A DNA stretch of 63,976 bases, filler included, from Nanobdellota archaeon (lineage in GTDB: Archaea; Nanobdellota; Nanobdellia; B33-G15): the NCBI GenBank assembly GCA_003660925.1. It is 6 parts of 6 records of this genome, joined end to end, with 100 filler letters (N's around TTAATTAATTAA, not from the genome) between each part and the next. Parts side by side here need not be neighbours in the genome. Positions count along the whole stretch, not along the records: positions 1 to 13,056 come from QMVD01000015.1; 5 more parts are not named here. One strand, written 5' to 3'. Below are positions 1 through 63,976 of this stretch, one piece after another. A program made the position numbers and the translations under genes. The notes beneath the pieces were generated by a model, which was given only the letters and a program-made list of their open reading frames with translations, was not told the origin of the DNA and searched no databases. The stretch's first letter is position 1, and the number at the start of each line of letters is the position of its first letter.

Positions 1-423
1 AAGAGGATTGAGGAGAGGGTAAGCCTCACCGACCTCTTCCCCACCATACTGGACGTCCTTGGGATGGATACTCCTGAAAACATAGATGGTGTCAGCCTCC
101 TACCGCTGATAAAGGGCGACGGAGGTTATGATAAGGAATACGTCCTCTCAGAACTGTGGGGTAGGCCCTTGGCAGGAGAGTACTTCCAGCAGGCGATTTA
201 TCGCGGTGATTGGAAGCTCATAAATGTTGTGCCTGATAACGACGTAATACCCCCATCTTTGTTCAATTTGAAGGAAGATCCTCACGAGCAGGAAAACCTC
301 TATGACATAAATGTGGAAGAGAGAGAGTTCCTGCTCCATTACTTGAACAACATAACAGGAGGAAAACCTCCCACGACATCCACATCGGTCAGCAACTTCC
401 TTTACTATTATTATTACCAGTAA
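1..423 (+). CDS. Sulfatase-family protein, C-terminal part (starts before the window)
   Basis: Frame open from base 1: ..ERVSLTDLFPTILDVLG..IDGVSLLPLI..GDWKLI..LFNLKEDPHEQENLY, typical sulfatase C-terminal motifs. Confidence 0.85.
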   Translation, partial: KRIEERVSLTDLFPTILDVLGMDTPENIDGVSLLPLIKGDGGYDKEYVLSELWGRPLAGEYFQQAIYRGDWKLINVVPDNDVIPPSLFNLKEDPHEQENLYDINVEEREFLLHYLNNITGGKPPTTSTSVSNFLYYYYYQ

Positions 424-458
424 CCTTTATTAAAAAAGAGTTCAAGCAAATAAGTGAC

Positions 459-1133
459 ATGATCTCCATCATCATCCCCACTCACATGGAAGAGAAGTAC
501 CTCCCAAGGCTTCTTGAATCGTTAAAGAGACAAACCGACAGGGACTTTGAGGTCATCGTAGTGGACTGGAACTCAAAAGACAAGACGAGGGAAATAGCTA
601 GAAAATATGGATGTAAGCTCGTGATGGCTGAAAAGAGAGGGATTGGGAGGGGAAGGAACCTGGGGGCAAAGCACGCCAAAGGAGACGTGTTAGCTTTCAT
701 AGATGCTGACATCGTCTTGCCCCCAAATTTCGTGGAGGAGGTCAAAGGGGTGAAATGTAATGCGGCCATATGCGAGTGGATCCCGCTTGAGGATGATTTG
801 TTGTTGAAATTGTATTACAGAATTAGCTATCTCTTTTGCAAGCTATTCAATCTCCTAGGAATAGGTCATTCCCCTGGCTTCTGCACCATCATTAGAAGGG
901 ACATCTTCGAAAGGGTGGGGGGTTACAATGAAGAGCTCCTTGCTGGGGAGGACCACGAGTTGGCGAGGAGGGTGAGGAGGCTCACCAAGATATGCCACTT
1001 GAAAGTCAAGATCAGGATGGATAGTAGGAGAGTGAGGAAAGAGGGCAAGTTCGGGATCATTTGGAAGTACACAGCAGCGGAGATAAGAGTGTTACTTGGG
1101 AAAAGAGTAGGAGGTTTTGAAATCGCGAGGTAA
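459..1133 (+). CDS. Glycosyltransferase family 2
   Basis: MISIIIPT, EVIVVD, FIDAD (DxD) and GEDHEL motifs. Confidence 0.92.
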   Translation: MISIIIPTHMEEKYLPRLLESLKRQTDRDFEVIVVDWNSKDKTREIARKYGCKLVMAEKRGIGRGRNLGAKHAKGDVLAFIDADIVLPPNFVEEVKGVKCNAAICEWIPLEDDLLLKLYYRISYLFCKLFNLLGIGHSPGFCTIIRRDIFERVGGYNEELLAGEDHELARRVRRLTKICHLKVKIRMDSRRVRKEGKFGIIWKYTAAEIRVLLGKRVGGFEIAR

Positions 1134-1165
1134 AAGATTTAAATGGAAGAGGTGCTTCCAGTCTC

Positions 1166-1663
1166 ATGGAAGTATTACCACGTCCGGAGAGCCTTGACCT
1201 GCGCCTAGATGCCTCCTTTACCGATTTCGAGTCGAAATTGAAGGATGGGGAACTGATCTTGGTGGTCAAAGAGAGGGAGACCATAACGGGCTGTCCGGGA
1301 ATCGTACCTCCAAAACAAGTGGAGCCCTGGTTCTTCTCCGTGGAAAGAAGTTACATTTTAGGGATCCTGGGCCCTGGTAAGCTCTCTCACGCGGAGGAGA
1401 GGATGGTGATCCCCACCAAAAGGTACGTGGAGTTCGATAGGAATAAGGTCGGTGAGGTGAAAAAGGGACCTATAGTGGTAGAGGAGCCCTACTCAAGTCA
1501 TTTTGGAATGAGGGTACCGATCAGGACGGAGCCCGTACCCTACTCCTCCCTCTCCTTGGAGTACGGACTCCTCGTATTCGTGGGGGAAAAGGAGATCTTG
1601 CCCGTGATGGAAAGGATGAGGTTACGCGCTGCTTACGCTAGGGCCCGCAGGATGCTCTATTAG
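1166..1663 (+). CDS. Hypothetical protein
   Basis: 165-aa ORF with TATA-like gatttaaat about 25 nt upstream; no family recognised. Confidence 0.6.
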   Translation: MEVLPRPESLDLRLDASFTDFESKLKDGELILVVKERETITGCPGIVPPKQVEPWFFSVERSYILGILGPGKLSHAEERMVIPTKRYVEFDRNKVGEVKKGPIVVEEPYSSHFGMRVPIRTEPVPYSSLSLEYGLLVFVGEKEILPVMERMRLRAAYARARRMLY

Positions 1664-2106
1664 CTCAGATATTTCCTGATCTCCTCGATGATCTTCCTTT
1701 TGACCTCTTCGGAAACCATTTGGGTCCTCTTCCTATCGTAGTGATATCCAAAATCTGGGTCTCTGAAGACCTCCCCAGCGAACTTCACTTCATGATCATA
1801 TCTTGGCCTGAAATGCCAGTGAACGTGAGGATTGGGTGGGTCGTGCTGATAGGCGTTGTTCATCAGACAGGTCCAGTTGAACATAGTGGCGCCGAATGCC
1901 TTCCTTAAAGCTGACTCCAACTTCCTGACCAACTCCACGAAATCGAGCCACTCCTCCCTTTTGAGTTCTGCAAGATCACCACAATGTCTCTTCAGTACCA
2001 CCACACACCTGCCGAGATAACTCTGCTCGAATGCTAGGAAGACCCTCCAATGTTTGGTCTCATAAATCAGATTTTTATCCGTCTCCTCGCAGTACCTACA
2101 TTCCAT
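1660..2106 (-). CDS. HIT family protein
   Basis: CxxC at the N-terminus and the HVHWH histidine triad. Confidence 0.9.
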   Translation of the reverse strand: MECRYCEETDKNLIYETKHWRVFLAFEQSYLGRCVVVLKRHCGDLAELKREEWLDFVELVRKLESALRKAFGATMFNWTCLMNNAYQHDPPNPHVHWHFRPRYDHEVKFAGEVFRDPDFGYHYDRKRTQMVSEEVKRKIIEEIRKYLS

Positions 2107-2239
2107 GTTCCTTAGCGTGCTCCGCTGGTTTTATAGTTTTTTCTCACAGTTTGTAAGCGTTCGATCTTTGCTACCCTTCATCTTGTCAACTCACAAGCTG
2201 ATGTAAACCTTTAAAAAAGGAAGGAGAATTCTCTTTCAA

Positions 2240-2359
2240 ATGAAGCGAAGTTCCAGGAAGTGGAAGAAGAAAATCACCAAGTTCAGATGGAGGACTAAAA
2301 AGAAGAGGATGAGGGAGAGGAAGAGACAGAGGAGGCTCCAAAGGAAGAAGTCCGCTTAG
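2240..2359 (+). CDS. rpl41e: Ribosomal protein eL41/eS32-like (39 aa, absent from the ORF track)
   Basis: Manual translation MKRSSRKWKKKITKFRWRTKKKRMRERKRQRRLQRKKSA resembles archaeal L41e; TATA-like ctttaaaaa about 25 nt upstream. Confidence 0.8.
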   Translation: MKRSSRKWKKKITKFRWRTKKKRMRERKRQRRLQRKKSA

Positions 2360-2400
2360 TTCTAAAAGTTTTTAAAATGAGGTGGAGGCATTAAGCTTGA

Positions 2401-2486
2401 GCGGGGGTGCCCGAGCCAGGTCAAAGGGGCAGGACTGAGGCTCCTGTGCCTTAGTGGCTGCGTGGGTTCAAATCCCACCCCCCGCA
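2401..2486 (+). tRNA. tRNA-Leu(GAG)
   Basis: Acceptor GCGGGGG/CCCCCGC-A, anticodon arm CAGGA-CT-GAG-GC-TCCTG, long variable arm, GGTTCAAATCC. Confidence 0.96.
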
Positions 2487-2487
2487 T

Positions 2488-2817
2488 ATGATGTTAGAGT
2501 TGACTTTCATCCTGATGACCTCCCTACTCCTCTCAACGGGGAACATCCTGCAGAAGATGGGTAATAAGGGGTTTGATTTCGAGAAACTCATAAAAGACAG
2601 AGCATGGTTAACGGGCTGTATCTTGGCTTTCTTGAGCTTTCCTGTCATGATCTTAGCCCTCAATTTCATGAACATATCCGTCCTCCAACCAGGTTCCACT
2701 TTGAACCTCGTCCTCACCTTAATACTTGGGAGGCTCATTTTAGGGGAGAGACTGACTACAAAAGAATACGTTGGGATCCTCCTGATGATAGTGGGGGTGC
2801 TGTGCGTTGTGGCTTGA
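2488..2817 (+). CDS. Small DMT/EamA-like membrane protein
   Basis: Four hydrophobic segments; ISVLQP and LGERLT..YVGILL motifs. Confidence 0.75.
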   Translation: MMLELTFILMTSLLLSTGNILQKMGNKGFDFEKLIKDRAWLTGCILAFLSFPVMILALNFMNISVLQPGSTLNLVLTLILGRLILGERLTTKEYVGILLMIVGVLCVVA

Positions 2818-3139
2818 GCTCTCATGCGGTTTCCTGTTCGCTTGGGGCCTAGTAGTGTCGAAGTGGTTCGTGGTCTCTAACTTGGTAGGTAAATTCTTAC
2901 TACTTCCCCTCCTGGGCTTGATCTACGGCTCCGCCTTCCTCCTTTATCAATATCTCCTAGCGAGAAAAGACGTCTCCTATCTAGCCCCCATGACCGCCGC
3001 CTTCACCAACGCTTTCTCCGTGGGATTCGGCGTCCTCTTATTCGAGGAGTGGTTGAGCCCGATCCAGTGGTTCGGTCTCCTCGTGATATTTCTAGGTCTC
3101 TCCATCTTGAAATCTAGGGGTTTCACTTCTAAAAAGTAA
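2807..3139 (+). CDS. Small DMT/EamA-like membrane protein (likely partner of the upstream gene)
   Basis: VSYLAPM..GVLLFEEWLSPIQWFG motif; overlaps the upstream paralog. Confidence 0.72.
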   Translation: MWLELSCGFLFAWGLVVSKWFVVSNLVGKFLLLPLLGLIYGSAFLLYQYLLARKDVSYLAPMTAAFTNAFSVGFGVLLFEEWLSPIQWFGLLVIFLGLSILKSRGFTSKK

Positions 3140-3170
3140 AAAATAAAAGTCTTCTACTTCCACAGATATC

Positions 3171-4016
3171 ATGCGTGTGAGAAGGTCAACCAGAAGGGCA
3201 GCAATTTTGGTGACGCTTCCGGATCAGGTCGATTATGACCATGGACTCGTAAACGCTCCCGGTCTCTTTTCGGATGATGGGAAGGTCCACATCCCAACTC
3301 TAAAGAGGTATGAGGAAGAATTCATCGTGGCCAGCTTAAATGAACTGAGACCATCAGAGGCGTATCTTCTGGTGGAAAGTGAGTTGAAGGATGTTATAGA
3401 AGAGGTGGTGAGAAAGTTCGAAGGAGCACATCCTTGGCCCTTAGAACTCAGGATGAAGAGCGTATGGCTCCGACCGGAGTACGGAGATGTGTTTAAAGAA
3501 CTGTTCAAACTATGCGCGTCCGGGGAGATGGACATAGATTATGGCAGTACGTGCCACATCCCTATACACCTTGCCATTCAAGACATTGGGAGACTTTTTG
3601 AGGATGTAAACTTGTATTTCAATCACTCACCAGAACCCGTCCTGTTCAGAATCCCTGAAATTGAGCCAGAACTGAGTCTCAAGAACCTTCTTAGAGAGGA
3701 AGGTAGAATACACAGGGAAATCCTAGCCTCCCTCCTCAAGGCAGGAAGAGGTGAGAAATTTAAGCTCCCCACCAAGAAGCTAAGAAGTAAGATCTTATCA
3801 AAATACGCAGGACAACCTAAAGCAGAATACATCAAGGTAGGACGGAAGATAACCTCTGCCCTTGATTCTTTGAGGCGCGTAGGAGCGGTGAGAGAAGTAG
3901 AAGAGAAACAAGAGAAGGGATGGGGCTACACCACAACACACTGTATCCAGTTAACGAGATTCGGTAAGGCATGGGCCGAGAGCTTGGAGGAACTTCTTGA
4001 GGAGAAAGGAGCTTGA
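3171..4016 (+). CDS. Hypothetical protein, possible CARF-like domain plus C-terminal winged HTH (Csa3/DUF6293-like layout)
   Basis: Alpha/beta N-terminal region; C-terminal ..LDSLRRVGAVRE..IQLTRFGKAWA wing motif. Confidence 0.5.
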   Translation: MRVRRSTRRAAILVTLPDQVDYDHGLVNAPGLFSDDGKVHIPTLKRYEEEFIVASLNELRPSEAYLLVESELKDVIEEVVRKFEGAHPWPLELRMKSVWLRPEYGDVFKELFKLCASGEMDIDYGSTCHIPIHLAIQDIGRLFEDVNLYFNHSPEPVLFRIPEIEPELSLKNLLREEGRIHREILASLLKAGRGEKFKLPTKKLRSKILSKYAGQPKAEYIKVGRKITSALDSLRRVGAVREVEEKQEKGWGYTTTHCIQLTRFGKAWAESLEELLEEKGA

Positions 4017-4054
4017 TTAACTTTTAAAAGGATTCGCATCTTCTTTTCAAGAGT

Positions 4055-4128
4055 GGCCAGGGTAGGTCAGCCTGGTAGACTGGAGGCCTGTGGAGCCTCT
4101 GACCTGGGTTCGAATCCCAGCCCTGGCC
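4055..4128 (+). tRNA. tRNA-His(GUG) with genome-encoded G-1
   Basis: G+GCCAGGG/CCCTGGC-C, anticodon arm GAGGC-CT-GTG-GA-GCCTC, GGTTCGAATCC. Confidence 0.95.
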
Positions 4129-4283
4129 CTCGAAATACGAAGGGTTAAAAGGTCATGTCGTATAGGTGAGTGACGAAGAAGATTGGATAACTTGGGTCCT
4201 TACACTCCTACCAGGTGCGTTTGCTCACAAGGGAGAGACACATGGAGGATGCAAAATGATGTCTGGCGCAGGCGCCTTAAAAA

Positions 4284-4300
4284 CAAAAATCTTTATAAAT
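4284..4300 (+). promoter_or_regulatory. BRE/TATA promoter of the 16S rRNA gene
   Basis: caaaaatCTTTATAAAt about 200 nt upstream of 16S; the same CTTTATAAA core precedes 23S. Confidence 0.6.
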
Positions 4301-4458
4301 AGCTGATTTCGGCTCTTTATTGGGGTGCCTTAGAGCACGTATAACTGCCATAGCAAAAGATGGCGAGGGCTCGAGAAGGAGCCAAGCTCCGTCGATGAAA
4401 AGCCAACCTCCGGCTATGGCGACAAGATGTGATGATGAGCTCTTCCTTCATCATCGAA

Positions 4459-4486
4459 GTAGAGAGGTGGTGACACCCAGCGTGTT
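4459..4486 (+). other. 5' strand of the pre-16S processing stem (BHB)
   Basis: GTAGAGAGGT-GGTG-aca-CCCAGCGTGT pairs with 6058-6084. Confidence 0.88.
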
Positions 4487-5223
4487 CCCCCAACTCCAGT
4501 TGATCCTGCTGGAGGCCACTGCTATCTGGCTGGGACAGACATGCAAGTCTGGGAGGTTGGCTGGAACCTCCCGGCGCACGGCTCAGTAACACGTAGACAA
4601 CCTGCCCTCAGGAGGGGGATAACCTCGGGAAACTGAGGCTAATACCCCATAGGGGATGGGTACTGGAACGTCCTATCCCCGAAAGGGGCGGGAAGCCATG
4701 CTCTTCCCGTCCGCCTGAGGATGGGTCTGCGGCCTATCAGGTAGTTGGTGGGGTAACGGCCCACCAAGCCTAAGACGGGTACGGGCCATGAGAGTGGAAG
4801 CCCGGAGAGGGGCACTGAGACAAGGGCCCCAGCCCTACGGGGTGCAGCAGTCGCGAAACTTCCCCAATGCGCGCAAGCGTGAGGGAGCCAGCCAGAGTGC
4901 CCTACCTCTGGTAGGGCTTTTGGGGAGTCCAAACAGCTCCCCGAATAAGGGGTGGGCAAGACCGGTGCCAGCAGCCGCGGTAATCCCGGCGCCCCGAGTG
5001 GTGGCCACGATTATTGGGCCTAAAGCGTCCGTAGCCGGGCCATTAAGTCCCCTGTGAAATCCTACCTCTCAAGGGTAGGGCGTGCGGGGGATACTGGTGG
5101 CCTAGGGACCGGGAGGGGCCGAGGGTATTCCCGGGGTAGGGGTAAAATCCTGTAATCCCGGGAGGACCGCCGGTGGCGAAGGCGCTCGGCTGGAACGGGT
5201 CCGACGGTGAGGGACGAAAGCCA

Positions 5224-5269
<46 letters not shown>

Positions 5270-5332
5270 CTGCCCGCTAGGTGTTGCATGTCCTTAGGGG
5301 GCATGCAGTGCCGAAGCGAAGGCGTTAAGCGG

Positions 5333-5389
<57 letters not shown>

Positions 5390-5818
5390 AACAAGGGGTG
5401 AAGCCTGCGGTTCAATTGGATTCGACCCCGGGAAACTCACCAGGGGCGACAGCAGGATGAAGGCCAGTCTGAAGGGCTTGCCGGACGCGCTGAGCGGAGG
5501 TGCATGGCCATCGTCAGCTCGTGCCGTGAGGTGTCCAGTTAAGTCTGGCAACGAGCGAGACCCTCACCCCCTGTTGCTACCCGTTCCTCCGGGAGCGGGG
5601 CACTCAGGGGGGACCGCCTCCGTAAGGGGGAGGAAGGTGAGGGCGACGATAGGTCAGTATGCCCCTAATCCCCTGGGCTACACGCGGGCTGCAATGGCCG
5701 GGACAAAGGGATGCGACCCCGAAAGGGGAAGCAAATCCCCTAAACCCGGTCTTAGTCCGGATCGAGGGCTGCAACCCGCCCTCGTGAAGCCGGAATCCCT
5801 AGTAACCGTGGATCAAAA

Positions 5819-5880
5819 TGCCGATGAAGACATCGGGCTTCAGAGTAGTGAAGAAGCCATGCACAACTGAGTGCTTGAAG
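5819..5880 (+). other. Archaeal BHB-type intron in 16S helix 43 (after about E. coli position 1363)
   Basis: CCGTGGA/TCCACGG exon helix, TCAA/TTGA central 4 bp, 3-nt bulges AAT (5817-5819) and AGA (5879-5881); splicing gives CCGTGG-ATCAAAAAT-CCACGG, the normal 9-nt spacing. Confidence 0.88.
5821..5870 (+). ncRNA. Candidate intron-encoded box C/D guide sRNA
   Basis: C (CCGATGA) - 13 nt - D' (CAGA) - 3 nt - C' (GTGAAGA) - 12 nt - D (CTGA); the D guide has 9 bp complementarity to 16S 5500-5508. Confidence 0.65.
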
Positions 5881-5885
5881 ATCCA

Positions 5886-5926
<41 letters not shown>

Positions 5927-6057
5927 GCCACCCGAGTCGGGTTCGGATGAGGCCTCATCCTGTGGGTGAGGTCGAATCTGGGCTCGGCGAGGTGGGTTAA
6001 GTCGTCACAAGGTATCCGTAGGGGAACCTGCGGATGGATCACCTCCTTGCGCATCGG

Positions 6058-6084
6058 ACACGCTGGGCACCAAGACCTCTCTAC
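6058..6084 (+). other. 3' strand of the pre-16S processing stem (BHB)
   Basis: ACACGCTGGG-CACC-aag-ACCTCTCTAC, complementary to 4459-4485 with two 3-nt bulges around 4 bp. Confidence 0.88.
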
Positions 6085-6121
6085 ATCCTCACGCATTCCT
6101 ATCTCAGTACTGAGAAGAGGC

Positions 6122-6460
6122 TCATTGAGATAAGACGTAGTTCCTCGAGTTTCTCGTGCTATCTAGTCCCCTGAGTAATTTCTTGAAATAAGAGGCTCCC
6201 TTCGAGAAGACCCCCTCGTAATAAGCCCTCTTGTCCTCTGGGAGATCAAGTTTGGACAGGATGAGAAGCGCTTGTTTGTACACCCTCAGGGCGCAGGCAT
6301 AACCCATCCTCAAGCGCGTCAAGAGTTCTCCTGCCGTGAGGAAATCCTTGGTCTCCCTCTCGAGCTGGATGATGCCCACCAAGACGCTCTTCCTGTTCTC
6401 GCTACTCAACAGCTTCTCTATGTTCCTCACCTTCATCTCGAGCTCATCCGGGCTCCTCAT
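6122..6460 (-). CDS. Hypothetical helical protein
   Basis: 112-aa ORF with host-like composition and an AT-rich box about 25 nt upstream. Confidence 0.55.
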   Translation of the reverse strand: MRSPDELEMKVRNIEKLLSSENRKSVLVGIIQLERETKDFLTAGELLTRLRMGYACALRVYKQALLILSKLDLPEDKRAYYEGVFSKGASYFKKLLRGLDSTRNSRNYVLSQ

Positions 6461-6539
6461 GTTTGAAGTTTGGATTTATCCCTATTTATCTCTTTGTGCT
6501 CCTGGTAAAAGATTTATAAGGGGTTTGATTTCTCTCTAC

Positions 6540-6612
6540 GGGCCCGTGGTCTAACTGGCATGACGCCGCCCTTGCACGGCGGAGGCTGTGGGTTCGAATC
6601 CCACCGGGTCCA
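6540..6612 (+). tRNA. tRNA-Ala(UGC)
   Basis: GGGCCCG/CGGGTCC-A with G3:U70, anticodon arm CCGCC-CT-TGC-AC-GGCGG. Confidence 0.96.
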
Positions 6613-6651
6613 TTAAATACATAAAGGGAAAAGGCGTTCTTCTAATTCGAG

Positions 6652-7857
6652 ATGAGCACTATCCTCATCCTGGCAACGGTCCTGGCCACTTCCCTTTTGA
6701 TCAAGGAGATATGTAGGAGGTTAAGGATCCCCATCATCGTCGGTCAGATCTCAGCGGGCATCGTCCTTGGTTTGCCCCTGATAAGGTCTTTCCTCTTCGA
6801 TCCCAAAAGCTTCTCCCTCATAGACTTGTTATCACAACTAGGCATCCTCTCCCTCCTGTTCCTCGCCGGCTTGGAGATAGATTTCAAGAAAATCTTGGAG
6901 AATGCTAGAGATGCGATCTTGATCGCCCTTTCCTCCGCCTTCTTCCCATTCATCTTCGGCTTCCTCTTCGTTTACTTCTTCTTCGGAGGTTATTTCTCCT
7001 CCCAAGGTTTTGATCCCCTCACCCTCTCCCTGGTCTTTGGCATCGCTCTGGCCGTGACATCGGAAGGGACGAAAGTGAAGGTCCTCATGGACCTCAATGC
7101 GTTGGATACGAGGCTGGGGGCCATCATGGTGGGGGCTGGTGCCTTTGACGATTTGATAGAGATACTTGGTTTATCCTTCGTAACCGCGTTGGCCCAGACG
7201 GGGAGCACGGAAGAATTGGTGATGTTGCCCCTTAACCTCCTCGTATTCGCCTTCCTCTTCTTCTTACTAGCGAAGGTTATATCGAGGTTGTTGAAGTACG
7301 TGGAGAGGAAGGAAACGGATGTGGACCTCTTCCTCCTCGTCCTGATCCTCATGATGGGTCTGGCTGCCCTCTCCGAACTATTCTCCTTAGGCTCTGTCAT
7401 CGGGGCCTTCGTGGGAGGCATCCTCATGCAACTCTCCATGAGGAAAGTAAAGAAGAAAGAGGAGGAAGACATCTTGGATAGCTTCAAATTATTGTCCCTG
7501 GCCTTCCTCGCCCCCTTCTTCTTCGCCAACGTGGGGCTGAACTTCAACCTCCAAAGCCTGTTCGTGAACCCCTCCCTCTTGGTGGGAACCATCTTCATAG
7601 CCTTCATCGGAAAGATAGTCGGGACGATGGCCATCAAACCCCTTTCAAGGCTTGGTTGGAAGCAGTTGTACGTGATAGGATGGGCCATGAATTCAAGAGG
7701 GGCCGTAGAATTAGTGATAGCTCTGATGGCATTGGGAAACGGATTGCTTCCCCTTGAGGTCTTCTCGGTCCTGGTGGTCACTTCTCTGGTGACGACCTTG
7801 ACCTTCCCCTTTGTGCTGGAAAAGGAGATAAGGAAGGATCCCAAGTTGCTGGGTTAG
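6652..7857 (+). CDS. Cation:proton antiporter (CPA2/KefB-like)
   Basis: About 12 TM segments; LFLAGLEID, AFDD, FFANVG and SRGAV motifs. Confidence 0.9.
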   Translation: MSTILILATVLATSLLIKEICRRLRIPIIVGQISAGIVLGLPLIRSFLFDPKSFSLIDLLSQLGILSLLFLAGLEIDFKKILENARDAILIALSSAFFPFIFGFLFVYFFFGGYFSSQGFDPLTLSLVFGIALAVTSEGTKVKVLMDLNALDTRLGAIMVGAGAFDDLIEILGLSFVTALAQTGSTEELVMLPLNLLVFAFLFFLLAKVISRLLKYVERKETDVDLFLLVLILMMGLAALSELFSLGSVIGAFVGGILMQLSMRKVKKKEEEDILDSFKLLSLAFLAPFFFANVGLNFNLQSLFVNPSLLVGTIFIAFIGKIVGTMAIKPLSRLGWKQLYVIGWAMNSRGAVELVIALMALGNGLLPLEVFSVLVVTSLVTTLTFPFVLEKEIRKDPKLLG

Positions 7858-7899
7858 ATCACCGACAACTTTATTAAATCCCCTTCGTCCACTTTTCAC

Positions 7900-9549
7900 A
7901 TGCCCCGCTTCATCTTCGTCGTGGGTGGAGTTCTTTCGGGATTGGGGAAGGGAGTGGTCACTGCTTCCATAGGATACTTGATCAAGAAGTCTGGATACAA
8001 GGTGACTGCTATTAAGATAGACCCATACATCAACGTGGATGCTGGGACCCTGAGGCCTACCGAACACGGGGAGGTCTTCGTGACGGAGGATGGTGGGGAA
8101 ATAGATCAGGATCTCGGGACCTATGAGAGGTTCCTCGACATGGACCTCCCGAAGATGAACAACATAACCACGGGACAAGTTTACTTGGAGGTAATAAGGA
8201 GAGAGAGGGCGTTAGAGTACGGTGGGAGGGACGTGGAGGTCATACCTGACATCCCGAATGAGGTCAAGAGGAGGATCCTCATAGCTTCCAAAGGATATGA
8301 AGTCTCCTTGGTGGAGATAGGTGGGACGACGGGGGACGTGGAAAACCTCGTCTTCCTTCACGCTGCCAGGAGCTTAGCGATGGAATATCCTTCCGTGACC
8401 GTGATGGTGACTTATGTCCCCTTCCTGAGGAATGTGGGAGAGCTTAAGACAAAACCCACCCAACATGCTGTGGCGAAGCTCAGGGAAGTAGGTATCTTCC
8501 CGGACTTCATAGTGGCCAGATCGGAGAGCGGTTTGGATGAACCTAGGATCGAGAAGATCGCGAAGAATTGCTTCGTGAAGAGAGAGAACATCATAGACAA
8601 CCCCGATCTGGACTCCATCTATAGGTTGCCTCTCCTCTTCGAGGAGCAGGGGTTTACCGACAAGCTCTTGAAGAAGTTGGGGTTGAAGAGGAAGGGTCGA
8701 GATTTGAGGGAGTGGGAAGATTTCGTGAGGAAGATAGATGAAGCAAGGGAAAAAGTGAAGGTTGCCATCGTCGGAAAGTACGTGAGGTACGGGAAAGCAG
8801 AGCACAAGGACGTTTACCTCTCGGTCTTGGAGGCCATAAAACACGCCTCTTATCACTTGGGAGCAAAGCCTGAGATCGTCCAAGTATTTTCTCAAGACAT
8901 AGAGAGGATGGGAGCAGAGGAGATCTTGAAGGGTTTCGATGGGGTCATAGTCCCTGGCGGTTTCGGAAGCACTGGTGTAAAAGGGAAGATAGAGGCGATA
9001 AGATATTGTAGGGAAAATGATGTCCCCTATTTGGGTCTGTGCTTTGGGATGCAGTTAGCCGTAGTGGAGTTCGCCAGGAACGTCTGCGGGTTGAAAGGAG
9101 CCCACACCACTGAGATAGATTCCAAAACCCCCCATCCCGTGATAGATATCATCCCTAAGCAGAAGGAATTGATAGAAAAGAAGATGTATGGGGCCACCAT
9201 GAGGCTCGGCTCCTGGCCAGCAGTCTTGAAGAAAGGCAGTTTGGTTCACAAACTCTACGGCAAAGAAGTGGTGGAGGAGAGGCACAGGCACAGGTATGAA
9301 GTGAACCCGAAATACGTGAAGGTGTTGGAAAAAGCGGGACTCCTCTTCTCCGGGAGAAGTCCTGATGGGAACCTCATGGAATTCTTGGAGATCCCAGGTC
9401 ACAGGTTCTTCGTGGCGACTCAAGCTCACCCTGAATTCAAAAGCAGACCTCTGAGGCCCCACCCGCTCTTCCTCGGTTTCATAAGAGCTTGCCTCAAAAG
9501 AGTTCCCTCTTCCAGAAGAGTATCATCCCGAGGATCGAAAAGAGCATAG
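7900..9549 (+). CDS. pyrG: CTP synthase
   Basis: GGVLSGLGKG, KIDPYINVDAGT, GLCFGMQ, RHRHRYEV and HPEF motifs. Confidence 0.98.
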   Translation: MPRFIFVVGGVLSGLGKGVVTASIGYLIKKSGYKVTAIKIDPYINVDAGTLRPTEHGEVFVTEDGGEIDQDLGTYERFLDMDLPKMNNITTGQVYLEVIRRERALEYGGRDVEVIPDIPNEVKRRILIASKGYEVSLVEIGGTTGDVENLVFLHAARSLAMEYPSVTVMVTYVPFLRNVGELKTKPTQHAVAKLREVGIFPDFIVARSESGLDEPRIEKIAKNCFVKRENIIDNPDLDSIYRLPLLFEEQGFTDKLLKKLGLKRKGRDLREWEDFVRKIDEAREKVKVAIVGKYVRYGKAEHKDVYLSVLEAIKHASYHLGAKPEIVQVFSQDIERMGAEEILKGFDGVIVPGGFGSTGVKGKIEAIRYCRENDVPYLGLCFGMQLAVVEFARNVCGLKGAHTTEIDSKTPHPVIDIIPKQKELIEKKMYGATMRLGSWPAVLKKGSLVHKLYGKEVVEERHRHRYEVNPKYVKVLEKAGLLFSGRSPDGNLMEFLEIPGHRFFVATQAHPEFKSRPLRPHPLFLGFIRACLKRVPSSRRVSSRGSKRA

Positions 9550-10414
9550 AGAGCCCGAGGATGATGAGGAAAGCGTTGGGGGAGCGTTGGAAGGGGAGGG
9601 CGACGTTCATCCCATAGAAGCTCGAGATCAAGGTGGGAATCATCAAGATTATGGTCACCGAAGTGAGGAATTTCATCACGATGTTCAAGTTGTTCGATAT
9701 GATGGAGGCGAAGGCGTCCATCATCCCCCCGAGGATGTCTGAGTAGATGTTGGTCATCTCCAACGCCTGTTGGTTCTCCACGATCACGTCTTCTAGCAAC
9801 TCCTTATCCTGAGAGTACCTGGTGAATACCTTACTCTTCGTCAACTTCTCTATCAAAAGCTGATTGGACCTCAGGGAGGTGTTAAAGTAAACCAAGGCCT
9901 CCTCCAACCTCAACAACTTGAAGAGCTCCTCGTTCCTCATGGAGCGCCTCAGCTCCTCTTGAATGATATGAGTTTCCCTATTGATTTCCTTTAGGTACTC
10001 TAAGTAAAGCCTCGCGGATATGTAGAGGATCCTCAAGGTGGTCCTTATCTTCTTGGCAGTGCTGAACTTGCTCCTCCTGAGCTTCTCGATCACGTCATTC
10101 TCGCTGAAGCATATAGTTATCAGGTACTCGTCGGATATGATTATGCCCAAGGGAACCGTGAAGTACTCCACTCTCTCCCCGTTGGACCTCTTCTGCGGGG
10201 TCCTCACGATGATGAACCTGAACTTCTTATATCTCTCCGTTCTCGACTGCTCGTCCATGTCCCTTAAAGAGGAGAACATGAAGTCGGGGAGGTTGAACAT
10301 CTCCTTCAGTTTATTCACTTCTTCCTCGGTAGGTCGAACGACATTGATCCAACTATTCCTAGGGGGTTTTTCCCTCAAGTCCCACCTTATGGAGTTGTAA
10401 AAGACCTCTATCAT
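9494..10414 (-). CDS. corA: CorA-family Mg2+ transporter
   Basis: C-terminal YGMNV signature between two TM helices. Confidence 0.93.
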   Translation of the reverse strand: MIEVFYNSIRWDLREKPPRNSWINVVRPTEEEVNKLKEMFNLPDFMFSSLRDMDEQSRTERYKKFRFIIVRTPQKRSNGERVEYFTVPLGIIISDEYLITICFSENDVIEKLRRSKFSTAKKIRTTLRILYISARLYLEYLKEINRETHIIQEELRRSMRNEELFKLLRLEEALVYFNTSLRSNQLLIEKLTKSKVFTRYSQDKELLEDVIVENQQALEMTNIYSDILGGMMDAFASIISNNLNIVMKFLTSVTIILMIPTLISSFYGMNVALPFQRSPNAFLIILGLSMLFSILGMILFWKRELF

Positions 10415-10449
10415 GCAGAGAAGCGATTCCTAGATTATATAAAAGTTTT

Positions 10450-12015
10450 TCAAACAGGGCGATAAACCGGAGCGTAGGTTATCAAGCCACCATCCTTGTA
10501 AATCCTCCTGACCGTCGCTTCAACCTCTCCCTCGAATCCCTTTCCCACCTCCACCACTGGTACGTTCCCTTTCTCGTAAAGCCTCCTCATCACGCGCTTC
10601 GGGTTCCTCAATAAAGAAAGCCTCTCCCTCTTGGAGAGCTTCCTCACCTTCACCTCTGCCCTGGAAGGGATGCTGATGTTCTCTTTCGGCACATCGCAGA
10701 GGCACTCGTGGAGCAAGGGGTGTGGCTTAGGGGGATAGAACAAGAGGTCGCATTCCGGACATATCTCCACGCTGACCTTATCTTCACCCAAGGGTTCCAC
10801 GTACTCCGCCACGAATCTCATGTCTGGCCTGAAGATCTTCCTTATCCTGCTGGTGAACCAGTTATCATATGCCCTAAAATTGACCTCCTTCATCCTCCTT
10901 ATCAACTCCTCGACTCCTTCCACCCTTTTCCTCTTATCTACCCCATCCTCCACCAAAAAAGTAGCTGCTGTGCTCGAGTGGCCGGAACCAAAGGACACTG
11001 CTACTATCTTCTCTCCGGGATTCGCGTTGTCTAGGATCCTAGCGAGTCCTGTACAAGTTGAGGCAGCGTACACGTTTCCCGTCTCTGGGACAACGAAGCT
11101 GTACCTGGTCTTCTCTTTATATTCTTCCACACTAATCCTCAACCTCTCCTTTACTTCCTTGACATCATCAAAGTAGTTCGGATTCAGGAGGTCTTCTAAG
11201 GTGAACTCCTTGTCCTTTCCTGCCAGTATTCTAGGAAGTTTCCTCCCTGGCAAGTAGAAGTTGGGTTGATGGGTCACGAAGTGGTCTATCTCATCCCAAT
11301 CTAAGCTCCCCTCCTCCATGTGGAGGGCGAGACAGTTCAGCACGCTGTAGAGATATGACCTCTTGGTCACTGGGCCGAAGTGTAAGGGGAAGGGTTGGCC
11401 CGCAGGCCTCAGGAAATCCCTAGCTAATTCGGAGTGAGGAGTCATGTACTCTATGGAAGCCACTAAATCACCTTTGCCCACCACGAAGGCGGATCCTCCT
11501 GCCCCGCAAGCGAATTCCAAATCGTCCCCTGGAGGTCCCAAGGCTATGTCTACCCCTACTCCCATTCCATATCTAGCGCTTCCGGCCTTGACAGCATTCC
11601 AAGCTAGGGAGACTGCTTTCAGGCCAGCATCGCAGGCGCTCTCCATATCCACCTCCAACACCATGGGTCCCATGCCCAAGAAGGCTTTCACGTGCTTCGC
11701 GTCCGTCAGGACATCGTAGACCTTGGATTCCGTCCCAACGCAGAGAACCCCCTTCCTATCGAATGAAGAACCTATCTCCGAAGGAGGAACCTCGGCCATC
11801 TTCAGGGCCCGTTTAACGGCCTCTGTCGCCATGGTGATGGTGTCCTCTCCAGGCCCTGTCATGCTCTTGTAAAGGAGGCCCAACCCCCTCTCCGCCCTCT
11901 CCGCCTGTTGCTCGTTATCTTTCTTGATCCTTCCCTTGACGACCTCTCTTACCCTCACCTTAAAAGAAGGAAGGTAAATGCCATATCCTATGATCCCAAT
12001 CTTCCCCATCTTCAT
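10450..12015 (-). CDS. Hydroxymethylglutaryl-CoA synthase fused to a C-terminal DUF35-like Zn-ribbon/OB region
   Basis: GTES, ESAC, HQPN, GNVYAAS and SFGSG motifs; C-terminal CPEC..FYPP..CLC and VRRI..GLITY. Confidence 0.8.
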   Translation of the reverse strand: MKMGKIGIIGYGIYLPSFKVRVREVVKGRIKKDNEQQAERAERGLGLLYKSMTGPGEDTITMATEAVKRALKMAEVPPSEIGSSFDRKGVLCVGTESKVYDVLTDAKHVKAFLGMGPMVLEVDMESACDAGLKAVSLAWNAVKAGSARYGMGVGVDIALGPPGDDLEFACGAGGSAFVVGKGDLVASIEYMTPHSELARDFLRPAGQPFPLHFGPVTKRSYLYSVLNCLALHMEEGSLDWDEIDHFVTHQPNFYLPGRKLPRILAGKDKEFTLEDLLNPNYFDDVKEVKERLRISVEEYKEKTRYSFVVPETGNVYAASTCTGLARILDNANPGEKIVAVSFGSGHSSTAATFLVEDGVDKRKRVEGVEELIRRMKEVNFRAYDNWFTSRIRKIFRPDMRFVAEYVEPLGEDKVSVEICPECDLLFYPPKPHPLLHECLCDVPKENISIPSRAEVKVRKLSKRERLSLLRNPKRVMRRLYEKGNVPVVEVGKGFEGEVEATVRRIYKDGGLITYAPVYRPV

Positions 12016-12065
12016 ATGAATTCGTGAGGGATGTTTATAAAAATTTGGAAATTCCTTCCTCCCTC

Positions 12066-12614
12066 ATGATTACTTATGAAGAGGCTTTGAAGTTGTTGAA
12101 GAAGTACTTCGAGGAAGGCTCCTCCACGTTCAGCCATTCTAAGGCGGTCTCCGACTTCCTGTACGAGATATGTTCCAAGCCCTCGAAGCTCCACCCGGAG
12201 TTGGGGATAGACCCCGAGAAGATGAGGATCGTGGGGTTACTCCACGACATAGGCAGGGCAAGATGTCAAGAAAGGGATCAGGTCTTACATCCCTTCGAGA
12301 GCGGGAAGATGTTGAGGGAACATGGATTAAATGACATGGCGAAGATCGTGGAGAGGCACGGCATCGCGAATGAGATAGCTGAGTTGAGGGGGATGAGGGG
12401 GGATTTCTCCCCGAGGAATATAGAAGATGAGCTCCTCATTTACGCGGACTTCCACTTCAAGGGAGATCGATTCGTCTCCCTTCAGGAGAGGCTCAGGGAT
12501 TTGAAAGAGAGGAGCAAGGACAATCCAGAGAGGTTGAAGGCGTTGGAGATGTGCGAGGAGAGGATGGAGAGGATCATGAAGAAAATAGAGAAGTTATGCT
12601 ATTCGGAAACATAA
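12066..12614 (+). CDS. HD-domain phosphohydrolase
   Basis: HS..V, GLLHDIG, HP..G, ERHG and YAD motifs; ATG at 12066 preferred over GTG at 12024. Confidence 0.85.
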   Translation: MITYEEALKLLKKYFEEGSSTFSHSKAVSDFLYEICSKPSKLHPELGIDPEKMRIVGLLHDIGRARCQERDQVLHPFESGKMLREHGLNDMAKIVERHGIANEIAELRGMRGDFSPRNIEDELLIYADFHFKGDRFVSLQERLRDLKERSKDNPERLKALEMCEERMERIMKKIEKLCYSET

Positions 12615-12615
12615 A

Positions 12616-12624
12616 CTTTATAAA
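12616..12624 (+). promoter_or_regulatory. TATA box of the 23S rRNA transcription unit
   Basis: CTTTATAAA, identical to the 16S promoter core. Confidence 0.6.
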
Positions 12625-12778
12625 GGGACCGAAAGTTCTCCTATACACATGAGTACGTGAGGATAATCGATGATGCTTTCAGGCTGACGATTTCTGAGAA
12701 CTTGGATGAGCATAGGGAGTTAAGTGCTCTCTATGTGATGGCATGATCAAGATGAATGCCGCGCACAGAACAGGCGAA

Positions 12779-13056
12779 AGACGCTGTTGGGTGGATGGCT
12801 CGGCTCAGGCGCCGAAGAAGGGCGTGGCAAGCTGCGATAAGCCCGGGGGAGGCGCACGCAGCCTTAGAACCCGGGATCCCCTAATGGGAGTCCCCTCAGC
12901 ACTCCCGCAAGGGAGGGGGAACGCGGGGAACTGAAACATCTTAGTACCCGCAGGAAAAGAAAGCAATAGCGATTCCCTGAGTAGCGGCGAGCGAAAGGGG
13001 AACAGGGCAAACTGAACGGGTCGTCGCGAGACGGTCCGGATGTGGGGTTTTGGAGG
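12779..13056 (+). rRNA. rrl: 23S rRNA, 5' fragment (cut by contig end; 5' boundary approximate)
   Basis: GGTGGATGGCTCGGCTC, GCTGCGATAAGC, GAACTGAAACATCTTAGTACC and AGTAGCGGCGAGCGAA. Confidence 0.97.
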
Positions 13057-13156
13057 NNNNNNNNNNNNNNNNNNNNNNNNNNNNNNNNNNNNNNNNNNNN
13101 TTAATTAATTAANNNNNNNNNNNNNNNNNNNNNNNNNNNNNNNNNNNNNNNNNNNN
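13057..13156. other. Artificial contig linker
   Basis: N44-TTAATTAATTAA-N44. Confidence 0.98.
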
Positions 13157-13702
13157 CTGACAATCGTTCGCACAATCTATATTGGTAGCGTCATCAGATA
13201 TGCAAGCGTAGTCGTATCCGCTTCCTCTGTCGAAGACGACTACATCAAATTCTCTCTTTCCGGTCTCTAGCGTTATGTTTACCCTTTTATATTTTATATC
13301 TCCTGTGTGGGAAACACAAGATGTGGCGTCATTCTTTACACCATCAGTGATTATCAGGTTATTCTCCCTTTCGAAGGCCAACTCATAGGTGTTCAAGGGG
13401 GTCCACTCCGCGGAGGAGATTATGGGGACAGAGGTGTAGGTCTGGTAAAAGATCCCTTTTTCAGTTACCCTGAGCTCATCGTTGGCGCCCACGTTTATGT
13501 CATACTTCCTCATGGTCCCCGTGCTCGCCACGTCCAGGATGAGCTCATTGATGTCCTCCATACTGCTCCTTATGCCATCTATGTTCGCCTTGTCAGAACT
13601 CTTTTGGACCAGAGGAGTCCCCCAGACGTAGACCATCCCGACAATGGCGATGATGATCCCAGATATTAAAACGCTGCTGACGACAGTGGACTGTGATCTC
13701 AT
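13157..13702 (-). CDS. Pilin-like/secreted protein with a class III-like signal peptide (3'-truncated)
   Basis: MRSQSTVVSSVLISGIIIAIVGMVYVWG N-terminus; directly downstream of two pilins. Confidence 0.7.
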
Positions 13703-13704
13703 CT

Positions 13705-14142
13705 TTACGGCACCTTACAAGTTGAGGTTGCCTCCACGTTTGGACTCCCTACCACTTTTATGTTGTAACTCTCGCCACTAGTCAGGCTGATGGAGCCTGT
13801 GACGGTTGCAGTACTGTCTCCATTCACGTAATCTTGGCTCAGCGAAGTAGCCTCCCCCTGAAGAGAACCGTCCATGGTGTAGACGAAGATCTTCAAGTCG
13901 GTTATCTGGGTGTCAGTAGGGTTCCTCAAATAAACGGTCACTTGGGACGTGCTACACGAGGAAGCATCTATCTTAAGGGCTGCTGTGGTCCCTACTGTGG
14001 ATTGAATGTTCTGTGCGACTTTGTTTTGTAAGTCACTTTGAATAGTCGTCATCCAATAATAGGCTGCCGCAGCAGCACTTACGGTCATCATCAGAAGTAA
14101 GACAGTAGCGACAACGGGGGTTATTCCCTTCTCACCTATCAT
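13705..14142 (-). CDS. Archaeal type IV pilin
   Basis: KG/ITPVVATVLLLMMTV class III signal; start placed at MIGEKG (alternative start 14154). Confidence 0.88.
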   Translation of the reverse strand: MIGEKGITPVVATVLLLMMTVSAAAAAYYWMTTIQSDLQNKVAQNIQSTVGTTAALKIDASSCSTSQVTVYLRNPTDTQITDLKIFVYTMDGSLQGEATSLSQDYVNGDSTATVTGSISLTSGESYNIKVVGSPNVEATSTCKVP

Positions 14143-14185
14143 TTTTACTCTCATATGCATCAATTGAAAAGTTAAGGTTTTATCC

Positions 14186-14632
14186 TTATGATACACACTT
14201 GGCAGTTGCGGTTGCCTCCACGTTTGGACTCCCCACCACCTTTATGTTGTAAGAGGTGTCCGGGTCTATCCCAGAGACGGTTGCAGATGCGGATCCCGTT
14301 GCGCCTCCGCTCAATGAGGAAGGAGTCAAGTCTGCCCCATTGATCAGCGCACCTGTCGATGCGCTGTAGACATATACTTTTAAGTCAGTTATATCCGTGT
14401 CCCCAGGATTTCTTAAGTAAACCTTCACATTATCGCTAGTGCCGTTACACTCCGCGGCATCTATCTTTAAGGAAGCGGCGCTCCCCACGGTTGACTGGAT
14501 GTTTTGGGCCACCTTGTTCTGTAAATCACTTTGAATGGTGGTCATCCAGTAGTATGCTGCAGCAGCAGAACTCACGGTCATCATCAATAACAACACTATC
14601 GCCACCACAGGGGTTATACCTTTCTTGTTCAT
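14186..14632 (-). CDS. Archaeal type IV pilin (paralog)
   Basis: MNKKG/ITPVVAIVLLLMMTV class III signal. Confidence 0.88.
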   Translation of the reverse strand: MNKKGITPVVAIVLLLMMTVSSAAAAYYWMTTIQSDLQNKVAQNIQSTVGSAASLKIDAAECNGTSDNVKVYLRNPGDTDITDLKVYVYSASTGALINGADLTPSSLSGGATGSASATVSGIDPDTSYNIKVVGSPNVEATATAKCVS

Positions 14633-14671
14633 GGTTTTTAACAACATCCTATCGATTTAAATATTTTCTTC

Positions 14672-15100
14672 TCAAAGAACGTAGCCTTCCTCATATCCCT
14701 TAACAGCCTTAGTTATCAACTCCCTAGTGTACATCTTCTTAAAATATCCCTCCAACCCCTTTAAGGCCTTGACCATCTCCTTGTTCTGTTCCTGTAACTT
14801 CTTCACCTCTTCTATCAGAGGACCTACATTCAAAGTGACTCCTGCCTCTTTCAACTGTTCCAACTCTACTTCACTCGCCTCCTTCAGCAATCCCACCATT
14901 TCATTAACTCCCTCCACGAGGTCGGTCATCTTTATCATTAGCTCTGTCATCTTCGCTTGTAGATTTATGCTTATGGTCACCATCTTTTCTATTTGCTCAT
15001 TTAGCTTGTTTATGGCTTCCTCAAAATGTTCCAGGATTTGAGTCTTCTTCTCCAACTCCTCTATGCGCTTGAGAATGGTGTTTATGTCGGGTTTTGGCAT
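14672..15100 (-). CDS. Coiled-coil hypothetical protein
   Basis: Heptad-rich E/K/L sequence. Confidence 0.7.
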   Translation of the reverse strand: MPKPDINTILKRIEELEKKTQILEHFEEAINKLNEQIEKMVTISINLQAKMTELMIKMTDLVEGVNEMVGLLKEASEVELEQLKEAGVTLNVGPLIEEVKKLQEQNKEMVKALKGLEGYFKKMYTRELITKAVKGYEEGYVL

Positions 15101-15132
15101 ACATAAATTAAAAAGAAGGTAGTTAAAAAGTT

Positions 15133-16761
15133 TTAGTACTCTTCCTCGCCTTCAGGCATCTTTGGGCCCTTCTCCTCCTTCTGGCTCGCTGCTATCACGT
15201 CGTCTATCCTCAAAATCATTATGGCCGCTTCACTCGCTGACTTTATCGCTTGCGTCTTGACCTCCAGTGGCTCCACTACTCCTTTTTCCAACATGTCCAC
15301 TACCTTTCCCTCGAACACATCCAATCCATAGTTCTTCTTCCCTGACTCGTGGGACGCCTTGAGTTCTACTAGCATGTCTATGGGATCTAACCCTGCGTTT
15401 TCCGCTAAGGTCCTCGGGATTATCTCTAAAGCCTTAGCGAAGGCCTTCACTGCCAATTGCTCCCTTCCCGACAACTTCTCCGCGAAGTCCGTAAGGTGCT
15501 TCGCTACCTCTATTTCCGGTGCCCCTCCTCCTGGCACTATTTTTCCACATTCTATCACTGAGGCTAGGTCCCCCAGCGCGTCCTCTATTGCCCTCTCGAT
15601 CTCATCTATCACGTGTTCCGTTCCGCCCCTGACAAGTATGGTCACCGCCTTTGGATTCTTGCATTCCATGACGAAAGTTAGTGCGTCTTCCCCGAACTTC
15701 CTCTCCTCCACTACTCCTGCATATCCCAAGTCTTTCTTCTCCACGTCGTCTAAGTCGCTCACTATCCTCGCCCCAGTCGCCTTAGCCAGCTTTTCCATAT
15801 CGCTCTTCTTCACCCTCCTGACAGCGTATATCCCTGCCTTCGCCAAGAGATGTTGGGCGAGATCATCGATTCCTTTCTGGCAGAACACCACGTTCGCCCC
15901 ACTTTTCTTTATCTTCTCCACCATGTCCCTCAGCATCCTCTCTTCCTGCTCTAGGAACGCCTGGAGTTGCTCTGGAGAGGTTATCCTTATCTGTGCATCC
16001 GTCTCCGTCTCCTTGACTTCTATCGCGGTATCTATCAATAAAATCTTCGCGTTCTTGACTGCCTTTGGCATGTCGGAGTGAACTCTTTCCTTATCTATCA
16101 CGATCCCATGAATTAGTTCTGTGTCATCTATGCCTCCTCCTGTCCTCTTTTCTATCTTTATGTTGTCCAAGTCTATCGTCCTTTTTCCGTTCTTCTCCTC
16201 AGTCACCTGCATTACTGCTTCCACCAACAACTTCGCCAGCTTCTCTCTGGCCATTTCCGCGCTCTTCCCGGTCATGGCGGTTATGGCTATTTTTTCCATG
16301 GTCCCCCTGTCATTGGGCTTCACGTCTATGGCGAACTGATTCAAGATCTCCTCTGCCTTGTCCGCTGCCATCCTGTAACCCTTGGCGATTATGGTTGGAT
16401 GTATCTCTTGGTCCAACAACTCTGATGCCTGCTTCAATAACTCTCCAGCGATTACCACTGCGGTGGTGGTTCCATCTCCTACTTCTTCCTCCTGCGTCTT
16501 CGCGACCTCCACCAACATCTTCGCTGCTGGATGGGCTATCTCCATCTCCTCTAAGATGGTGACCCCGTCGTTGGTGATGGTTATGTCTCCCAAAGAGTCC
16601 ACTAACATCTTGTCCATTCCCTTCGGCCCCAGGGTGGTCCTAACCGTCTCCGCCACCACCCTAGCTGCCATTATGTTGGTCCTTTGCGCGTCTTTCCCGA
16701 TGATCCTAGAGTAGTTCTCGGGAAGTATCAAAATCGGTTGTGTTATCTTTTCCCCGTTCAT
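15133..16761 (-). CDS. ths: Thermosome subunit (group II chaperonin)
   Basis: [25 protein letters not shown] and GGGAPE motifs. Confidence 0.98.
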
Positions 16762-16875
16762 ATTTGAGCACCCCCTTCTCAGAAAGTTGGCTGAATTAAA
16801 GAACTTTTGGTTCTTTTAAAAAGTTTACCCTGGAAGACTAGCCGATCCCCTAAAAATTCAGAAAGGGAAAAAGAC

Positions 16876-17097
16876 TCACTTCCTCTTCATCCTTTCCCTT
16901 ATGCCCTCGAGCTCCGCTCCCAACACCAAGAGCACCATGACGTTTATCCAGCTCATCACCGCTGTTATGGTCTGCCACGGACCCTCGATGGTGGGCATGT
17001 TTATGGCAGCATAGAACAGAGCCAGCCCACAGATACCCATGACGACGATGGCGAGAATGTAAAGCTTTTCCACATCAGTCGGCTTTTCGTATTTCAT
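16876..17097 (-). CDS. Small two-TM membrane protein
   Basis: Two hydrophobic segments in 73 aa. Confidence 0.6.
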   Translation of the reverse strand: MKYEKPTDVEKLYILAIVVMGICGLALFYAAINMPTIEGPWQTITAVMSWINVMVLLVLGAELEGIRERMKRK

Positions 17098-17133
17098 ACT
17101 CTTTTATTGGAACATTCCAATTAAAAATCTTTT

Positions 17134-17775
17134 CTAAAACCTCATCACGTAGAACATGTGGTCTTTTTCGAAGGGCTCTAACCTTTTCCTATCAATGATG
17201 CTCAAGTGCTCCTCCAATTCTCTTTCCACTTCTTTAAATATGTCCTTCGGTTTCTTGGTCACGTCTATGCTCCTTGCTTTGACAGCGAGCAATACATATC
17301 CTCCTTTCTTCAAGAACCTCGAGTTCTTCAAGAGGATCTCCACTTGATTGGGGGCAGCGATGTCCTGATAAATGACGTCGCATTGAGGTATCAAGTTCTC
17401 GTATTCTTCCACCTTATTCGCATCAGCCAGGAGAGGGAACATATTCTCCCTCTTTTCACAAACCATCACCAAGTCCCTCACGACCCTAGGCGCGATGTCC
17501 AAACAGAACACGTAACCGTTCTTTCCAACTATATCTGAGACGTGGGATGCTGTGGTTCCACTCGCCGCTCCCAGGTACAACACCTTATCACTTGGTTTTA
17601 TCCCTATCTCCTTGATCCCCTTCAAGATGGCAGCACACAACTTGCTCCTGTAGGGGTTCCACTGCCTATATTCCTTTCTTCCCTTCTTCACGAGCTTCTC
17701 GCCGTAGACCCTGAACCCAGGGGATAGGTTGAGGGTGAACAAGTGCTTCCCGAACTTGTAAATGCCCTCAAACAT
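17134..17775 (-). CDS. flpA: Fibrillarin (box C/D 2'-O-methyltransferase)
   Basis: WNPYRSKL, VLYLGAASGTTASHVSD and KARSID motifs. Confidence 0.97.
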   Translation of the reverse strand: MFEGIYKFGKHLFTLNLSPGFRVYGEKLVKKGRKEYRQWNPYRSKLCAAILKGIKEIGIKPSDKVLYLGAASGTTASHVSDIVGKNGYVFCLDIAPRVVRDLVMVCEKRENMFPLLADANKVEEYENLIPQCDVIYQDIAAPNQVEILLKNSRFLKKGGYVLLAVKARSIDVTKKPKDIFKEVERELEEHLSIIDRKRLEPFEKDHMFYVMRF

Positions 17776-18595
17776 ACTCCTTTTCCTCCAACTCTTCTAG
17801 CAACTTATCTCCAACGAACTCCCCGCCGAAGTAATCTACCTTCGCAGCTATCGCTATCTTAGCTGCTAAGCTCCTCGCAGCCTTTCCCTTTTTCTTTGCC
17901 CTCGCTACTAGTGGGTGTTGGATGAGGATACCATGTTTTGGTGGTTTTGCTCCTCTCGTTAAGTGTCTGAACAACGCTCTTTCAGCCCCTAAAAGTTGGA
18001 TGGTCGAACTTGGGAGTTTTGCCAGATTTTCCAAGGAGCCCGACAAAGAAATCAACTTTGCCCCTAACAAGGCACCGGCGAGTGTCTTCAAATTTGGAGC
18101 TCTCTCCTCCATCAGTTCATCTATTTCTTTCACGATCTTTGTCCTCACCCTCATTAGCTCTTCCATGAGACCGACGTAATAATTGATAACTCTCGGGTCA
18201 ACTCTTGATCCCAAATCATCCGGTCCTTTAGCCCTCTTCGCCATCTTGAGGAGCTTCTCCATGCTCTCTACACTCCTAACATCCCTGGGTCTCATGAGCC
18301 CGTAGACCTCCCTCAACCTTTCGTATAGTGTGTTGAGCATCTTATCGATCTCTTCTATTGAACTCACCAGGTGAGAGATCAACGAATCAGGCGTATACGC
18401 CTCTCTCAATTTTTTCTTGGTGAACTCAAGGAAGAATTCGTGTAGGAATCTTCTGAACTTCTCTTTTCCCATCAACTTCTCACCTACTTTGATGTAATTC
18501 TCATCCCTTTCTCCTTCGGATCTCAAGAACTTTTCCACAGCTTCTTTTGGGTCCTCCCAGATCTCGTCTCCACACCCAAAAGGGGTAAGCTTCAT
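17768..18595 (-). CDS. nop5: Nop5 (Nop56/58) box C/D RNP protein, short form
   Basis: APNL..LAG, LPSSTIQLLGAERALF, PPKHG and GKAARSLA motifs. Confidence 0.93.
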   Translation of the reverse strand: MKLTPFGCGDEIWEDPKEAVEKFLRSEGERDENYIKVGEKLMGKEKFRRFLHEFFLEFTKKKLREAYTPDSLISHLVSSIEEIDKMLNTLYERLREVYGLMRPRDVRSVESMEKLLKMAKRAKGPDDLGSRVDPRVINYYVGLMEELMRVRTKIVKEIDELMEERAPNLKTLAGALLGAKLISLSGSLENLAKLPSSTIQLLGAERALFRHLTRGAKPPKHGILIQHPLVARAKKKGKAARSLAAKIAIAAKVDYFGGEFVGDKLLEELEEKEYV

Positions 18596-18646
18596 GCTCT
18601 AATAACCCCCAGTAGTTTTTTAAATGTTTCAAGCTATAATCTTCCT

Positions 18647-19318
18647 ATGTCCATTCGCATAAGCACGGGTATTCCTGGCCTAGATCAATTGGTGGGCGGC
18701 GGGTTCGAGGTGAGCAGCATCATCCTTCTCTCGGGGGGGCCTGGGACAGGAAAGACCACTTTCTGCTTACAATTCTTGTACCATGGAGCGACGAAGGGCG
18801 AAAACGGCTTATATATCTCCTTCGAGGAAACGGAAGACGATTTGATAAGAGATGCAAGAAATTTTGGATGGGACCTTGAGGACTTGATAAAGAAGAAGAA
18901 ATTGGTGATAAAACACTACTCCCCTTTCGAATATGATAAGTTCAAAGAGGAACTCACTAGCCTCCTGAAGCTCCACAACGTGAAGAGATTGGTGATAGAC
19001 TCTATCTCTGGATTAGGCTTTTACTTGGAGAACAAATATGAGTTCAGGAAGCGCATTTGGGAGCTTTCGAGGGAGGTGAAAAATGCAGGGTGCACTGCCA
19101 TCTTCACCTCAGAGATCCCAGCGGAGAAGGGATACTCTAGATTTGGCGTGGAGGAATTCATAGCGGATGGTTTGATAGTCCTTCACTTTGGAGGGTTGGG
19201 GGGCGAATTCGACCGAAGCCTTCAGGTAGTAAAGATGAGGCGCACGAACCACAAGAAAGGGTTATTCCCCTTCAAGATAACCCAGAAAGGCGTGAGGGTC
19301 TACCCGAGGAGCGGGTAA
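18647..19318 (+). CDS. KaiC/RecA-superfamily ATPase (single domain)
   Basis: STGIPGLD, GGPGTGKT, LVIDS and KMRRT motifs. Confidence 0.92.
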   Translation: MSIRISTGIPGLDQLVGGGFEVSSIILLSGGPGTGKTTFCLQFLYHGATKGENGLYISFEETEDDLIRDARNFGWDLEDLIKKKKLVIKHYSPFEYDKFKEELTSLLKLHNVKRLVIDSISGLGFYLENKYEFRKRIWELSREVKNAGCTAIFTSEIPAEKGYSRFGVEEFIADGLIVLHFGGLGGEFDRSLQVVKMRRTNHKKGLFPFKITQKGVRVYPRSG

Positions 19319-19351
19319 AGATTTTTAAAATGAGATGCTCTGAGGTTCCCC

Positions 19352-19600
19352 ATGAAAATCGAGGTTCTTAAGGAAGATAAGGACGAGCTCAAGCTTAAGA
19401 TCTATGGGGAAGACCATACCCTCATGAACATGTTGAGAGAGAAACTTGCTGAGAAAGCGGATTTCGTCGCTTACAGGAAAGAACATCCTTTGGACGATTT
19501 CGTCGTGTTCCTGGTGAGGGTAAAAAAAGGAAGCCCAAGGACAGTTATAAAAAAGGCGATCAAGGAATTAATTAGGGAATGGGAAGCATTAAAGTTGTAA
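19352..19600 (+). CDS. rpoL: RNA polymerase subunit Rpo11 (L)
   Basis: GEDHTLMNML..Y..EHPL motif. Confidence 0.93.
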   Translation: MKIEVLKEDKDELKLKIYGEDHTLMNMLREKLAEKADFVAYRKEHPLDDFVVFLVRVKKGSPRTVIKKAIKELIREWEALKL

Positions 19601-20163
19601 AACCAGAGGTGAGGATCTTAGGCGTAGATGACGGACCATTCGATAAGTTCAAGCCCGGAGAAGAGGTTCTTGTCGTCGGCGTTGTTTTCAGGGGAAAGGA
19701 CTCCTTGGACGGTTTGCTGTCCACCAAGGTAGAGTGTGATGGAAACGATGCGACCGAGAAGTTAGTAAAGATGGTGAAGGGAAGCAATCAGAGACATCAG
19801 ATAAGGTTCATCATGTTGGATGGCATAGCCCTCGGAGGGTTCAATGTAGTAGACGTTGAAGAATTGTACCGAGCGTTGAAGATCCCAATCATCGTTGTGA
19901 TAAGAAGGATGCCTAATATGAAAGCCATAGAGAGAGCCCTCCGTAGGTTTAAGGATGGCGAGAAAAGGATGGAGATTTTGAGGAAGGCGGGGGAGGTCAG
20001 GAAGTGTGGCAAGATCTTCTTTCAATGCTACGGCGTTGAGCCGGAAATTGCGGAGCAGGTCATAAGGAAAAGTACTAAGAGGGGAAACATGCCAGAACCT
20101 CTGAGGGTGGCACACATCATCGCTTCGGGGATAGTGCTCGGGGAGAGCCATGGAAGAGCTTAA
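19579..20163 (+). CDS. DUF99/UPF0215 endonuclease V-like protein
   Basis: RILGVDDGPF, DGNDAT, LDGIALGGFNVVD and PEPLRVAH motifs. Confidence 0.9.
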   Translation: MGSIKVVKPEVRILGVDDGPFDKFKPGEEVLVVGVVFRGKDSLDGLLSTKVECDGNDATEKLVKMVKGSNQRHQIRFIMLDGIALGGFNVVDVEELYRALKIPIIVVIRRMPNMKAIERALRRFKDGEKRMEILRKAGEVRKCGKIFFQCYGVEPEIAEQVIRKSTKRGNMPEPLRVAHIIASGIVLGESHGRA

Positions 20164-20188
20164 ATTATGTCCCATGTTTATGTAAAAG

Positions 20189-20722
20189 GTGAACCTGAAG
20201 AGGATATATGAGTTCCTGTTCAAAGAGGAAAGCATACCGAGCTATGTGGCCTTCTTCGCCCTGTCTTTCATCGCCTTGAAATTCATAATTTATCCTGGCT
20301 TCCTGATTTTGATGGGATGGAAGGATATAGTTGCGGTCCTCTCGCCCAGCATGGAACACGGTAATGGCGTAGAATACACCTACTACCGGTGGTTCTCCGA
20401 GAGGAACATGAGCGTCGAGGACTTTCCCTTCCCAAATGGGTTAAACGTCGGCGATGCCGTCATCGTGGTCCCTACCCATGACATCGAGGTCGGGGATGTC
20501 ATAGTGTTTTATCCTCGTGGTTTAAGTTATAGTTTGGTCCACAGGGTGGTGAAGGTCGATTGCGAGGAGGAGTGCTACTACACCACCAAGGGGGACGCTA
20601 ACTCCGAGATATTGCCCATAGAAAAGAACATAACCCAGGAGCAGATAGTTGGAAAGGCAGTCTTCAGGATCCCATTATTGGGCCTTCCTAGGACCCTCAT
20701 GTTTTATCTCCTAGGCATCTAG
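20189..20722 (+). CDS. Signal peptidase I (S26, archaeal type)
   Basis: SPSME, VGDVIVF, LVHRV and TKGDAN motifs. Confidence 0.9.
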   Translation: MNLKRIYEFLFKEESIPSYVAFFALSFIALKFIIYPGFLILMGWKDIVAVLSPSMEHGNGVEYTYYRWFSERNMSVEDFPFPNGLNVGDAVIVVPTHDIEVGDVIVFYPRGLSYSLVHRVVKVDCEEECYYTTKGDANSEILPIEKNITQEQIVGKAVFRIPLLGLPRTLMFYLLGI

Positions 20723-20999
20723 AGATGTCCAACTCGTCGGTGAATTCCACTTTTATCCCCACCTTCTTCAAGTCCTCCCTCATCCTCACCCCAATGTTCC
20801 AGCAGATGACCTTTGAGACTTCCTCCCTTAGTAAGAGATTAAGGAGCTTCGCGTGTCCCACGACGTCGGGTCCCTCTCCATGGGGATTTTCCACCAACTT
20901 CTTCTCCTTCGTTTTCGTGTCATAGATCAGGAAGTACTTGGACCTGCCGAAATGCTCCGAGATCCTCCTTCCGTCCTCAGTTGGGAAAGCGACCCTCAT
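20697..20999 (-). CDS. NifB/NifX-family small protein
   Basis: MRVAFP..ISEHFGRSKYF..VENP motif. Confidence 0.85.
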   Translation of the reverse strand: MRVAFPTEDGRRISEHFGRSKYFLIYDTKTKEKKLVENPHGEGPDVVGHAKLLNLLLREEVSKVICWNIGVRMREDLKKVGIKVEFTDELDISRCLGDKT

Positions 21000-21051
21000 A
21001 TTTAGGAAAGGGGGATTAAATTTTATTAAGTTTCTTCTCACTTCTTAACTC

Positions 21052-21540
21052 ATGGGCTCAAGGGAGAGACCGAAAAGCCTCGAGTTCGCCTTAACCTCTT
21101 CCCTAGTGGACCTCTCCACGACCGCCCTTTACATGCATCGTCATGAGGACGCGATTTGGAGGGAAGGGAATGAACTCGCGAGGAAGTTGGTGACGAGGTT
21201 CGGGATCGAGAGAGGGTTGGTCCTCGAATACCTGAGCTTCTACTTACCTTCCATCTTGTCAGCCTATCTCCTCTCGAAGTTCGTGGACAAATATGTCTCG
21301 AAGTTGCTGGGGAGGAAGAGCACCTATTGCGAGGTAGGGGTGATGAGCTTCATCGGGTTGAGTTCTCTCCTAGAAGGCGCTTACAACTGGTTCAGGAGCT
21401 ATGAGTTGAACAGTTCTGATCCTCGCTTTTCAGCCCCTCTTTTGGTACCCTACCTCTTCGCTGCCTTCTATCCCTTCTACACTCTTTACAAATTGTGGAG
21501 GGATGCACGAGGTGCCTTGGGCCTGGGTGATAAAAAGTGA
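21052..21540 (+). CDS. Hypothetical membrane protein (DUF5658-like)
   Basis: D..TT...EGNEL motif plus several TM segments. Confidence 0.55.
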   Translation: MGSRERPKSLEFALTSSLVDLSTTALYMHRHEDAIWREGNELARKLVTRFGIERGLVLEYLSFYLPSILSAYLLSKFVDKYVSKLLGRKSTYCEVGVMSFIGLSSLLEGAYNWFRSYELNSSDPRFSAPLLVPYLFAAFYPFYTLYKLWRDARGALGLGDKK

Positions 21541-21680
21541 GAGAGAAGAGATGGATGAGGGGCTTCTTAGGATTCCTCGGATTCTTGGGGTTTAACGCGT
21601 TTAGGACAGGCGACTACTCGTGGCTGTTGTGGTTCCTTTGGTTCGCGTGGCTCTACTACTTCAAACACTTGAGAAGGTGA
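21537..21680 (+). CDS. Small membrane protein (47 aa, DUF3796-like; absent from the ORF track)
   Basis: MREKRWMRGFLGFLGFLGFNAF..WLLWFLWFAWLYYF; GGTGA SD upstream; GTGA overlap with the previous stop codon. Confidence 0.6.
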   Translation: MREKRWMRGFLGFLGFLGFNAFRTGDYSWLLWFLWFAWLYYFKHLRR

Positions 21681-21739
21681 GGACTAAACAGAACCCTCGA
21701 AGGAAAAGTTTAAATAGGGAAACAAAACATCTTCTCCAG

Positions 21740-22048
21740 ATGTTTTGCGAGAAGTGCGGTTCGCTGTTGATCCCAAAGGAGAAAAAAGGGAAGAAACTGT
21801 TCTACTGCAGGAGGTGCAAGGCCTACTACAACCTCTCTGGAAAATTGGTGGAGAAGAGCACCCAGAAGAGCAAGATAACCCTGATCGGCGAGAGAAAGCC
21901 CACCTTGCCTACAGTCGAGGAAGAATGTCCCAAGTGTGGTCATAAGAGGGCCTATTTCTGGATAGAACAGACGAGGGCTAGCGACGAACCTCCTACAAGG
22001 TTCTATAAATGCAAGAAGTGTGGCCACGTCTGGAGGGAATATCACTGA
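21740..22048 (+). CDS. tfs: Transcription factor S (TFS)
   Basis: MFCEKCG..CRRC and CPKC..QTRASDEPPTRFYKC. Confidence 0.95.
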   Translation: MFCEKCGSLLIPKEKKGKKLFYCRRCKAYYNLSGKLVEKSTQKSKITLIGERKPTLPTVEEECPKCGHKRAYFWIEQTRASDEPPTRFYKCKKCGHVWREYH

Positions 22049-22079
22049 TTTTTAAAGGGGAAGAACATATTTGGAAACT

Positions 22080-22400
22080 ATGGAACACGCGAGGCCCAGA
22101 TTCATAAAGGACATGCGAGAGGGGGAAAAAGTCTCTGTAGTGGGTCTAGTGGTCTCTAAGAGCGAAACGGGTTACATCATCTTGGATGACGGGACGGGAC
22201 AGGCCACCATCTTAGTTCCCAACGATGAAGTCCTCGAGTCCATCCGGCCTGGAGAACCAATACGGGTGATAGGATCTGTGATAGGGGAAGGAGAGATAAG
22301 GTCTTATTTAGTGCAATCCATGCAAGGGTTGGATATGGAGTTATACAGAGAATACATGAAGCTCAGGGAAAAGTTAAAAAGAGAGAAAGGTGATAACTAA
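22080..22400 (+). CDS. OB-fold protein, RPA small-subunit-like
   Basis: V.VVG.V, ILDDGTG, IRVIG and LDMELY motifs. Confidence 0.8.
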   Translation: MEHARPRFIKDMREGEKVSVVGLVVSKSETGYIILDDGTGQATILVPNDEVLESIRPGEPIRVIGSVIGEGEIRSYLVQSMQGLDMELYREYMKLREKLKREKGDN

Positions 22401-22402
22401 AC

Positions 22403-22630
22403 ATGAAGGCCCAGTTCATGATGGGCGGGAGGACAAAGTTCCTCCTCCTTGGCTTACTCATCCTCTTAATTGGTGGAGCTTCCTACGCCAACAAGGCGGG
22501 GATGCTTTCCCTTCCCTTTTCTCTCCCAGACATGAGCTTCAACGTGGCCGGTTTCTCCTTGACGCTTGAGATCATCCTCGTCCTCTTAGGCTTCTTCTTC
22601 ATCCTGATAAGCAGGCTCATGGCTTATTGA
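22403..22630 (+). CDS. Small membrane protein with an MKAQ N-terminus
   Basis: Two hydrophobic helices; GGTGA SD upstream. Confidence 0.6.
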   Translation: MKAQFMMGGRTKFLLLGLLILLIGGASYANKAGMLSLPFSLPDMSFNVAGFSLTLEIILVLLGFFFILISRLMAY

Positions 22631-22668
22631 GGAAAAAGATTTAAACACGACCTCCGTCTAATTAGCTT

Positions 22669-23403
22669 ATGAGGCTAGTCACGTCAAATCCGAGCATAAT
22701 CAAGAACGCTATAGAGTCGGTCGGTGAGCTCATAACTGAGGGTTCTTTCGTATTAGAAAAGGACGCCATAAGGTTCAGAGCAATGGACCCTGCTGGCGTT
22801 TCCATGGTCATCCTCACGATCTTCAACTCGGTCTTTGATGTTTATGAGGTCAATGGCGAGAGCTTGACACTTAATCTTGAGGATTTCATGAAGGTGTTGA
22901 GGAGAGCGAAGGCCACAGACAAGATGGAACTGACCCTGGAGGAAAACAGGTTGAAGATAACCTTTAAGGGGAACGCGATAAGGAGCTTTTCCCTTCCTTT
23001 GATAGAGCCTTTAGGTGAATCTCAGAAAGTCCCAGAACTAGAGTTTAAATGTAAGGTGGAGCTAGACGTGGAGGTCCTCAAAGACGCCATAAAAGACGCG
23101 AGCATGGTCTCGGATGCCGTCACCTTGGAGTTGAGCGGAAACACTTTCCTCATAAGGGCTTCTGGGGATTCCCAAGAGTTCTCAATGGAACTCAATAAAG
23201 ATACGCCAGGCCTTATTTCTATGGAGGGCGAAGGCAAAGCCAAGTACAGCCTGGACTACTTGGGGAAGATGATGAAGGCTTCCTCTTTGGCGGATAGTTT
23301 GATCATGAGGTTTAGTACGGACTATCCCCTGCAACTGGAATACAAAGCTCTCGATAAGATAGACCTCATATTCATCCTTGCTCCTAGGATAGAGAGCGAA
23401 TGA
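22669..23403 (+). CDS. pcn: PCNA sliding clamp
   Basis: AMDPAG, YSLDYL and LAPRIE motifs. Confidence 0.96.
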   Translation: MRLVTSNPSIIKNAIESVGELITEGSFVLEKDAIRFRAMDPAGVSMVILTIFNSVFDVYEVNGESLTLNLEDFMKVLRRAKATDKMELTLEENRLKITFKGNAIRSFSLPLIEPLGESQKVPELEFKCKVELDVEVLKDAIKDASMVSDAVTLELSGNTFLIRASGDSQEFSMELNKDTPGLISMEGEGKAKYSLDYLGKMMKASSLADSLIMRFSTDYPLQLEYKALDKIDLIFILAPRIESE

Positions 23404-23432
23404 TTTTTATATCCTCCTCCCGAGGTTTAAAC

Positions 23433-24323
23433 ATGAAGATCGGTATTCTAGATGATAAGAAAGAGGTCTTTTCCAGAGATGTGCTCAACAAGCTGAAGGA
23501 GAAGGGGTATCAGGTTGAATATGTTTGGTTTGGGTATCAGAGAATTCCTACCAAAAGCGATTACAGAGTGATCTTTGATAGACAGAGCATGTACGATGAG
23601 TTCCTGAGGGCCATCATGAAAGTGCTTTCCTTAAATGGCACCTATGTCATAAACAACCCCTTTTCTAACATCTGCGATGACAAGCTCATAGAGTTGAATC
23701 TATGTCAAAGCCTGGGGATCCCCTACCCTAAAACCTTGGTCCTTCCGAAAGAGAATGTGGAGTACGACATGTCCCAAGAGATAGTCCTCACCGACGTCAA
23801 GGACATTCTCCCCGAATTAAAGTTCCCCCTTGTTATGAAACCCCATGATGGGTACGCTTGGAAGGATGTTTACGAGGTGAATACGCCAGAGGAGTTGGAT
23901 AAACTCTACAGGAGCTTGAGGGACGAATACACTATTCTGGTCCAGGAGAAGATAGAGCCCAAACTCATGTACAGGGCCTATTCCATTGGACACGAGAAGG
24001 TGATCCTTGTTAGGTATGACCCCTCCTCTCGAAGGTATTTAGAAGATGATTATTCCCAGATCAAGGGCTTACTCCCGAAGATAGAGGAGTGGACCAAGAG
24101 GTTAAACGAGGTCTTGGATTATGACCTTAACTCCGTGGAGTGGATGATCGATCAAAATAATCAAGCTTATCTCATAGATGCCTTCAATGAAGTCCCTGAG
24201 ATCTTGCCAGAGAGTATCCCAAGAAGGTATTACGACGAGCTCGTGAATTCTGTGGCTGAGCTCATAGAAAAGATATTTCACTCAGATAAACACAACAGGT
24301 GGCCCTTCGATTATCCTCCATGA
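23433..24323 (+). CDS. ATP-grasp (RimK-like) protein
   Basis: VINNP..DDK, FPLVMKP.DG, VQEKI and YLID.FN motifs. Confidence 0.8.
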   Translation: MKIGILDDKKEVFSRDVLNKLKEKGYQVEYVWFGYQRIPTKSDYRVIFDRQSMYDEFLRAIMKVLSLNGTYVINNPFSNICDDKLIELNLCQSLGIPYPKTLVLPKENVEYDMSQEIVLTDVKDILPELKFPLVMKPHDGYAWKDVYEVNTPEELDKLYRSLRDEYTILVQEKIEPKLMYRAYSIGHEKVILVRYDPSSRRYLEDDYSQIKGLLPKIEEWTKRLNEVLDYDLNSVEWMIDQNNQAYLIDAFNEVPEILPESIPRRYYDELVNSVAELIEKIFHSDKHNRWPFDYPP

Positions 24324-24465
24324 ACATCGCTCAGATCCTTGAGTATTACCACAGGAAAGACATAAGGGAAGAAATGTTGAGATTAGCGGAGCACAGGGAA
24401 GTTGTTCCAAGGTATAAGGATGGGGGGTTTGGGAAGAGACCTCAGACCCTGAAGTATGAGAAGGA
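24320..24465 (+). CDS. DNA primase small-subunit-like N-terminus (cut by contig end)
   Basis: EYYHRKDI..REVVPRY..GFGKRP resembles a PriS N-terminus; two genes downstream of pcn. Confidence 0.65.
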
Positions 24466-24565
24466 NNNNNNNNNNNNNNNNNNNNNNNNNNNNNNNNNNN
24501 NNNNNNNNNTTAATTAATTAANNNNNNNNNNNNNNNNNNNNNNNNNNNNNNNNNNNNNNNNNNNN
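24466..24565. other. Artificial contig linker
   Basis: N44-TTAATTAATTAA-N44. Confidence 0.98.
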
Positions 24566-24674
24566 ACATCCCAGTGAGTTGTGAGACCGTGGAGAACATC
24601 GTGATAGAAGGGAAGGGAAGCTTCAAAATATGTCAAAACATCTATGGACATAGGATCGACAAGGTGGAGTTCGT

Positions 24675-25223
24675 TTGATCTATGACTTGAAGAAAGAGGA
24701 GAGGAGGAAGGGGCTCCACGTCTTGGTAGGGATCTGCATAGTTCTCTTCCTGATGTTGAACAGGACGATCACGCTCTTTCTCCTCTTCGCCTTGATCGTC
24801 CTGTCCATCCCCCTCTACACCTTGGTTAGGAGGAAGGAAATCTTCCTCATTTCAGACGCGCTGAGGTACTTCGGGAGGGAAAAAGAATACGGAAAAGGCG
24901 CGATATATTTCCTAGCGGGTTGCTTCTTATCCATCGCTTTATTCGAAAACGCCTATTCCATACCTGGAATCTTAGTGTTGTCGTTTGGGGACGCCTTCTC
25001 CTCTTTAGTGGGACTGAAATACGGAAAGAGGGGGAGGAAGAAGACGCTAGAAGGTTCCTTGGTTTTCTTCCTCATCTCACTCTCCATCTTACTGAGTTTC
25101 TTTTCACCCTGGAAGGCTTTTTTAGTATCCATAATCGTGACAGCAGCAGAATATCTCCTGACGCCAGATAACTTATTCCTCCCTTCCCTCACTGCCTTCC
25201 TCTGTAATATCCTTCCAATTTAA
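24675..25223 (+). CDS. Polyprenol/dolichol/phytol kinase-family membrane protein
   Basis: RKGLH, FGDAFSSLVG, KTLEGS and DNLFLP motifs. Confidence 0.85.
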   Translation: MIYDLKKEERRKGLHVLVGICIVLFLMLNRTITLFLLFALIVLSIPLYTLVRRKEIFLISDALRYFGREKEYGKGAIYFLAGCFLSIALFENAYSIPGILVLSFGDAFSSLVGLKYGKRGRKKTLEGSLVFFLISLSILLSFFSPWKAFLVSIIVTAAEYLLTPDNLFLPSLTAFLCNILPI

Positions 25224-25844
25224 AACTGGCTTTGGAAACCTTTCATAATCGTCGAATATCCTGGGACAGGCGAAATTCACCCAAACGTCTATGGAAGGAA
25301 AGTTGATCAGCTCCTCGGGGAGTATGGTGTCAAAGAGGAATATGTAAACCTCTTTGTCCTTGAACTTCTCCTTTAACTCCATTGCTCTTTTCAGGTTAAA
25401 TTGCCCTGGTTTCACCGACACCAAGAAGCCCACTTTCCTCGCCTCCCTAAAGGCCTGCTTCGCGATTTCCCTTCTCACCTCGTACTTCTTAATGATCGAC
25501 TCGTCGAAGACTCCGAAAGCCTTGCTGAGAGGATTTAACACGTATACTCTCTTCCTCCCCGCCATGTAGATCCCCGCGGGGTGGAATTGGCCTGTCCCCA
25601 CGTAGAGGAAGCAATCTACTTCCCCGAGTTTCTTCACGTTTTCCAAATTGCAACCGAGCACTTGTCCTCCGAAGATCGCCTCTTTCCCGTGCTCGTTCAA
25701 GAACTTCACCACATCCAAGGCTTGGGAGATGTGTTGAGCGGTAGTGAGGATGCCTATGCGCCTTTCTTCCATGCTCAACAATTTCTCCAGGAGCTCCTTT
25801 TCTATGGGCTCTTTGAACTCGTAAGGTACGAACTCCACCCTCAT
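25173..25844 (-). CDS. dph2: Diphthamide biosynthesis Dph2, lacking the N-terminal domain
   Basis: TTAQH, GQVLGC, G.GQFH, KPGQ and ACPRI motifs; only 223 aa. Confidence 0.85.
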   Translation of the reverse strand: MRVEFVPYEFKEPIEKELLEKLLSMEERRIGILTTAQHISQALDVVKFLNEHGKEAIFGGQVLGCNLENVKKLGEVDCFLYVGTGQFHPAGIYMAGRKRVYVLNPLSKAFGVFDESIIKKYEVRREIAKQAFREARKVGFLVSVKPGQFNLKRAMELKEKFKDKEVYIFLFDTILPEELINFPSIDVWVNFACPRIFDDYERFPKPVLNWKDITEEGSEGREE

Positions 25845-25881
25845 GGTTAAGCTTTTAACTCGAGGCCTTTAATCTCTTTTC

Positions 25882-26592
25882 ATGTGGCTCCTCGATGAGA
25901 ACGGAAGGATCCATCACACCACGAGGAAGGCGTTGAGCACCGATTTGGGGATAGTTAAGCTGAAGGGCGCGAGGGTGGGAACGGTGCTGAGGAGCCACTT
26001 GGGACACAAATTTTTGGTCGTGGAACCCAATTACCTGGACTTCATCGAGAGGATGAAAAGGGGCCCCCAAATAATCCATCCAAAGGACGTGGGGATCATA
26101 GTCACTTACTTAGGGGTAAAGTCAGGGGACAGGGTAGCAGACATAGGAGCTGGTTCCGGAGGCATGACCTTCTATCTCTCCAGGATCGTGGGAAAGAAAG
26201 GGAGGGTATATGCCTACGAGAGGGATGAGAGGTTCGTGGAGATCCTAAAGGAGAACAAGAATCTCTTGAACGTGAAAAACGTGATCATAAGGCAAGAGGA
26301 TGGGAGGAACATAAGGGAAAGGGATTTAGATGGTGCTGTGGTGGACGTGAAGGAACCAAGAGAGGTGTTGGAACCCATTAGGAAATCCCTTAAGCCCGGG
26401 GCCTCCCTTGCGATTTACCTTCCAAACATAACTCAAGTGAAAGAGCTCTTAGAAGGATTAGAGGGGTGGATAAAGGTGAGCGTCTTCGAGATCTTGAAGA
26501 GGGACTGGGTGGTGAAGGAAAAAGTTTTGAGGCCAGAACATCGCTTGTTAGGCCACACGGGCTTCATAACCATCCTAAGGAAGTTTCCTTAG
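25882..26592 (+). CDS. trmI: tRNA (adenine-N1)-methyltransferase TrmI
   Basis: RGPQIIHPKD, GAGSG and GHTGF motifs. Confidence 0.93.
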   Translation: MWLLDENGRIHHTTRKALSTDLGIVKLKGARVGTVLRSHLGHKFLVVEPNYLDFIERMKRGPQIIHPKDVGIIVTYLGVKSGDRVADIGAGSGGMTFYLSRIVGKKGRVYAYERDERFVEILKENKNLLNVKNVIIRQEDGRNIRERDLDGAVVDVKEPREVLEPIRKSLKPGASLAIYLPNITQVKELLEGLEGWIKVSVFEILKRDWVVKEKVLRPEHRLLGHTGFITILRKFP

Positions 26593-26763
26593 TTTCATTG
26601 CCCTCATCACAGCAGAGGCCTCCATGGATGTCTCCACTTTGTATAGGATCTTTATCTTCTTACAACTGAGGCGTTTGAAACACCTCCTGCAGGTAACCGT
26701 TTTCTGACCGGAACGAAACGCAATGGGATGACCACACTTATAACACCTCCCCACGAACCACAT
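26575..26763 (-). CDS. Small Zn-ribbon protein (DUF1922-like)
   Basis: RCYKCG..KTVTCRRC. Confidence 0.65.
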   Translation of the reverse strand: MWFVGRCYKCGHPIAFRSGQKTVTCRRCFKRLSCKKIKILYKVETSMEASAVMRAMKLRKLP

Positions 26764-26794
26764 AAAAAAGAGAAGTGAGGGAAGGATTAAAGCT

Positions 26795-27243
26795 TTATCC
26801 CTCTTCCAACAAGTGCTCCAAGGGTCTCATCACAACATCGGCCTCTATTTCTACTCCGTCCCCCATATCTAAGAAAGTTAGTGTGCCATCCTGGGCCACG
26901 TGAAACACTCCTAACACCCTCTGTTCCATTCCCTCCCTAACGACCTCTCCCTTTTCAGAGAGAATTCGAGCAAAATATTGTTCCCCCCTTCCCACCACCA
27001 TGCTTTGTCCTGGAGAAAGGAACTCCACATACTTCCCCACCTTAGCTATGTAAAGACCAACGAAGTGGGACATCTCTACGAATGTCTTGCCATCCACCTT
27101 GATCCTCATGCCCCTCCCGTAGCTCACAGCCGCTCTTTGAGGTTCGAATGGCCTACCTGGTGCTATCTTCCCCCATTCCTCCTTGGCGGCCTGTAGGGCT
27201 TCCTTTATGCTCTTCCTGATCTTGCCCAAATATCCCGGCATCA
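26795..27243 (-). CDS. Hypothetical protein, degenerate FHA-like paralog
   Basis: Aligns by eye with 27306..27821; VVGR..RVLGVF..LTFLD; start uncertain. Confidence 0.55.
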
Positions 27244-27305
27244 TGTCATGACTTCGTAGTGAGGGCTTATAACCTTTCCGGTCAGAGAAAGAAATAAGCA
27301 AAAGG

Positions 27306-27821
27306 TTATTCTAACAGCCTCTCCAAGTCGCTCCCAGTCACTACAGATGATCCCTTACTGACTATCTCTGTCTCATTCCTTCCTGTCTCCAGGAAGACCA
27401 ACGGGCCCTCTGTAGTCGCATAGAAGACGCCCTGAACCCTAGAAACTACTGGAGAAATTCCTCTCCCCACTATCATCTTGCTCCTCACAATGTTTGGCGT
27501 GAAATATTGAGTAGCCCTGTACTCATCACCTGTCCTCCCGACTGCCACGCCGCTCCCCGGTTTTAGGAAAATCCTCCTATCCCTCACTTCGATCATGTAG
27601 TTAAACGGAGTTCCCGAACCGAGAACACCCCTCGCACTAGCTAGTTGAATCCCTCCCACTTTCAGATACATCTCTCCGCTCCTCTCCATTACCGCAACCG
27701 CCCTAAGCCTCTGTTCGAGGCTTCCGTAATCTTCAGGCGCTATTTCCCTCCACTTGTCCTTAACGACCCTAACAGCCTCTCTTACCGCGTTTAAGAGTTT
27801 TTGGGACATAGTCACTACCAT
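27306..27821 (-). CDS. Hypothetical protein with an FHA-like domain
   Basis: AVGR..VSRVQGVF..FLETGRNET resembles the FHA GR / SRxH / NGT pattern. Confidence 0.55.
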   Translation of the reverse strand: MVVTMSQKLLNAVREAVRVVKDKWREIAPEDYGSLEQRLRAVAVMERSGEMYLKVGGIQLASARGVLGSGTPFNYMIEVRDRRIFLKPGSGVAVGRTGDEYRATQYFTPNIVRSKMIVGRGISPVVSRVQGVFYATTEGPLVFLETGRNETEIVSKGSSVVTGSDLERLLE

Positions 27822-27902
27822 AGAGTTAACAATTTTTAAAACTTTCCCTTTGTGGAAGCCCCATGGAAAAACATAAAAGCAGCAGTTGAGGGTGAACCAT
27901 CG

Positions 27903-28841
27903 ATGAACATAAGGGATTTACCAGGAGTTGGTGATAAGATAGCTGAGAAGTTGGAAGAGGCTGGGTACACCGATGTCATGGCCATAGCCGTGACCCCTGT
28001 CTACAAACTCGTAGAAGATACTGGGGTAGGGGAGGCGACTGCTAAGAAGATTATACAAGCAGCCAGGAGCAGTCTGAAGATGGGCTTCATGAGCGGGACA
28101 GAGCTCCTCGAGAGGAGGAAGGAAATAGGTTACATAACCACGGGGAGCAAGGAGTTAGATCGTTTGCTGGGAGGGAGGGGGGTGGAAACCCAAGCGATAA
28201 CCGAGGCCTTTGGGGAGTTCGGCTCTGGGAAGACGCAGTTGGGATTACAACTTTCCGTGAACGTTCAGCTCCCGGAGGAGGAAGGGGGCTTGGAAGGTTA
28301 TGCTGTTTGGATAGACACAGAGAACACATTTAGGCCTAGGAGGATAGCCATGATGGCAAAAGCCGTTGGATTGGACCCCGAAGAGGCCTTATCTAGGATA
28401 AGGGTGGCAAGGGCCTTCAGCAGCGATCACCAGATCTTGTTGGCGGAGAAGATCCCTGAGTTGATAGAAAGAGAAGGGATTCCCGTTAAATTAGTGGTGG
28501 TAGATTCCTTAACCGGATTGTTCAGGGCGGAGTACATAGGAAGGGGGACCTTGGCGGATAGGCAACAAAAACTGAATGCTCACTTGCACACCCTCCAGAG
28601 GATCGCAGATAGGTTCAACTTGGCAGTGTTCGTGACCAACCAAGTCATGGCAAGGCCAGATATCTTCTTTGGGGACCCGACTAAGGCTGTAGGAGGGCAT
28701 GTCTTGGCTCACGCTGCCACTTATAGGGTTTACCTGAGGAAGGGAAGAGAGGACAAGAGGATAGCCAGGCTGGTGGACTCCCCCTGCCTCCCGGAAGGGG
28801 AAGTCGTCTTCAGGATAACCGACGACGGCATAAGGGACTGA
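27903..28841 (+). CDS. radA: DNA repair and recombination protein RadA
   Basis: DLPGVG Hh[28 protein letters not shown] and GGHVLAH motifs. Confidence 0.98.
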
Positions 28842-28847
28842 TGGTGC

Positions 28848-29572
28848 ATGCTCATCGCCCTCGCTCAAGCGAAGGTAACGACAAACCTCGAGAGAAATTA
28901 CGAGCACTTCACCGAGTTGTTGGAAAGGGCAAGTAGGAAGGGGGCGGACCTCATTTGCTTTCCAGAGCTCTTCCCTTCTTCGGTGCCTCCCTTCTTTGAC
29001 GAACCGGAGGAATTGGCTGAGCGTTATGACATCAACCTGATAGCTGGTTTTGAGGAAGAAGGTTACAATGTCTGTAAGGTCTTCTCCCGTGAGGGAAAGT
29101 GTATCGGGGTTCAACGCAAGGTCTATACCGCTCGAAGTGAGAGATACAAGTGCGGAAAAAGCTGGAAGGTCTTCAACATCGAGGGGGTCAAGGTGGGCAT
29201 CGTGATCTGCTCCAGTCTGTGGCGGCCCGAGCCAGCTAGCATCTTACGTGAGAAGGGAGTTGACATCATCTTCAATCCATCGAGACTTTACGCCTTTCTA
29301 GCGAAATGGTGGGAACACGTCCCGTGAACATAAGCAACGATTTCCAGTGGGGAAGCACCTACTGGGCTGGAGGAGGTTCTAAGGTCATCGTCCCAATACC
29401 TCCAGAAACTATGGGAAGATCTTTCGCGGAGTGCCTGGAGATAGAGGAACCCATAAGCGTGAGTTCCTTGACGAAGCTTTCCATGAAGAAGGGTGAGACC
29501 TTAAGCTTCTGTAAGCTCACGAAAAGCGAGCTCGATGCCTTTAAAAAGTATAGGAACGTAAAGTTTGGTTAG
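28848..29572 (+). pseudogene. Carbon-nitrogen hydrolase (nitrilase family) split by a frameshift/deletion
   Basis: FPE, RK and IC triad in 28848..29327; C-terminal VN..GGGSKVI.P in another frame (29306..29572). Confidence 0.7.
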
Positions 29573-29875
29573 TTAGAGTTGCTCCGCGTACTTCCCTATG
29601 ATTGGGACGGGCTCCTGCTTACCTGTGAGGGCGTAGTAGACCCCTATTAACCAGAGGACCAACAACAAGATGAACCCTAGGCCTGCTATCACCCACCCTA
29701 TGACAGGTATCACCATGATCAATGTGAAGATGATGGCCGCCACACTGATCATGAGGCTCTGCTTCGCGTGATAGACCGCAAAAGTGTCCCTCCTCTTCAC
29801 TAGGTAAACCAAGATGAACCCAATGACCCCAAAGAGGTATGCTATGAAAGCCCACAACTTGCTCGAGGTTTCCAT
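29573..29875 (-). CDS. DUF4870-like membrane protein
   Basis: AFIAY..YHAKQS..IPVIGW..VPIIG motifs. Confidence 0.85.
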   Translation of the reverse strand: METSSKLWAFIAYLFGVIGFILVYLVKRRDTFAVYHAKQSLMISVAAIIFTLIMVIPVIGWVIAGLGFILLLVLWLIGVYYALTGKQEPVPIIGKYAEQL

Positions 29876-29907
29876 AGGTTTGAATAAAGCTTAGAAGATT
29901 AAATAAT

Positions 29908-30984
29908 TTACTTCTTCCTCCCAATGAATGCTTTCACGAGCTTGAATCCGAGGACTAGAGCAACCACCGCGCCCGCGGATATCAATAGGCCCCTGGCTGT
30001 TTCGTTCCTCAAGGCCCAAGTGAAGAAGTTCAAAAGAGGTGTCGGGACGGGTAAACCAAAGATACCATACTCGTGCTTCTCCTCCACCCATTCCCCCTCC
30101 TCATTGAGGTAGAGCATGCTCACGCTCAGGATCTTGGAATCTTGAGGGATATCAAGTCTCTCCTCGAAGCTCTCCTCAGTATGAGGGAGGATCGTCCTGT
30201 TAAAGGAAAATTCTTTCACCCCTTCGACGGAGAGGTAGAGCACTTTGAACACCACTTCCTGCTCTATATTCCCCATGTTGGAGAGGTTGACCCTCAAAAT
30301 GGTCTTGTTGAATATCTCCTCGGAAAAAGAGACGTTCACGTAGGGCACGATCACATTCACACTCAAGCTCTGGTTAGTCTTCATACCATCGTAGTCCCCA
30401 AAGAAAGTTATGGTAAAAGTCGTTGTGTTTTCCGGTTTCTGAAATTCTATTTTGACCTCCTGCTCCTCGTTCACGTCCAAGGAAAAGCTATCCGGGCTCA
30501 CGTCGAAGTAACCCTCTCCCTGGACTTCCCTTGACACCTGGAGGGGCACGTTTCCCACGTTCCTGACTGTGAGGCTGATGGAGGTGGTATTCTTAAAGGC
30601 GATGGCTTCTGCCTCTTTCTTGGACAACTGAAGCATGGGTGTGGGGAGGATGATCAAAGTCCTCCTACTGGTACCGCTCTCATCCTTGGTGTGAAACTCT
30701 AAGGTGAGGGTGTAGTTCCCAGCAGGTATGTTGGAAGTGAAAAAAGGTTTGCTTTCGTTCACGTAGGAGGTCGTCACCTCTCTCTCCTCTATGGTCTCGT
30801 TGTACCTTTCTCCCATAAGAATGACCGAATAACTGAGTTCCTTTTGGACGCCCAGGTCTATGAAGTAGGAGATCATGAGACTGTCATAGGCTGGGACAGA
30901 GCTCTTGCTGAGGGAAATGTCATAAGAAACAGCGTGAGACGGAAAGAGGAATAGCAACGAAATCAGGGGGAGGAATTTCCTCAT
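29908..30984 (-). CDS. Secreted Ig-like repeat surface protein with a C-terminal TM anchor
   Basis: Signal peptide MRKFLPLISLL; N.GN motifs; many N-x-S/T sequons; C-terminal TM helix plus basic tail. Confidence 0.75.
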   Translation of the reverse strand: MRKFLPLISLLFLFPSHAVSYDISLSKSSVPAYDSLMISYFIDLGVQKELSYSVILMGERYNETIEEREVTTSYVNESKPFFTSNIPAGNYTLTLEFHTKDESGTSRRTLIILPTPMLQLSKKEAEAIAFKNTTSISLTVRNVGNVPLQVSREVQGEGYFDVSPDSFSLDVNEEQEVKIEFQKPENTTTFTITFFGDYDGMKTNQSLSVNVIVPYVNVSFSEEIFNKTILRVNLSNMGNIEQEVVFKVLYLSVEGVKEFSFNRTILPHTEESFEERLDIPQDSKILSVSMLYLNEEGEWVEEKHEYGIFGLPVPTPLLNFFTWALRNETARGLLISAGAVVALVLGFKLVKAFIGRKK

Positions 30985-31142
30985 AGGGATAGGATTCATG
31001 TTCTCAAATATAAGGTTTTGTGTCTTTTTATGCGGAAGCTCGAATGAAAAGTTTTTAAATGTACTTCTCCATATTAAGTGCATGGGTGGTCGCTTTTGCC
31101 TTTGAGGGAAATCTTTTTAGTTCTGAGTTTCTAAAAAATTGT

Positions 31143-31245
31143 GCCGGGGTGACCGAGTGGCTAGGTGGTCGGCTGCAGAGCGTTGGTGTGCTGATCAGTG
31201 ATGCGGAGACACCGACATACCGGGGTTCGAATCCCCGCCCCGGCT
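31143..31245 (+). tRNA. tRNA-Cys(GCA) with a 32-nt intron at 37/38 (31179-31210)
   Basis: GCCGGGG/CCCCGGC-T; anticodon arm GTCGG-CT-GCA-G|intron|A-CCGAC; relaxed BHB with one G.G mismatch in the central helix; directly upstream of cysS. Confidence 0.93.
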
Positions 31246-31261
31246 TCTTCGAGGTGATCGA

Positions 31262-32689
31262 ATGAGGATATACAATACCTTGGCCGGAAAGAAAGAGGAA
31301 TTCAGACCCCTCAGGAAAGGAAGGGTGCACATGTACGTGTGCGGTCCCACCGTTTATGGAGACGCCCATCTCGGGCACGCCAGGACTAACGTCGCCTTCG
31401 ACCTAGTGGTGAGGTTCTTGAGATTTTTGGGATATGATGTGAGATACGTGAGGAACTTCACGGACGTGGGACATTTGACGGAAGAGACTTTAAGGGATAA
31501 AGTAGTGAGCAAGGCGAAGGAGATGGGAGTTCATCCCATGGAGGTGGCGGAGCACTACATAAATTCTTTCCTGAAGGACATGGATGCCCTCTACGTGGAG
31601 AGGCCCAACATAATGCCAAGGGCTTCCGGACACATCCACGAGATAATCGAGGCCGTGAGGAAACTTGAGGAGAAAGGTTACACCTATGAGATTGACGATG
31701 GTGTGTACTTCGATTTGAGCAAGTTCAAGGACTATGGCAAGCTCTCTCACCAAAAGCCGGAGAAGTTGATAAGACACAGGGTAGAACCGAACCCGAAGAA
31801 GAGGAACCCAGCGGACTTCGCGCTCTGGAGGAAGGCGAAGAAGGACGACATCCTCTACTGGGAAAGCCCCTGGGGGAAGGGATATCCTGGGTGGCACATA
31901 GAGTGTTCGGTCATGAGCATGAAGTATTTAGGAGAAACTTTGGACATACATGGAGGTGGAGCGGACCTCATATTCCCACATCACGAAAACGAAATCGTTC
32001 AATCCGAATCCCTGACAGGAAAAACGTTCTCCAGGTATTGGATGCACGTCGGATTAGTGACTATAAATGGGGAGAAAATGGCGAAGTCAAAGGGAAACTT
32101 CATCCTAGTGAAGGACCTCCTGAAGAAGTATGATGGAGAGGTCTTGAGGCTTTTCCTCCTCTCCACTCACTACAGGAGCCCTTTGGACTTCAACGAAGAG
32201 GGAGTCAAACAAGCGGAAAAGAACTTGAGGGGTCTCTACAACACCTTGTTCGCCCTTAAAAGCGCGGGAAGGAAAAAGGATAAGGATGAAGAAGACAAGA
32301 GATTCGAGAAGGAGATCGAAAAGGCTAGGGAGGGGATGATAGAAGCTTTGAAGGACGACTTCAACACGCCCAAGGCCCTATCTCAGATCTACGAGTTCGC
32401 GGGGAAGGTGAATGAGTTCTTGAGCAAGCCCAGAAATGAGGAGACCTTGCAGAAGATAAAGGGGTTTTTCGAGGACGTGAAGAGGATCTTCGGGATCCTC
32501 AACAAGGAGCCGAAACTCTCAGGGAAGGAAGAAGAACTGATAGAGCTGTTGATGGAAGTGAGGAAAAGGTTGAGGAAAGAGAAGTTGTACGAGCTGAGCG
32601 ATTGGATCAGGAAGAAGATGAGGGAGTTAGGGATAGAGCTTCAAGACATAGGCGAGGAGACGAGATACGTCATAAGGGAATTGCGTTGA
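31262..32689 (+). CDS. cysS: Cysteine--tRNA ligase
   Basis: [20 protein letters not shown] and KMAKS motifs. Confidence 0.98.
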
Positions 32690-33560
32690 AGCCCTCTTTC
32701 CTCAGCTCAAGGGCGAGTTCTCTCTTAAACCCATGAGTGACATAGACCACTTCAGGATCCACCTTCCTGACAGTCCTTACCAGGCCTTCGAAGTCCGCGT
32801 GATCGGAGAGGGGAAAAGAGGCATCGTAACCTGAGATATCCTTGGCCCAGCCAGAAAAGAACGCTCTCTTGGCCTCCACCTTCAGGTTGTTCTTCGGAGG
32901 GGCGATCAGGATAAAAGGAGGTCTCAAGAAACCTTCCCTCCTAGCCTCTCCGTAGGTCATGAATCCATCCAACTCTATCCCGAACTTGGAATACACCTTG
33001 TTCACCTTCAACAAAGAACCGTGGATATAGATGGGGTAGCTCATCCTCTCGAAAAAATATTCGAGGATCTGGGCCTTTCCCAAGGAATAGCCCAACAACA
33101 TCACATTATTCCCCTTCCTGAGCTCGTCCTCAACCCAATCTCTCGCCTCTTTCAGCACATCCATTGGATCGGGGAAGATGTAATCAGGTCTCCCAAAAGT
33201 GGACTCTATTACCAAGATATCTGCCTTTCTCGGGACGAATCTCCTCATGAACAACCTGTCTCTGTCGCAAAAATCCCCGGTATAGAGCAGTGTCTTTTCT
33301 CCCTCATAAAACAAGGCGCTTGAACCCAGGATGTGACCGGCATCCAAGAGCTTTATATTCGGTATGTCTTCCTCCCTCACCCTCCCTTCCTTTCCATACC
33401 TTTCCCTTATCAGCTCTGCAGTTTCCGGGGTACATATCACTTTCTCCCCGACCACGTGGTCGCAATGGGCGTGGGAGATGAAGGTGTAATCCCCCGGACT
33501 GTCTAACCCCAACCTCACGCCGTCCTCTATCACGATCCCCCTATCCACCAGAATTCTCAT
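32670..33560 (-). CDS. MBL-fold beta-CASP exonuclease (SNM1/Artemis-like)
   Basis: SHAHCDH, AGHILGS, YTGDF, ESTFG, SLGKAQ, SDHAD and THG motifs. Confidence 0.88.
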   Translation of the reverse strand: MRILVDRGIVIEDGVRLGLDSPGDYTFISHAHCDHVVGEKVICTPETAELIRERYGKEGRVREEDIPNIKLLDAGHILGSSALFYEGEKTLLYTGDFCDRDRLFMRRFVPRKADILVIESTFGRPDYIFPDPMDVLKEARDWVEDELRKGNNVMLLGYSLGKAQILEYFFERMSYPIYIHGSLLKVNKVYSKFGIELDGFMTYGEARREGFLRPPFILIAPPKNNLKVEAKRAFFSGWAKDISGYDASFPLSDHADFEGLVRTVRKVDPEVVYVTHGFKRELALELRKEGFNAIPL

Positions 33561-34456
33561 TTCCCAGCGATCTTCTCCTTCAAGAGATTCACGAGTTCGT
33601 CCGCGCTCATCCCTATCCCAGCCCCGGCCAGCATAGCGTTCGCGTTCTTCCCAATGTCCTCAAGGACCTGAAGGAATTGCATGGGGAAAATGATCTTGGT
33701 AGCCTGCCCTCTCCCGAGCTCTTCCAAAGCCTTTATGTAGAAGTACATGATGGCCCTGTCGTCCAAGTTCTTGGCCGCATCCCCTATGGCGGAGATCATC
33801 ACCCTCTTCGCCTCTGCCAAGAACCTCTGGGCCTGTAGCTGTTGGGCGGCTATCTCCTTCTGCTGCATGGCGATGGCTATCTCCTCTGGCGGTGAGACGC
33901 TCCTTATCTGAATGGAAGGGACGTCTATCCCCCATCTCCAGGTCTGTCTCCTGACCGCATCGCTCACCATGTCGTTCAGGGAGTCCAAGTTGGAGAAGAG
34001 TTCCCTCATGTGCATGCTCCCTATCACGTTCCTGACCTGGGAAACCAACAAGTTCTGCAATGCCCTCTGATAATCATCTATCTGCAGGACCGCCTTGCTC
34101 GGGTCTATTATCCTGTAGTAAGCTATACCATCCACCTTAAGTCTTAAATCGTCCTTGGTGAAGGCAAGGGGAATCTCCAAGCTTATCATGTGGGTCCTCA
34201 CATCCAGCTTCTGAAATTCCTTCTCGAAGAAGGGGATCACTATGCTCCAACCGGGCCCGGCAATGCGGTTGAACTTCCCTAGCCTGAATATGATGGCCCT
34301 TTCATATTCATCATACTTCTTCACGAAAAACTTGAAGAAGATCGCCACCAAGAAGAAGGCAAGGAGGATGTAGGTCAACACCCTGAAGGCCGCGAAGCTC
34401 AAGTACAACCAAAGGAATATGAGGAGTCCGAGCAGGAGCCAAAATTCTCCGACCAT
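33557..34456 (-). CDS. SPFH/band 7 (stomatin-like) protein
   Basis: EYERAIIFRLGK, TKD and WGIDV motifs. Confidence 0.92.
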   Translation of the reverse strand: MVGEFWLLLGLLIFLWLYLSFAAFRVLTYILLAFFLVAIFFKFFVKKYDEYERAIIFRLGKFNRIAGPGWSIVIPFFEKEFQKLDVRTHMISLEIPLAFTKDDLRLKVDGIAYYRIIDPSKAVLQIDDYQRALQNLLVSQVRNVIGSMHMRELFSNLDSLNDMVSDAVRRQTWRWGIDVPSIQIRSVSPPEEIAIAMQQKEIAAQQLQAQRFLAEAKRVMISAIGDAAKNLDDRAIMYFYIKALEELGRGQATKIIFPMQFLQVLEDIGKNANAMLAGAGIGMSADELVNLLKEKIAGK

Positions 34457-34568
34457 TTTGATTATAAGGCTCGCCCTCTATTTAAGATTTTTCCGATGAA
34501 AACCAGTATTTTGGTTTCAAAATCTTTTTAAAAAGGGCTGGGCTTCTTAAGAGAAGGGGGTGAAATGC

Positions 34569-34838
34569 ATGCCAGAGGTCAATGAGGTCTTCGTGGGCAA
34601 AAAGCCTTTTATGAACTATGTGACCGCCGTAGTGCTCCAGTTCAACTCTGGGGCAAAAAAAGTGGTCATCAAGGCCAGGGGAAAGTACATCTCCAGAGCA
34701 GTGGATGTGGCAGAAGTCGTGAGGAACAGGTTTGCAAAGGACGTCAAGGTTGAGGACGTCAAGATAGGTTCAGAGGAATTCGAGGCAGAGGACAAGAAGG
34801 CAAGGACGAGCACCATAGAGATCACTCTTTCCAAATAA
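34569..34838 (+). CDS. albA: DNA/RNA-binding protein Alba
   Basis: GKKPFMNYV and [15 protein letters not shown] motifs. Confidence 0.97.
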
Positions 34839-34868
34839 GTTTTTATTCCCCCTTTTTACATTCTTCCC

Positions 34869-35603
34869 ATGATAGACGTTCACTGTCACCTCAACGACGA
34901 GGCATTCGATGAGGACAGGGAGGATGTGGTCAAGAGGGCGAAAGAGAAAGGGATCACGATCATAGACTCGGGCACGAGTTATGAGGAAGACTTAAAGAGC
35001 TTGGAGATAAGTGGAAAGTACGACAACGTTCATTCCACTTTAGGGTTTGACCCCCTCATCGCGGATGTGGAAGAGGCGAAGAGGATCATAGAACTCCTAC
35101 GGGAAAGGAAAAGAGATGTCGTTGGGGTAGGTGAAGTAGGGCTCGATTACTACGAGAAGAACAAGGAGAAAAGGAAGGTTCAAGCGGAGATCTTCGAGAT
35201 GTTCATAGACCTCTCCAAGGAGTTGAAGCTTCCCTTGGTGGTGCACTCTAGGTGGGCTCCCAAGCAAGTCTTAGAGATCTTAGAGGAAAAGGGGGCGAAG
35301 TCTGTGGTGCTCCATGCATTCCCGGGAAACGAAAAAGAGGCTAAAAGGGCGATAGAGGACGGTTATTTCATCTCCATTCCTACCAGCGTCCTCTACTCAA
35401 AACAAAAGCAATTGATGGCGAAGATCGTCCCCTTAAAGAATATGGTCCTAGAAACGGACAGTCCCATCTTTTGGAAGGGAAGGAATGAACCTGTAAACGT
35501 AATTCGCGCCGCAGAGGAGATAGCGAGGATAAGGGGAATAGATTTAAATGAGGTAATAGATTGGACAACCAGGAACGCGAGGAAGGTGTTCAAGATTGAT
35601 TGA
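34869..35603 (+). CDS. tatD: TatD-family DNase
   Basis: IDVHCH, GEVGLD, VHSR and ETDSP motifs. Confidence 0.94.
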
Positions 35604-35807
35604 GCTCATCTTCTTGGGGACGAGCGACATGTTTCCCACCCCGAAGAGGAACCATCCCTCCATCTACTTGAGGTACGAAGGAGACTACATGTTGTTCGAT
35701 TGTGGGGAGGGAACCCAAAGGCAGATGAAGTGCGCGAAGCTTAAACCAGCGAGGTTGGACTACATCTTCATAACCCATTGGCACGGGGACCACTCTTTAG
35801 GACTCCC
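35596..35807 (+). CDS. rnz: Ribonuclease Z, N-terminal fragment (cut by contig end)
   Basis: [19 protein letters not shown] and THWHGDH motifs. Confidence 0.9.
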
Positions 35808-35907
35808 NNNNNNNNNNNNNNNNNNNNNNNNNNNNNNNNNNNNNNNNNNNNTTAATTAATTAANNNNNNNNNNNNNNNNNNNNNNNNNNNNNNNNNNNNN
35901 NNNNNNN
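35808..35907. other. Artificial contig linker
   Basis: N44-TTAATTAATTAA-N44. Confidence 0.98.
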
Positions 35908-36173
35908 TACACTACGCTTACGAAATAAGAGGTATGCCGGAGATAGAGGAGGCAAAAGTGAGTCGGGAGGAATTAGAACTGGCAAAGGAGCTGATAAAGA
36001 AGATGAGCATGAAACTCGACATGAGTAAGTTCAAGGATGAATACGCTGAGGCTTTCAAGGAGATGATAAAGAAGAAGCTTAAGGGAGAGAAGATAGAGGT
36101 TAAGGTAGAGGAGAGGGAGGCCAAGGCGAAGAGCTTAGTGGACGCTCTAAAAAGGAGCTTGAAGAAGAGATGA
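35908..36173 (+). CDS. ku: Prokaryotic Ku protein, C-terminal fragment (5' end lost at contig start)
   Basis: HYAYEIR..ELELAKELI..FKDEY..SLVDALKRSL match Ku C-terminal motifs; coupled to a ligase gene. Confidence 0.85.
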
Positions 36174-37108
36174 TAAAGCCCATGCTCTGTTTCTCGAGCG
36201 AACCCTTTGATGATGAGGAGTGGATATTTCAGCTCAAGCTCGATGGGACGAGGACGATTTGTTACGTCAATCATGAGATAAAACTGATCAATCGCAGGAT
36301 GGTGGACTTCACTTACAGGTACCCTGAGATAACAAAAGCGGTGAAAGAAGGATTCAAGGGAAGAAGTGGGATCTTGGACGGAGAGATAGTCATCTTTAAC
36401 GAAGAAGGGTTGCCGGACTTCTCCAAGCTTCAGACGAGGGAGCATGTCGGTAATAAGTTCAGGATAGAGCTCCTTTCCAAACAGATGCCCGCCACCTACG
36501 TCTTATTCGACATCATCTCCCTGAACGGGGAGGACTTGAGCCAAAAACCCCTCATGGAAAGGATCAAAATCCTTAAGGAGAACGTGAAGGAGGTCTCTCA
36601 CCTCATGATCCTCGATTACGTGGATACTTATGGGAAGAAGTTCTTCGAGGAAGTGAGGAAGCTGGGGATAGAGGGTATTGTGGCCAAGAAAAAGGACTCT
36701 CCATACGTCCAGAAGAGGAGCAAGTTCTGGCTCAAGATAAAGGCGCTGAAGACCATCGACTGCGTGATCCTGGGGTACACACCGGGAAAAGGAAAAAGAA
36801 AGGGATTGTTCGGAGCTTTGTTGTTAGGGGCTTATGATGAGAAGAAATTACACTACCTCGGTAGGGTGGGGACGGGTTGGAGTCGAGAGGACATGGAGAA
36901 GTTGAAGAAAGAGATGGATAAGCTCAGGACCAGGAGGTATGAGGTGGAGGAGTACGATGAGCACTTGGAGGTCATCTGGATAAAACCCAAGCTCGTCTGC
37001 GAGGTCAAGTACTTGGAAATGAAGGACAAGTTGAGGGCGCCGAGCTTCGTGAGGCTTAGGTACGATAAACTCCCGAAGGAGTGCACCCTAAAGGAGGTAG
37101 AGCAGTGA
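36170..37108 (+). CDS. ligD: ATP-dependent DNA ligase, LigD/LigC-type ligase domain
   Basis: KLDG, LDGEIV, FDI, EGIVAK, WLKIK, GRVGTG and LRAPSF..LR.DK motifs; no N-terminal DNA-binding domain. Confidence 0.88.
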   Translation: MIKPMLCFSSEPFDDEEWIFQLKLDGTRTICYVNHEIKLINRRMVDFTYRYPEITKAVKEGFKGRSGILDGEIVIFNEEGLPDFSKLQTREHVGNKFRIELLSKQMPATYVLFDIISLNGEDLSQKPLMERIKILKENVKEVSHLMILDYVDTYGKKFFEEVRKLGIEGIVAKKKDSPYVQKRSKFWLKIKALKTIDCVILGYTPGKGKRKGLFGALLLGAYDEKKLHYLGRVGTGWSREDMEKLKKEMDKLRTRRYEVEEYDEHLEVIWIKPKLVCEVKYLEMKDKLRAPSFVRLRYDKLPKECTLKEVEQ

Positions 37109-37807
37109 CAGTCCTAAGAGGAAGAAGAGGTAGGAGAAAAGGCTCCTTTTCAGGTCTACTTGTTTGTGCAATTCGGGAATGAGATCGGAGGCTGAGATGT
37201 AAATGAAGCCCCCAGCAGCGAACGGGAGCATGAGGGAGGAGAAGTAATCGGAAAGCCCGGAGAGCATGTATCCTCCAAGTCCACCGAGCACACAGGTTAG
37301 TTGGGAAAGGAAGTTGTAGAACAACGCCCTCTTCTTTTCCATCCCTCCAAATATCAACACGCTGAAGTCCCCCAATTCCTGGGGAATCTCGTGAGAGATT
37401 ATGGCAAGAGTAGTGACCACTCCCAAACCTAGGTTGAAGGAGAAGGCGGCAGCGATTATGAGGCCATCGATGAAGTTATGGATCCCATCTCCTAGGAGGA
37501 TCATGTAAGTGAAGGGATGGACATCGCATCTCCCTTGATGACAATGGTGCCATTTTATCACTCTCTCTAACACGAAGAAAAGGGAGAATCCTGTGATCAA
37601 CATGGAGAAGCTCATCCTCGGTTCTAAGTTCTCCAAGGATTCCTCGAGCAAGTGGAAGAAAGCGCCCCCTAAAAGGGCTCCTGTTGAAAAGGAGACCAGG
37701 ACGAATACGAGCTTGTCTAAGGTCTTCTCCCTCACCCAAAGGGAGAAAATTCCCACTAGGGATATCAAGCCGTCCAAGAAGGTGGCCAGCAACACATAAA
37801 GCAACAT
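37088..37807 (-). CDS. ZIP-family metal transporter
   Basis: HHCH, GDGIHNFIDG and HEIPQELGD motifs. Confidence 0.93.
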   Translation of the reverse strand: MLLYVLLATFLDGLISLVGIFSLWVREKTLDKLVFVLVSFSTGALLGGAFFHLLEESLENLEPRMSFSMLITGFSLFFVLERVIKWHHCHQGRCDVHPFTYMILLGDGIHNFIDGLIIAAAFSFNLGLGVVTTLAIISHEIPQELGDFSVLIFGGMEKKRALFYNFLSQLTCVLGGLGGYMLSGLSDYFSSLMLPFAAGGFIYISASDLIPELHKQVDLKRSLFSYLFFLLGLSLLYLL

Positions 37808-37860
37808 GCTTTTTACTCCTCCCCCGAAAGATATAAACCTAACGAAGGGCCCTTTCCAAC

Positions 37861-38928
37861 ATGGGCGTCTCCTTCGAACTCGTGTGGTTTGACTCTTTAG
37901 GTGCCAAGAGCTCGTGTACTTTAGTGAAGACACCAGACATCTCCATCTTAATAGACCCTGGAGTGGCCATCATGCAACCGAGCTTTCCTGCCAGCCTTCC
38001 AGAAAAGCTTTACTGGGTGGCCCAAGCGAGGAGCGCTATAAAAGAGGCTGGTAGGAGGGCTGACATCATAGTCATTTCTCACTACCACTATGACCATTAC
38101 TTCCCCAGAGATATCGGATTCTATTCGGGTAAGCTCCTGCTCGCTAAAAATCCTAATGAGTTCATAAATGACTCCCAACGAGCTAGAGCTCTTGATTTTT
38201 ACTCCAAGATCTGTGAACACTTTGGGAAGGTGGAGTTGGAGTCCCTGCTAAAGAAGAGAAGGAAGAAAAGATATGGTGATCCTATGAGAGACTTGCCCAT
38301 CGCTAGGAATAAGGACTTCGGTGACTATAACGAGAGGAGAAGAGAGTTGCTCGAGAAAGGGATGAAGTGGTTCAGGAGGAGGGTCGAGAATTGGAATGGT
38401 AATTCAGAGATACCCGAGCTGAAGTTTGATGGGATAGAAGTGAGATATCCAGAGGGGAAGAACTTTCGCTTTGGGAAGACCAAGTTGAGGTTCACTAAAC
38501 CCCTCTTCCACGGCATAGAATTCTCAAGAGTTGGGTGGATCTTCGCCACCATAATCGAACACGGCGGAGAGAAGCTGATGCACTCGAGCGACGTGAATGG
38601 ACCCATCATAGAGGATTACGCAGAATTGATCATCAAGGAAAATCCTGATGTCCTCATCCTAGATGGCCCCATGACCTACATGCTGGGATACTTGCTGAAC
38701 AAGACCAACTTGAGGAGGGCAATAGAGAATGCAGTGAGGATCGTGGAAGAAACGGACACGAGGCTCATAGTCTACGATCATCATTTGCCTAGGGAGGCCA
38801 GATTCAAGGAAAACACAAGAGAGGTGTGGGAGGTCGCCGAGAAAGGTGGTAAAAGGTTACTCACGGCCGCAGAATTCTTAGGAGAAATGCCGAAAGTCTT
38901 GGTTTCAAGAAGTGAAACTAAAGTTTAA
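37861..38928 (+). CDS. UPF0282-type MBL-fold hydrolase
   Basis: DSLGAKS, IDPG, SHYHYDH and DHH motifs. Confidence 0.85.
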   Translation: MGVSFELVWFDSLGAKSSCTLVKTPDISILIDPGVAIMQPSFPASLPEKLYWVAQARSAIKEAGRRADIIVISHYHYDHYFPRDIGFYSGKLLLAKNPNEFINDSQRARALDFYSKICEHFGKVELESLLKKRRKKRYGDPMRDLPIARNKDFGDYNERRRELLEKGMKWFRRRVENWNGNSEIPELKFDGIEVRYPEGKNFRFGKTKLRFTKPLFHGIEFSRVGWIFATIIEHGGEKLMHSSDVNGPIIEDYAELIIKENPDVLILDGPMTYMLGYLLNKTNLRRAIENAVRIVEETDTRLIVYDHHLPREARFKENTREVWEVAEKGGKRLLTAAEFLGEMPKVLVSRSETKV

Positions 38929-38953
38929 ATATTGTTTCAATCTTCATTTATCC

Positions 38954-40318
38954 ATGCTTCGCGCGAGGCATTGCGTAATGATACTCATCCTACTCCTCTC
39001 CCTCCCCGCGAGTAGGGCGGACTACGTATGTGCCGTTTACTTCACGGGGATAGGTTGTCCTCACTGCGCCAAGACCGACCCCGTAGTTCTAGGATCCCTC
39101 CCTCTTGAGTATCAGAATTTAGTTATCATAGAATATGAAATTTACCAACAGCCCGAGAACGCCCCCCTCATCTACGCTTATGATTCTTACTACGGTTCTG
39201 GTTTGGGGATTCCCCTCCTCATCTTCGGGGAAGGGAATTATATTAGGGGAGATACCCCCATCCTTGAGAACGTGGAGGGGGTCATTCAGGGAATGAGCGA
39301 GAACCCCTGCCCTCTCCTCTCAGGGTCGGTGAGTTTTGAGGAGTTGAATTTGAGCTCCCTCCCAGGAAAGCCGAAGATCTGGGCGAATGGGAGGGTCCTC
39401 ATCCCGATAAATGAGAGCAGGGAGTCCCTGAACGAGGCCCTTTTCTCCCAAGATGTCCTTTCTTCCTTACCGCGATACGAGGTCGTGGAGCCAGAGCCCG
39501 TTCCCCTCTCAGGTCGCTACCTTTATTTCAACAATGCTGTTGAAGTAGGTGGGTGGTTACTGGAATGGAAAGAGGAGACGAGTGAAGAGGGAACGAGCCA
39601 ACAAGGAACGGAGCGAGGAAATCAGACGCTCACCTTGGCCAAGATAGCGTCCCTTGCAGCGGTGGACGCTGTGAACCCCTGTGCCCTCGCGGTCTTGACC
39701 CTCATCTTGGTGAGTATTCTGACTTATGACCCGAAAAAGAAGAAAAACGTGTTATTAGCGGGACTAGCTTTCACCTCTTCTGTCTATGTCATTTACCTCC
39801 TTTACGGTTTGGTCATCATAAGGTTCTTCCAGCTCATCCAATTCCTCACTTCCGTCCGTTTGTTCCTCTACAAGGTGCTGGGGATTGCAGCCATCCTCTT
39901 GGGCATCCTCCAGATAAAAGACTTCATCTGGTATAAGCCGGGAGGCCTCCTCACGGAGATGCCCATGAGTTGGAGGCCAAGGGTTCGAAAACTCCTCTCT
40001 GGTGTCACATCCCCAAAAGGAGCTTTCTTAGTCGGGGCCTTCGTGACTATTTTCCTCCTTCCCTGCACCATTGGACCTTATGTCATTGCTGGCGGCATCC
40101 TTTCCTTCTTGAAGTTGATGGAGACTCTTCCTTGGCTCCTGTTCTACAACCTCATCTTCGTTTCGCCCATGATAGGGATAACTTTGTTAGTTTACGGTGG
40201 GATAGCTAAGGTGGAGGACATCTCCGGCTGGAGGAGGAAAAACATCCAGAGGCTCCACTTGGTAGCAGGCCTCATCATCTTGTTCCTCGGGATCGGGATG
40301 TTATTTGGGTTGATATGA
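38954..40318 (+). CDS. Thioredoxin-like (CPHC) domain plus CcdA/DsbD-like membrane domain
   Basis: GCPHC; DAVNPCA and LPCTIGPY TM cysteine motifs. Confidence 0.85.
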   Translation: MLRARHCVMILILLLSLPASRADYVCAVYFTGIGCPHCAKTDPVVLGSLPLEYQNLVIIEYEIYQQPENAPLIYAYDSYYGSGLGIPLLIFGEGNYIRGDTPILENVEGVIQGMSENPCPLLSGSVSFEELNLSSLPGKPKIWANGRVLIPINESRESLNEALFSQDVLSSLPRYEVVEPEPVPLSGRYLYFNNAVEVGGWLLEWKEETSEEGTSQQGTERGNQTLTLAKIASLAAVDAVNPCALAVLTLILVSILTYDPKKKKNVLLAGLAFTSSVYVIYLLYGLVIIRFFQLIQFLTSVRLFLYKVLGIAAILLGILQIKDFIWYKPGGLLTEMPMSWRPRVRKLLSGVTSPKGAFLVGAFVTIFLLPCTIGPYVIAGGILSFLKLMETLPWLLFYNLIFVSPMIGITLLVYGGIAKVEDISGWRRKNIQRLHLVAGLIILFLGIGMLFGLI

Positions 40319-40807
40319 GCTATTCCTTTTGGTACCTATGATGGCTACTTTCCACACGACCTTCTTCGGGTTTCTTTCCAACGTTAATCCTGCTCTCCTA
40401 CAGGTCTCGAAGACATGGACACCATGCGCTTCTGGTTTGTAAAGGATCAAGGCATTCGGCATGTCAGAAGCCACTTTCTCGCAGATTTCTCTCAAGCGTT
40501 TGTCCACCTTCTTCTGCCAATACAATAAACATCTCGCTTTCCTGTCGCTCCAATTCGGATGTCTTTCCTTCATCCTCTTGACGTGCTCCTCGAGGTCAAA
40601 CTTAACCGCAACTAAGACGAAAGGAGGCTCAGCAATTTCTTCTAGTAAGGGAGCTTTAGGGGGACATGTCTCGTCCTTCCCATAGTTTGGGCAACCTTTA
40701 GGATGTCCTGGGTATGGTAGTCTGCACCATGCCCGAGAACGATGGTCAATGACTACCTCTTTCAGCTTCTTGATCATCACATCATTGTTTTGAACCTCCC
40801 AGACCAT
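40301..40807 (-). CDS. DUF2284-like metal-binding protein
   Basis: GCPNYG...CPP and PEA.GV.V motifs; start may be 40777. Confidence 0.8.
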   Translation of the reverse strand: MVWEVQNNDVMIKKLKEVVIDHRSRAWCRLPYPGHPKGCPNYGKDETCPPKAPLLEEIAEPPFVLVAVKFDLEEHVKRMKERHPNWSDRKARCLLYWQKKVDKRLREICEKVASDMPNALILYKPEAHGVHVFETCRRAGLTLERNPKKVVWKVAIIGTKRNSSYQPK

Positions 40808-41003
40808 CTATCCTCAAGAGAGCGATACCCCTATTTAGAGTTTACCCTACAAAGTTTAAATACCACTTAAAAGTGATGCTAACATGGGAAAATGTGTGGT
40901 TTTTCTTGGGGTCAGTGGGATTCCGAAGTTTAATGAGGGGCTAAGTACCTGATGAGTTTGAGCAATTAAGGGGTATTTAAAGGGCATTTAACGGCGGAGA
41001 AAA

Positions 41004-41087
41004 CGCCCGGGGCAGGATTTGAACCTGCGAGGGCGTGAGCCCACCTGCTCTCGAGGCAGGCGCCTTACCTGGCTAGGCTACCCGGGC
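41004..41087 (-). tRNA. tRNA-Ser(CGA)
   Basis: Reverse complement: GCCCGGG..CCTGC-CT-CGA-GA-GCAGG, long variable arm, GGTTCAAATCC, CCCGGGC-G. Confidence 0.95.
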
Positions 41088-41111
41088 ACAAGAGAAAGAG
41101 TTTAAGGTTCG

Positions 41112-41783
41112 TTAAAAAGCTTTCTTCAACAGTTTCACAGGATTGCCTCCCCAGACAGTGTTTGAGGGGATTTTCTTGTTCTTTGGGATCAGAGAACCTG
41201 CCCCGATGATGACGTTGTCCCCTATCTCCACCCCTGGCAGGATTATGGCGCTGTCCCCTACCAAACAATTCTTCCCTACCCTTATCTTCCTCAGGATGAT
41301 TTTCTTCCCTTCATAAACGTGATTGAGCAACTTAGCTTCCCCTCCTATGATGCTCCCTTCACCTATTTCTGTCAAGGGAGGTTCAGTGATCTTTCCTGCT
41401 ATGAAGACCTCTTTCCCACACTTCGCTCCAAACAGCTTCGGAAGCCAGGGAAAGATGGGAGTAATCCGCAAGAACTCGAAACAGAGGATGTAAATGAAGC
41501 CCCTGAGCATCCAGCTCAGAAATCTCTCATTTCTCAAGCTAGCCTCGAACGTCCCTTCCTCGTACACGAAGGGCCAAGCCCTGTAAAAGAGGGAAGAGAA
41601 AAGGAGGACGACGAGGGGGATGAAAAGGAAGAGAGAAAAGAAAGCCGTGAGGATCTTAAGGGGGAACCACTGAATGGAAAGGGAAAAGTTGAGGAAGAGG
41701 TAAACCACCGAGAAGCTCAAGAAAGCCCAGACCAGCAAATATATCATGCCGAGGAGGCCCACTGAGAAGGCCCTCATTCCCAT
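41112..41783 (-). CDS. Membrane-anchored hexapeptide-repeat acyltransferase
   Basis: N-terminal TM segments; IG..hexapeptide repeats; WGGNP. Confidence 0.85.
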   Translation of the reverse strand: MGMRAFSVGLLGMIYLLVWAFLSFSVVYLFLNFSLSIQWFPLKILTAFFSLFLFIPLVVLLFSSLFYRAWPFVYEEGTFEASLRNERFLSWMLRGFIYILCFEFLRITPIFPWLPKLFGAKCGKEVFIAGKITEPPLTEIGEGSIIGGEAKLLNHVYEGKKIILRKIRVGKNCLVGDSAIILPGVEIGDNVIIGAGSLIPKNKKIPSNTVWGGNPVKLLKKAF

Positions 41784-41820
41784 ACTCCTTTCTCTCTTGC
41801 TTCTAAATAAATACCTTTGC

Positions 41821-42333
41821 TCAGAACCTTTCCCAGTGAACCATCTCTTCTAAAGGTTTCCTCTTCCTGAAAGTATGCAGGACTTTCCTAGAGATGTCCA
41901 AACCTTCTTTCTCATAACCGACTGTGACCAAAGCAACCACTCTCAGACGATCCGGGATCCCTAGTAACCTCTTTACCTTCTCCTCCCTGAAATCTCCTAT
42001 CCAACACGTCCCCAATCCCAGATCAGTGGCTGCCAGGACGAGGTTCTGGAGTGCGATAGCAACATCTATCTGGTAGAACTTCGAACGAGGATCGCCACAT
42101 CCAACTATCAGGACAGGAGCATCCTTGATGAACCTGGCGTATATGGTGCCCCTCGCGATCCCCTCCCTCACTTTCTGGTCAGTCACGACCACGAAGTGCC
42201 AAGGCTGTAAGTTCTTAGCGGAAGGGGCCAACCTCGCTGCTTCGAGAATCTTCAACAACTTCTCCTTCTCAACAGGCCTTTGCTGGTATTTCCTGACGCT
42301 CTTCCTCTTCCTTATGGCCTCCAGGGTCTCCAT
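41821..42333 (-). CDS. Nitroreductase family protein
   Basis: RKSVRKY, APSAKNLQPW and GLGTCW motifs. Confidence 0.95.
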   Translation of the reverse strand: METLEAIRKRKSVRKYQQRPVEKEKLLKILEAARLAPSAKNLQPWHFVVVTDQKVREGIARGTIYARFIKDAPVLIVGCGDPRSKFYQIDVAIALQNLVLAATDLGLGTCWIGDFREEKVKRLLGIPDRLRVVALVTVGYEKEGLDISRKVLHTFRKRKPLEEMVHWERF

Positions 42334-42403
42334 AGGGAAATAGGTGAATGTTCATTTAAGCGTGTTATTGTTTATTAGAGAGTGGTAAACTTTTTAATTA
42401 GAG

Positions 42404-43252
42404 ATGTGGAAAAGAAAAGACATGCGCCTCGTGTTCCCATATTCCAACGAACACAACGTGGTGCGTTTTGTCAGGAAGATAACTCAAAACTATCTCGAGG
42501 AACACCCTGGACCTTGTAAGGCTATAATTGGGGGAGGCACCACTCTCCTTTCCATCCTCCACGAGGAGATGGAACGTTGCGAGGCAGTGGACATAAATCC
42601 TGTCCAAGTGGCTAACTTCGAAGTGTCCAGGAGGTTGATAAAGGGGTCGAAGAACCTGGAAGAACTCATCTCCCTCGAGTCAGGGGGTTTCGATGGGGAG
42701 AAGCGTGATCCCAAAATCGTGAGGAAAGCTTTCTCCCTACTGGGAAAGGAGTTCTTTCCTCTCTACGTGAAGAGAATGAGGAGCGATGTGCTCTACGGGT
42801 GTAAGGGGTGCGAGTGGGATTGTGGAAAGCACATCCCATCGGTCTTCGAGGCCTATCCTCTCTACTCTGAAGACCAATATCCCATAACGAAGAAAGTATT
42901 GGACAAGGTGAGCGTGAAGATAAAGGACGTGAGAGACGATGACGGGGAGAAGTATGCCCTCATGTACCTGTCCAATGTGGTGGATCACATGAGCTCACAC
43001 ACTATCATTCGTGCCATCGAGCAGTTGGAAGAGCCTGGTTTAGCCATCTGCCTTACAGTTTTCCCAGAGACGGCGTCTTTCCTGAAGGAATTCTTGGGGA
43101 GAGACGGATTTGAGGTCATCTCTTTCCTAGAGTTACTGAAGGAACAAAAAGAGCAAAAGTGTGTCAGGAAGGGTTTGGTGATCCCAACTTATCTACCCCT
43201 CATTATTTCTAATGGCATACCTAGACGAGAGATAAAAGAGCAACTTATTTAA
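42404..43252 (+). CDS. Hypothetical SAM-binding-fold protein (DUF3419/BtaA-like)
   Basis: SNE, IIGGG..LLSIL, AVDINPVQ and MYLSNV.D motifs. Confidence 0.55.
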   Translation: MWKRKDMRLVFPYSNEHNVVRFVRKITQNYLEEHPGPCKAIIGGGTTLLSILHEEMERCEAVDINPVQVANFEVSRRLIKGSKNLEELISLESGGFDGEKRDPKIVRKAFSLLGKEFFPLYVKRMRSDVLYGCKGCEWDCGKHIPSVFEAYPLYSEDQYPITKKVLDKVSVKIKDVRDDDGEKYALMYLSNVVDHMSSHTIIRAIEQLEEPGLAICLTVFPETASFLKEFLGRDGFEVISFLELLKEQKEQKCVRKGLVIPTYLPLIISNGIPRREIKEQLI

Positions 43253-43275
43253 TCATCCTTCATCTTCTATTTTTC

Positions 43276-44583
43276 ATGCCCTATCAGATCATCCTCGGGA
43301 GAAGCAAGGATGAGAGGGAAGAACTGGGGACGAAAGGGGCAGTCTTCATAGGGAAGCAATACGTGACCATGGGGAAGACCACGAGCATGGCAAATGAAGT
43401 ATATCTGGACGTGGCCAAGCCACATGTCATCCTCATATCTGGAAAGAGAGGAAGCGGGAAGAGTTACACCATGTCCGTTATAGCTGAGGGCGTGGCCGAA
43501 ATGCCCGAGGAGGTGAAGAACAACCTTTCCTGTCTCTTCTTCGACACAATGGGGATATTCTGGAGTATGAAGTACCCAAATTACAGGCAAAGGGAGTTGC
43601 TGGACGAATGGAGGATAGAACCCAAAGACTTCAGTGATAGGATAATTGTCTTCGTTCCGAAAGGGGTGTTCGAGGAGATGAAGGAGAAGGGGATCCCTGT
43701 GGATGAACCATTCTCCTTGAGGGTAAGTGATCTAGACGGGATGGATTGGTGTTCCACTTTTGACCTGAGCATAAACGAGCCTCTGGGCGTCCTGATCCTG
43801 AGGGTGATAAACAGGTTGAGGAAGAAAGGGAAACCTTTTGATATAAGTGACATCGTGGGTGAGATAGAAAGCGATGAGAGGGCAGACAAGGATACGAAGG
43901 AGGCAGCCATCGCCAGATTCAAGATGGCTGAGGGATGGGGCATATTTGACAAGGAGGGGACAACTACTAAAGAATTGCTAAGGAGGGGCAAGGTGAGCGT
44001 CTTAGACGTTTCTTACTACAGTCACGCTAGTAGGGGATTCAGCATAAGGGCTTTGGTCATAGCCCTACTAGCGAGGAAGATCCTGAAGGAGAGGATGACG
44101 GCCAGGAAGATAGAAGAGTTGGCGAGCATCCAAAGGGGGTGGAGCTATTTCAAAGTAGACTATAAGGAAAAGAAACAGGAGCAGATACCCTTGGTCTGGA
44201 TATTCATAGACGAGGCGCACGAGTTCCTCCCAAGGACCGGGGAGACCATCGCGACAGGCCCTTTGATCCAGATCATAAGGGAAGGGAGGCAACCTGGGAT
44301 CTCCCTCGTCCTGGCTACCCAACAGCCAGGAAAGATACATACTGATGTCATGACTCAATGCGATTTGATCATATCCCACAGGGTCACCTCCAGCATGGAC
44401 GTGAAGGCCTTGAGCGATATCATGCAGTCCTACATGCCTTACTCCCTTACGAGATACTTAGATGAGCTCCCGAAGTTAAGGGGGGCAGCCATAACTCTTG
44501 ATGATAAGCAAGAGAGAGTTTACCCCATTCAGATAAGGCCTAAGTATACGTGGCACGGGGGAGAAGAGCCTAGTGCGATATGA
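43276..44583 (+). CDS. HerA/FtsK-like ATPase (DUF87)
   Basis: GKRGSGKS, IDEAHEF, REGRQPG and ATQQP motifs. Confidence 0.9.
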   Translation: MPYQIILGRSKDEREELGTKGAVFIGKQYVTMGKTTSMANEVYLDVAKPHVILISGKRGSGKSYTMSVIAEGVAEMPEEVKNNLSCLFFDTMGIFWSMKYPNYRQRELLDEWRIEPKDFSDRIIVFVPKGVFEEMKEKGIPVDEPFSLRVSDLDGMDWCSTFDLSINEPLGVLILRVINRLRKKGKPFDISDIVGEIESDERADKDTKEAAIARFKMAEGWGIFDKEGTTTKELLRRGKVSVLDVSYYSHASRGFSIRALVIALLARKILKERMTARKIEELASIQRGWSYFKVDYKEKKQEQIPLVWIFIDEAHEFLPRTGETIATGPLIQIIREGRQPGISLVLATQQPGKIHTDVMTQCDLIISHRVTSSMDVKALSDIMQSYMPYSLTRYLDELPKLRGAAITLDDKQERVYPIQIRPKYTWHGGEEPSAI

Positions 44584-44601
44584 AGAGAAAAAGAAAAGGT
44601 T

Positions 44602-46020
44602 TTATCGGCAGAGTTCTTCTGCGGCCTTCAGCGCTTGTCTCGCGAGGAATATCCTTCCTTGACTGAGGAGTCTCTGGGCAGCTTCTATGGCGGTCCGACA
44701 CGCCTCGGACCTGGTCGGCAGGGCCTGAAGCTGTTGGATGCTACTCGGGATGTCCTCCGTGCTCTTCCTCACTTCCTCGTTCACCAAATCCCTTGTCAGC
44801 AAGTGCCTGAACTTCCACTCTATCCTCCTCTTCAAGTGTATGAGTTTCTCGCACCTCTTGAAAGCCTCCCAGTATTTTCCTTCCCTGTAGGCTTGGATGG
44901 TTTCGCTTATCTCTGCTCTAGGGACGGGTATTCCTGCTCTCTCCAAAGCCCTGAACTGGTGGATGGTTAGGTTGCACCTATCCACTATGCGGTCCCACCT
45001 CTCCCTTATCCTTTGTTTCACTTGCTGTAGCCTTATCGTCCAATTGCCTTCTGCCTCCTTCAAATGTTGTCTGAATCTCCTTTGTATCTCCCTCGCTATT
45101 CTGGCTGGGATCCCCGTGACGTGGTCCACCTCTATTCCCTCTGCCTCCAAAGCGTCAGCTATCTGCCTAGCTAGGTCAGGCTTTCCAAGCACGAAAAGCC
45201 TGCTGTAAGTCGCGTTCTTCACCTTCTGGACGACGCTGTCTATTTCGTCCGCACTCCACACTAGGATGACTCTTCCCCTAGGCACAGCAGGAGCTTTCAC
45301 GTGGTCCGTCCAATTACCCACTGCTATGATCACCAGAGGCACGTTTTCTCCCCATCTCTCTTTAATTTTCCTTTCAACCCTCTTTTCAACCTCTTCTTTG
45401 ATTTCCCTGGCTTCCCCCGTAATTTGCTCATAAGAGATCCCGAGATTGCTTAATTCACCTAAGACTCCTGACTGAACGTTCCCTATGACCGTCACATTGT
45501 TAACTCCCAACTGTTGGAGCACCTCACTGACCACGTCTGGCAGTTGGTCTGATGGAATGATGAAAACGGGGATGTCCTCAGCTTTTGCTAGTTCCTTAGC
45601 CTGGGCAACTAGGTCTGGGTCTCCACCTTCCGGTGCACCAACTTTGTCGACGACTAAGACAGCCCTCACACTCCCGTCTTGCCAGAAGAAAAGGGCCACT
45701 TCTGCAGCAGTTCCCACCCTCGTGATCCCGAATATACGTGTGACGTTGTAAGTGGTGTTCAATTGTGCCTCCACATCCTCGCTTATCACCACAGGCCCCC
45801 CGAAAATGTATATATCTGTAGGTGTGAGGTTTTGAATCTCTGCGAGTGTTTCGTTTGGGATCTCATCTGGTTCTACTATCAAGACCTCTGCCCCTATTCT
45901 GTTTGCGACCACGTCAGCTATCAACGCGTCTGGGTAGTTCACCCCCGACACTAAGATCACGCTCTCCGCCTTTGCAACGCTGAAAGCCATGAAGAGTAGT
46001 AAGAGCATTGCCTTCCTCAT
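44602..46020 (-). CDS. Secreted protein with CW_binding_2-like repeats and a helical C-terminus
   Basis: Signal peptide; NYPDAL, IFGGPVVIS and RIFGITR motifs. Confidence 0.75.
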   Translation of the reverse strand: MRKAMLLLLFMAFSVAKAESVILVSGVNYPDALIADVVANRIGAEVLIVEPDEIPNETLAEIQNLTPTDIYIFGGPVVISEDVEAQLNTTYNVTRIFGITRVGTAAEVALFFWQDGSVRAVLVVDKVGAPEGGDPDLVAQAKELAKAEDIPVFIIPSDQLPDVVSEVLQQLGVNNVTVIGNVQSGVLGELSNLGISYEQITGEAREIKEEVEKRVERKIKERWGENVPLVIIAVGNWTDHVKAPAVPRGRVILVWSADEIDSVVQKVKNATYSRLFVLGKPDLARQIADALEAEGIEVDHVTGIPARIAREIQRRFRQHLKEAEGNWTIRLQQVKQRIRERWDRIVDRCNLTIHQFRALERAGIPVPRAEISETIQAYREGKYWEAFKRCEKLIHLKRRIEWKFRHLLTRDLVNEEVRKSTEDIPSSIQQLQALPTRSEACRTAIEAAQRLLSQGRIFLARQALKAAEELCR

Positions 46021-46129
46021 AGGGGAATACAGTCACGCATCTTTTAATAAGGTTTTGGGTGATACTTTGCTCTTTTCAACAGGAAGAAGCCACTGAAGCG
46101 TACAACCTAAGAAGTGAACGGGAGAAACC

Positions 46130-46510
46130 ATGGAAAGGTTTTTATGTCACCATTTTGACATAACTCTCATGGAGGAGGCCATAATCTTTCCGATATACGA
46201 GAGGATTGAGAAGTTCAAGAAGTTAGGTTCTCTGAAAGAGACCGGACCCGTCTTAGCTTTCATCCACATATACTTGAGAGAGAAGACTGGTGGCAAGGGA
46301 AAGGTAGTGATAAAAAATGTGGCCAGGGAGCTGGCGAAGGAAGCAATTGTGGAGGAGGTGCATATAGTTGCTGGGGAGTGTGATATAATCTTAAAGGTGA
46401 GAGCAAAAAGCGTGTTCGAGTTAGGACAGTTCGTGGCAGGAAAGTTGAGAACTATAAAGGGTATCGAAAAAACGGTCACTTCTATTGTTTTAGAAAGCGT
46501 GAAGGAGTGA
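46130..46510 (+). CDS. Lrp/AsnC ligand-binding-domain protein with a degenerate HTH
   Basis: EEVHIVAGECDIILKV..GIEKTVTSIVL; only the YERI.K..KLG remnant of the HTH is left. Confidence 0.7.
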   Translation: MERFLCHHFDITLMEEAIIFPIYERIEKFKKLGSLKETGPVLAFIHIYLREKTGGKGKVVIKNVARELAKEAIVEEVHIVAGECDIILKVRAKSVFELGQFVAGKLRTIKGIEKTVTSIVLESVKE

Positions 46511-47010
46511 TGAACTTAGAGGATCTTAGGTATCAAGTCGAGAATTGCAAGAAGTGTGAGCTCTGGAAAACAAGGAATCGCCCCGTTCTTGGAGAAGGAA
46601 ACCCTAAGGCGGAGATTATGTTCATCGGGGAAGCTCCGGGAAGGGAGGAAGACAAGTTGGGGAGGCCTTTCGTTGGGGCAGCAGGGAGGTTGCTGGATGG
46701 GATCTTTTCCGAGATAGGGATAGATAGGGAGGAAGTTTACATAACTAACGTTGTTAAGTGTAGGCCCCCTGGAAACAGACAACCCACCAAGCGAGAGATG
46801 AGGGCGTGTTCGGTCTACTTGGATAAGCAGATCTCCATCATTAGACCAAAAGTCATAGTGGCTCTCGGAAACACCGCTGCTTCTTACATCTTAGACAGAT
46901 ACAACATGAGATTCACCTCCATGGAGAGGATGCATGGTGAGGTCTTCAGGATCGGGACCATGTGGGGAGAGATAAAAGTCTTACTCACCTATCATCCTGC
47001 CGCTGCCCTA
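46507..47010 (+). CDS. udg: Uracil-DNA glycosylase family 4 (3'-truncated)
   Basis: CKKC.L, GEAPG, PFVG, KCRPP.NR and YHPAA motifs. Confidence 0.95.
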
Positions 47011-47110
47011 NNNNNNNNNNNNNNNNNNNNNNNNNNNNNNNNNNNNNNNNNNNNTTAATTAATTAANNNNNNNNNNNNNNNNNNNNNNNNNNNNNNNNNN
47101 NNNNNNNNNN
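47011..47110. other. Artificial contig linker
   Basis: N44-TTAATTAATTAA-N44. Confidence 0.98.
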
Positions 47111-47127
47111 CTCGCGGAGGGATTGAA

Positions 47128-49062
47128 ATGAAATACGCCATCATAAAACCGAGGTGGAAGAGCGTTAAGGTGAAGAAAACTGAAAGCTTAGGTCCTGTCG
47201 AGTTCGGCTTGGAAAGGCACTTCCAGGTGAAGAGTTATAAGTATGACCCTCTCTCCCCAAAGAACCCCCTTTGTTTTGGCATAGGTCCCTTGGCAGGTTC
47301 TGCCATCCCAGGAACCCATAGGCTCATCTTCGTTTCCAGGTCGCCCATTTTGGGTTCCCTCATCATAGCCACCATGGGAGGGGCAGGCGTAGCTTTATAT
47401 CACACAGGACTCGATTATATCTCTTTAGAAGGAGGGGATAAGAAATACAATGTGGTCGCGCTCAAGCGCGAAGGCGATAAGCTTGAGAAGAAGTTCATTA
47501 AGCTGGACAAGGAGAGGGTGAACGAGATATACTTCCGGGGTGAAGGAGGTTTCAAAGGCATAAGTGCTCTTCAGCACTTCATCTTTAAAGAACTGAAGTC
47601 TTGGTATGGTGATTCCTACTTCAGGATCCTGGCGACTGGCCCTGCCTCCATGCTGACGAACTACGGTTCCATAGGCTCCACCGTTATAGAAAACAAGAAG
47701 CTCCAGTGGGGCCAAGAAGACTATGCAGGGAGAGGGGGATTAGGATCAGTCATGGTCCAAGCTCACAGGACCCTCGCGATAGTTCTGGGTGGGGATTTCG
47801 AAGGGGATAGATTTGAGAGGAGCTTGAGGGATATGAAAGTCGTGAACGAACTCTTCGAGAAGGAGTTCGGGAAGAAGGCTGTAGAAGTGTGGATGAAGGT
47901 CACGAAGAAATATAGATATGACGAGGACATGGGGACTGGCGGGACCTTCGGCGTCAATTTCTGCAAACTGGGACCTCAATTCCTCTTCTTCAACTGGACC
48001 TCTACTTACATTCCCATCAAGAAAAGGAGGGCTGTCTTCGAGAAATTGGTGAAAGGATGGTACTGGAGGAGATTTCAGGACGAGATCATTAAGACGAGGA
48101 GCTGGAGGACTTGTGGGGAGAAATGCCCAGTGGTCTGCAAGAAGGTGAACATCATCTTCAAGAAGGACTACGAGCCGTATGCGGCCAATGGTCCGTTGAT
48201 AGGGATTTTCAACATGGAGGATGCTGAGAGGATCGTCTCTAAGGTGGACGAATACGGGTTCGATGGGGTGGAGATAGGTAACCTGCTCGCTTGGGTCATG
48301 GAGGCAAGGGCGAAGGGACTCTTAACGGAGAAGGAATTAGGGATAGATTTGAAGGTGTACTTCGACATCGACGAATACCTAAAGAACCCATTGATGGCTT
48401 CCCACTCCAACATGTTGGTGGCGGACCATCTACTCAACTTGATAGTTACCGGAGAGGGGATAGGTTGGTTCCTGAGGAGAGGGGTGAGACACGCCGCGGA
48501 CGTTTTGGAGAGGAGACACAAGGGCATAAAAGACCTCGCCCTTTATACACCATACGGAAAGAAGGACTATGGCATCACCCCAATAATGTACTGGACTCCA
48601 GGGGTCTTTGCTCCCCTCCCCATGCTCATCCTGAGCAAGACCTATTACAAGAGCGATAAGTTCGATCCTTATGAGATAGGGAAGGCAGCGGCGGAAAGGA
48701 CCTTGGTGGAGATCATAACCGACAACTTCGGGATATGCAGGTTCCACAGAGGGTGGAGTGAGAAGATCGCCCCGAAGCTGGTTTCTTACGTTCTTGGAAA
48801 GGAGATAGATGCGGAGGAGATGGCCAGGGAACTAGTGAGGAAGTTGATAGAGTATGAGGAGCTTGCTGGAATGGGGCCTCAGTATTGGGAGAGCAAGCGG
48901 GTGAAGGAAGTCATAAGGAACTTCTTGGTAGACATGCAGAACTTCGTCGACGACCCTGAGCTGAAGAGGTGGGTGTACAAGCTCGGGAACAGCTTCGAGA
49001 GGAGCATGAGGCAGTTCTGGAAGGAGATGATGAGGGGGGTCAAGGAAGTCCTCTATAAGTGA
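47128..49062 (+). CDS. gor: Glyceraldehyde-3-phosphate:ferredoxin oxidoreductase (AOR family)
   Basis: AGRGGLGS, TGGTFG, TCGE.CP.VCKK, DYEPY.A.GP and GICRFHRGW motifs. Confidence 0.85.
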   Translation: MKYAIIKPRWKSVKVKKTESLGPVEFGLERHFQVKSYKYDPLSPKNPLCFGIGPLAGSAIPGTHRLIFVSRSPILGSLIIATMGGAGVALYHTGLDYISLEGGDKKYNVVALKREGDKLEKKFIKLDKERVNEIYFRGEGGFKGISALQHFIFKELKSWYGDSYFRILATGPASMLTNYGSIGSTVIENKKLQWGQEDYAGRGGLGSVMVQAHRTLAIVLGGDFEGDRFERSLRDMKVVNELFEKEFGKKAVEVWMKVTKKYRYDEDMGTGGTFGVNFCKLGPQFLFFNWTSTYIPIKKRRAVFEKLVKGWYWRRFQDEIIKTRSWRTCGEKCPVVCKKVNIIFKKDYEPYAANGPLIGIFNMEDAERIVSKVDEYGFDGVEIGNLLAWVMEARAKGLLTEKELGIDLKVYFDIDEYLKNPLMASHSNMLVADHLLNLIVTGEGIGWFLRRGVRHAADVLERRHKGIKDLALYTPYGKKDYGITPIMYWTPGVFAPLPMLILSKTYYKSDKFDPYEIGKAAAERTLVEIITDNFGICRFHRGWSEKIAPKLVSYVLGKEIDAEEMARELVRKLIEYEELAGMGPQYWESKRVKEVIRNFLVDMQNFVDDPELKRWVYKLGNSFERSMRQFWKEMMRGVKEVLYK

Positions 49063-50012
49063 TCCCTCACAAATAATGCTGCATCCTCTGGGCACACAGC
49101 GTTCACGTATATATTTGAGCCCAATTCCAGTCCTGCCCAAATGGACAATTTTGGATATATTTCTAGGTGGAAATGGAAGTCCTTTCCCTTTGGAGCTTGG
49201 TGAATCGCGTAATTATACGGGAAATCCCCCAAGACTTTTTTCATGGCCTTAAAGAGTTGAACCAGGAGATTCGACAAGCTCATTAACTCGTCTTTCCCCA
49301 TCTCAAGGATGCTTCTTTTGTGTTTCTTCGAGAGAACCCACATCTCAAAAGCGAACCTCGGGGCATATGGGCTCAGAACGATGAATTCGTCGTTCTCGTG
49401 GACAAATCTCGGACTTTTCTTCTCCAATTCTATGTATTCGCAGAACCCGCATTTCCTCCTCATTTCCTTCTTAATCCTCTCTGGGACAAAGGGGAAGGCA
49501 GAGATCTGGGAGTGGGGATGAGGGAGAGAGGCACCAGCTTGAGAGCCCTTGTTCTTGAAGATGTTCACGTACTTTATCCACCTGTTTTTCATCATGTACT
49601 CCATCCTCCTTTTGTACATCTCTAAGAGACGATAGGTTGACATGATCCCCTGATCAAATACTTCTTTGTTGTGCTTGCGAGTATCTATGATCACCTCATG
49701 ATAACCTAAAGAAGGGAAGTGGTAGTAGAAAGGCTCATCCCTTATCACGCCCTCCCTTGGAAGGCTTGTCCTTTCATCTAACTTGTCTACGAACGGGTAC
49801 TTATTCTTCACCGCCTTCACTAACCATTTCCCTTTCTCGGGGAGCCTATCTGTCTCTAACACCATATGTTCATTCCCTGGACAGAAAGGACATCTCCTGT
49901 CCCTTTCCACTACTTTTTCGGTGACGAATTGGTGGGGTCTTTTCGCTCTCCTCTCCGATAGGATGACCCAATACCCGCTTATGGGATCCCTCCTTATCTC
50001 ATTTCCAGCCAT
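49053..50012 (-). CDS. galT: Galactose-1-phosphate uridylyltransferase-family protein
   Basis: RAKRP, CPFCPGNE and GASLPHPHSQ motifs. Confidence 0.92.
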   Translation of the reverse strand: MAGNEIRRDPISGYWVILSERRAKRPHQFVTEKVVERDRRCPFCPGNEHMVLETDRLPEKGKWLVKAVKNKYPFVDKLDERTSLPREGVIRDEPFYYHFPSLGYHEVIIDTRKHNKEVFDQGIMSTYRLLEMYKRRMEYMMKNRWIKYVNIFKNKGSQAGASLPHPHSQISAFPFVPERIKKEMRRKCGFCEYIELEKKSPRFVHENDEFIVLSPYAPRFAFEMWVLSKKHKRSILEMGKDELMSLSNLLVQLFKAMKKVLGDFPYNYAIHQAPKGKDFHFHLEIYPKLSIWAGLELGSNIYVNAVCPEDAALFVRDHL

Positions 50013-51822
50013 CTCCGTACACCTCTAGATAATTCTTTATCATGACCTCCCAGGAGTCTAGCTTTGCCAATTTGTACGCGTCCTCTTTCAGGGCTTTTAA
50101 GTCTCCCTTTACGATGTCCTTCAGCATCTCAGCCAAATCCTCATAAATTTCCTCATCCTTCCTGTCTTTTACTTTCAACACCCTTATCCCCCTCTTCTCC
50201 GTGTCCCCTACCCTCTCCTTCAAGAAGCAACCGAACCCCGAGAGGTCTGAAGTTATGGCCACGTTCTCCAGGGCAGCTGCCTCTATGGGCGTGTAGCCCC
50301 ACGGTTCATACCTGCTTGGGAACACTCCCACATCACAAGCTAAAACGACGTCGTAGTATTCCATATTTATCAATCCGTCCCCTGGCTTCACGTAGGTGGG
50401 ATAAAAAATCACTTTCACCTTATCTTCTTTCCTGTTCCTGAGGCCCACCTTCTTGAGTTCGTTCAGGATGAGGTCATCCTCATAGTTCAATTCATAAGTG
50501 CAGAGGGGAGGTATATCGTTCTCCTTCTTCAGGTTCCTCGCTAGTTCGTGCATATCCTTAACCTCATCGAACCTCATGAGGTCGGAGTCCAAGATGGAAC
50601 CATCTAAAATTTGTTTCAGAAGCTGAAACTTATATTCTTCCATGAATTCTTCTTCGTGTTTTACCCTCTCCATGCTCTTCAAGATGAGCTCGTCCCTCCT
50701 CTCCTTGAGGAACACGTTCAATTTATCCCAGAGGTTGTCCATCATGAGAACGTTCTCCATGACCTTCTCCTTTGGCCTCTTCACGCTGGTGGGGATGAAC
50801 AAAAAGGCGAAGATCTCCCTATCGAGGGATTTGTTGAGTTTTCCCAAGGCATTTATGAAGGCGTCGATCCCCTTGTTCCTGAACTCATACCTCCCAGATA
50901 TGTATAATATAGGGGCCTTCTCCGGAGATACTAGGTAATAAGGGGAGAAATAGGCGTAGATGAACTTGTTCAGTTCTTCCCTGTTCCTCTTCTTTTCCTC
51001 TTCATCCTTAGAGGGAAAGTCGCTCAGGTCCACACCATTCGGTGTTATCTTGTCCGGCTTCCTTTCTAAGATGTACTCGCATTCTTTAGCGGTGATCTCG
51101 CTCACCGTAGTGAAGACGTCCGCATTCGCAGCACATGCCTTCTCCATGAGGTGTTTACTCTCCAACTTGTACTTGTAGGCCACCCTATCGTCTATGTGAG
51201 CGCCTTTACTTATACCTTCGAAGACCTCCTTGATGAAATCCTCGTCCAGGGAGGATAAGGTCCTCCCCAAGGTGGTCGCGTGGGTTGTGAACACGCTCTT
51301 CACATCCACCTTTCTCTTTTTCAGATACAATAAAGCAGCACCACTCATCCACTCGTGAAACTGAACCACCATCTTCTCCTTCCAGAGCTTCCTCAACCTC
51401 TCTATCAGCATACCCGTGGCCCAGCCCCACCCAACGTTCAGGTCGAAATCATAGGGGGCCCAGAGAGAGTCTATGCCGAAGTCCTTCCATAACTCGTACT
51501 TTATCTTGTTTATTTGCTTGTCCCCATCCACCTTGTTCATGAAATCATAGGCATCTATCAGGATGATCCTGGCATTGTCCCCTTCCATCCACCTTCCGTA
51601 ATAACAATCTATCCCTTTTTTCTTCAAGGACTTGAAGATCCCCTTAAATTCCCCTGGATCTTCGAGCTTGACCTCCACCTTAGCGGAATGGGGCTCGTAG
51701 AACCCTATCAAGATGTAGTCGTCCCCAAACCTCTTCACGAGCTCCCCAGCCTTGGTCTTCAAGACAGTGTAGATACCACCGACCTTATGTCCGGCCTCGG
51801 AAGAGACCTCGATGAGCTTCAT
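49999..51822 (-). CDS. Glycogen synthase, GT3 family
   Basis: KVGGIYTV, FHEW, TTHAT.LGR, GRYEFRNKG and PSRYEPWGYTP motifs. Confidence 0.9.
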   Translation of the reverse strand: MKLIEVSSEAGHKVGGIYTVLKTKAGELVKRFGDDYILIGFYEPHSAKVEVKLEDPGEFKGIFKSLKKKGIDCYYGRWMEGDNARIILIDAYDFMNKVDGDKQINKIKYELWKDFGIDSLWAPYDFDLNVGWGWATGMLIERLRKLWKEKMVVQFHEWMSGAALLYLKKRKVDVKSVFTTHATTLGRTLSSLDEDFIKEVFEGISKGAHIDDRVAYKYKLESKHLMEKACAANADVFTTVSEITAKECEYILERKPDKITPNGVDLSDFPSKDEEEKKRNREELNKFIYAYFSPYYLVSPEKAPILYISGRYEFRNKGIDAFINALGKLNKSLDREIFAFLFIPTSVKRPKEKVMENVLMMDNLWDKLNVFLKERRDELILKSMERVKHEEEFMEEYKFQLLKQILDGSILDSDLMRFDEVKDMHELARNLKKENDIPPLCTYELNYEDDLILNELKKVGLRNRKEDKVKVIFYPTYVKPGDGLINMEYYDVVLACDVGVFPSRYEPWGYTPIEAAALENVAITSDLSGFGCFLKERVGDTEKRGIRVLKVKDRKDEEIYEDLAEMLKDIVKGDLKALKEDAYKLAKLDSWEVMIKNYLEVYGDGWK

Positions 51823-51850
51823 CAAGTCATAAGAAAGGAGGGATGTTTAT

Positions 51851-52171
51851 TTATTTTGTGATTTGCTTGATGCGCTTGTTTATTTCCTTCACGATCTTGT
51901 TCTTCATCTCCTCCCAGTTCTTCGCCTTTATCCCCCTCAGCCTCTTTGCCAAGACCTTGTCCCCGATGACGTCCTCTATCCACTGAGCGAAGTCATTCTT
52001 TCCTTCCCTCAGGTGGTGTATCACCGCGGACGTTGGAGCCTGTGATAGTTTCTTAGCTAGCTCCGGAAGACTCCTTACCCTATCGACCACGTTGTAATGA
52101 TCGGTCTTCAACCAAAAAGCCTTGGACTCCTCAACTTTGTTGAGAATTTTCCTGCCCAACTTCTTTATCAT
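51851..52171 (-). CDS. DUF5752-like protein
   Basis: AFWL..SL.EL..HH...NDFAQWI.DVIGD.VLA motif. Confidence 0.75.
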   Translation of the reverse strand: MIKKLGRKILNKVEESKAFWLKTDHYNVVDRVRSLPELAKKLSQAPTSAVIHHLREGKNDFAQWIEDVIGDKVLAKRLRGIKAKNWEEMKNKIVKEINKRIKQITK

Positions 52172-52242
52172 GGAGAAGGTTATGAACTCCGAGTATTTAA
52201 AGTTTTTTTAAAGTTTTTAAATGGTGACAGATTAAACATCCT

Positions 52243-52863
52243 ATGTTCCCAGAAAGGGTGCTCCTGCTCACGTGGGAATACCCCCCTCGTTCCATCTCTC
52301 CCATTTCCCACTACTGCAAGCAATTAGCAGACTACCTCTCCTCAAAAGGGATTGATGTCATAGTCCTCACCTATGACGATCAGAAACCAAACAAGTTCTA
52401 CTTGGAGAATGATAATCTCTTCGTCTTCACGGTCGGGAATCCCGTTCACGGGGTCTATAACCCCCTTACTTGGTCCCTCACCATGGCCTATGAGATGGAA
52501 AAGAAGGCCTTGGACGTCATAAGGGAAATAGGTGGGGTCGACCTGATGCACACCCAAGATTGGCTCACCATCCCTGCGGCCTTACTCCTCAAGGAATACA
52601 CGGAGACACCCCTTTTCATCACCTTCCATTCCATAGAACCTGTTAGAGTGGGAGGGGCGTGTGACCCTTACATAGAAGCTGTGAAGAGATTGGAGTATGA
52701 GGGGTGTAAAGAGGCGGAGAAGATATTCGTGAATAACTTGTGGATGAAGTATCAGGTGATGTACCACTACAGTGTCCCGGAAAGGAAAGTGGAAATAGCC
52801 ATCCCGCAGAGGAAGCTCTGGATGAAGGACGTCCTGAAGGGATATGAGGTGTTGAAGAGATGA
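52243..52863 (+). CDS. GT4 glycosyltransferase N-terminal domain only
   Basis: LTWEYPP, HTQDWL and TFHSIE motifs; ends before the C-terminal domain. Confidence 0.8.
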   Translation: MFPERVLLLTWEYPPRSISPISHYCKQLADYLSSKGIDVIVLTYDDQKPNKFYLENDNLFVFTVGNPVHGVYNPLTWSLTMAYEMEKKALDVIREIGGVDLMHTQDWLTIPAALLLKEYTETPLFITFHSIEPVRVGGACDPYIEAVKRLEYEGCKEAEKIFVNNLWMKYQVMYHYSVPERKVEIAIPQRKLWMKDVLKGYEVLKR

Positions 52864-54050
52864 AAGTCCTTCACTTGGCCTGGGAATTCCCTCCCTGGAA
52901 GGTGGGAGGGATAGCTCCCTATCTGAGCGGCCTTTCTAAAACTTTAGTGAAGAAAGGGGTGGAGGTCCACGTGGTCTGTCCTGGGCCAGAAACGAAGGAC
53001 AGCGAAATGGATGGTGTTAAGGTCCACTACTTCAAGGCGGACTTCCCCAGCAATGACTTCATCTCTTGGGTCCTTCAAATGAACTTCTTCATGAAGAGGA
53101 GGATCACAGAGCTCTGGAAGTCCGAGAAGTTCGACCTCATACACGCCCACGATTGGTTGAGCACCCTCCCTGCCATTTATGCTAAACACACTTATAGGGT
53201 CCCTTTGATAGCTACGGTCCACGATACTGAGCAAGGGAGATGGGGGAAGGGACAGGGAATTCCCATGATAAATGAGTTGGACTGGAAGCTCACCTATGAG
53301 GCGTGGAAGATAAGCGTCCTCTCGGATTTCATGAAATGGCACCTCCAAGACCTCTTCAACGTCCCGGAGGACAAGATATGGGTAATCCCTCCTGGGATAG
53401 AGGCAGATGGTTACAGGTTCGAGTTCGACCCCAACTTGAGGAACAACTTCGCAGCACCTTGGGAGAGAATAGTTCTCTTCGTGGGGAGGATGTTCCACCA
53501 AAAAGGGTGTGACATCCTGGTGGGAGCTGCTCCCTTCATCCTGAAGGAATTTCCAGATGTGAAGTTCGTGTGCGTGGGAGAGGGCTACGCGAGGATGCAA
53601 TACACCGACCTCGCCAATTGGATGGGGGTGGGACAGAAATTCTACTTCACGGGATTCTTGGATGAGTTCACCAAGAGGGCCCTCATGCAGCTCGCTGACG
53701 TGATAGCTATCCCATCGAGGCATGAACCTTTCGGGATAGTGGCGTTGGAAGGGATGTGTGCCGGGACCCCAGTAGTGGTGGCGGACGAGGGAGGACTATC
53801 CAACATCGTCCAACACGAATACAACGGGATCAAGGTCTGGAAGGAGCACAGCGAGAGTTTAGCTTGGGGGATAAAGAAGGTGCTGAGGGACCCCGAATTG
53901 GCTAGGAGGTTGGTGGAGAGCGGGTTCAAGACGGTTAGGGAGAGGTATGATTGGGACAAGAACACGAATCTCATGATAAAGTTGTATGAGGAGGTCTTGG
54001 GAGAGTACGAGAAGTCGGATTGGGCCAAGGCTAAAGCAACTTCTCCTTGA
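52860..54050 (+). CDS. GT4 glycosyltransferase
   Basis: WEFPP..GG, HAHDW, FVGR and EPFGIVALE motifs. Confidence 0.93.
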   Translation: MKVLHLAWEFPPWKVGGIAPYLSGLSKTLVKKGVEVHVVCPGPETKDSEMDGVKVHYFKADFPSNDFISWVLQMNFFMKRRITELWKSEKFDLIHAHDWLSTLPAIYAKHTYRVPLIATVHDTEQGRWGKGQGIPMINELDWKLTYEAWKISVLSDFMKWHLQDLFNVPEDKIWVIPPGIEADGYRFEFDPNLRNNFAAPWERIVLFVGRMFHQKGCDILVGAAPFILKEFPDVKFVCVGEGYARMQYTDLANWMGVGQKFYFTGFLDEFTKRALMQLADVIAIPSRHEPFGIVALEGMCAGTPVVVADEGGLSNIVQHEYNGIKVWKEHSESLAWGIKKVLRDPELARRLVESGFKTVRERYDWDKNTNLMIKLYEEVLGEYEKSDWAKAKATSP

Positions 54051-55227
54051 AATCGGATAACACCTTTAAGATGGTGAGGAATCCCTGTTCTGGTGTGTCG
54101 AAGGGGCTGAAGTACTTGTGGACGTCCCCATCTGCCCACCACTTCGTGCATATATAATATAGGTGATCAGAGTTTTGCAAGTACCTCCATATCCTCAGGA
54201 GTTTTGGGTCTCCCCTCTTCTTCACCAACTTCTCTATCTTCTTGATCTCCTCGTAAGCGAACCTCTGCATCTCATTCCCCAACCAAGCGCTCACGTCCCT
54301 CTCTATGTCCGCCCAGCTTATGGTGTTGAACTCGAAGACGTCTATGACATCCCTGGCCGGATATTTCAGAATGGTCCTGGAGGGAGTGGAGAACTTGAGG
54401 TTCTTCCACTTCAACACCTCGTAGGGCAAACTTCCCAGGAACCAGAAGATCCCTGTCTCGGGCCACTGGTGCTCCCCGAACGTCTCGTAGTCTATGAATA
54501 TGTTTATGACATCCCCTGGGGTGGCAGCTAGCCACGTCGCGTATTTATCCGCTGTCAAGGGCCACTGGTCCCACCACCTGGCGGAGAACCTGTAACCTAT
54601 GTCATCGCTCAACCTATAATTCCTCACCAAGACCTTTATCTTCTTGGCCACGTGCTCTGGAGGTTTATACAAGTAATTCGGGCTCCTCCACCCCAACACT
54701 CTCTCAATACCTTCCGTGAAGATTCCCTTGAACCCCAATCCTTCCACGGTCTTGGCGATCATGTTGTTGTATATGAACTCCGTGTTCTCGAAGACCTTCG
54801 GCCTCTTGCCGAACAGGTCTTTCATCTTCTCCCTGTGCATCTCCACTTGCTCCACGAACTCGCTCCTGTCCGTCCCGTAGAGGCTGGCCAGGGAGTGATA
54901 GTAAGTTTGGCAGAGGAACTCCACGCTCCTGGTGGAGGCCAACTGTTGGAAGGAGTCTATCATCTCAGGGGCGAACATCTCGAATTGATCCAACAGCACC
55001 CCGGTTATGGAGAAAGAGACCTTAAACTTTTTCCCCAAGTCATCTATCAACTTCAGGATGATGTTGTTGGCGGGCATGTAGCACTTATCTATCACCCTCC
55101 TCAGGATCTTCTTGTTCTTCTCCATGTCAAAATACCTTTCCAGGAGGTCCTTCCCACCATCTGGTTCGTAGTACGGTTTCAACCTAAGAGGTTGATGCAC
55201 TTCAAAACAAAGGTTTATGTCCGTCAT
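54031..55227 (-). CDS. GH57 alpha-amylase
   Basis: FEVHQP, YYHSL, NTE, DYETFGEH and SDH.YY motifs. Confidence 0.93.
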   Translation of the reverse strand: MTDINLCFEVHQPLRLKPYYEPDGGKDLLERYFDMEKNKKILRRVIDKCYMPANNIILKLIDDLGKKFKVSFSITGVLLDQFEMFAPEMIDSFQQLASTRSVEFLCQTYYHSLASLYGTDRSEFVEQVEMHREKMKDLFGKRPKVFENTEFIYNNMIAKTVEGLGFKGIFTEGIERVLGWRSPNYLYKPPEHVAKKIKVLVRNYRLSDDIGYRFSARWWDQWPLTADKYATWLAATPGDVINIFIDYETFGEHQWPETGIFWFLGSLPYEVLKWKNLKFSTPSRTILKYPARDVIDVFEFNTISWADIERDVSAWLGNEMQRFAYEEIKKIEKLVKKRGDPKLLRIWRYLQNSDHLYYICTKWWADGDVHKYFSPFDTPEQGFLTILKVLSDFKEKLL

Positions 55228-56744
55228 ACCCACACCTCCGACCAAGCCTGTTTGCAACACCCCATAGGGATCAACGAGTCACCATCATAGGTCTCGTCCA
55301 CCCCGTCAATGCACCTCGAACCCTTATTTCTTTCGATGATCTCCTTGTACTTTTTTGCCTTCTCAGCTCTTCCGTAATTCTCCTCTGCCACGATCATCAT
55401 CCCAGTTAATAACCCCCAAACCCTCCCGAGGTGATATTCATCCGGATCATATAACTCATCTTCGCTCGACCTGCACCTGATCCCCCTCTCGGTCGTGAAC
55501 TCCTCACTTTCCAACCTCTTCAAGACCTTTCTCGCCTTGTCCTTGGGTAATTGCTTGAAGAAGAGTGGGAAGAGAGCATTTGCGGTGATGTCATCCTCTC
55601 CCAATCTATCTAAGAGGAAGTCTCCTGTCCAGAATTCCTCATTGATAACTCTCACTATTTCCTCCCCTCTCCTCGCCCAGTCAGCTCTCCCATAAACCTT
55701 CCCCGCTGACCTGAAGGCCTCTGCCCAAACTGATTGCACATCCAAGCAGTAGCCGTCCCTTTCCAAGGAATCCATCCACGTATCCTTTCCGTAGCTTTCT
55801 ATCAGTCCCTCCATCCTCTTCCTCAGAATTCTGTTCACCAGTCCCCTCATCTTTTCTCTCATCTTTTTGTCTTTAGAGGCTTCCAAATATCTACAAAGGG
55901 CTATCACGAAGAGGCCGGGGACATCCACAGAATAATAATAAGCTTTTCCATCCAACTCTATCTTGGTGGGAATCTCTCCATCCCTCTCGAACTTGGATAT
56001 AGTTAACAAAGCTTCTTTTACTGCCTTCAAGTTTCCCTTCTTGATCTCATTCAGCATGATGAAGCATGCGTCCCTGGTCCAGAATTGGAGGAACCAAGGA
56101 AAACCCGCCAGATAGCAGAAGCCGAAATCTGAGAGGTAACCGAAACCCATCTCCCTCGGTTCAAAGTCCCTCTTCTCGATGTAGAATGTGACCTCTTTTA
56201 CCTTCCTTAAGTCAACTTCTTTCTCCAAGATCCCTGGCACGAACACGCTCTGCTCTTCCTCAAGCCAGTCCCAATCGTGGTACGCTCCAGGGAAGTGCCT
56301 CCTGTAGAGTCCCCCTCTCAAGAACTTCCCCCCTCCCACTCTCACGCTACCCAATTCGTTCTTGACTAGGAAACCATCCCTCTTCCCGACGACCTCATAT
56401 CTCCTGTCGTGAGCGTTTTCTTCCCACCTCCTTATGTTTATCCCAACCTCCATCTGAACCTTCACCTTCCCTTTCTTCTTTCCCTTGAACCTCAATCTTA
56501 TCTTCACTCCATCTCCCACTAAGACTTCTTCTTCCACCCTCATGCCCTTTAGCTCGTAGAGGTGTCTTTTCCCATCAAAGCCCATACAATTTTGGGGGGA
56601 GAGCCACTCATCATCCACCTTAAAAGCCCAGTATTCTATCAACTTCAAGGGAGGTCTCCACACCCCACACCACTTGGAACCGAAAGCCCCTGTATCGAAT
56701 CGCATGAGGATGAGTCTTCCTCCGTTTTTCACGTAGAACTTCAT
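55224..56744 (-). CDS. Amylo-alpha-1,6-glucosidase (glycogen debranching, GH133-like)
   Basis: AGFPWF..W.RD, TWMD, YH.G.VW and GC..QAWS motifs; start uncertain. Confidence 0.85.
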   Translation of the reverse strand: MKFYVKNGGRLILMRFDTGAFGSKWCGVWRPPLKLIEYWAFKVDDEWLSPQNCMGFDGKRHLYELKGMRVEEEVLVGDGVKIRLRFKGKKKGKVKVQMEVGINIRRWEENAHDRRYEVVGKRDGFLVKNELGSVRVGGGKFLRGGLYRRHFPGAYHDWDWLEEEQSVFVPGILEKEVDLRKVKEVTFYIEKRDFEPREMGFGYLSDFGFCYLAGFPWFLQFWTRDACFIMLNEIKKGNLKAVKEALLTISKFERDGEIPTKIELDGKAYYYSVDVPGLFVIALCRYLEASKDKKMREKMRGLVNRILRKRMEGLIESYGKDTWMDSLERDGYCLDVQSVWAEAFRSAGKVYGRADWARRGEEIVRVINEEFWTGDFLLDRLGEDDITANALFPLFFKQLPKDKARKVLKRLESEEFTTERGIRCRSSEDELYDPDEYHLGRVWGLLTGMMIVAEENYGRAEKAKKYKEIIERNKGSRCIDGVDETYDGDSLIPMGCCKQAWSEVWV

Positions 56745-56792
56745 GGAAGTGAGAAACAAAACACATAAATTTAAACCTTTCTTGATTTTAGC

Positions 56793-57614
56793 ATGGACGT
56801 TCTCGTCGTGGGAGATATAAACGTGGACGTCATCAACCTCCCCACCAAAAAATCAGCGCCTCAAGTGATAAGCGAGGTCTTTCTCGTGAAGGGAGGGGAA
56901 GCTTTTAACTTCGCCTGCGCCGCTTCCAGGTTGGGGTTAAAAGTGGAATTTCAGGGAGCAGTTGGGAGAGATTTCCTCGGAGACTTCTTGATCAAGGAGG
57001 GGAGGAGATATGGTGTGAGGATGAAGGTGGTGAGGAAGGGGAGAACGGGGATAACCATGGCGATAACTAAGGACGATAGGAAATTCATAACCTATAGGGG
57101 CTCCAATTCCCTCTTAGAATTCGAGGACATAAGGTTAAGGAAGGCCAAGTGGTTTTACCTCGGGGGGTTTTGGCATTTGGAATCCCTTGACCATGAAAAA
57201 TTGTTCGAGGAGGTTAGGGGCAACGTGGCCCTTAACGTAGGGTACCCTACCGGGAAGGGGAAGAGGAAGTTGCTCTCTATCCTCCCTAAGGTGGATCTCC
57301 TCTTCTTGAACGAGCAAGAGTACGAAGCTCTTAACCTTAGGGGGTTCGGGGGCACGATGGTGCTCCACATGGGAAGGAAGGGGAGCAAGATCTTAGGTGG
57401 CCCCTTCCAACCGGCTTACAGGGTGAGGTCTCTCAATCCCACAGGAGCGGGAGACGCCTTCAACGCAGCCTTTTTATTCAGCATCATGAAGGGAGATGAG
57501 GTGGAACACGCGTTGAAATTCGCAAACGCCGCTGCTGCCTTGCACGTTTCCAACCCACCCGATTTCGTGCCCACTTACGAAGAAGTGATGCGTTTCATGG
57601 AGGTGAGAAGATGA
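56793..57614 (+). CDS. PfkB-family carbohydrate kinase
   Basis: GG...N, VG.D..G, NEQE and PTGAGDAF motifs. Confidence 0.93.
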   Translation: MDVLVVGDINVDVINLPTKKSAPQVISEVFLVKGGEAFNFACAASRLGLKVEFQGAVGRDFLGDFLIKEGRRYGVRMKVVRKGRTGITMAITKDDRKFITYRGSNSLLEFEDIRLRKAKWFYLGGFWHLESLDHEKLFEEVRGNVALNVGYPTGKGKRKLLSILPKVDLLFLNEQEYEALNLRGFGGTMVLHMGRKGSKILGGPFQPAYRVRSLNPTGAGDAFNAAFLFSIMKGDEVEHALKFANAAAALHVSNPPDFVPTYEEVMRFMEVRR

Positions 57615-57621
57615 AGTGGGA

Positions 57622-57721
57622 NNNNNNNNNNNNNNNNNNNNNNNNNNNNNNNNNNNNNNNNNNNNTTAATTAATTAANNNNNNNNNNNNNNNNNNNNNNN
57701 NNNNNNNNNNNNNNNNNNNNN
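57622..57721. other. Artificial contig linker
   Basis: N44-TTAATTAATTAA-N44. Confidence 0.98.
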
Positions 57722-58216
57722 CCAAGCTATTTGCTCCCTTATCTGGTTCGCCCTCTCCTCGTTCAATATCTTCAGGTAATCATCCGGCTTCCATTCTTCC
57801 GGAACGGGGACTTGGGTAATGGAGTCCGTGGAGCGATCGTAAACGTACAGCATGCCGTCCAATCTTGGTAGGATTTGGGTGGGATGGATGGTTATGAGCT
57901 TGATCCCTGTCTCCTTGGCGTGTTTCAATCCGACCTCTATCCCCCTCAAGGCTCTCCTGTTCAACCTATCGCTGGGATAGGCGAGCTCGTAGTCCTCTAT
58001 GGGAGGGACGTGCCAAGTGAGCTCTACTTTGTTGGCCTTCGCTAGGTGCTTTATGGCCTCCACTCCGGTCTTCCCAACCCTTCCCATCTCCCCTTGGAGC
58101 TCCACCACAGGGGCGCCCCAACTTATGGCTTGTTCCAATCCTATGGGCGTCGGCGTTCGCAGGTCTGCCGCTACCCCTAACCTGTACGAGCCGAACCCTA
58201 TCCTCTCATCTTTCAT
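57722..58216 (-). CDS. Xylose-isomerase-like/AP-endonuclease-2 TIM-barrel protein, N-terminal part (truncated)
   Basis: VEL, LTWHVP and ITIHP motifs followed by a helical insertion. Confidence 0.65.
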
Positions 58217-58745
58217 GCGGTGGCCTCCTTTCGTACTCCCTTATCTTTTTAATCACATCCTCATCGCTTATTAGCTTTTCCTCCCAGAATCCTCTCCACC
58301 TCTCCCCGAACTCCTCCCTTTCCATTCTTATCTCCTCCCTGATCTCTGGCTCCCTCCACGTCTCCTCCGATGGTTTCCATTCCATCCTCACTTCCGGCTT
58401 CCTCATGTATTCCTCATCGATGGGCGGGGCCTCCCCGTAATCCAAAATCCTCATCCCCTCCACTTCTACCCTCTCCTCACCCTCAGACACCCTGGTCTCC
58501 AATCCCTCTCTCGTCTCCTCCGGCCTCTCGATGAGCATGGGTAACGCTTCTAAGGGCCTCTCTTCTGGGACAGGGATGGGCTCCACAGGCCTCTTTTCGG
58601 GTTCCTCCCTTAGCTTTCCCAGCTCCTCTGCCAACTCTGGGTGTTGGAGGATCATCATCTCCAAGAAAGCTTCCCTTTCCCATTTATCCTCGAACTTCTC
58701 GAGTTCCTTCAAGATTTCCTTCAAAATTCCCTTTCCACCGGCCAT
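58206..58745 (-). CDS. Low-complexity E/R/P-rich hypothetical protein
   Basis: 179-aa ORF overlapping both neighbours. Confidence 0.6.
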   Translation of the reverse strand: MAGGKGILKEILKELEKFEDKWEREAFLEMMILQHPELAEELGKLREEPEKRPVEPIPVPEERPLEALPMLIERPEETREGLETRVSEGEERVEVEGMRILDYGEAPPIDEEYMRKPEVRMEWKPSEETWREPEIREEIRMEREEFGERWRGFWEEKLISDEDVIKKIREYERRPPHER

Positions 58746-59971
58746 GAGAGCATGCGGAAGGCCTTTTTTGTCACATCATATATGCTCCACGCATCTTCCA
58801 ACGCCTTCTTCTTAGCTGCCTCTATCTCTTTCTCCGCGTAGAACCCGGCGAAGAGAGGCTTCCTCGCCTTCTTCTCCCCCTTGAAGTAGTTCTCCTTTAT
58901 GCTCTTGATTATCTCTCCTACGAATGTCTTGGGTTCCTCCTTTTCCTCCTTCTTCTCCTCTTTTTTCCCGAACTCGTACTGAAGCATGAGGTTCTGAACC
59001 CATTTTTCTATGGGGTCCTTCTTCCATTCCTCCATCTTCTTTTCCAACTCCTTCCTGATGTAGAGGACAGGGACGAAGTCGACATAGGTCTTGGTCATGG
59101 CCCGTGGTGATGTCCCTCTCAGGGTGAAGGTTATCTCCACGCCTGGGATGAAATCCCCGTACTTCTTATCGTCCCTGTAAGCGAGTACCTTCACTTGGGA
59201 ATAAACGCTGCTCCCTATCTTGATCAAATTCGGGTCGAAGAGCTCCTGCTTTTGAGCTAGAGCCTCAACATCTCTTATGATGGGAGCTACCCACTTTTTA
59301 TACAACTCCACGGTCCCTTTGGTCGCCTTTATCCTCTCCTCTAGGATTTCCTTCATCTCCTCCAAGGATTTCTTCCACTCCTTCTTCCAGGCGAGGTACT
59401 CCCTCAACTTCCTCTTCAAGTAATTCTTTATCCTGTCGTTTATAGGGGCCTTATCTATCTCCTCCTCAGAATTCAGCCTGAAGAACCAATCCCTTACGGA
59501 GTAGAACTGGAGGTTCTTGGCGGTCTGAACCAGGGAAGCGGGACCGCTCTTCACGTCCACGTAATCCGCCCATATACCTTTCAAAACGAGGTCAGGTGGG
59601 ACCCTTTTGTCCTTCTCGTAATATTCCAACGCCTCTTTAACCCTTTGATAGTCCTTTTTCATCCCCACGAGGCTTTTTATCACAGCCCCTATCTGTTGGA
59701 GGAGGGAAGTGGCGTCTGTGATGGAGTAGTGGAGCTTGGTCTGCTGAGAAGCCCATTCCGGGCTCCTGTAGCTGAAGGAATACCAATCGTATATCTTGAT
59801 GACTTTCATTTCCCTCTGATCCTTAGCGAAGTCAAGGATGAAGTAGTAGAAGGGCTCCAGAGCAGCCCCGGAGTCATATATCAACTCCCACTTCTTCCCG
59901 AGATTTGCCCTTCCATCCTCGAACTTCAATCCTCCTATGTAGACAGTCTTCACCTTCTCCTTCTCGGGCAT
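58721..59971 (-). CDS. Hypothetical helical protein
   Basis: 416-aa ORF with host-like codon usage; no family recognised. Confidence 0.75.
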   Translation of the reverse strand: MPEKEKVKTVYIGGLKFEDGRANLGKKWELIYDSGAALEPFYYFILDFAKDQREMKVIKIYDWYSFSYRSPEWASQQTKLHYSITDATSLLQQIGAVIKSLVGMKKDYQRVKEALEYYEKDKRVPPDLVLKGIWADYVDVKSGPASLVQTAKNLQFYSVRDWFFRLNSEEEIDKAPINDRIKNYLKRKLREYLAWKKEWKKSLEEMKEILEERIKATKGTVELYKKWVAPIIRDVEALAQKQELFDPNLIKIGSSVYSQVKVLAYRDDKKYGDFIPGVEITFTLRGTSPRAMTKTYVDFVPVLYIRKELEKKMEEWKKDPIEKWVQNLMLQYEFGKKEEKKEEKEEPKTFVGEIIKSIKENYFKGEKKARKPLFAGFYAEKEIEAAKKKALEDAWSIYDVTKKAFRMLSWPVEREF

Positions 59972-60055
59972 CGATTAAAAATACCCCTTGCTCGTTTAAA
60001 ACGTTTTTCAAAAGAAATTTAAAAAGGGAATCCTAAGAGAAATTAGGTGATTTGA

Positions 60056-60436
60056 ATGGGGATTTTCGACAAGATCTTCAAGCGCAAGGAAGAGGAGCTC
60101 CCTGAATTTGGTCCGGCGGATGTTGGGGACCTAGGCTTGCCCCCAGCACCAGGGACACCTGCGCCTCCGACACCAACCGCCCCGACCCCACCGACCCCTA
60201 CAGCGCCCACTCCTCCAACTCCACCAACCCCAGCACCTCCAGCCACACCACCAACTCCAGAGCCTCCTAGGCTCCCTCCACCCGAGCCCATATTCCCCCC
60301 TCCGACTCCACCAAAGGCACCGACACCACAGATACCAGGAGACGTCTCTAAGCGTCTAGAGGACCTAGAGAAGAGGCTCAAGGCATTGGAAGATAGGGTC
60401 ACTTACTTGGAAAGGGCAATGTATGGCCAGCGGTGA
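60056..60436 (+). CDS. Pro/Thr-rich protein with an N-terminal amphipathic helix and C-terminal coiled coil
   Basis: MGIFDKIFKRK; PTPTA/PTPP repeats; RLEDLEKRLKALEDRVTYLE; GGTGA SD upstream. Confidence 0.8.
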   Translation: MGIFDKIFKRKEEELPEFGPADVGDLGLPPAPGTPAPPTPTAPTPPTPTAPTPPTPPTPAPPATPPTPEPPRLPPPEPIFPPPTPPKAPTPQIPGDVSKRLEDLEKRLKALEDRVTYLERAMYGQR

Positions 60437-61193
60437 CTTCGTTTACCATTATTTCATTGAGCCCATAGAGACGGGCTCCGGATATAACTTAGTGAACACG
60501 ACGGCCTACGCCTTCCTCTTATTATTCTTCCTTTACTTGATATTCAAGGTCTCGAGGAAGCTGGGACTCTCTTGGGACCTAAAAGCAGTGGTCGCCTTCT
60601 CGCCCTTCATAGCCCTGACCTCCTTCTCCAGGGTCCTGACCGATGCCGGAATTTATGAGAGGAGTTTCTGGACCGTCACCCCAGGGATAGAGTTCCTCAT
60701 CCTCCTCCCGTCCATCTTTCTCGTCTTCTCGTTGTACTACCTCCTCAAGGAAAATTACTGGAAATACGCGCTCGTCATCGGGACCGTGGGCTGCGTCATT
60801 CAACTACTGCCCCTGAGGCCCGTCAATTTCAACAGCCTCTTCTTAGTGATCTCTTACTTTTTACTCTCATCCCTTCCCCTCCTCTTCCTCTCCTCCAAGC
60901 TCAAGGTCAAAGGCTTGGACCTCTCCGTGCTCTTGATCCATTTTTTCGATGCGAGCGCCACTTCGGTCGCCCTGAGGTATTTTAACTATTTCGAGCAACA
61001 CGTCTTCCCGAGATTCATCATCTCCTTTACCTTTCCCGAGATCATGTTCCCCTTGAAGCTCGCGGTGGTCGGGACCATCTTGTACCTCTTGAAAGGGGAA
61101 GACGAACAGACGAGGTTCCTCAAGTTGGTGGTATTCGCCCTTGGACTCGGGCCCGGGCTGAGGGACACCTTGCGATTGTTGTGTGGCGTCTAG
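60423..61193 (+). CDS. DUF63 family membrane protein
   Basis: GYNLVNT, HFFDASAT, YFEQHV and LGLGPGLRD motifs. Confidence 0.88.
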   Translation: MASGDFVYHYFIEPIETGSGYNLVNTTAYAFLLLFFLYLIFKVSRKLGLSWDLKAVVAFSPFIALTSFSRVLTDAGIYERSFWTVTPGIEFLILLPSIFLVFSLYYLLKENYWKYALVIGTVGCVIQLLPLRPVNFNSLFLVISYFLLSSLPLLFLSSKLKVKGLDLSVLLIHFFDASATSVALRYFNYFEQHVFPRFIISFTFPEIMFPLKLAVVGTILYLLKGEDEQTRFLKLVVFALGLGPGLRDTLRLLCGV

Positions 61194-62893
61194 ATGTAGT
61201 ACTTCCCGGCTTTCTTCTGCTCTCTATCCTTGACCGAGCCAGGCTTGTTCACCCTCGGCCTCCCCGTCTCTTCGTCCCTCCTGAAGGTTATGTCCAGACC
61301 TTTCAAGAACTCGTTCATCCCTTCCCTCACGTCCATAGGACCCTTCGTTTCCCCCCTTCTACCTGGCTTTCCCAGGAAGAGAAGGAGCCTGTCGCTCAAG
61401 TAATCCAGGAACATGATGTCATGATCTATGATGATGGCAGCCCTTCCCTTTTCCTCCATCCTTTTCTTTATGGACTTCGCCACCTTTATCCTCTCCTCAA
61501 CGTCCAGGTGAGCGCTCGGCTCGTCGAACAGGTAAAGGTCCGCCTCCTTCTCCAAGGTCGCCGCTATGGCCACCCTCTGTAACTCTCCTCCCGAGAGCTC
61601 AGTTAGCTTGGAATCTAAGAGGAACCCTATGTCGAGCTCGGACAACAATTTTTTGTTTCTCACCACCTCCTTCACCTTCCTTTCATCAACCTCTAAATAT
61701 TGGGGTTTATATGCCACCTTCAGATCCAGTTCTAACTCTCCCTCATCCGGTTTGAGGACACCTGCCAACAACTTCGCGAAGGTGGTCTTCCCTATCCCAT
61801 TCGGCCCAGCACACCCTATCAACTCCCCTATTTTTATCTCCCCTTCCCTCACCCGAAGCTCGAAATCTCCCAACCTCTTCTTTAACTCTCCCCACCTGAA
61901 GAGCCCTTCCCCTTTGGATATCCTGTCCCTCCTCGACTTGAGGAACTCCAGGGGGTAATCCCTGAACCTCACGTTCTCCCTCTTCAGTTCTCCTAAGATG
62001 AAAGCATTTATGCCCTCCCTCGTCGAGAGGGGAAGGGATACTATTCCATAAGCCCCGGGCTTTCCGTAGATCACGTGCACGAGATCTGTGAGGTAGTCCA
62101 GTAAGATGAGGTCATGTTCTACTATCACCAACAACTTGCCTTGGGTGTACTTCCTTATCACCCTCCCGACCTCCAACCTCTGCTTCACGTCTAAGTAGCT
62201 AGAGGGCTCGTCGAATAAGTATAAATCCGCTTCCTTTCCTAGGGTGGCAGCGATGGCTACTTTCTGTAATTCCCCACCCGATAGTTCGCTTAACTTCCTG
62301 TTGATCTTCAACCCTAACTCCCTCACCAACTCGTCCATGATCCCCCTCTCATCCACCTTCTCCAGCAACTTTCCCGCGACCTCATCGTAGAGCTTCGGTA
62401 ACTTATCCACGTGTTGCGGCTTTTTGGCAGTCCTTATCCTTCCCTCGTACAACTCCTCGAAGAAGGCCTGGTTCTCCGTCCCAGCGAAATGCTTAATGAT
62501 CTCCCTTTCACTTGCCTCCTTCTTCCCAAGGTTCGGCCTCAACTCTCCGGAGAGTATGGAGAGGATGGTGGACTTTCCCATCCCGTTCCTCCCGAGGATG
62601 CCTATGCTCATTCCTCTCTTCATGAGGGGGAGCTTGAACACGCGGAACCCGTTCTCACCATACTTGTGGATGGGGTTTCCCAACTCCTCTGGGAGGTTCA
62701 CCACTGTTATGGCTTTGAAGGGACATTTATGAACGCAGATCCCACATCCTATGCAGGTATCCTCATCTATCCTCGCTTTCTGTTCCACTTTCACGGTTTC
62801 CACTCCAGCCCTGTTCTTCGGGCAGAACCTCATGCACTCTAAGTTGCACTTCTTCGGATTACACCTCTTGTCATCCACGACCGCTATGCGCAT
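61190..62893 (-). CDS. rli: ABCE1/RLI ribosome recycling factor
   Basis: N-terminal Fe-S cysteines, two LSGGELQ ABC domains, ITFRRD..GRPRVNK. Confidence 0.97.
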   Translation of the reverse strand: MRIAVVDDKRCNPKKCNLECMRFCPKNRAGVETVKVEQKARIDEDTCIGCGICVHKCPFKAITVVNLPEELGNPIHKYGENGFRVFKLPLMKRGMSIGILGRNGMGKSTILSILSGELRPNLGKKEASEREIIKHFAGTENQAFFEELYEGRIRTAKKPQHVDKLPKLYDEVAGKLLEKVDERGIMDELVRELGLKINRKLSELSGGELQKVAIAATLGKEADLYLFDEPSSYLDVKQRLEVGRVIRKYTQGKLLVIVEHDLILLDYLTDLVHVIYGKPGAYGIVSLPLSTREGINAFILGELKRENVRFRDYPLEFLKSRRDRISKGEGLFRWGELKKRLGDFELRVREGEIKIGELIGCAGPNGIGKTTFAKLLAGVLKPDEGELELDLKVAYKPQYLEVDERKVKEVVRNKKLLSELDIGFLLDSKLTELSGGELQRVAIAATLEKEADLYLFDEPSAHLDVEERIKVAKSIKKRMEEKGRAAIIIDHDIMFLDYLSDRLLLFLGKPGRRGETKGPMDVREGMNEFLKGLDITFRRDEETGRPRVNKPGSVKDREQKKAGKYYI

Positions 62894-62977
62894 GAGCTTT
62901 TAACCCCTCCTGTTTTTAAATTTCTTGACTAAGACCTCAAAAAGCTAAAAAATATGAAAGAATCTTAATAAAGCAAA

Positions 62978-63352
62978 ATGGTGTTGGACGAGGAAACCAT
63001 AAAGACATTGGACGAGCGAATCAAGGACATAATTGTATCATTGAATGAACTTCCCTTCTGCGAGACTGTCTCTTCCTGTAGTGGGCACCCGAGCACAGAC
63101 CCAGCAGCAACACCTTATGTGGATATAGTGTATCACGACCCGAAAGAAGCAAAGAGATTTCATAAGGCCTTGCTTAAGAAAGTGCCATACCTTGATTTTA
63201 GGGTCCTCAGGGGTCCTCGCGGGGAGAGTGTCCATTACATAATGGATGCGGAGCATACTGAGGAAAAGATGGAGAAGTTCTGGAACGGGTGGAGAGAAGT
63301 GTTGAAGGAATACAGACGAATCGGTAAACTCAAGCGATCTAACAGACCATAA
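62978..63352 (+). CDS. Hypothetical protein with a TYW3-like D..I / T.SSCSG motif
   Basis: LDERIKDIIVSLN..ETVSSCSGH. Confidence 0.55.
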   Translation: MVLDEETIKTLDERIKDIIVSLNELPFCETVSSCSGHPSTDPAATPYVDIVYHDPKEAKRFHKALLKKVPYLDFRVLRGPRGESVHYIMDAEHTEEKMEKFWNGWREVLKEYRRIGKLKRSNRP

Positions 63353-63382
63353 TTTCTTAAAAATCCCTTTTCCTTTATCCTC

Positions 63383-63976
63383 ATGCTCGTAGGGATCGTC
63401 GGGAAGCCCAACGTGGGAAAGAGCACGTTCTTCAAGGCGTTGACCCTGGCGGATGTGGCCATAGCCCCCCACCCTTTCACCACCATAAAACCAAATAGGG
63501 GAGTAGGTTATGAGAGGGTTCCTTGCCCCTGTAAGGACTTCGGCGTGAAGTGTGACCCTCAAAATTCTTTTTGTTTGGATGGGAACCGTTTTGCTCCCGT
63601 TGAACTTTTAGATGTGGCGGGTTTGGTCCCTGGTGCTCACGAGGGAAGGGGGTTGGGGAACAAGTTCCTGGACGACCTGAGGCAGGCAGACGCGTTAATT
63701 CACTTGGTGGACCTCTCGGGGACCACGGACGCGGAAGGGAACCCTACTCAAGGATATGACCCCTCCGAGGAAATCAAGTTCTTGGAAGAGGAAATCGACC
63801 ACTGGTTCTTTGGGATCCTGAAGAAGAACAAGGATTCGGTCATGAGGAGGGTAACCTTGACGAAGGGAGACATCATAGCAGAGTTAGCACAATCCTTATC
63901 GGGGTTGGGGGTGAAGCGGGAACACATCATGGGGGCCCTCAGGAGTTTAAGGATGGAGAAAGAGGACCTCCTCAAG
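63383..63976 (+). CDS. ychF: YchF/Obg-family NTPase (runs off the window; absent from the ORF track)
   Basis: Manual translation MLVGIVGKPNVGKSTFF..HPFTTI..DVAGLVPGAHEGRGLGNKFLDDL. Confidence 0.93.
   Translation, partial: MLVGIVGKPNVGKSTFFKALTLADVAIAPHPFTTIKPNRGVGYERVPCPCKDFGVKCDPQNSFCLDGNRFAPVELLDVAGLVPGAHEGRGLGNKFLDDLRQADALIHLVDLSGTTDAEGNPTQGYDPSEEIKFLEEEIDHWFFGILKKNKDSVMRRVTLTKGDIIAELAQSLSGLGVKREHIMGALRSLRMEKEDLLK

What the first reader, a model, noticed from the sequence alone, without database searches (positions are those of the whole stretch)
5819..5880. The 16S intron is built as a complete box C/D guide RNA aimed at its own host rRNA
Seen: C-like CCGATGA (5821-27), a 13-nt guide, D'-like CAGA (5841-44), a 3-nt loop, C'-like GTGAAGA (5848-54), a 12-nt guide and a perfect D box CTGA (5867-70). 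This is the size and spacing of archaeal C/D sRNAs and fills almost the whole intron. C' and D' both carry A at the usual U.U position. The D guide GCCATGCAC (5856-64) is exactly complementary to GTGCATGGC (5500-08, helix 34), and the +5 rule predicts 2'-O-methyl-G at 5502 (about E. coli G1053). The D' guide has weaker candidate targets: AAGCCCGG at 4798-4805 (16S), the same sequence at 12839-46 (23S), or the conserved 23S CUCGAUGUC outside this window. Known: intron-encoded C/D guides exist in euryarchaeal pre-tRNA-Trp. I do not know of one inside an rRNA intron. Inference: a domesticated intron that makes a guide 1:1 with its target. Caveat: three of the four boxes are non-consensus, and a 9-bp match alone has a chance probability of a few percent.
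Basis: partly seen in the sequence, partly recalled or inferred. Interest (0 to 1): 0.9.

Follow-up and report, generated by a model that had tools for sequence, protein, structure and literature searches.

The report
Guide RNA inside a 16S intron
A 62-base intron in the 16S ribosomal RNA gene of a tiny-genome archaeon is laid out like a complete box C/D methylation-guide RNA that matches its own host rRNA, a place where such guides have not been described.

Summary
Window 5819-5880 is a 62-nt insertion in the helix-43 loop of the 16S rRNA (4493-6047). Its flanks form a bulge-helix-bulge (BHB) splice motif, and removing it restores the consensus 7-nt loop.

Inside are box C, a 13-nt guide, D', a 3-nt linker, C', a 12-nt guide and box D. 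The "non-consensus" C'/D' boxes (GUGAAGA/CAGA) are the usual variant in sequenced Nanoarchaeum equitans sRNAs.

All 3 genomes of the order with an assembled 16S carry the intron, as do 2 further metagenome contigs. Across two genera it is 85% identical, like the rRNA exons (87-88%), while the flanking spacers are 33-48%. No change touches a box GA pair or the 9 D-guide bases that pair with 16S 5500-5508.

Fibrillarin, Nop5, L7Ae, splicing endonuclease and RtcB genes are present.

Weak points: that 9-bp match has a 3.5% chance level, the D' guide has no conserved target, and the PTC target is rejected for the genomes that could be read. Only two genera are known. No public run covers the intron, so splicing and methylation are inferred.

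Verdict: probably (about 0.6) a working intron-borne C/D guide, a new variant of a known kind.

The parts
4493..6047 (+). 16S rRNA gene (host of the intron)
   Evidence: Rfam RF01959, 1476.4 bits, model 1-1478
5819..5880 (+). 62-nt BHB intron in the loop of helix 43. The exact cut places (5818|5819 and 5880|5881) are inferred to within +/-1.
   Evidence: 63 inserted bases against 1 model position. BHB read. Covariance model R1 hits exactly 5819-5880.
5805..5812 (+). Outer BHB helix h, 5' strand (the rRNA's own h43 stem). Pairs with 5882-5889.
   Evidence: Covaries in G002 (GTGGA/TCCAC becomes GCAAA/TTTGC).
5813..5816 (+). Central 4-bp BHB helix H, 5' strand (UCAA). Pairs with UUGA 5875-5878.
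   Evidence: Read. Identical in G002. The BHB fold is 4.4 kcal/mol above the MFE at 37 C and 0.8 at 80 C.
5817..5819 (+). BHB bulge 1 (AAU), 5' splice site
   Evidence: Read. BHB definition from PMC7714728.
5821..5827 (+). Box C, CCGAUGA (GAUGA core). An overlapping UGAAGA reading lies at 5825-5830.
   Evidence: Invariant in 4 of 4 intron versions. The same CCGAUGA stretch appears where I read the C box of the listed M. kandleri sR120.
5828..5840 (+). D' guide, 13 nt. Target unresolved.
   Evidence: Positions 1-9 from D' are invariant; changes occur at positions 10 and 13. Candidate targets.
5841..5844 (+). Box D' (CAGA; CGGA in G002)
   Evidence: The CAGA/UGAAGA pairing is common in N. equitans sRNAs.
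5845..5847 (+). D'-C' linker (GUA). It is 7 nt and of different sequence in G002.
5848..5854 (+). Box C' (GUGAAGA)
   Evidence: Identical to C' of NeqsR05, R12 and R21.
5855..5866 (+). D guide, 12 nt. Positions 3-11 (5856-5864) pair with 16S 5500-5508.
   Evidence: The paired positions are invariant in 4 of 4 versions; changes occur only at positions 1 and 12.
5867..5870 (+). Box D (CUGA; CAGA in G002)
5875..5881 (+). 3' strand of BHB helix H (UUGA, 5875-5878) and bulge 2 (AGA, 5879-5881), the 3' splice site
   Evidence: Read. Identical in G002.
5500..5508 (+). Predicted target of the D guide in helix 34, 5' strand. G5502 lies opposite guide position 5.
   Evidence: 9 of 9 Watson-Crick pairs. 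175 of 5000 guide shuffles do as well against 16S plus 23S. The same strand is targeted 3 nt upstream by listed sRNAs of 4 other archaea.
4798..4805 (+). Weak candidate target of the D' guide (8 bp including one G.U; C4802 opposite position 5)
   Evidence: The homologous G002 site also pairs, 8 bp with two G.U.
17134..17775 (-). Fibrillarin gene (213 aa)
   Evidence: PF01269, 283.5 bits at G000:C16:3981-4622. C16 equals window 13157-24465. ORF.
17768..18595 (-). Nop5 gene (275 aa), next to fibrillarin
   Evidence: PF01798, 141.5 bits. ORF.

Best explanation
The 62-nt insertion at 5819-5880 is an archaeal BHB intron that is also a box C/D sRNA.

Inferred mechanism:
1. The pre-16S rRNA folds the intron borders into a helix-bulge-helix-bulge-helix motif.
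2. The splicing endonuclease cuts in both 3-nt bulges.
3. RtcB joins the exons, restoring the normal 7-nt h43 loop, and probably circularises the intron.
4. L7Ae binds the C/D and C'/D' kink motifs, and Nop5-fibrillarin assembles.
5. The D guide pairs with 16S 5500-5508 (helix 34, 5' strand) and directs 2'-O-methylation of G5502. It may also simply hold that strand during folding.
6. This could happen in cis before splicing or in trans afterwards.

The D' guide is conserved but its target is not settled.

Shown: the sequence layout, its conservation, and the presence of the enzyme genes. Inferred: splicing, circle formation, RNP assembly and methylation.
For: 1. Layout. All four boxes sit with 13- and 12-nt spacers and a 3-nt linker. 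Seven Rfam archaeal C/D models hit in one register. The loose box expression hits 2 places in the genome, against 1 hit in 40 shuffled genomes together and 0 of 200,000 intron shuffles.

2. Box variants are lineage-typical. By my parsing of the 26 N. equitans sRNAs listed in the Dennis 2015 supplement, 12 of 12 CAGA boxes partner a UGAAGA box. NeqsR05 has the same CAGA, 3-nt linker, GUGAAGA and CUGA order. G002's CGGA/AUGAAGA pair recurs in two stand-alone sRNA-like loci of other class members, L052 and L055.

3. Intron status. The flanks form a canonical BHB with a 4-bp helix and two 3-nt bulges, each 3' of its helix strand. Removal restores the consensus loop length. The endonuclease and RtcB genes are present.

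4. Conservation. The intron is in 3 of 151 class genomes searched, which are 3 of the 4 genomes of the order. The fourth gave no match to the 16S query. Own versus G002: intron 53 of 62 identical plus a 4-nt linker indel; exons 1155/1325 and 146/165; spacers 56/172 and 75/155. Of 62 columns 12 vary among 4 versions. None is in a box GA, in D-guide positions 2-11, or in D'-guide positions 1-9, 11 and 12.

5. D guide. It forms 9 of 9 Watson-Crick pairs with 16S, with position 5 paired. The genome's one canonical sRNA (contig C25) uses 10-bp and 9-bp duplexes with 16S. The same helix-34 strand is targeted by Sac-sR6, PCAsR49, IHOsR310, MKAsR120 and PNEsR49, 3 nt upstream.

6. Machinery. Fibrillarin, Nop5 and L7Ae genes are present.

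7. Precedent. [quoted passage not shown]
Against: - The 9-bp D-guide match is reached by 175 of 5000 shuffled guides (3.5%). The target is universally conserved, so no covariation test is possible.
- The predicted site G5502 is not the site predicted for the other archaeal guides on that strand, which is 3 nt upstream.
- The D' guide has no target conserved in both genera beyond 8 bp.
- All Rfam C/D hits are far below gathering: 23.4 against 54 bits. G002's intron scores only 16.6 bits.
- Box C lacks the consensus first two bases. G002 pairs a U-type C box with CAGA unless the overlapping UGAAGA is used.
- At 37 C the minimum-energy fold buries box C in a 6-bp hairpin with the D' guide. At 80 C the free circle is predicted to be open.
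- Only two genera and 4 distinct versions exist.
- The loose box expression used for the chance figures was fitted to the intron after it was seen.
Confidence: 0.6

Rival explanations
1. A spliced BHB intron that descends from an inserted C/D sRNA but no longer guides methylation. On this view its conserved sequence serves splicing or pre-rRNA folding, for example L7Ae binding to a kink motif or the small hairpins holding the BHB in place.
For: - The D' guide pairs with box C in a 6-bp hairpin that is kept in G002 through a G-C to G.U change.
- No conserved D' target was found.
- A different 49-nt intron without C/D boxes sits at the same place in another lineage (L033). So the site hosts introns that need no guide function.
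Against: - A BHB needs only the border bases. Yet 50 of 62 positions are invariant, and the variable ones avoid the box GA pairs and guide cores.
- The second and third hairpins of the 37 C fold are not kept in the same register in G002 (my reading).
- At 80 C the hairpins are predicted to melt.
Confidence: 0.22
2. Not an intron at all but an expansion segment that stays in the mature 16S helix-43 loop. It might carry kink-turns bound by L7Ae on the ribosome.
For: - No RNA data show splicing. No contig of 3 RNA runs or 1 DNA run covers 5813-5866.
- Small-genome archaea often carry rRNA insertions (recalled, not tested here).
Against: - The borders form a textbook BHB with the correct handedness, kept in G002 while the outer stem covaries.
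- Removal restores the consensus loop length exactly.
- The endonuclease and ligase genes are present.
Confidence: 0.1
3. A chance resemblance: a small intron whose purine-rich sequence happens to contain box-like words and a 9-mer complementary to 16S.
For: - At 64-kb scale the best Rfam C/D hit has E = 0.26, and similar scores occur in GA-rich stretches that look like coding sequence.
- 9-bp matches to the D guide occur at 13 other places in the genome, not counting the 16S target and the guide's own antisense strand.
Against: - Four boxes at the correct spacings are not produced in 200,000 shuffles of the intron, and occur once in 40 shuffled genomes together.
- The pattern is kept across genera whose spacers have diverged to 33-48% identity.
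Confidence: 0.05

Closest known systems
Box C/D sRNA in the pre-tRNA-Trp intron of Euryarchaeota (Haloferax volcanii; Pyrococcus sR50)
   Same: A BHB intron whose body is a C/D guide aimed at its own host RNA and released by the tRNA splicing endonuclease (passages of PMC7994747).
   Different: There the host is a tRNA and both guides hit the host exons a few bases away. Here the host is 16S rRNA, the predicted target lies about 320 nt upstream, and only one guide has a clear host target.
C/D-like RNA in the 66-nt tRNA-Met intron of Nanoarchaeum equitans
   Same: Same class of organisms by the genome tool's grouping. A similar intron size, a stable intron RNA with box C/D features, and a variant box C (passages of PMC3491384).
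   Different: It lies in a tRNA, not an rRNA. Its function is only suggested, and no host-directed guide is described in the passages I read.
Stand-alone N. equitans C/D sRNAs, for example NeqsR05
   Same: The same order of elements, D' CAGA, 3-nt linker, C' GUGAAGA and D CUGA. Spacers are 11-13 nt, there is no terminal stem, and some are circular.
   Different: They are independent genes or tRNA-linked transcripts with a consensus box C (AUGAUGA). The guides are unrelated.
Short ORF-less BHB introns of crenarchaeal 16S rRNA (Thermoproteales and Desulfurococcales)
   Same: Small (under 50 nt) hairpin-forming BHB introns without a homing endonuclease gene, inside 16S rRNA genes (passages of PMC4496867).
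   Different: The loci quoted in the passages I read (a subset of the paper's 13: 374, 548, 722, 781, 803, 901, 908, 919, 978, 1093, 1205, 1213, 1391) do not include this one, which by my recalled E. coli numbering is about 1363. Those introns are from another phylum, and no C/D content is reported ('sRNA' occurs 0 times in that text).
Eukaryotic intron-encoded box C/D snoRNAs
   Same: A guide RNA made as a by-product of splicing a host transcript that belongs to the translation apparatus (passages of PMC7994747).
   Different: Those come from spliceosomal introns of mRNA-like host genes and are released by debranching and exonucleases. They are not in the rRNA itself.

Membership tests
Archaeal box C/D sRNA | Terminal box C (RUGAUGA) and box D (CUGA) able to form a kink-turn (tandem G.A pairs) | tested here: met
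   CCGAUGA at 5821-5827 keeps the GAUGA core, and CUGA lies at 5867-5870. The first two box C bases depart from consensus. The GA pairs are invariant in 4 of 4 versions.
Archaeal box C/D sRNA | Internal D' and C' boxes joined by a short linker | tested here: met
   CAGA, GUA, GUGAAGA at 5841-5854. The same variant pair is found in 4 N. equitans sRNAs at D'/C' and in 8 at C/D, by my parsing.
Archaeal box C/D sRNA | Guide spacers of about 12 nt between C-D' and C'-D | tested here: met
   13 and 12 nt, with the same lengths in G002.
Archaeal box C/D sRNA | Guide complementary to rRNA or tRNA, with a Watson-Crick pair at the fifth base upstream of D or D' | tested here: inconclusive
   D guide: 9 Watson-Crick pairs with 16S, G5502 at position 5, chance 3.5%. 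D' guide: best targets are 8 bp, or 9 bp in one genus only. tRNA matches are no better than 10 bp with 4 G.U.
Archaeal box C/D sRNA | Match to a curated C/D covariance model at its gathering score | tested here: not met
   Best hit is sR41 at 23.4 bits against 54. These Rfam families are defined largely by their own guides, so a new guide pair is not expected to pass.
Archaeal box C/D sRNA | Genome encodes L7Ae, Nop5 and fibrillarin | tested here: met
   Fibrillarin 283.5 bits, Nop5 141.5 bits, L7Ae 105.9 bits, all over the cut-off.
Archaeal box C/D sRNA | Stable small RNA bound by the RNP proteins, and target 2'-O-methylated | not testable with these tools
   The public runs laid give no cover of 5813-5866.
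Archaeal BHB (splicing-endonuclease) intron | Two 3-nt bulges on opposite strands separated by a 4-bp helix and flanked by helices | tested here: met
   h 5805-5812/5882-5889; H 5813-5816/5875-5878; bulges 5817-5819 and 5879-5881; h' 5820-5821/5873-5874. Kept in G002, with a 3-bp h'. Definition.
Archaeal BHB (splicing-endonuclease) intron | Removal restores the conserved host RNA structure | tested here: met
   63 inserted bases against 1 model position. Removing 62 leaves the 8-bp stem and a 7-nt loop, as in the model.
Archaeal BHB (splicing-endonuclease) intron | Splicing endonuclease and RtcB ligase encoded | tested here: met
   PF01974 98.1 bits and PF01139 574 bits.
Archaeal BHB (splicing-endonuclease) intron | Spliced host RNA or excised or circular intron observed | not testable with these tools
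   No contig bridges or covers the intron in 3 RNA runs and 1 DNA run. The joints seen are other organisms' h43 hairpins.

The most novel reading that the evidence does not exclude
The C/D RNP assembles on the intron while it is still part of the nascent 16S rRNA. It acts in cis, holding and methylating the helix-34 strand of the same molecule before the BHB is cut. Modification, head-domain folding and splicing would then be coupled, and the guide would be made one per ribosome. The intron would have arisen when a circular C/D sRNA inserted into the rRNA, and it persists because it is useful. That would be the first guide RNA housed in an rRNA intron, and a way for a 0.7-Mb genome to express a guide without a promoter of its own.
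Probability: 0.3. Interest if true: 0.8.

Novelty: new variant of a known kind. Interest (0 to 1): 0.68.

Why it matters
Archaeal C/D guides are known as free-standing genes, as tRNA-linked transcripts and inside tRNA introns (PMC7994747 and PMC3491384, passages). My four usable library searches on rRNA introns with C/D guides gave no report of one in an rRNA intron.

If real, this links three processes that use the same enzymes in archaea: BHB splicing, RNA circularisation and guide-RNP biogenesis. It extends the "intron guides its own host" logic from tRNA to rRNA. It gives a reason for a small ORF-less rRNA intron to be kept by selection rather than by homing. It also bears on the idea that C/D sRNAs are mobile through circular intermediates.

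On the practical side, it shows that small rRNA insertions in tiny-genome archaeal MAGs may hide functional RNAs. It also adds an intron locus that can disturb 16S primers and alignments.

Tried and rejected
1. RNA evidence. One run search and one laying of 3 metatranscriptome runs plus 1 DNA run gave no contig, RNA or DNA, covering 5813-5866. The "joints" with other letters between them are h43 hairpins of other organisms. Nothing can be said about splicing.

2. G002 and G001 read differently at that strand, and pairing drops to 8 bp with two G.U, or to 6 bp. The G001 stretch is at a contig end and may be unreliable. The own genome holds no 23S beyond 12819-13001.

3. 23S H72 as D' target. 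There are 9 Watson-Crick pairs in G001 (263 of 5000 shuffles do as well). But G002's target and guide changes do not compensate, leaving one C.A mismatch and one G.U.

4. 23S site at G002 position 1886. It pairs 9 bp in G002 but has two mismatches in G001.

5. Stand-alone copy of this sRNA in relatives. Model R1 over 151 genomes gave nothing above 14.5 bits outside the three intron carriers. Some weak hits are real or likely C/D sRNAs with other guides, for example NeqsR21 in G013.

6. Shared D'-guide family. NeqsR24 and loci in G098, G122, G134 and G146 share an AUCGG-like core with the D' guide. Their best targets differ, and the register is off by one. I treat this as unproven.

7. Exact methylation sites in the Dennis 2015 alignments. 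The label columns are lost in the stored text, so I derived sites from the listed guide sequences instead.

8. Earlier notes of this scan. Nothing was shown.

9. A second 16S copy suggested by a 12-mer on contig C1. BLAST finds only the C15 gene.

Full report
**What is there**

The window's first 13,056 bases are one contig (C15) of a 672-kb, 77-contig, 88.5%-complete archaeal genome. The rest of the window is five other contigs joined by N. Relatives have 0.5-1.6-Mb genomes. Two of their public records are titled Nanoarchaeota and Parvarchaeota MAGs.

The 16S rRNA gene lies at 4493-6047. Its G+C is 62% against 48.9% for the genome, which hints at a thermophile.

| Element | Sequence | Coordinates |
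|---|---|---|
| Box C | CCGATGA | 5821-5827 |
| D' guide | 13 nt | 5828-5840 |
| Box D' | CAGA | 5841-5844 |
| Linker | GTA | 5845-5847 |
| Box C' | GTGAAGA | 5848-5854 |
| D guide | 12 nt | 5855-5866 |
| Box D | CTGA | 5867-5870 |

**It is an intron-like insertion with a textbook splice motif**

Infernal aligns the 16S with 63 inserted bases where the model has one. The insertion sits in the loop of the 8-bp hairpin at model positions 1297-1320. By my recalled E. coli numbering this is helix 43, with the insertion after about position 1363.

Reading, the borders form a helix-bulge-helix-bulge-helix motif:
- outer helix 5805-5812 / 5882-5889
- central 4-bp helix UCAA 5813-5816 / UUGA 5875-5878
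- 3-nt bulges AAU 5817-5819 and AGA 5879-5881
- a 2-bp inner helix 5820-5821 / 5873-5874

Each bulge lies 3' of its strand of the central helix, which is the canonical handedness. The definition is a 4-bp helix flanked by two 3-nt bulges (PMC7714728, passage). That cuts fall after the second bulge base is recalled, not tested here.

Cutting there removes 5819-5880 (62 nt) and leaves a 7-nt loop, the model's length.

The BHB fold is 4.4 kcal/mol above the minimum-energy fold at 37 C and 0.8 kcal/mol above it at 80 C. Genes for the splicing endonuclease and RtcB are present.

**Is the C/D layout more than chance?**

- In a 451-nt search, seven archaeal C/D families of Rfam hit 5820-5872 or 5820-5880 in one register: sR41, sR44, sR47, sR3, sR2, sR9 and sR14.
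- The best is sR41 at 23.4 bits, E = 0.0018. All are far below gathering.
- At the scale of the whole window the same hit has E = 0.26. Three other 18-23-bit C/D hits fall in GA-rich stretches that I read as probable coding sequence. So Rfam alone is not decisive.
- A regular expression loose enough to take the intron's boxes and spacings hits two places in the genome: the intron and a canonical sRNA on contig C25.
- It hits once in 40 block-shuffled genomes taken together, and in 0 of 200,000 shuffles of the intron. I wrote the expression after seeing the intron, so the true odds are less extreme. Chance is still a poor explanation.

**The "non-consensus" boxes are the local norm**

The supplement of Dennis et al. 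2015 (PMC4644070, file 1, rows read) lists the 26 RNA-seq-supported C/D sRNAs of Nanoarchaeum equitans. By my own parsing, 12 of them carry a CAGA box, and in 12 of 12 its partner is UGAAGA. That gives A opposite A where the consensus has U opposite U.

Four of these are D'/C' pairs. NeqsR05 shows the same order as the intron: CAGA, a 3-nt linker, GUGAAGA, then CUGA.

The CCGAUGA stretch also appears where I read the C box of the listed M. kandleri sR120, and AUGAAGA occurs as C' in Sac-sR6. The N. equitans sRNAs have unpaired ends and some are circular (PMC3491384, passages). The lack of a terminal stem here is therefore not an objection.

**Relatives**

- A 261-nt query across the intron matched end to end only in G000, G001 (same genus) and G002 (same family, other genus), among 61 genomes.
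- A sequence model of the intron (R1) found it in 3 of 151 class genomes, at 65-79 bits. The next best hit was 14.5 bits.
- The order holds 4 genomes. The three carriers are the three in which one search found the 16S. The fourth is 72% complete and gave no match to the 16S query.
- One scan each of the species-genome and metagenome collections looked for 16S genes with a 46-76-nt insertion at this hairpin. It returned 6 loci. Five carry this intron: the own contig, the G001 and G002 records, and two further contigs. One (L033) carries an unrelated 49-nt insertion.

This yields four distinct versions (alignment A2). Fifty of 62 positions are invariant. The 12 variable ones are:
- D'-guide positions 13 and 10, counted from D'
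- the second base of D'
- the three linker bases, plus a 4-nt insertion in G002
- the first base of C' (G or A, both purines)
- D-guide positions 12 and 1
- the second base of D
- two bases just after D

No box GA dinucleotide varies, and no paired D-guide position varies.

Identity between the own genome and G002:

| Region | Identical / compared | Percent |
|---|---|---|
| Intron | 53 / 62 | 85% |
| 5' exon | 1155 / 1325 | 87% |
| 3' exon | 146 / 165 | 88% |
| 150 nt downstream of 16S | 56 / 172 columns | 33% |
| 150 nt upstream of 16S | 75 / 155 columns | 48% |

The intron is therefore under constraint well beyond its splice borders.

G002's boxes (D' CGGA with C' AUGAAGA) recur in two stand-alone sRNA-like loci of other class members, L052 and L055. 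G002's D box is CAGA. There the overlapping UGAAGA reading of box C (window 5825-5830) would give the usual A-A pairing. In the versions that keep CUGA, that overlapping word is free to change, and does so at 5828. This is suggestive only.

**Targets**

D guide:
- Positions 3-11 form 9 Watson-Crick pairs with 16S 5500-5508, the 5' strand of helix 34. G5502 lies opposite position 5.
- Against 16S plus the sister genome's partial 23S, 175 of 5000 shuffled guides do as well, which is 3.5%.
- Genome-wide, 9-bp matches occur at 13 other places, not counting the 16S target and the guide's own antisense strand.
- The genome's one canonical sRNA (C25) pairs with 16S over 10 bp and over 9 bp. Nine base pairs is therefore normal here.
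- The same strand is a known target cluster. The listed guides of Sac-sR6, PCAsR49, IHOsR310, MKAsR120 and PNEsR49 pair with it and, by the plus-five rule, point 3 nt upstream, at window G5499.
- Yeast Um1269 and Gm1271 also lie in helix 34 (PMC5464676, passages).
- I found no listed guide for the exact equivalent of G5502.

D' guide, which is less clear:
- It forms 9 Watson-Crick pairs with 23S H72 in G001 (263 of 5000 shuffles do as well). In G002 the target and guide changes do not compensate.
- Sites that pair in both genera are only 8 bp: 16S 4798-4805, and a 23S site near G001 position 765 and G002 position 779.
- Since D'-guide positions 1-9 are invariant, a short target at the D'-proximal end is the best guess.

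**Machinery**

Fibrillarin and Nop5 lie side by side at window 17134-17775 and 17768-18595, on the minus strand. L7Ae is on contig C54.

**What could not be tested**

The single run search and laying gave no cover of 5813-5866 in any run. Splicing, circle formation, RNP assembly and methylation are all inferred. The own 23S is not assembled.

**Comparison with what is known**

Archaeal C/D guides inside BHB introns are known for tRNA-Trp and suggested for N. equitans tRNA-Met. Small ORF-less BHB introns are known in crenarchaeal 16S genes, at other loci.

The 2021 review of C/D sRNA gene contexts (PMC7994747, passages) lists tRNA introns, tRNA-linked genes and intergenic genes. The passages I read mention no rRNA introns. 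Four library searches found no report of one. Subscription-only papers are not covered.

**Verdict**

The most likely reading, at about 0.6, is a spliced rRNA intron that doubles as a working C/D guide for its own 16S rRNA. That is a new variant of a known kind. The main rivals are:
- a C/D-derived intron that no longer guides (0.22)
- an unspliced expansion segment (0.1)
- chance (0.05)

Noticed in passing
L046 (G001 contig C70) 751-1329, minus strand; ORF at 682-1290: The sister genome's 23S rRNA has a 579-nt insertion relative to G002. It encodes a 202-aa LAGLIDADG homing endonuclease (PF14528, 54.9 bits). This is a classical rRNA intron in the same operon as the mini-intron.
   Followed up: partly
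window 4325-4424 (+): A sub-threshold Rfam hit to the H/ACA sRNA family Pab19 (33.1 bits, gathering 55, E = 0.084 at window scale). It lies between a tRNA (4056-4128) and the 16S start, so a possible pseudouridine guide sits in the 16S leader.
   Followed up: no
L033 1601-1699 (metagenome contig): Another archaeal 16S, 76.5% identical to this one, has a 49-nt insertion at the very same helix-43 loop place. It has BHB-like borders but no C/D boxes and no Rfam C/D hit. The site seems to be a recurrent intron locus.
   Followed up: partly
G000 contig C25, about 7316-7366 (-), outside the window: This is the only other regex-clean C/D sRNA in the genome. Its D' guide pairs 10 bp with the 16S 5' end. 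Its D guide pairs 9 bp with the conserved strand at the start of helix 44. The target C corresponds, by recalled numbering, to E. coli C1402.
   Followed up: partly
L046 (G001) last ~100 nt of the contig, 23S PTC strand: G001's 23S differs from G002 at several normally conserved places of the peptidyl-transferase strand. The stretch lies at a contig end, so it may be assembly noise.
   Followed up: no
window 6048-12818: The 16S and 23S genes are about 6.7 kb apart, with a tRNA (6540-6612) in between and room for other genes. The same spacing is seen in G001. The 23S is cut by the contig end at 13056.
   Followed up: no
L052 (G122), L055 (G134), L059 (G098), L065 (G146): These are stand-alone C/D sRNA-like loci in other class members. 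Their D' guides share an AUCGG-like core with the intron's D' guide and with NeqsR24. Their D'/C' boxes are CGGA or CUGA with UGAAGA. Whether they form one guide family is open.
   Followed up: partly
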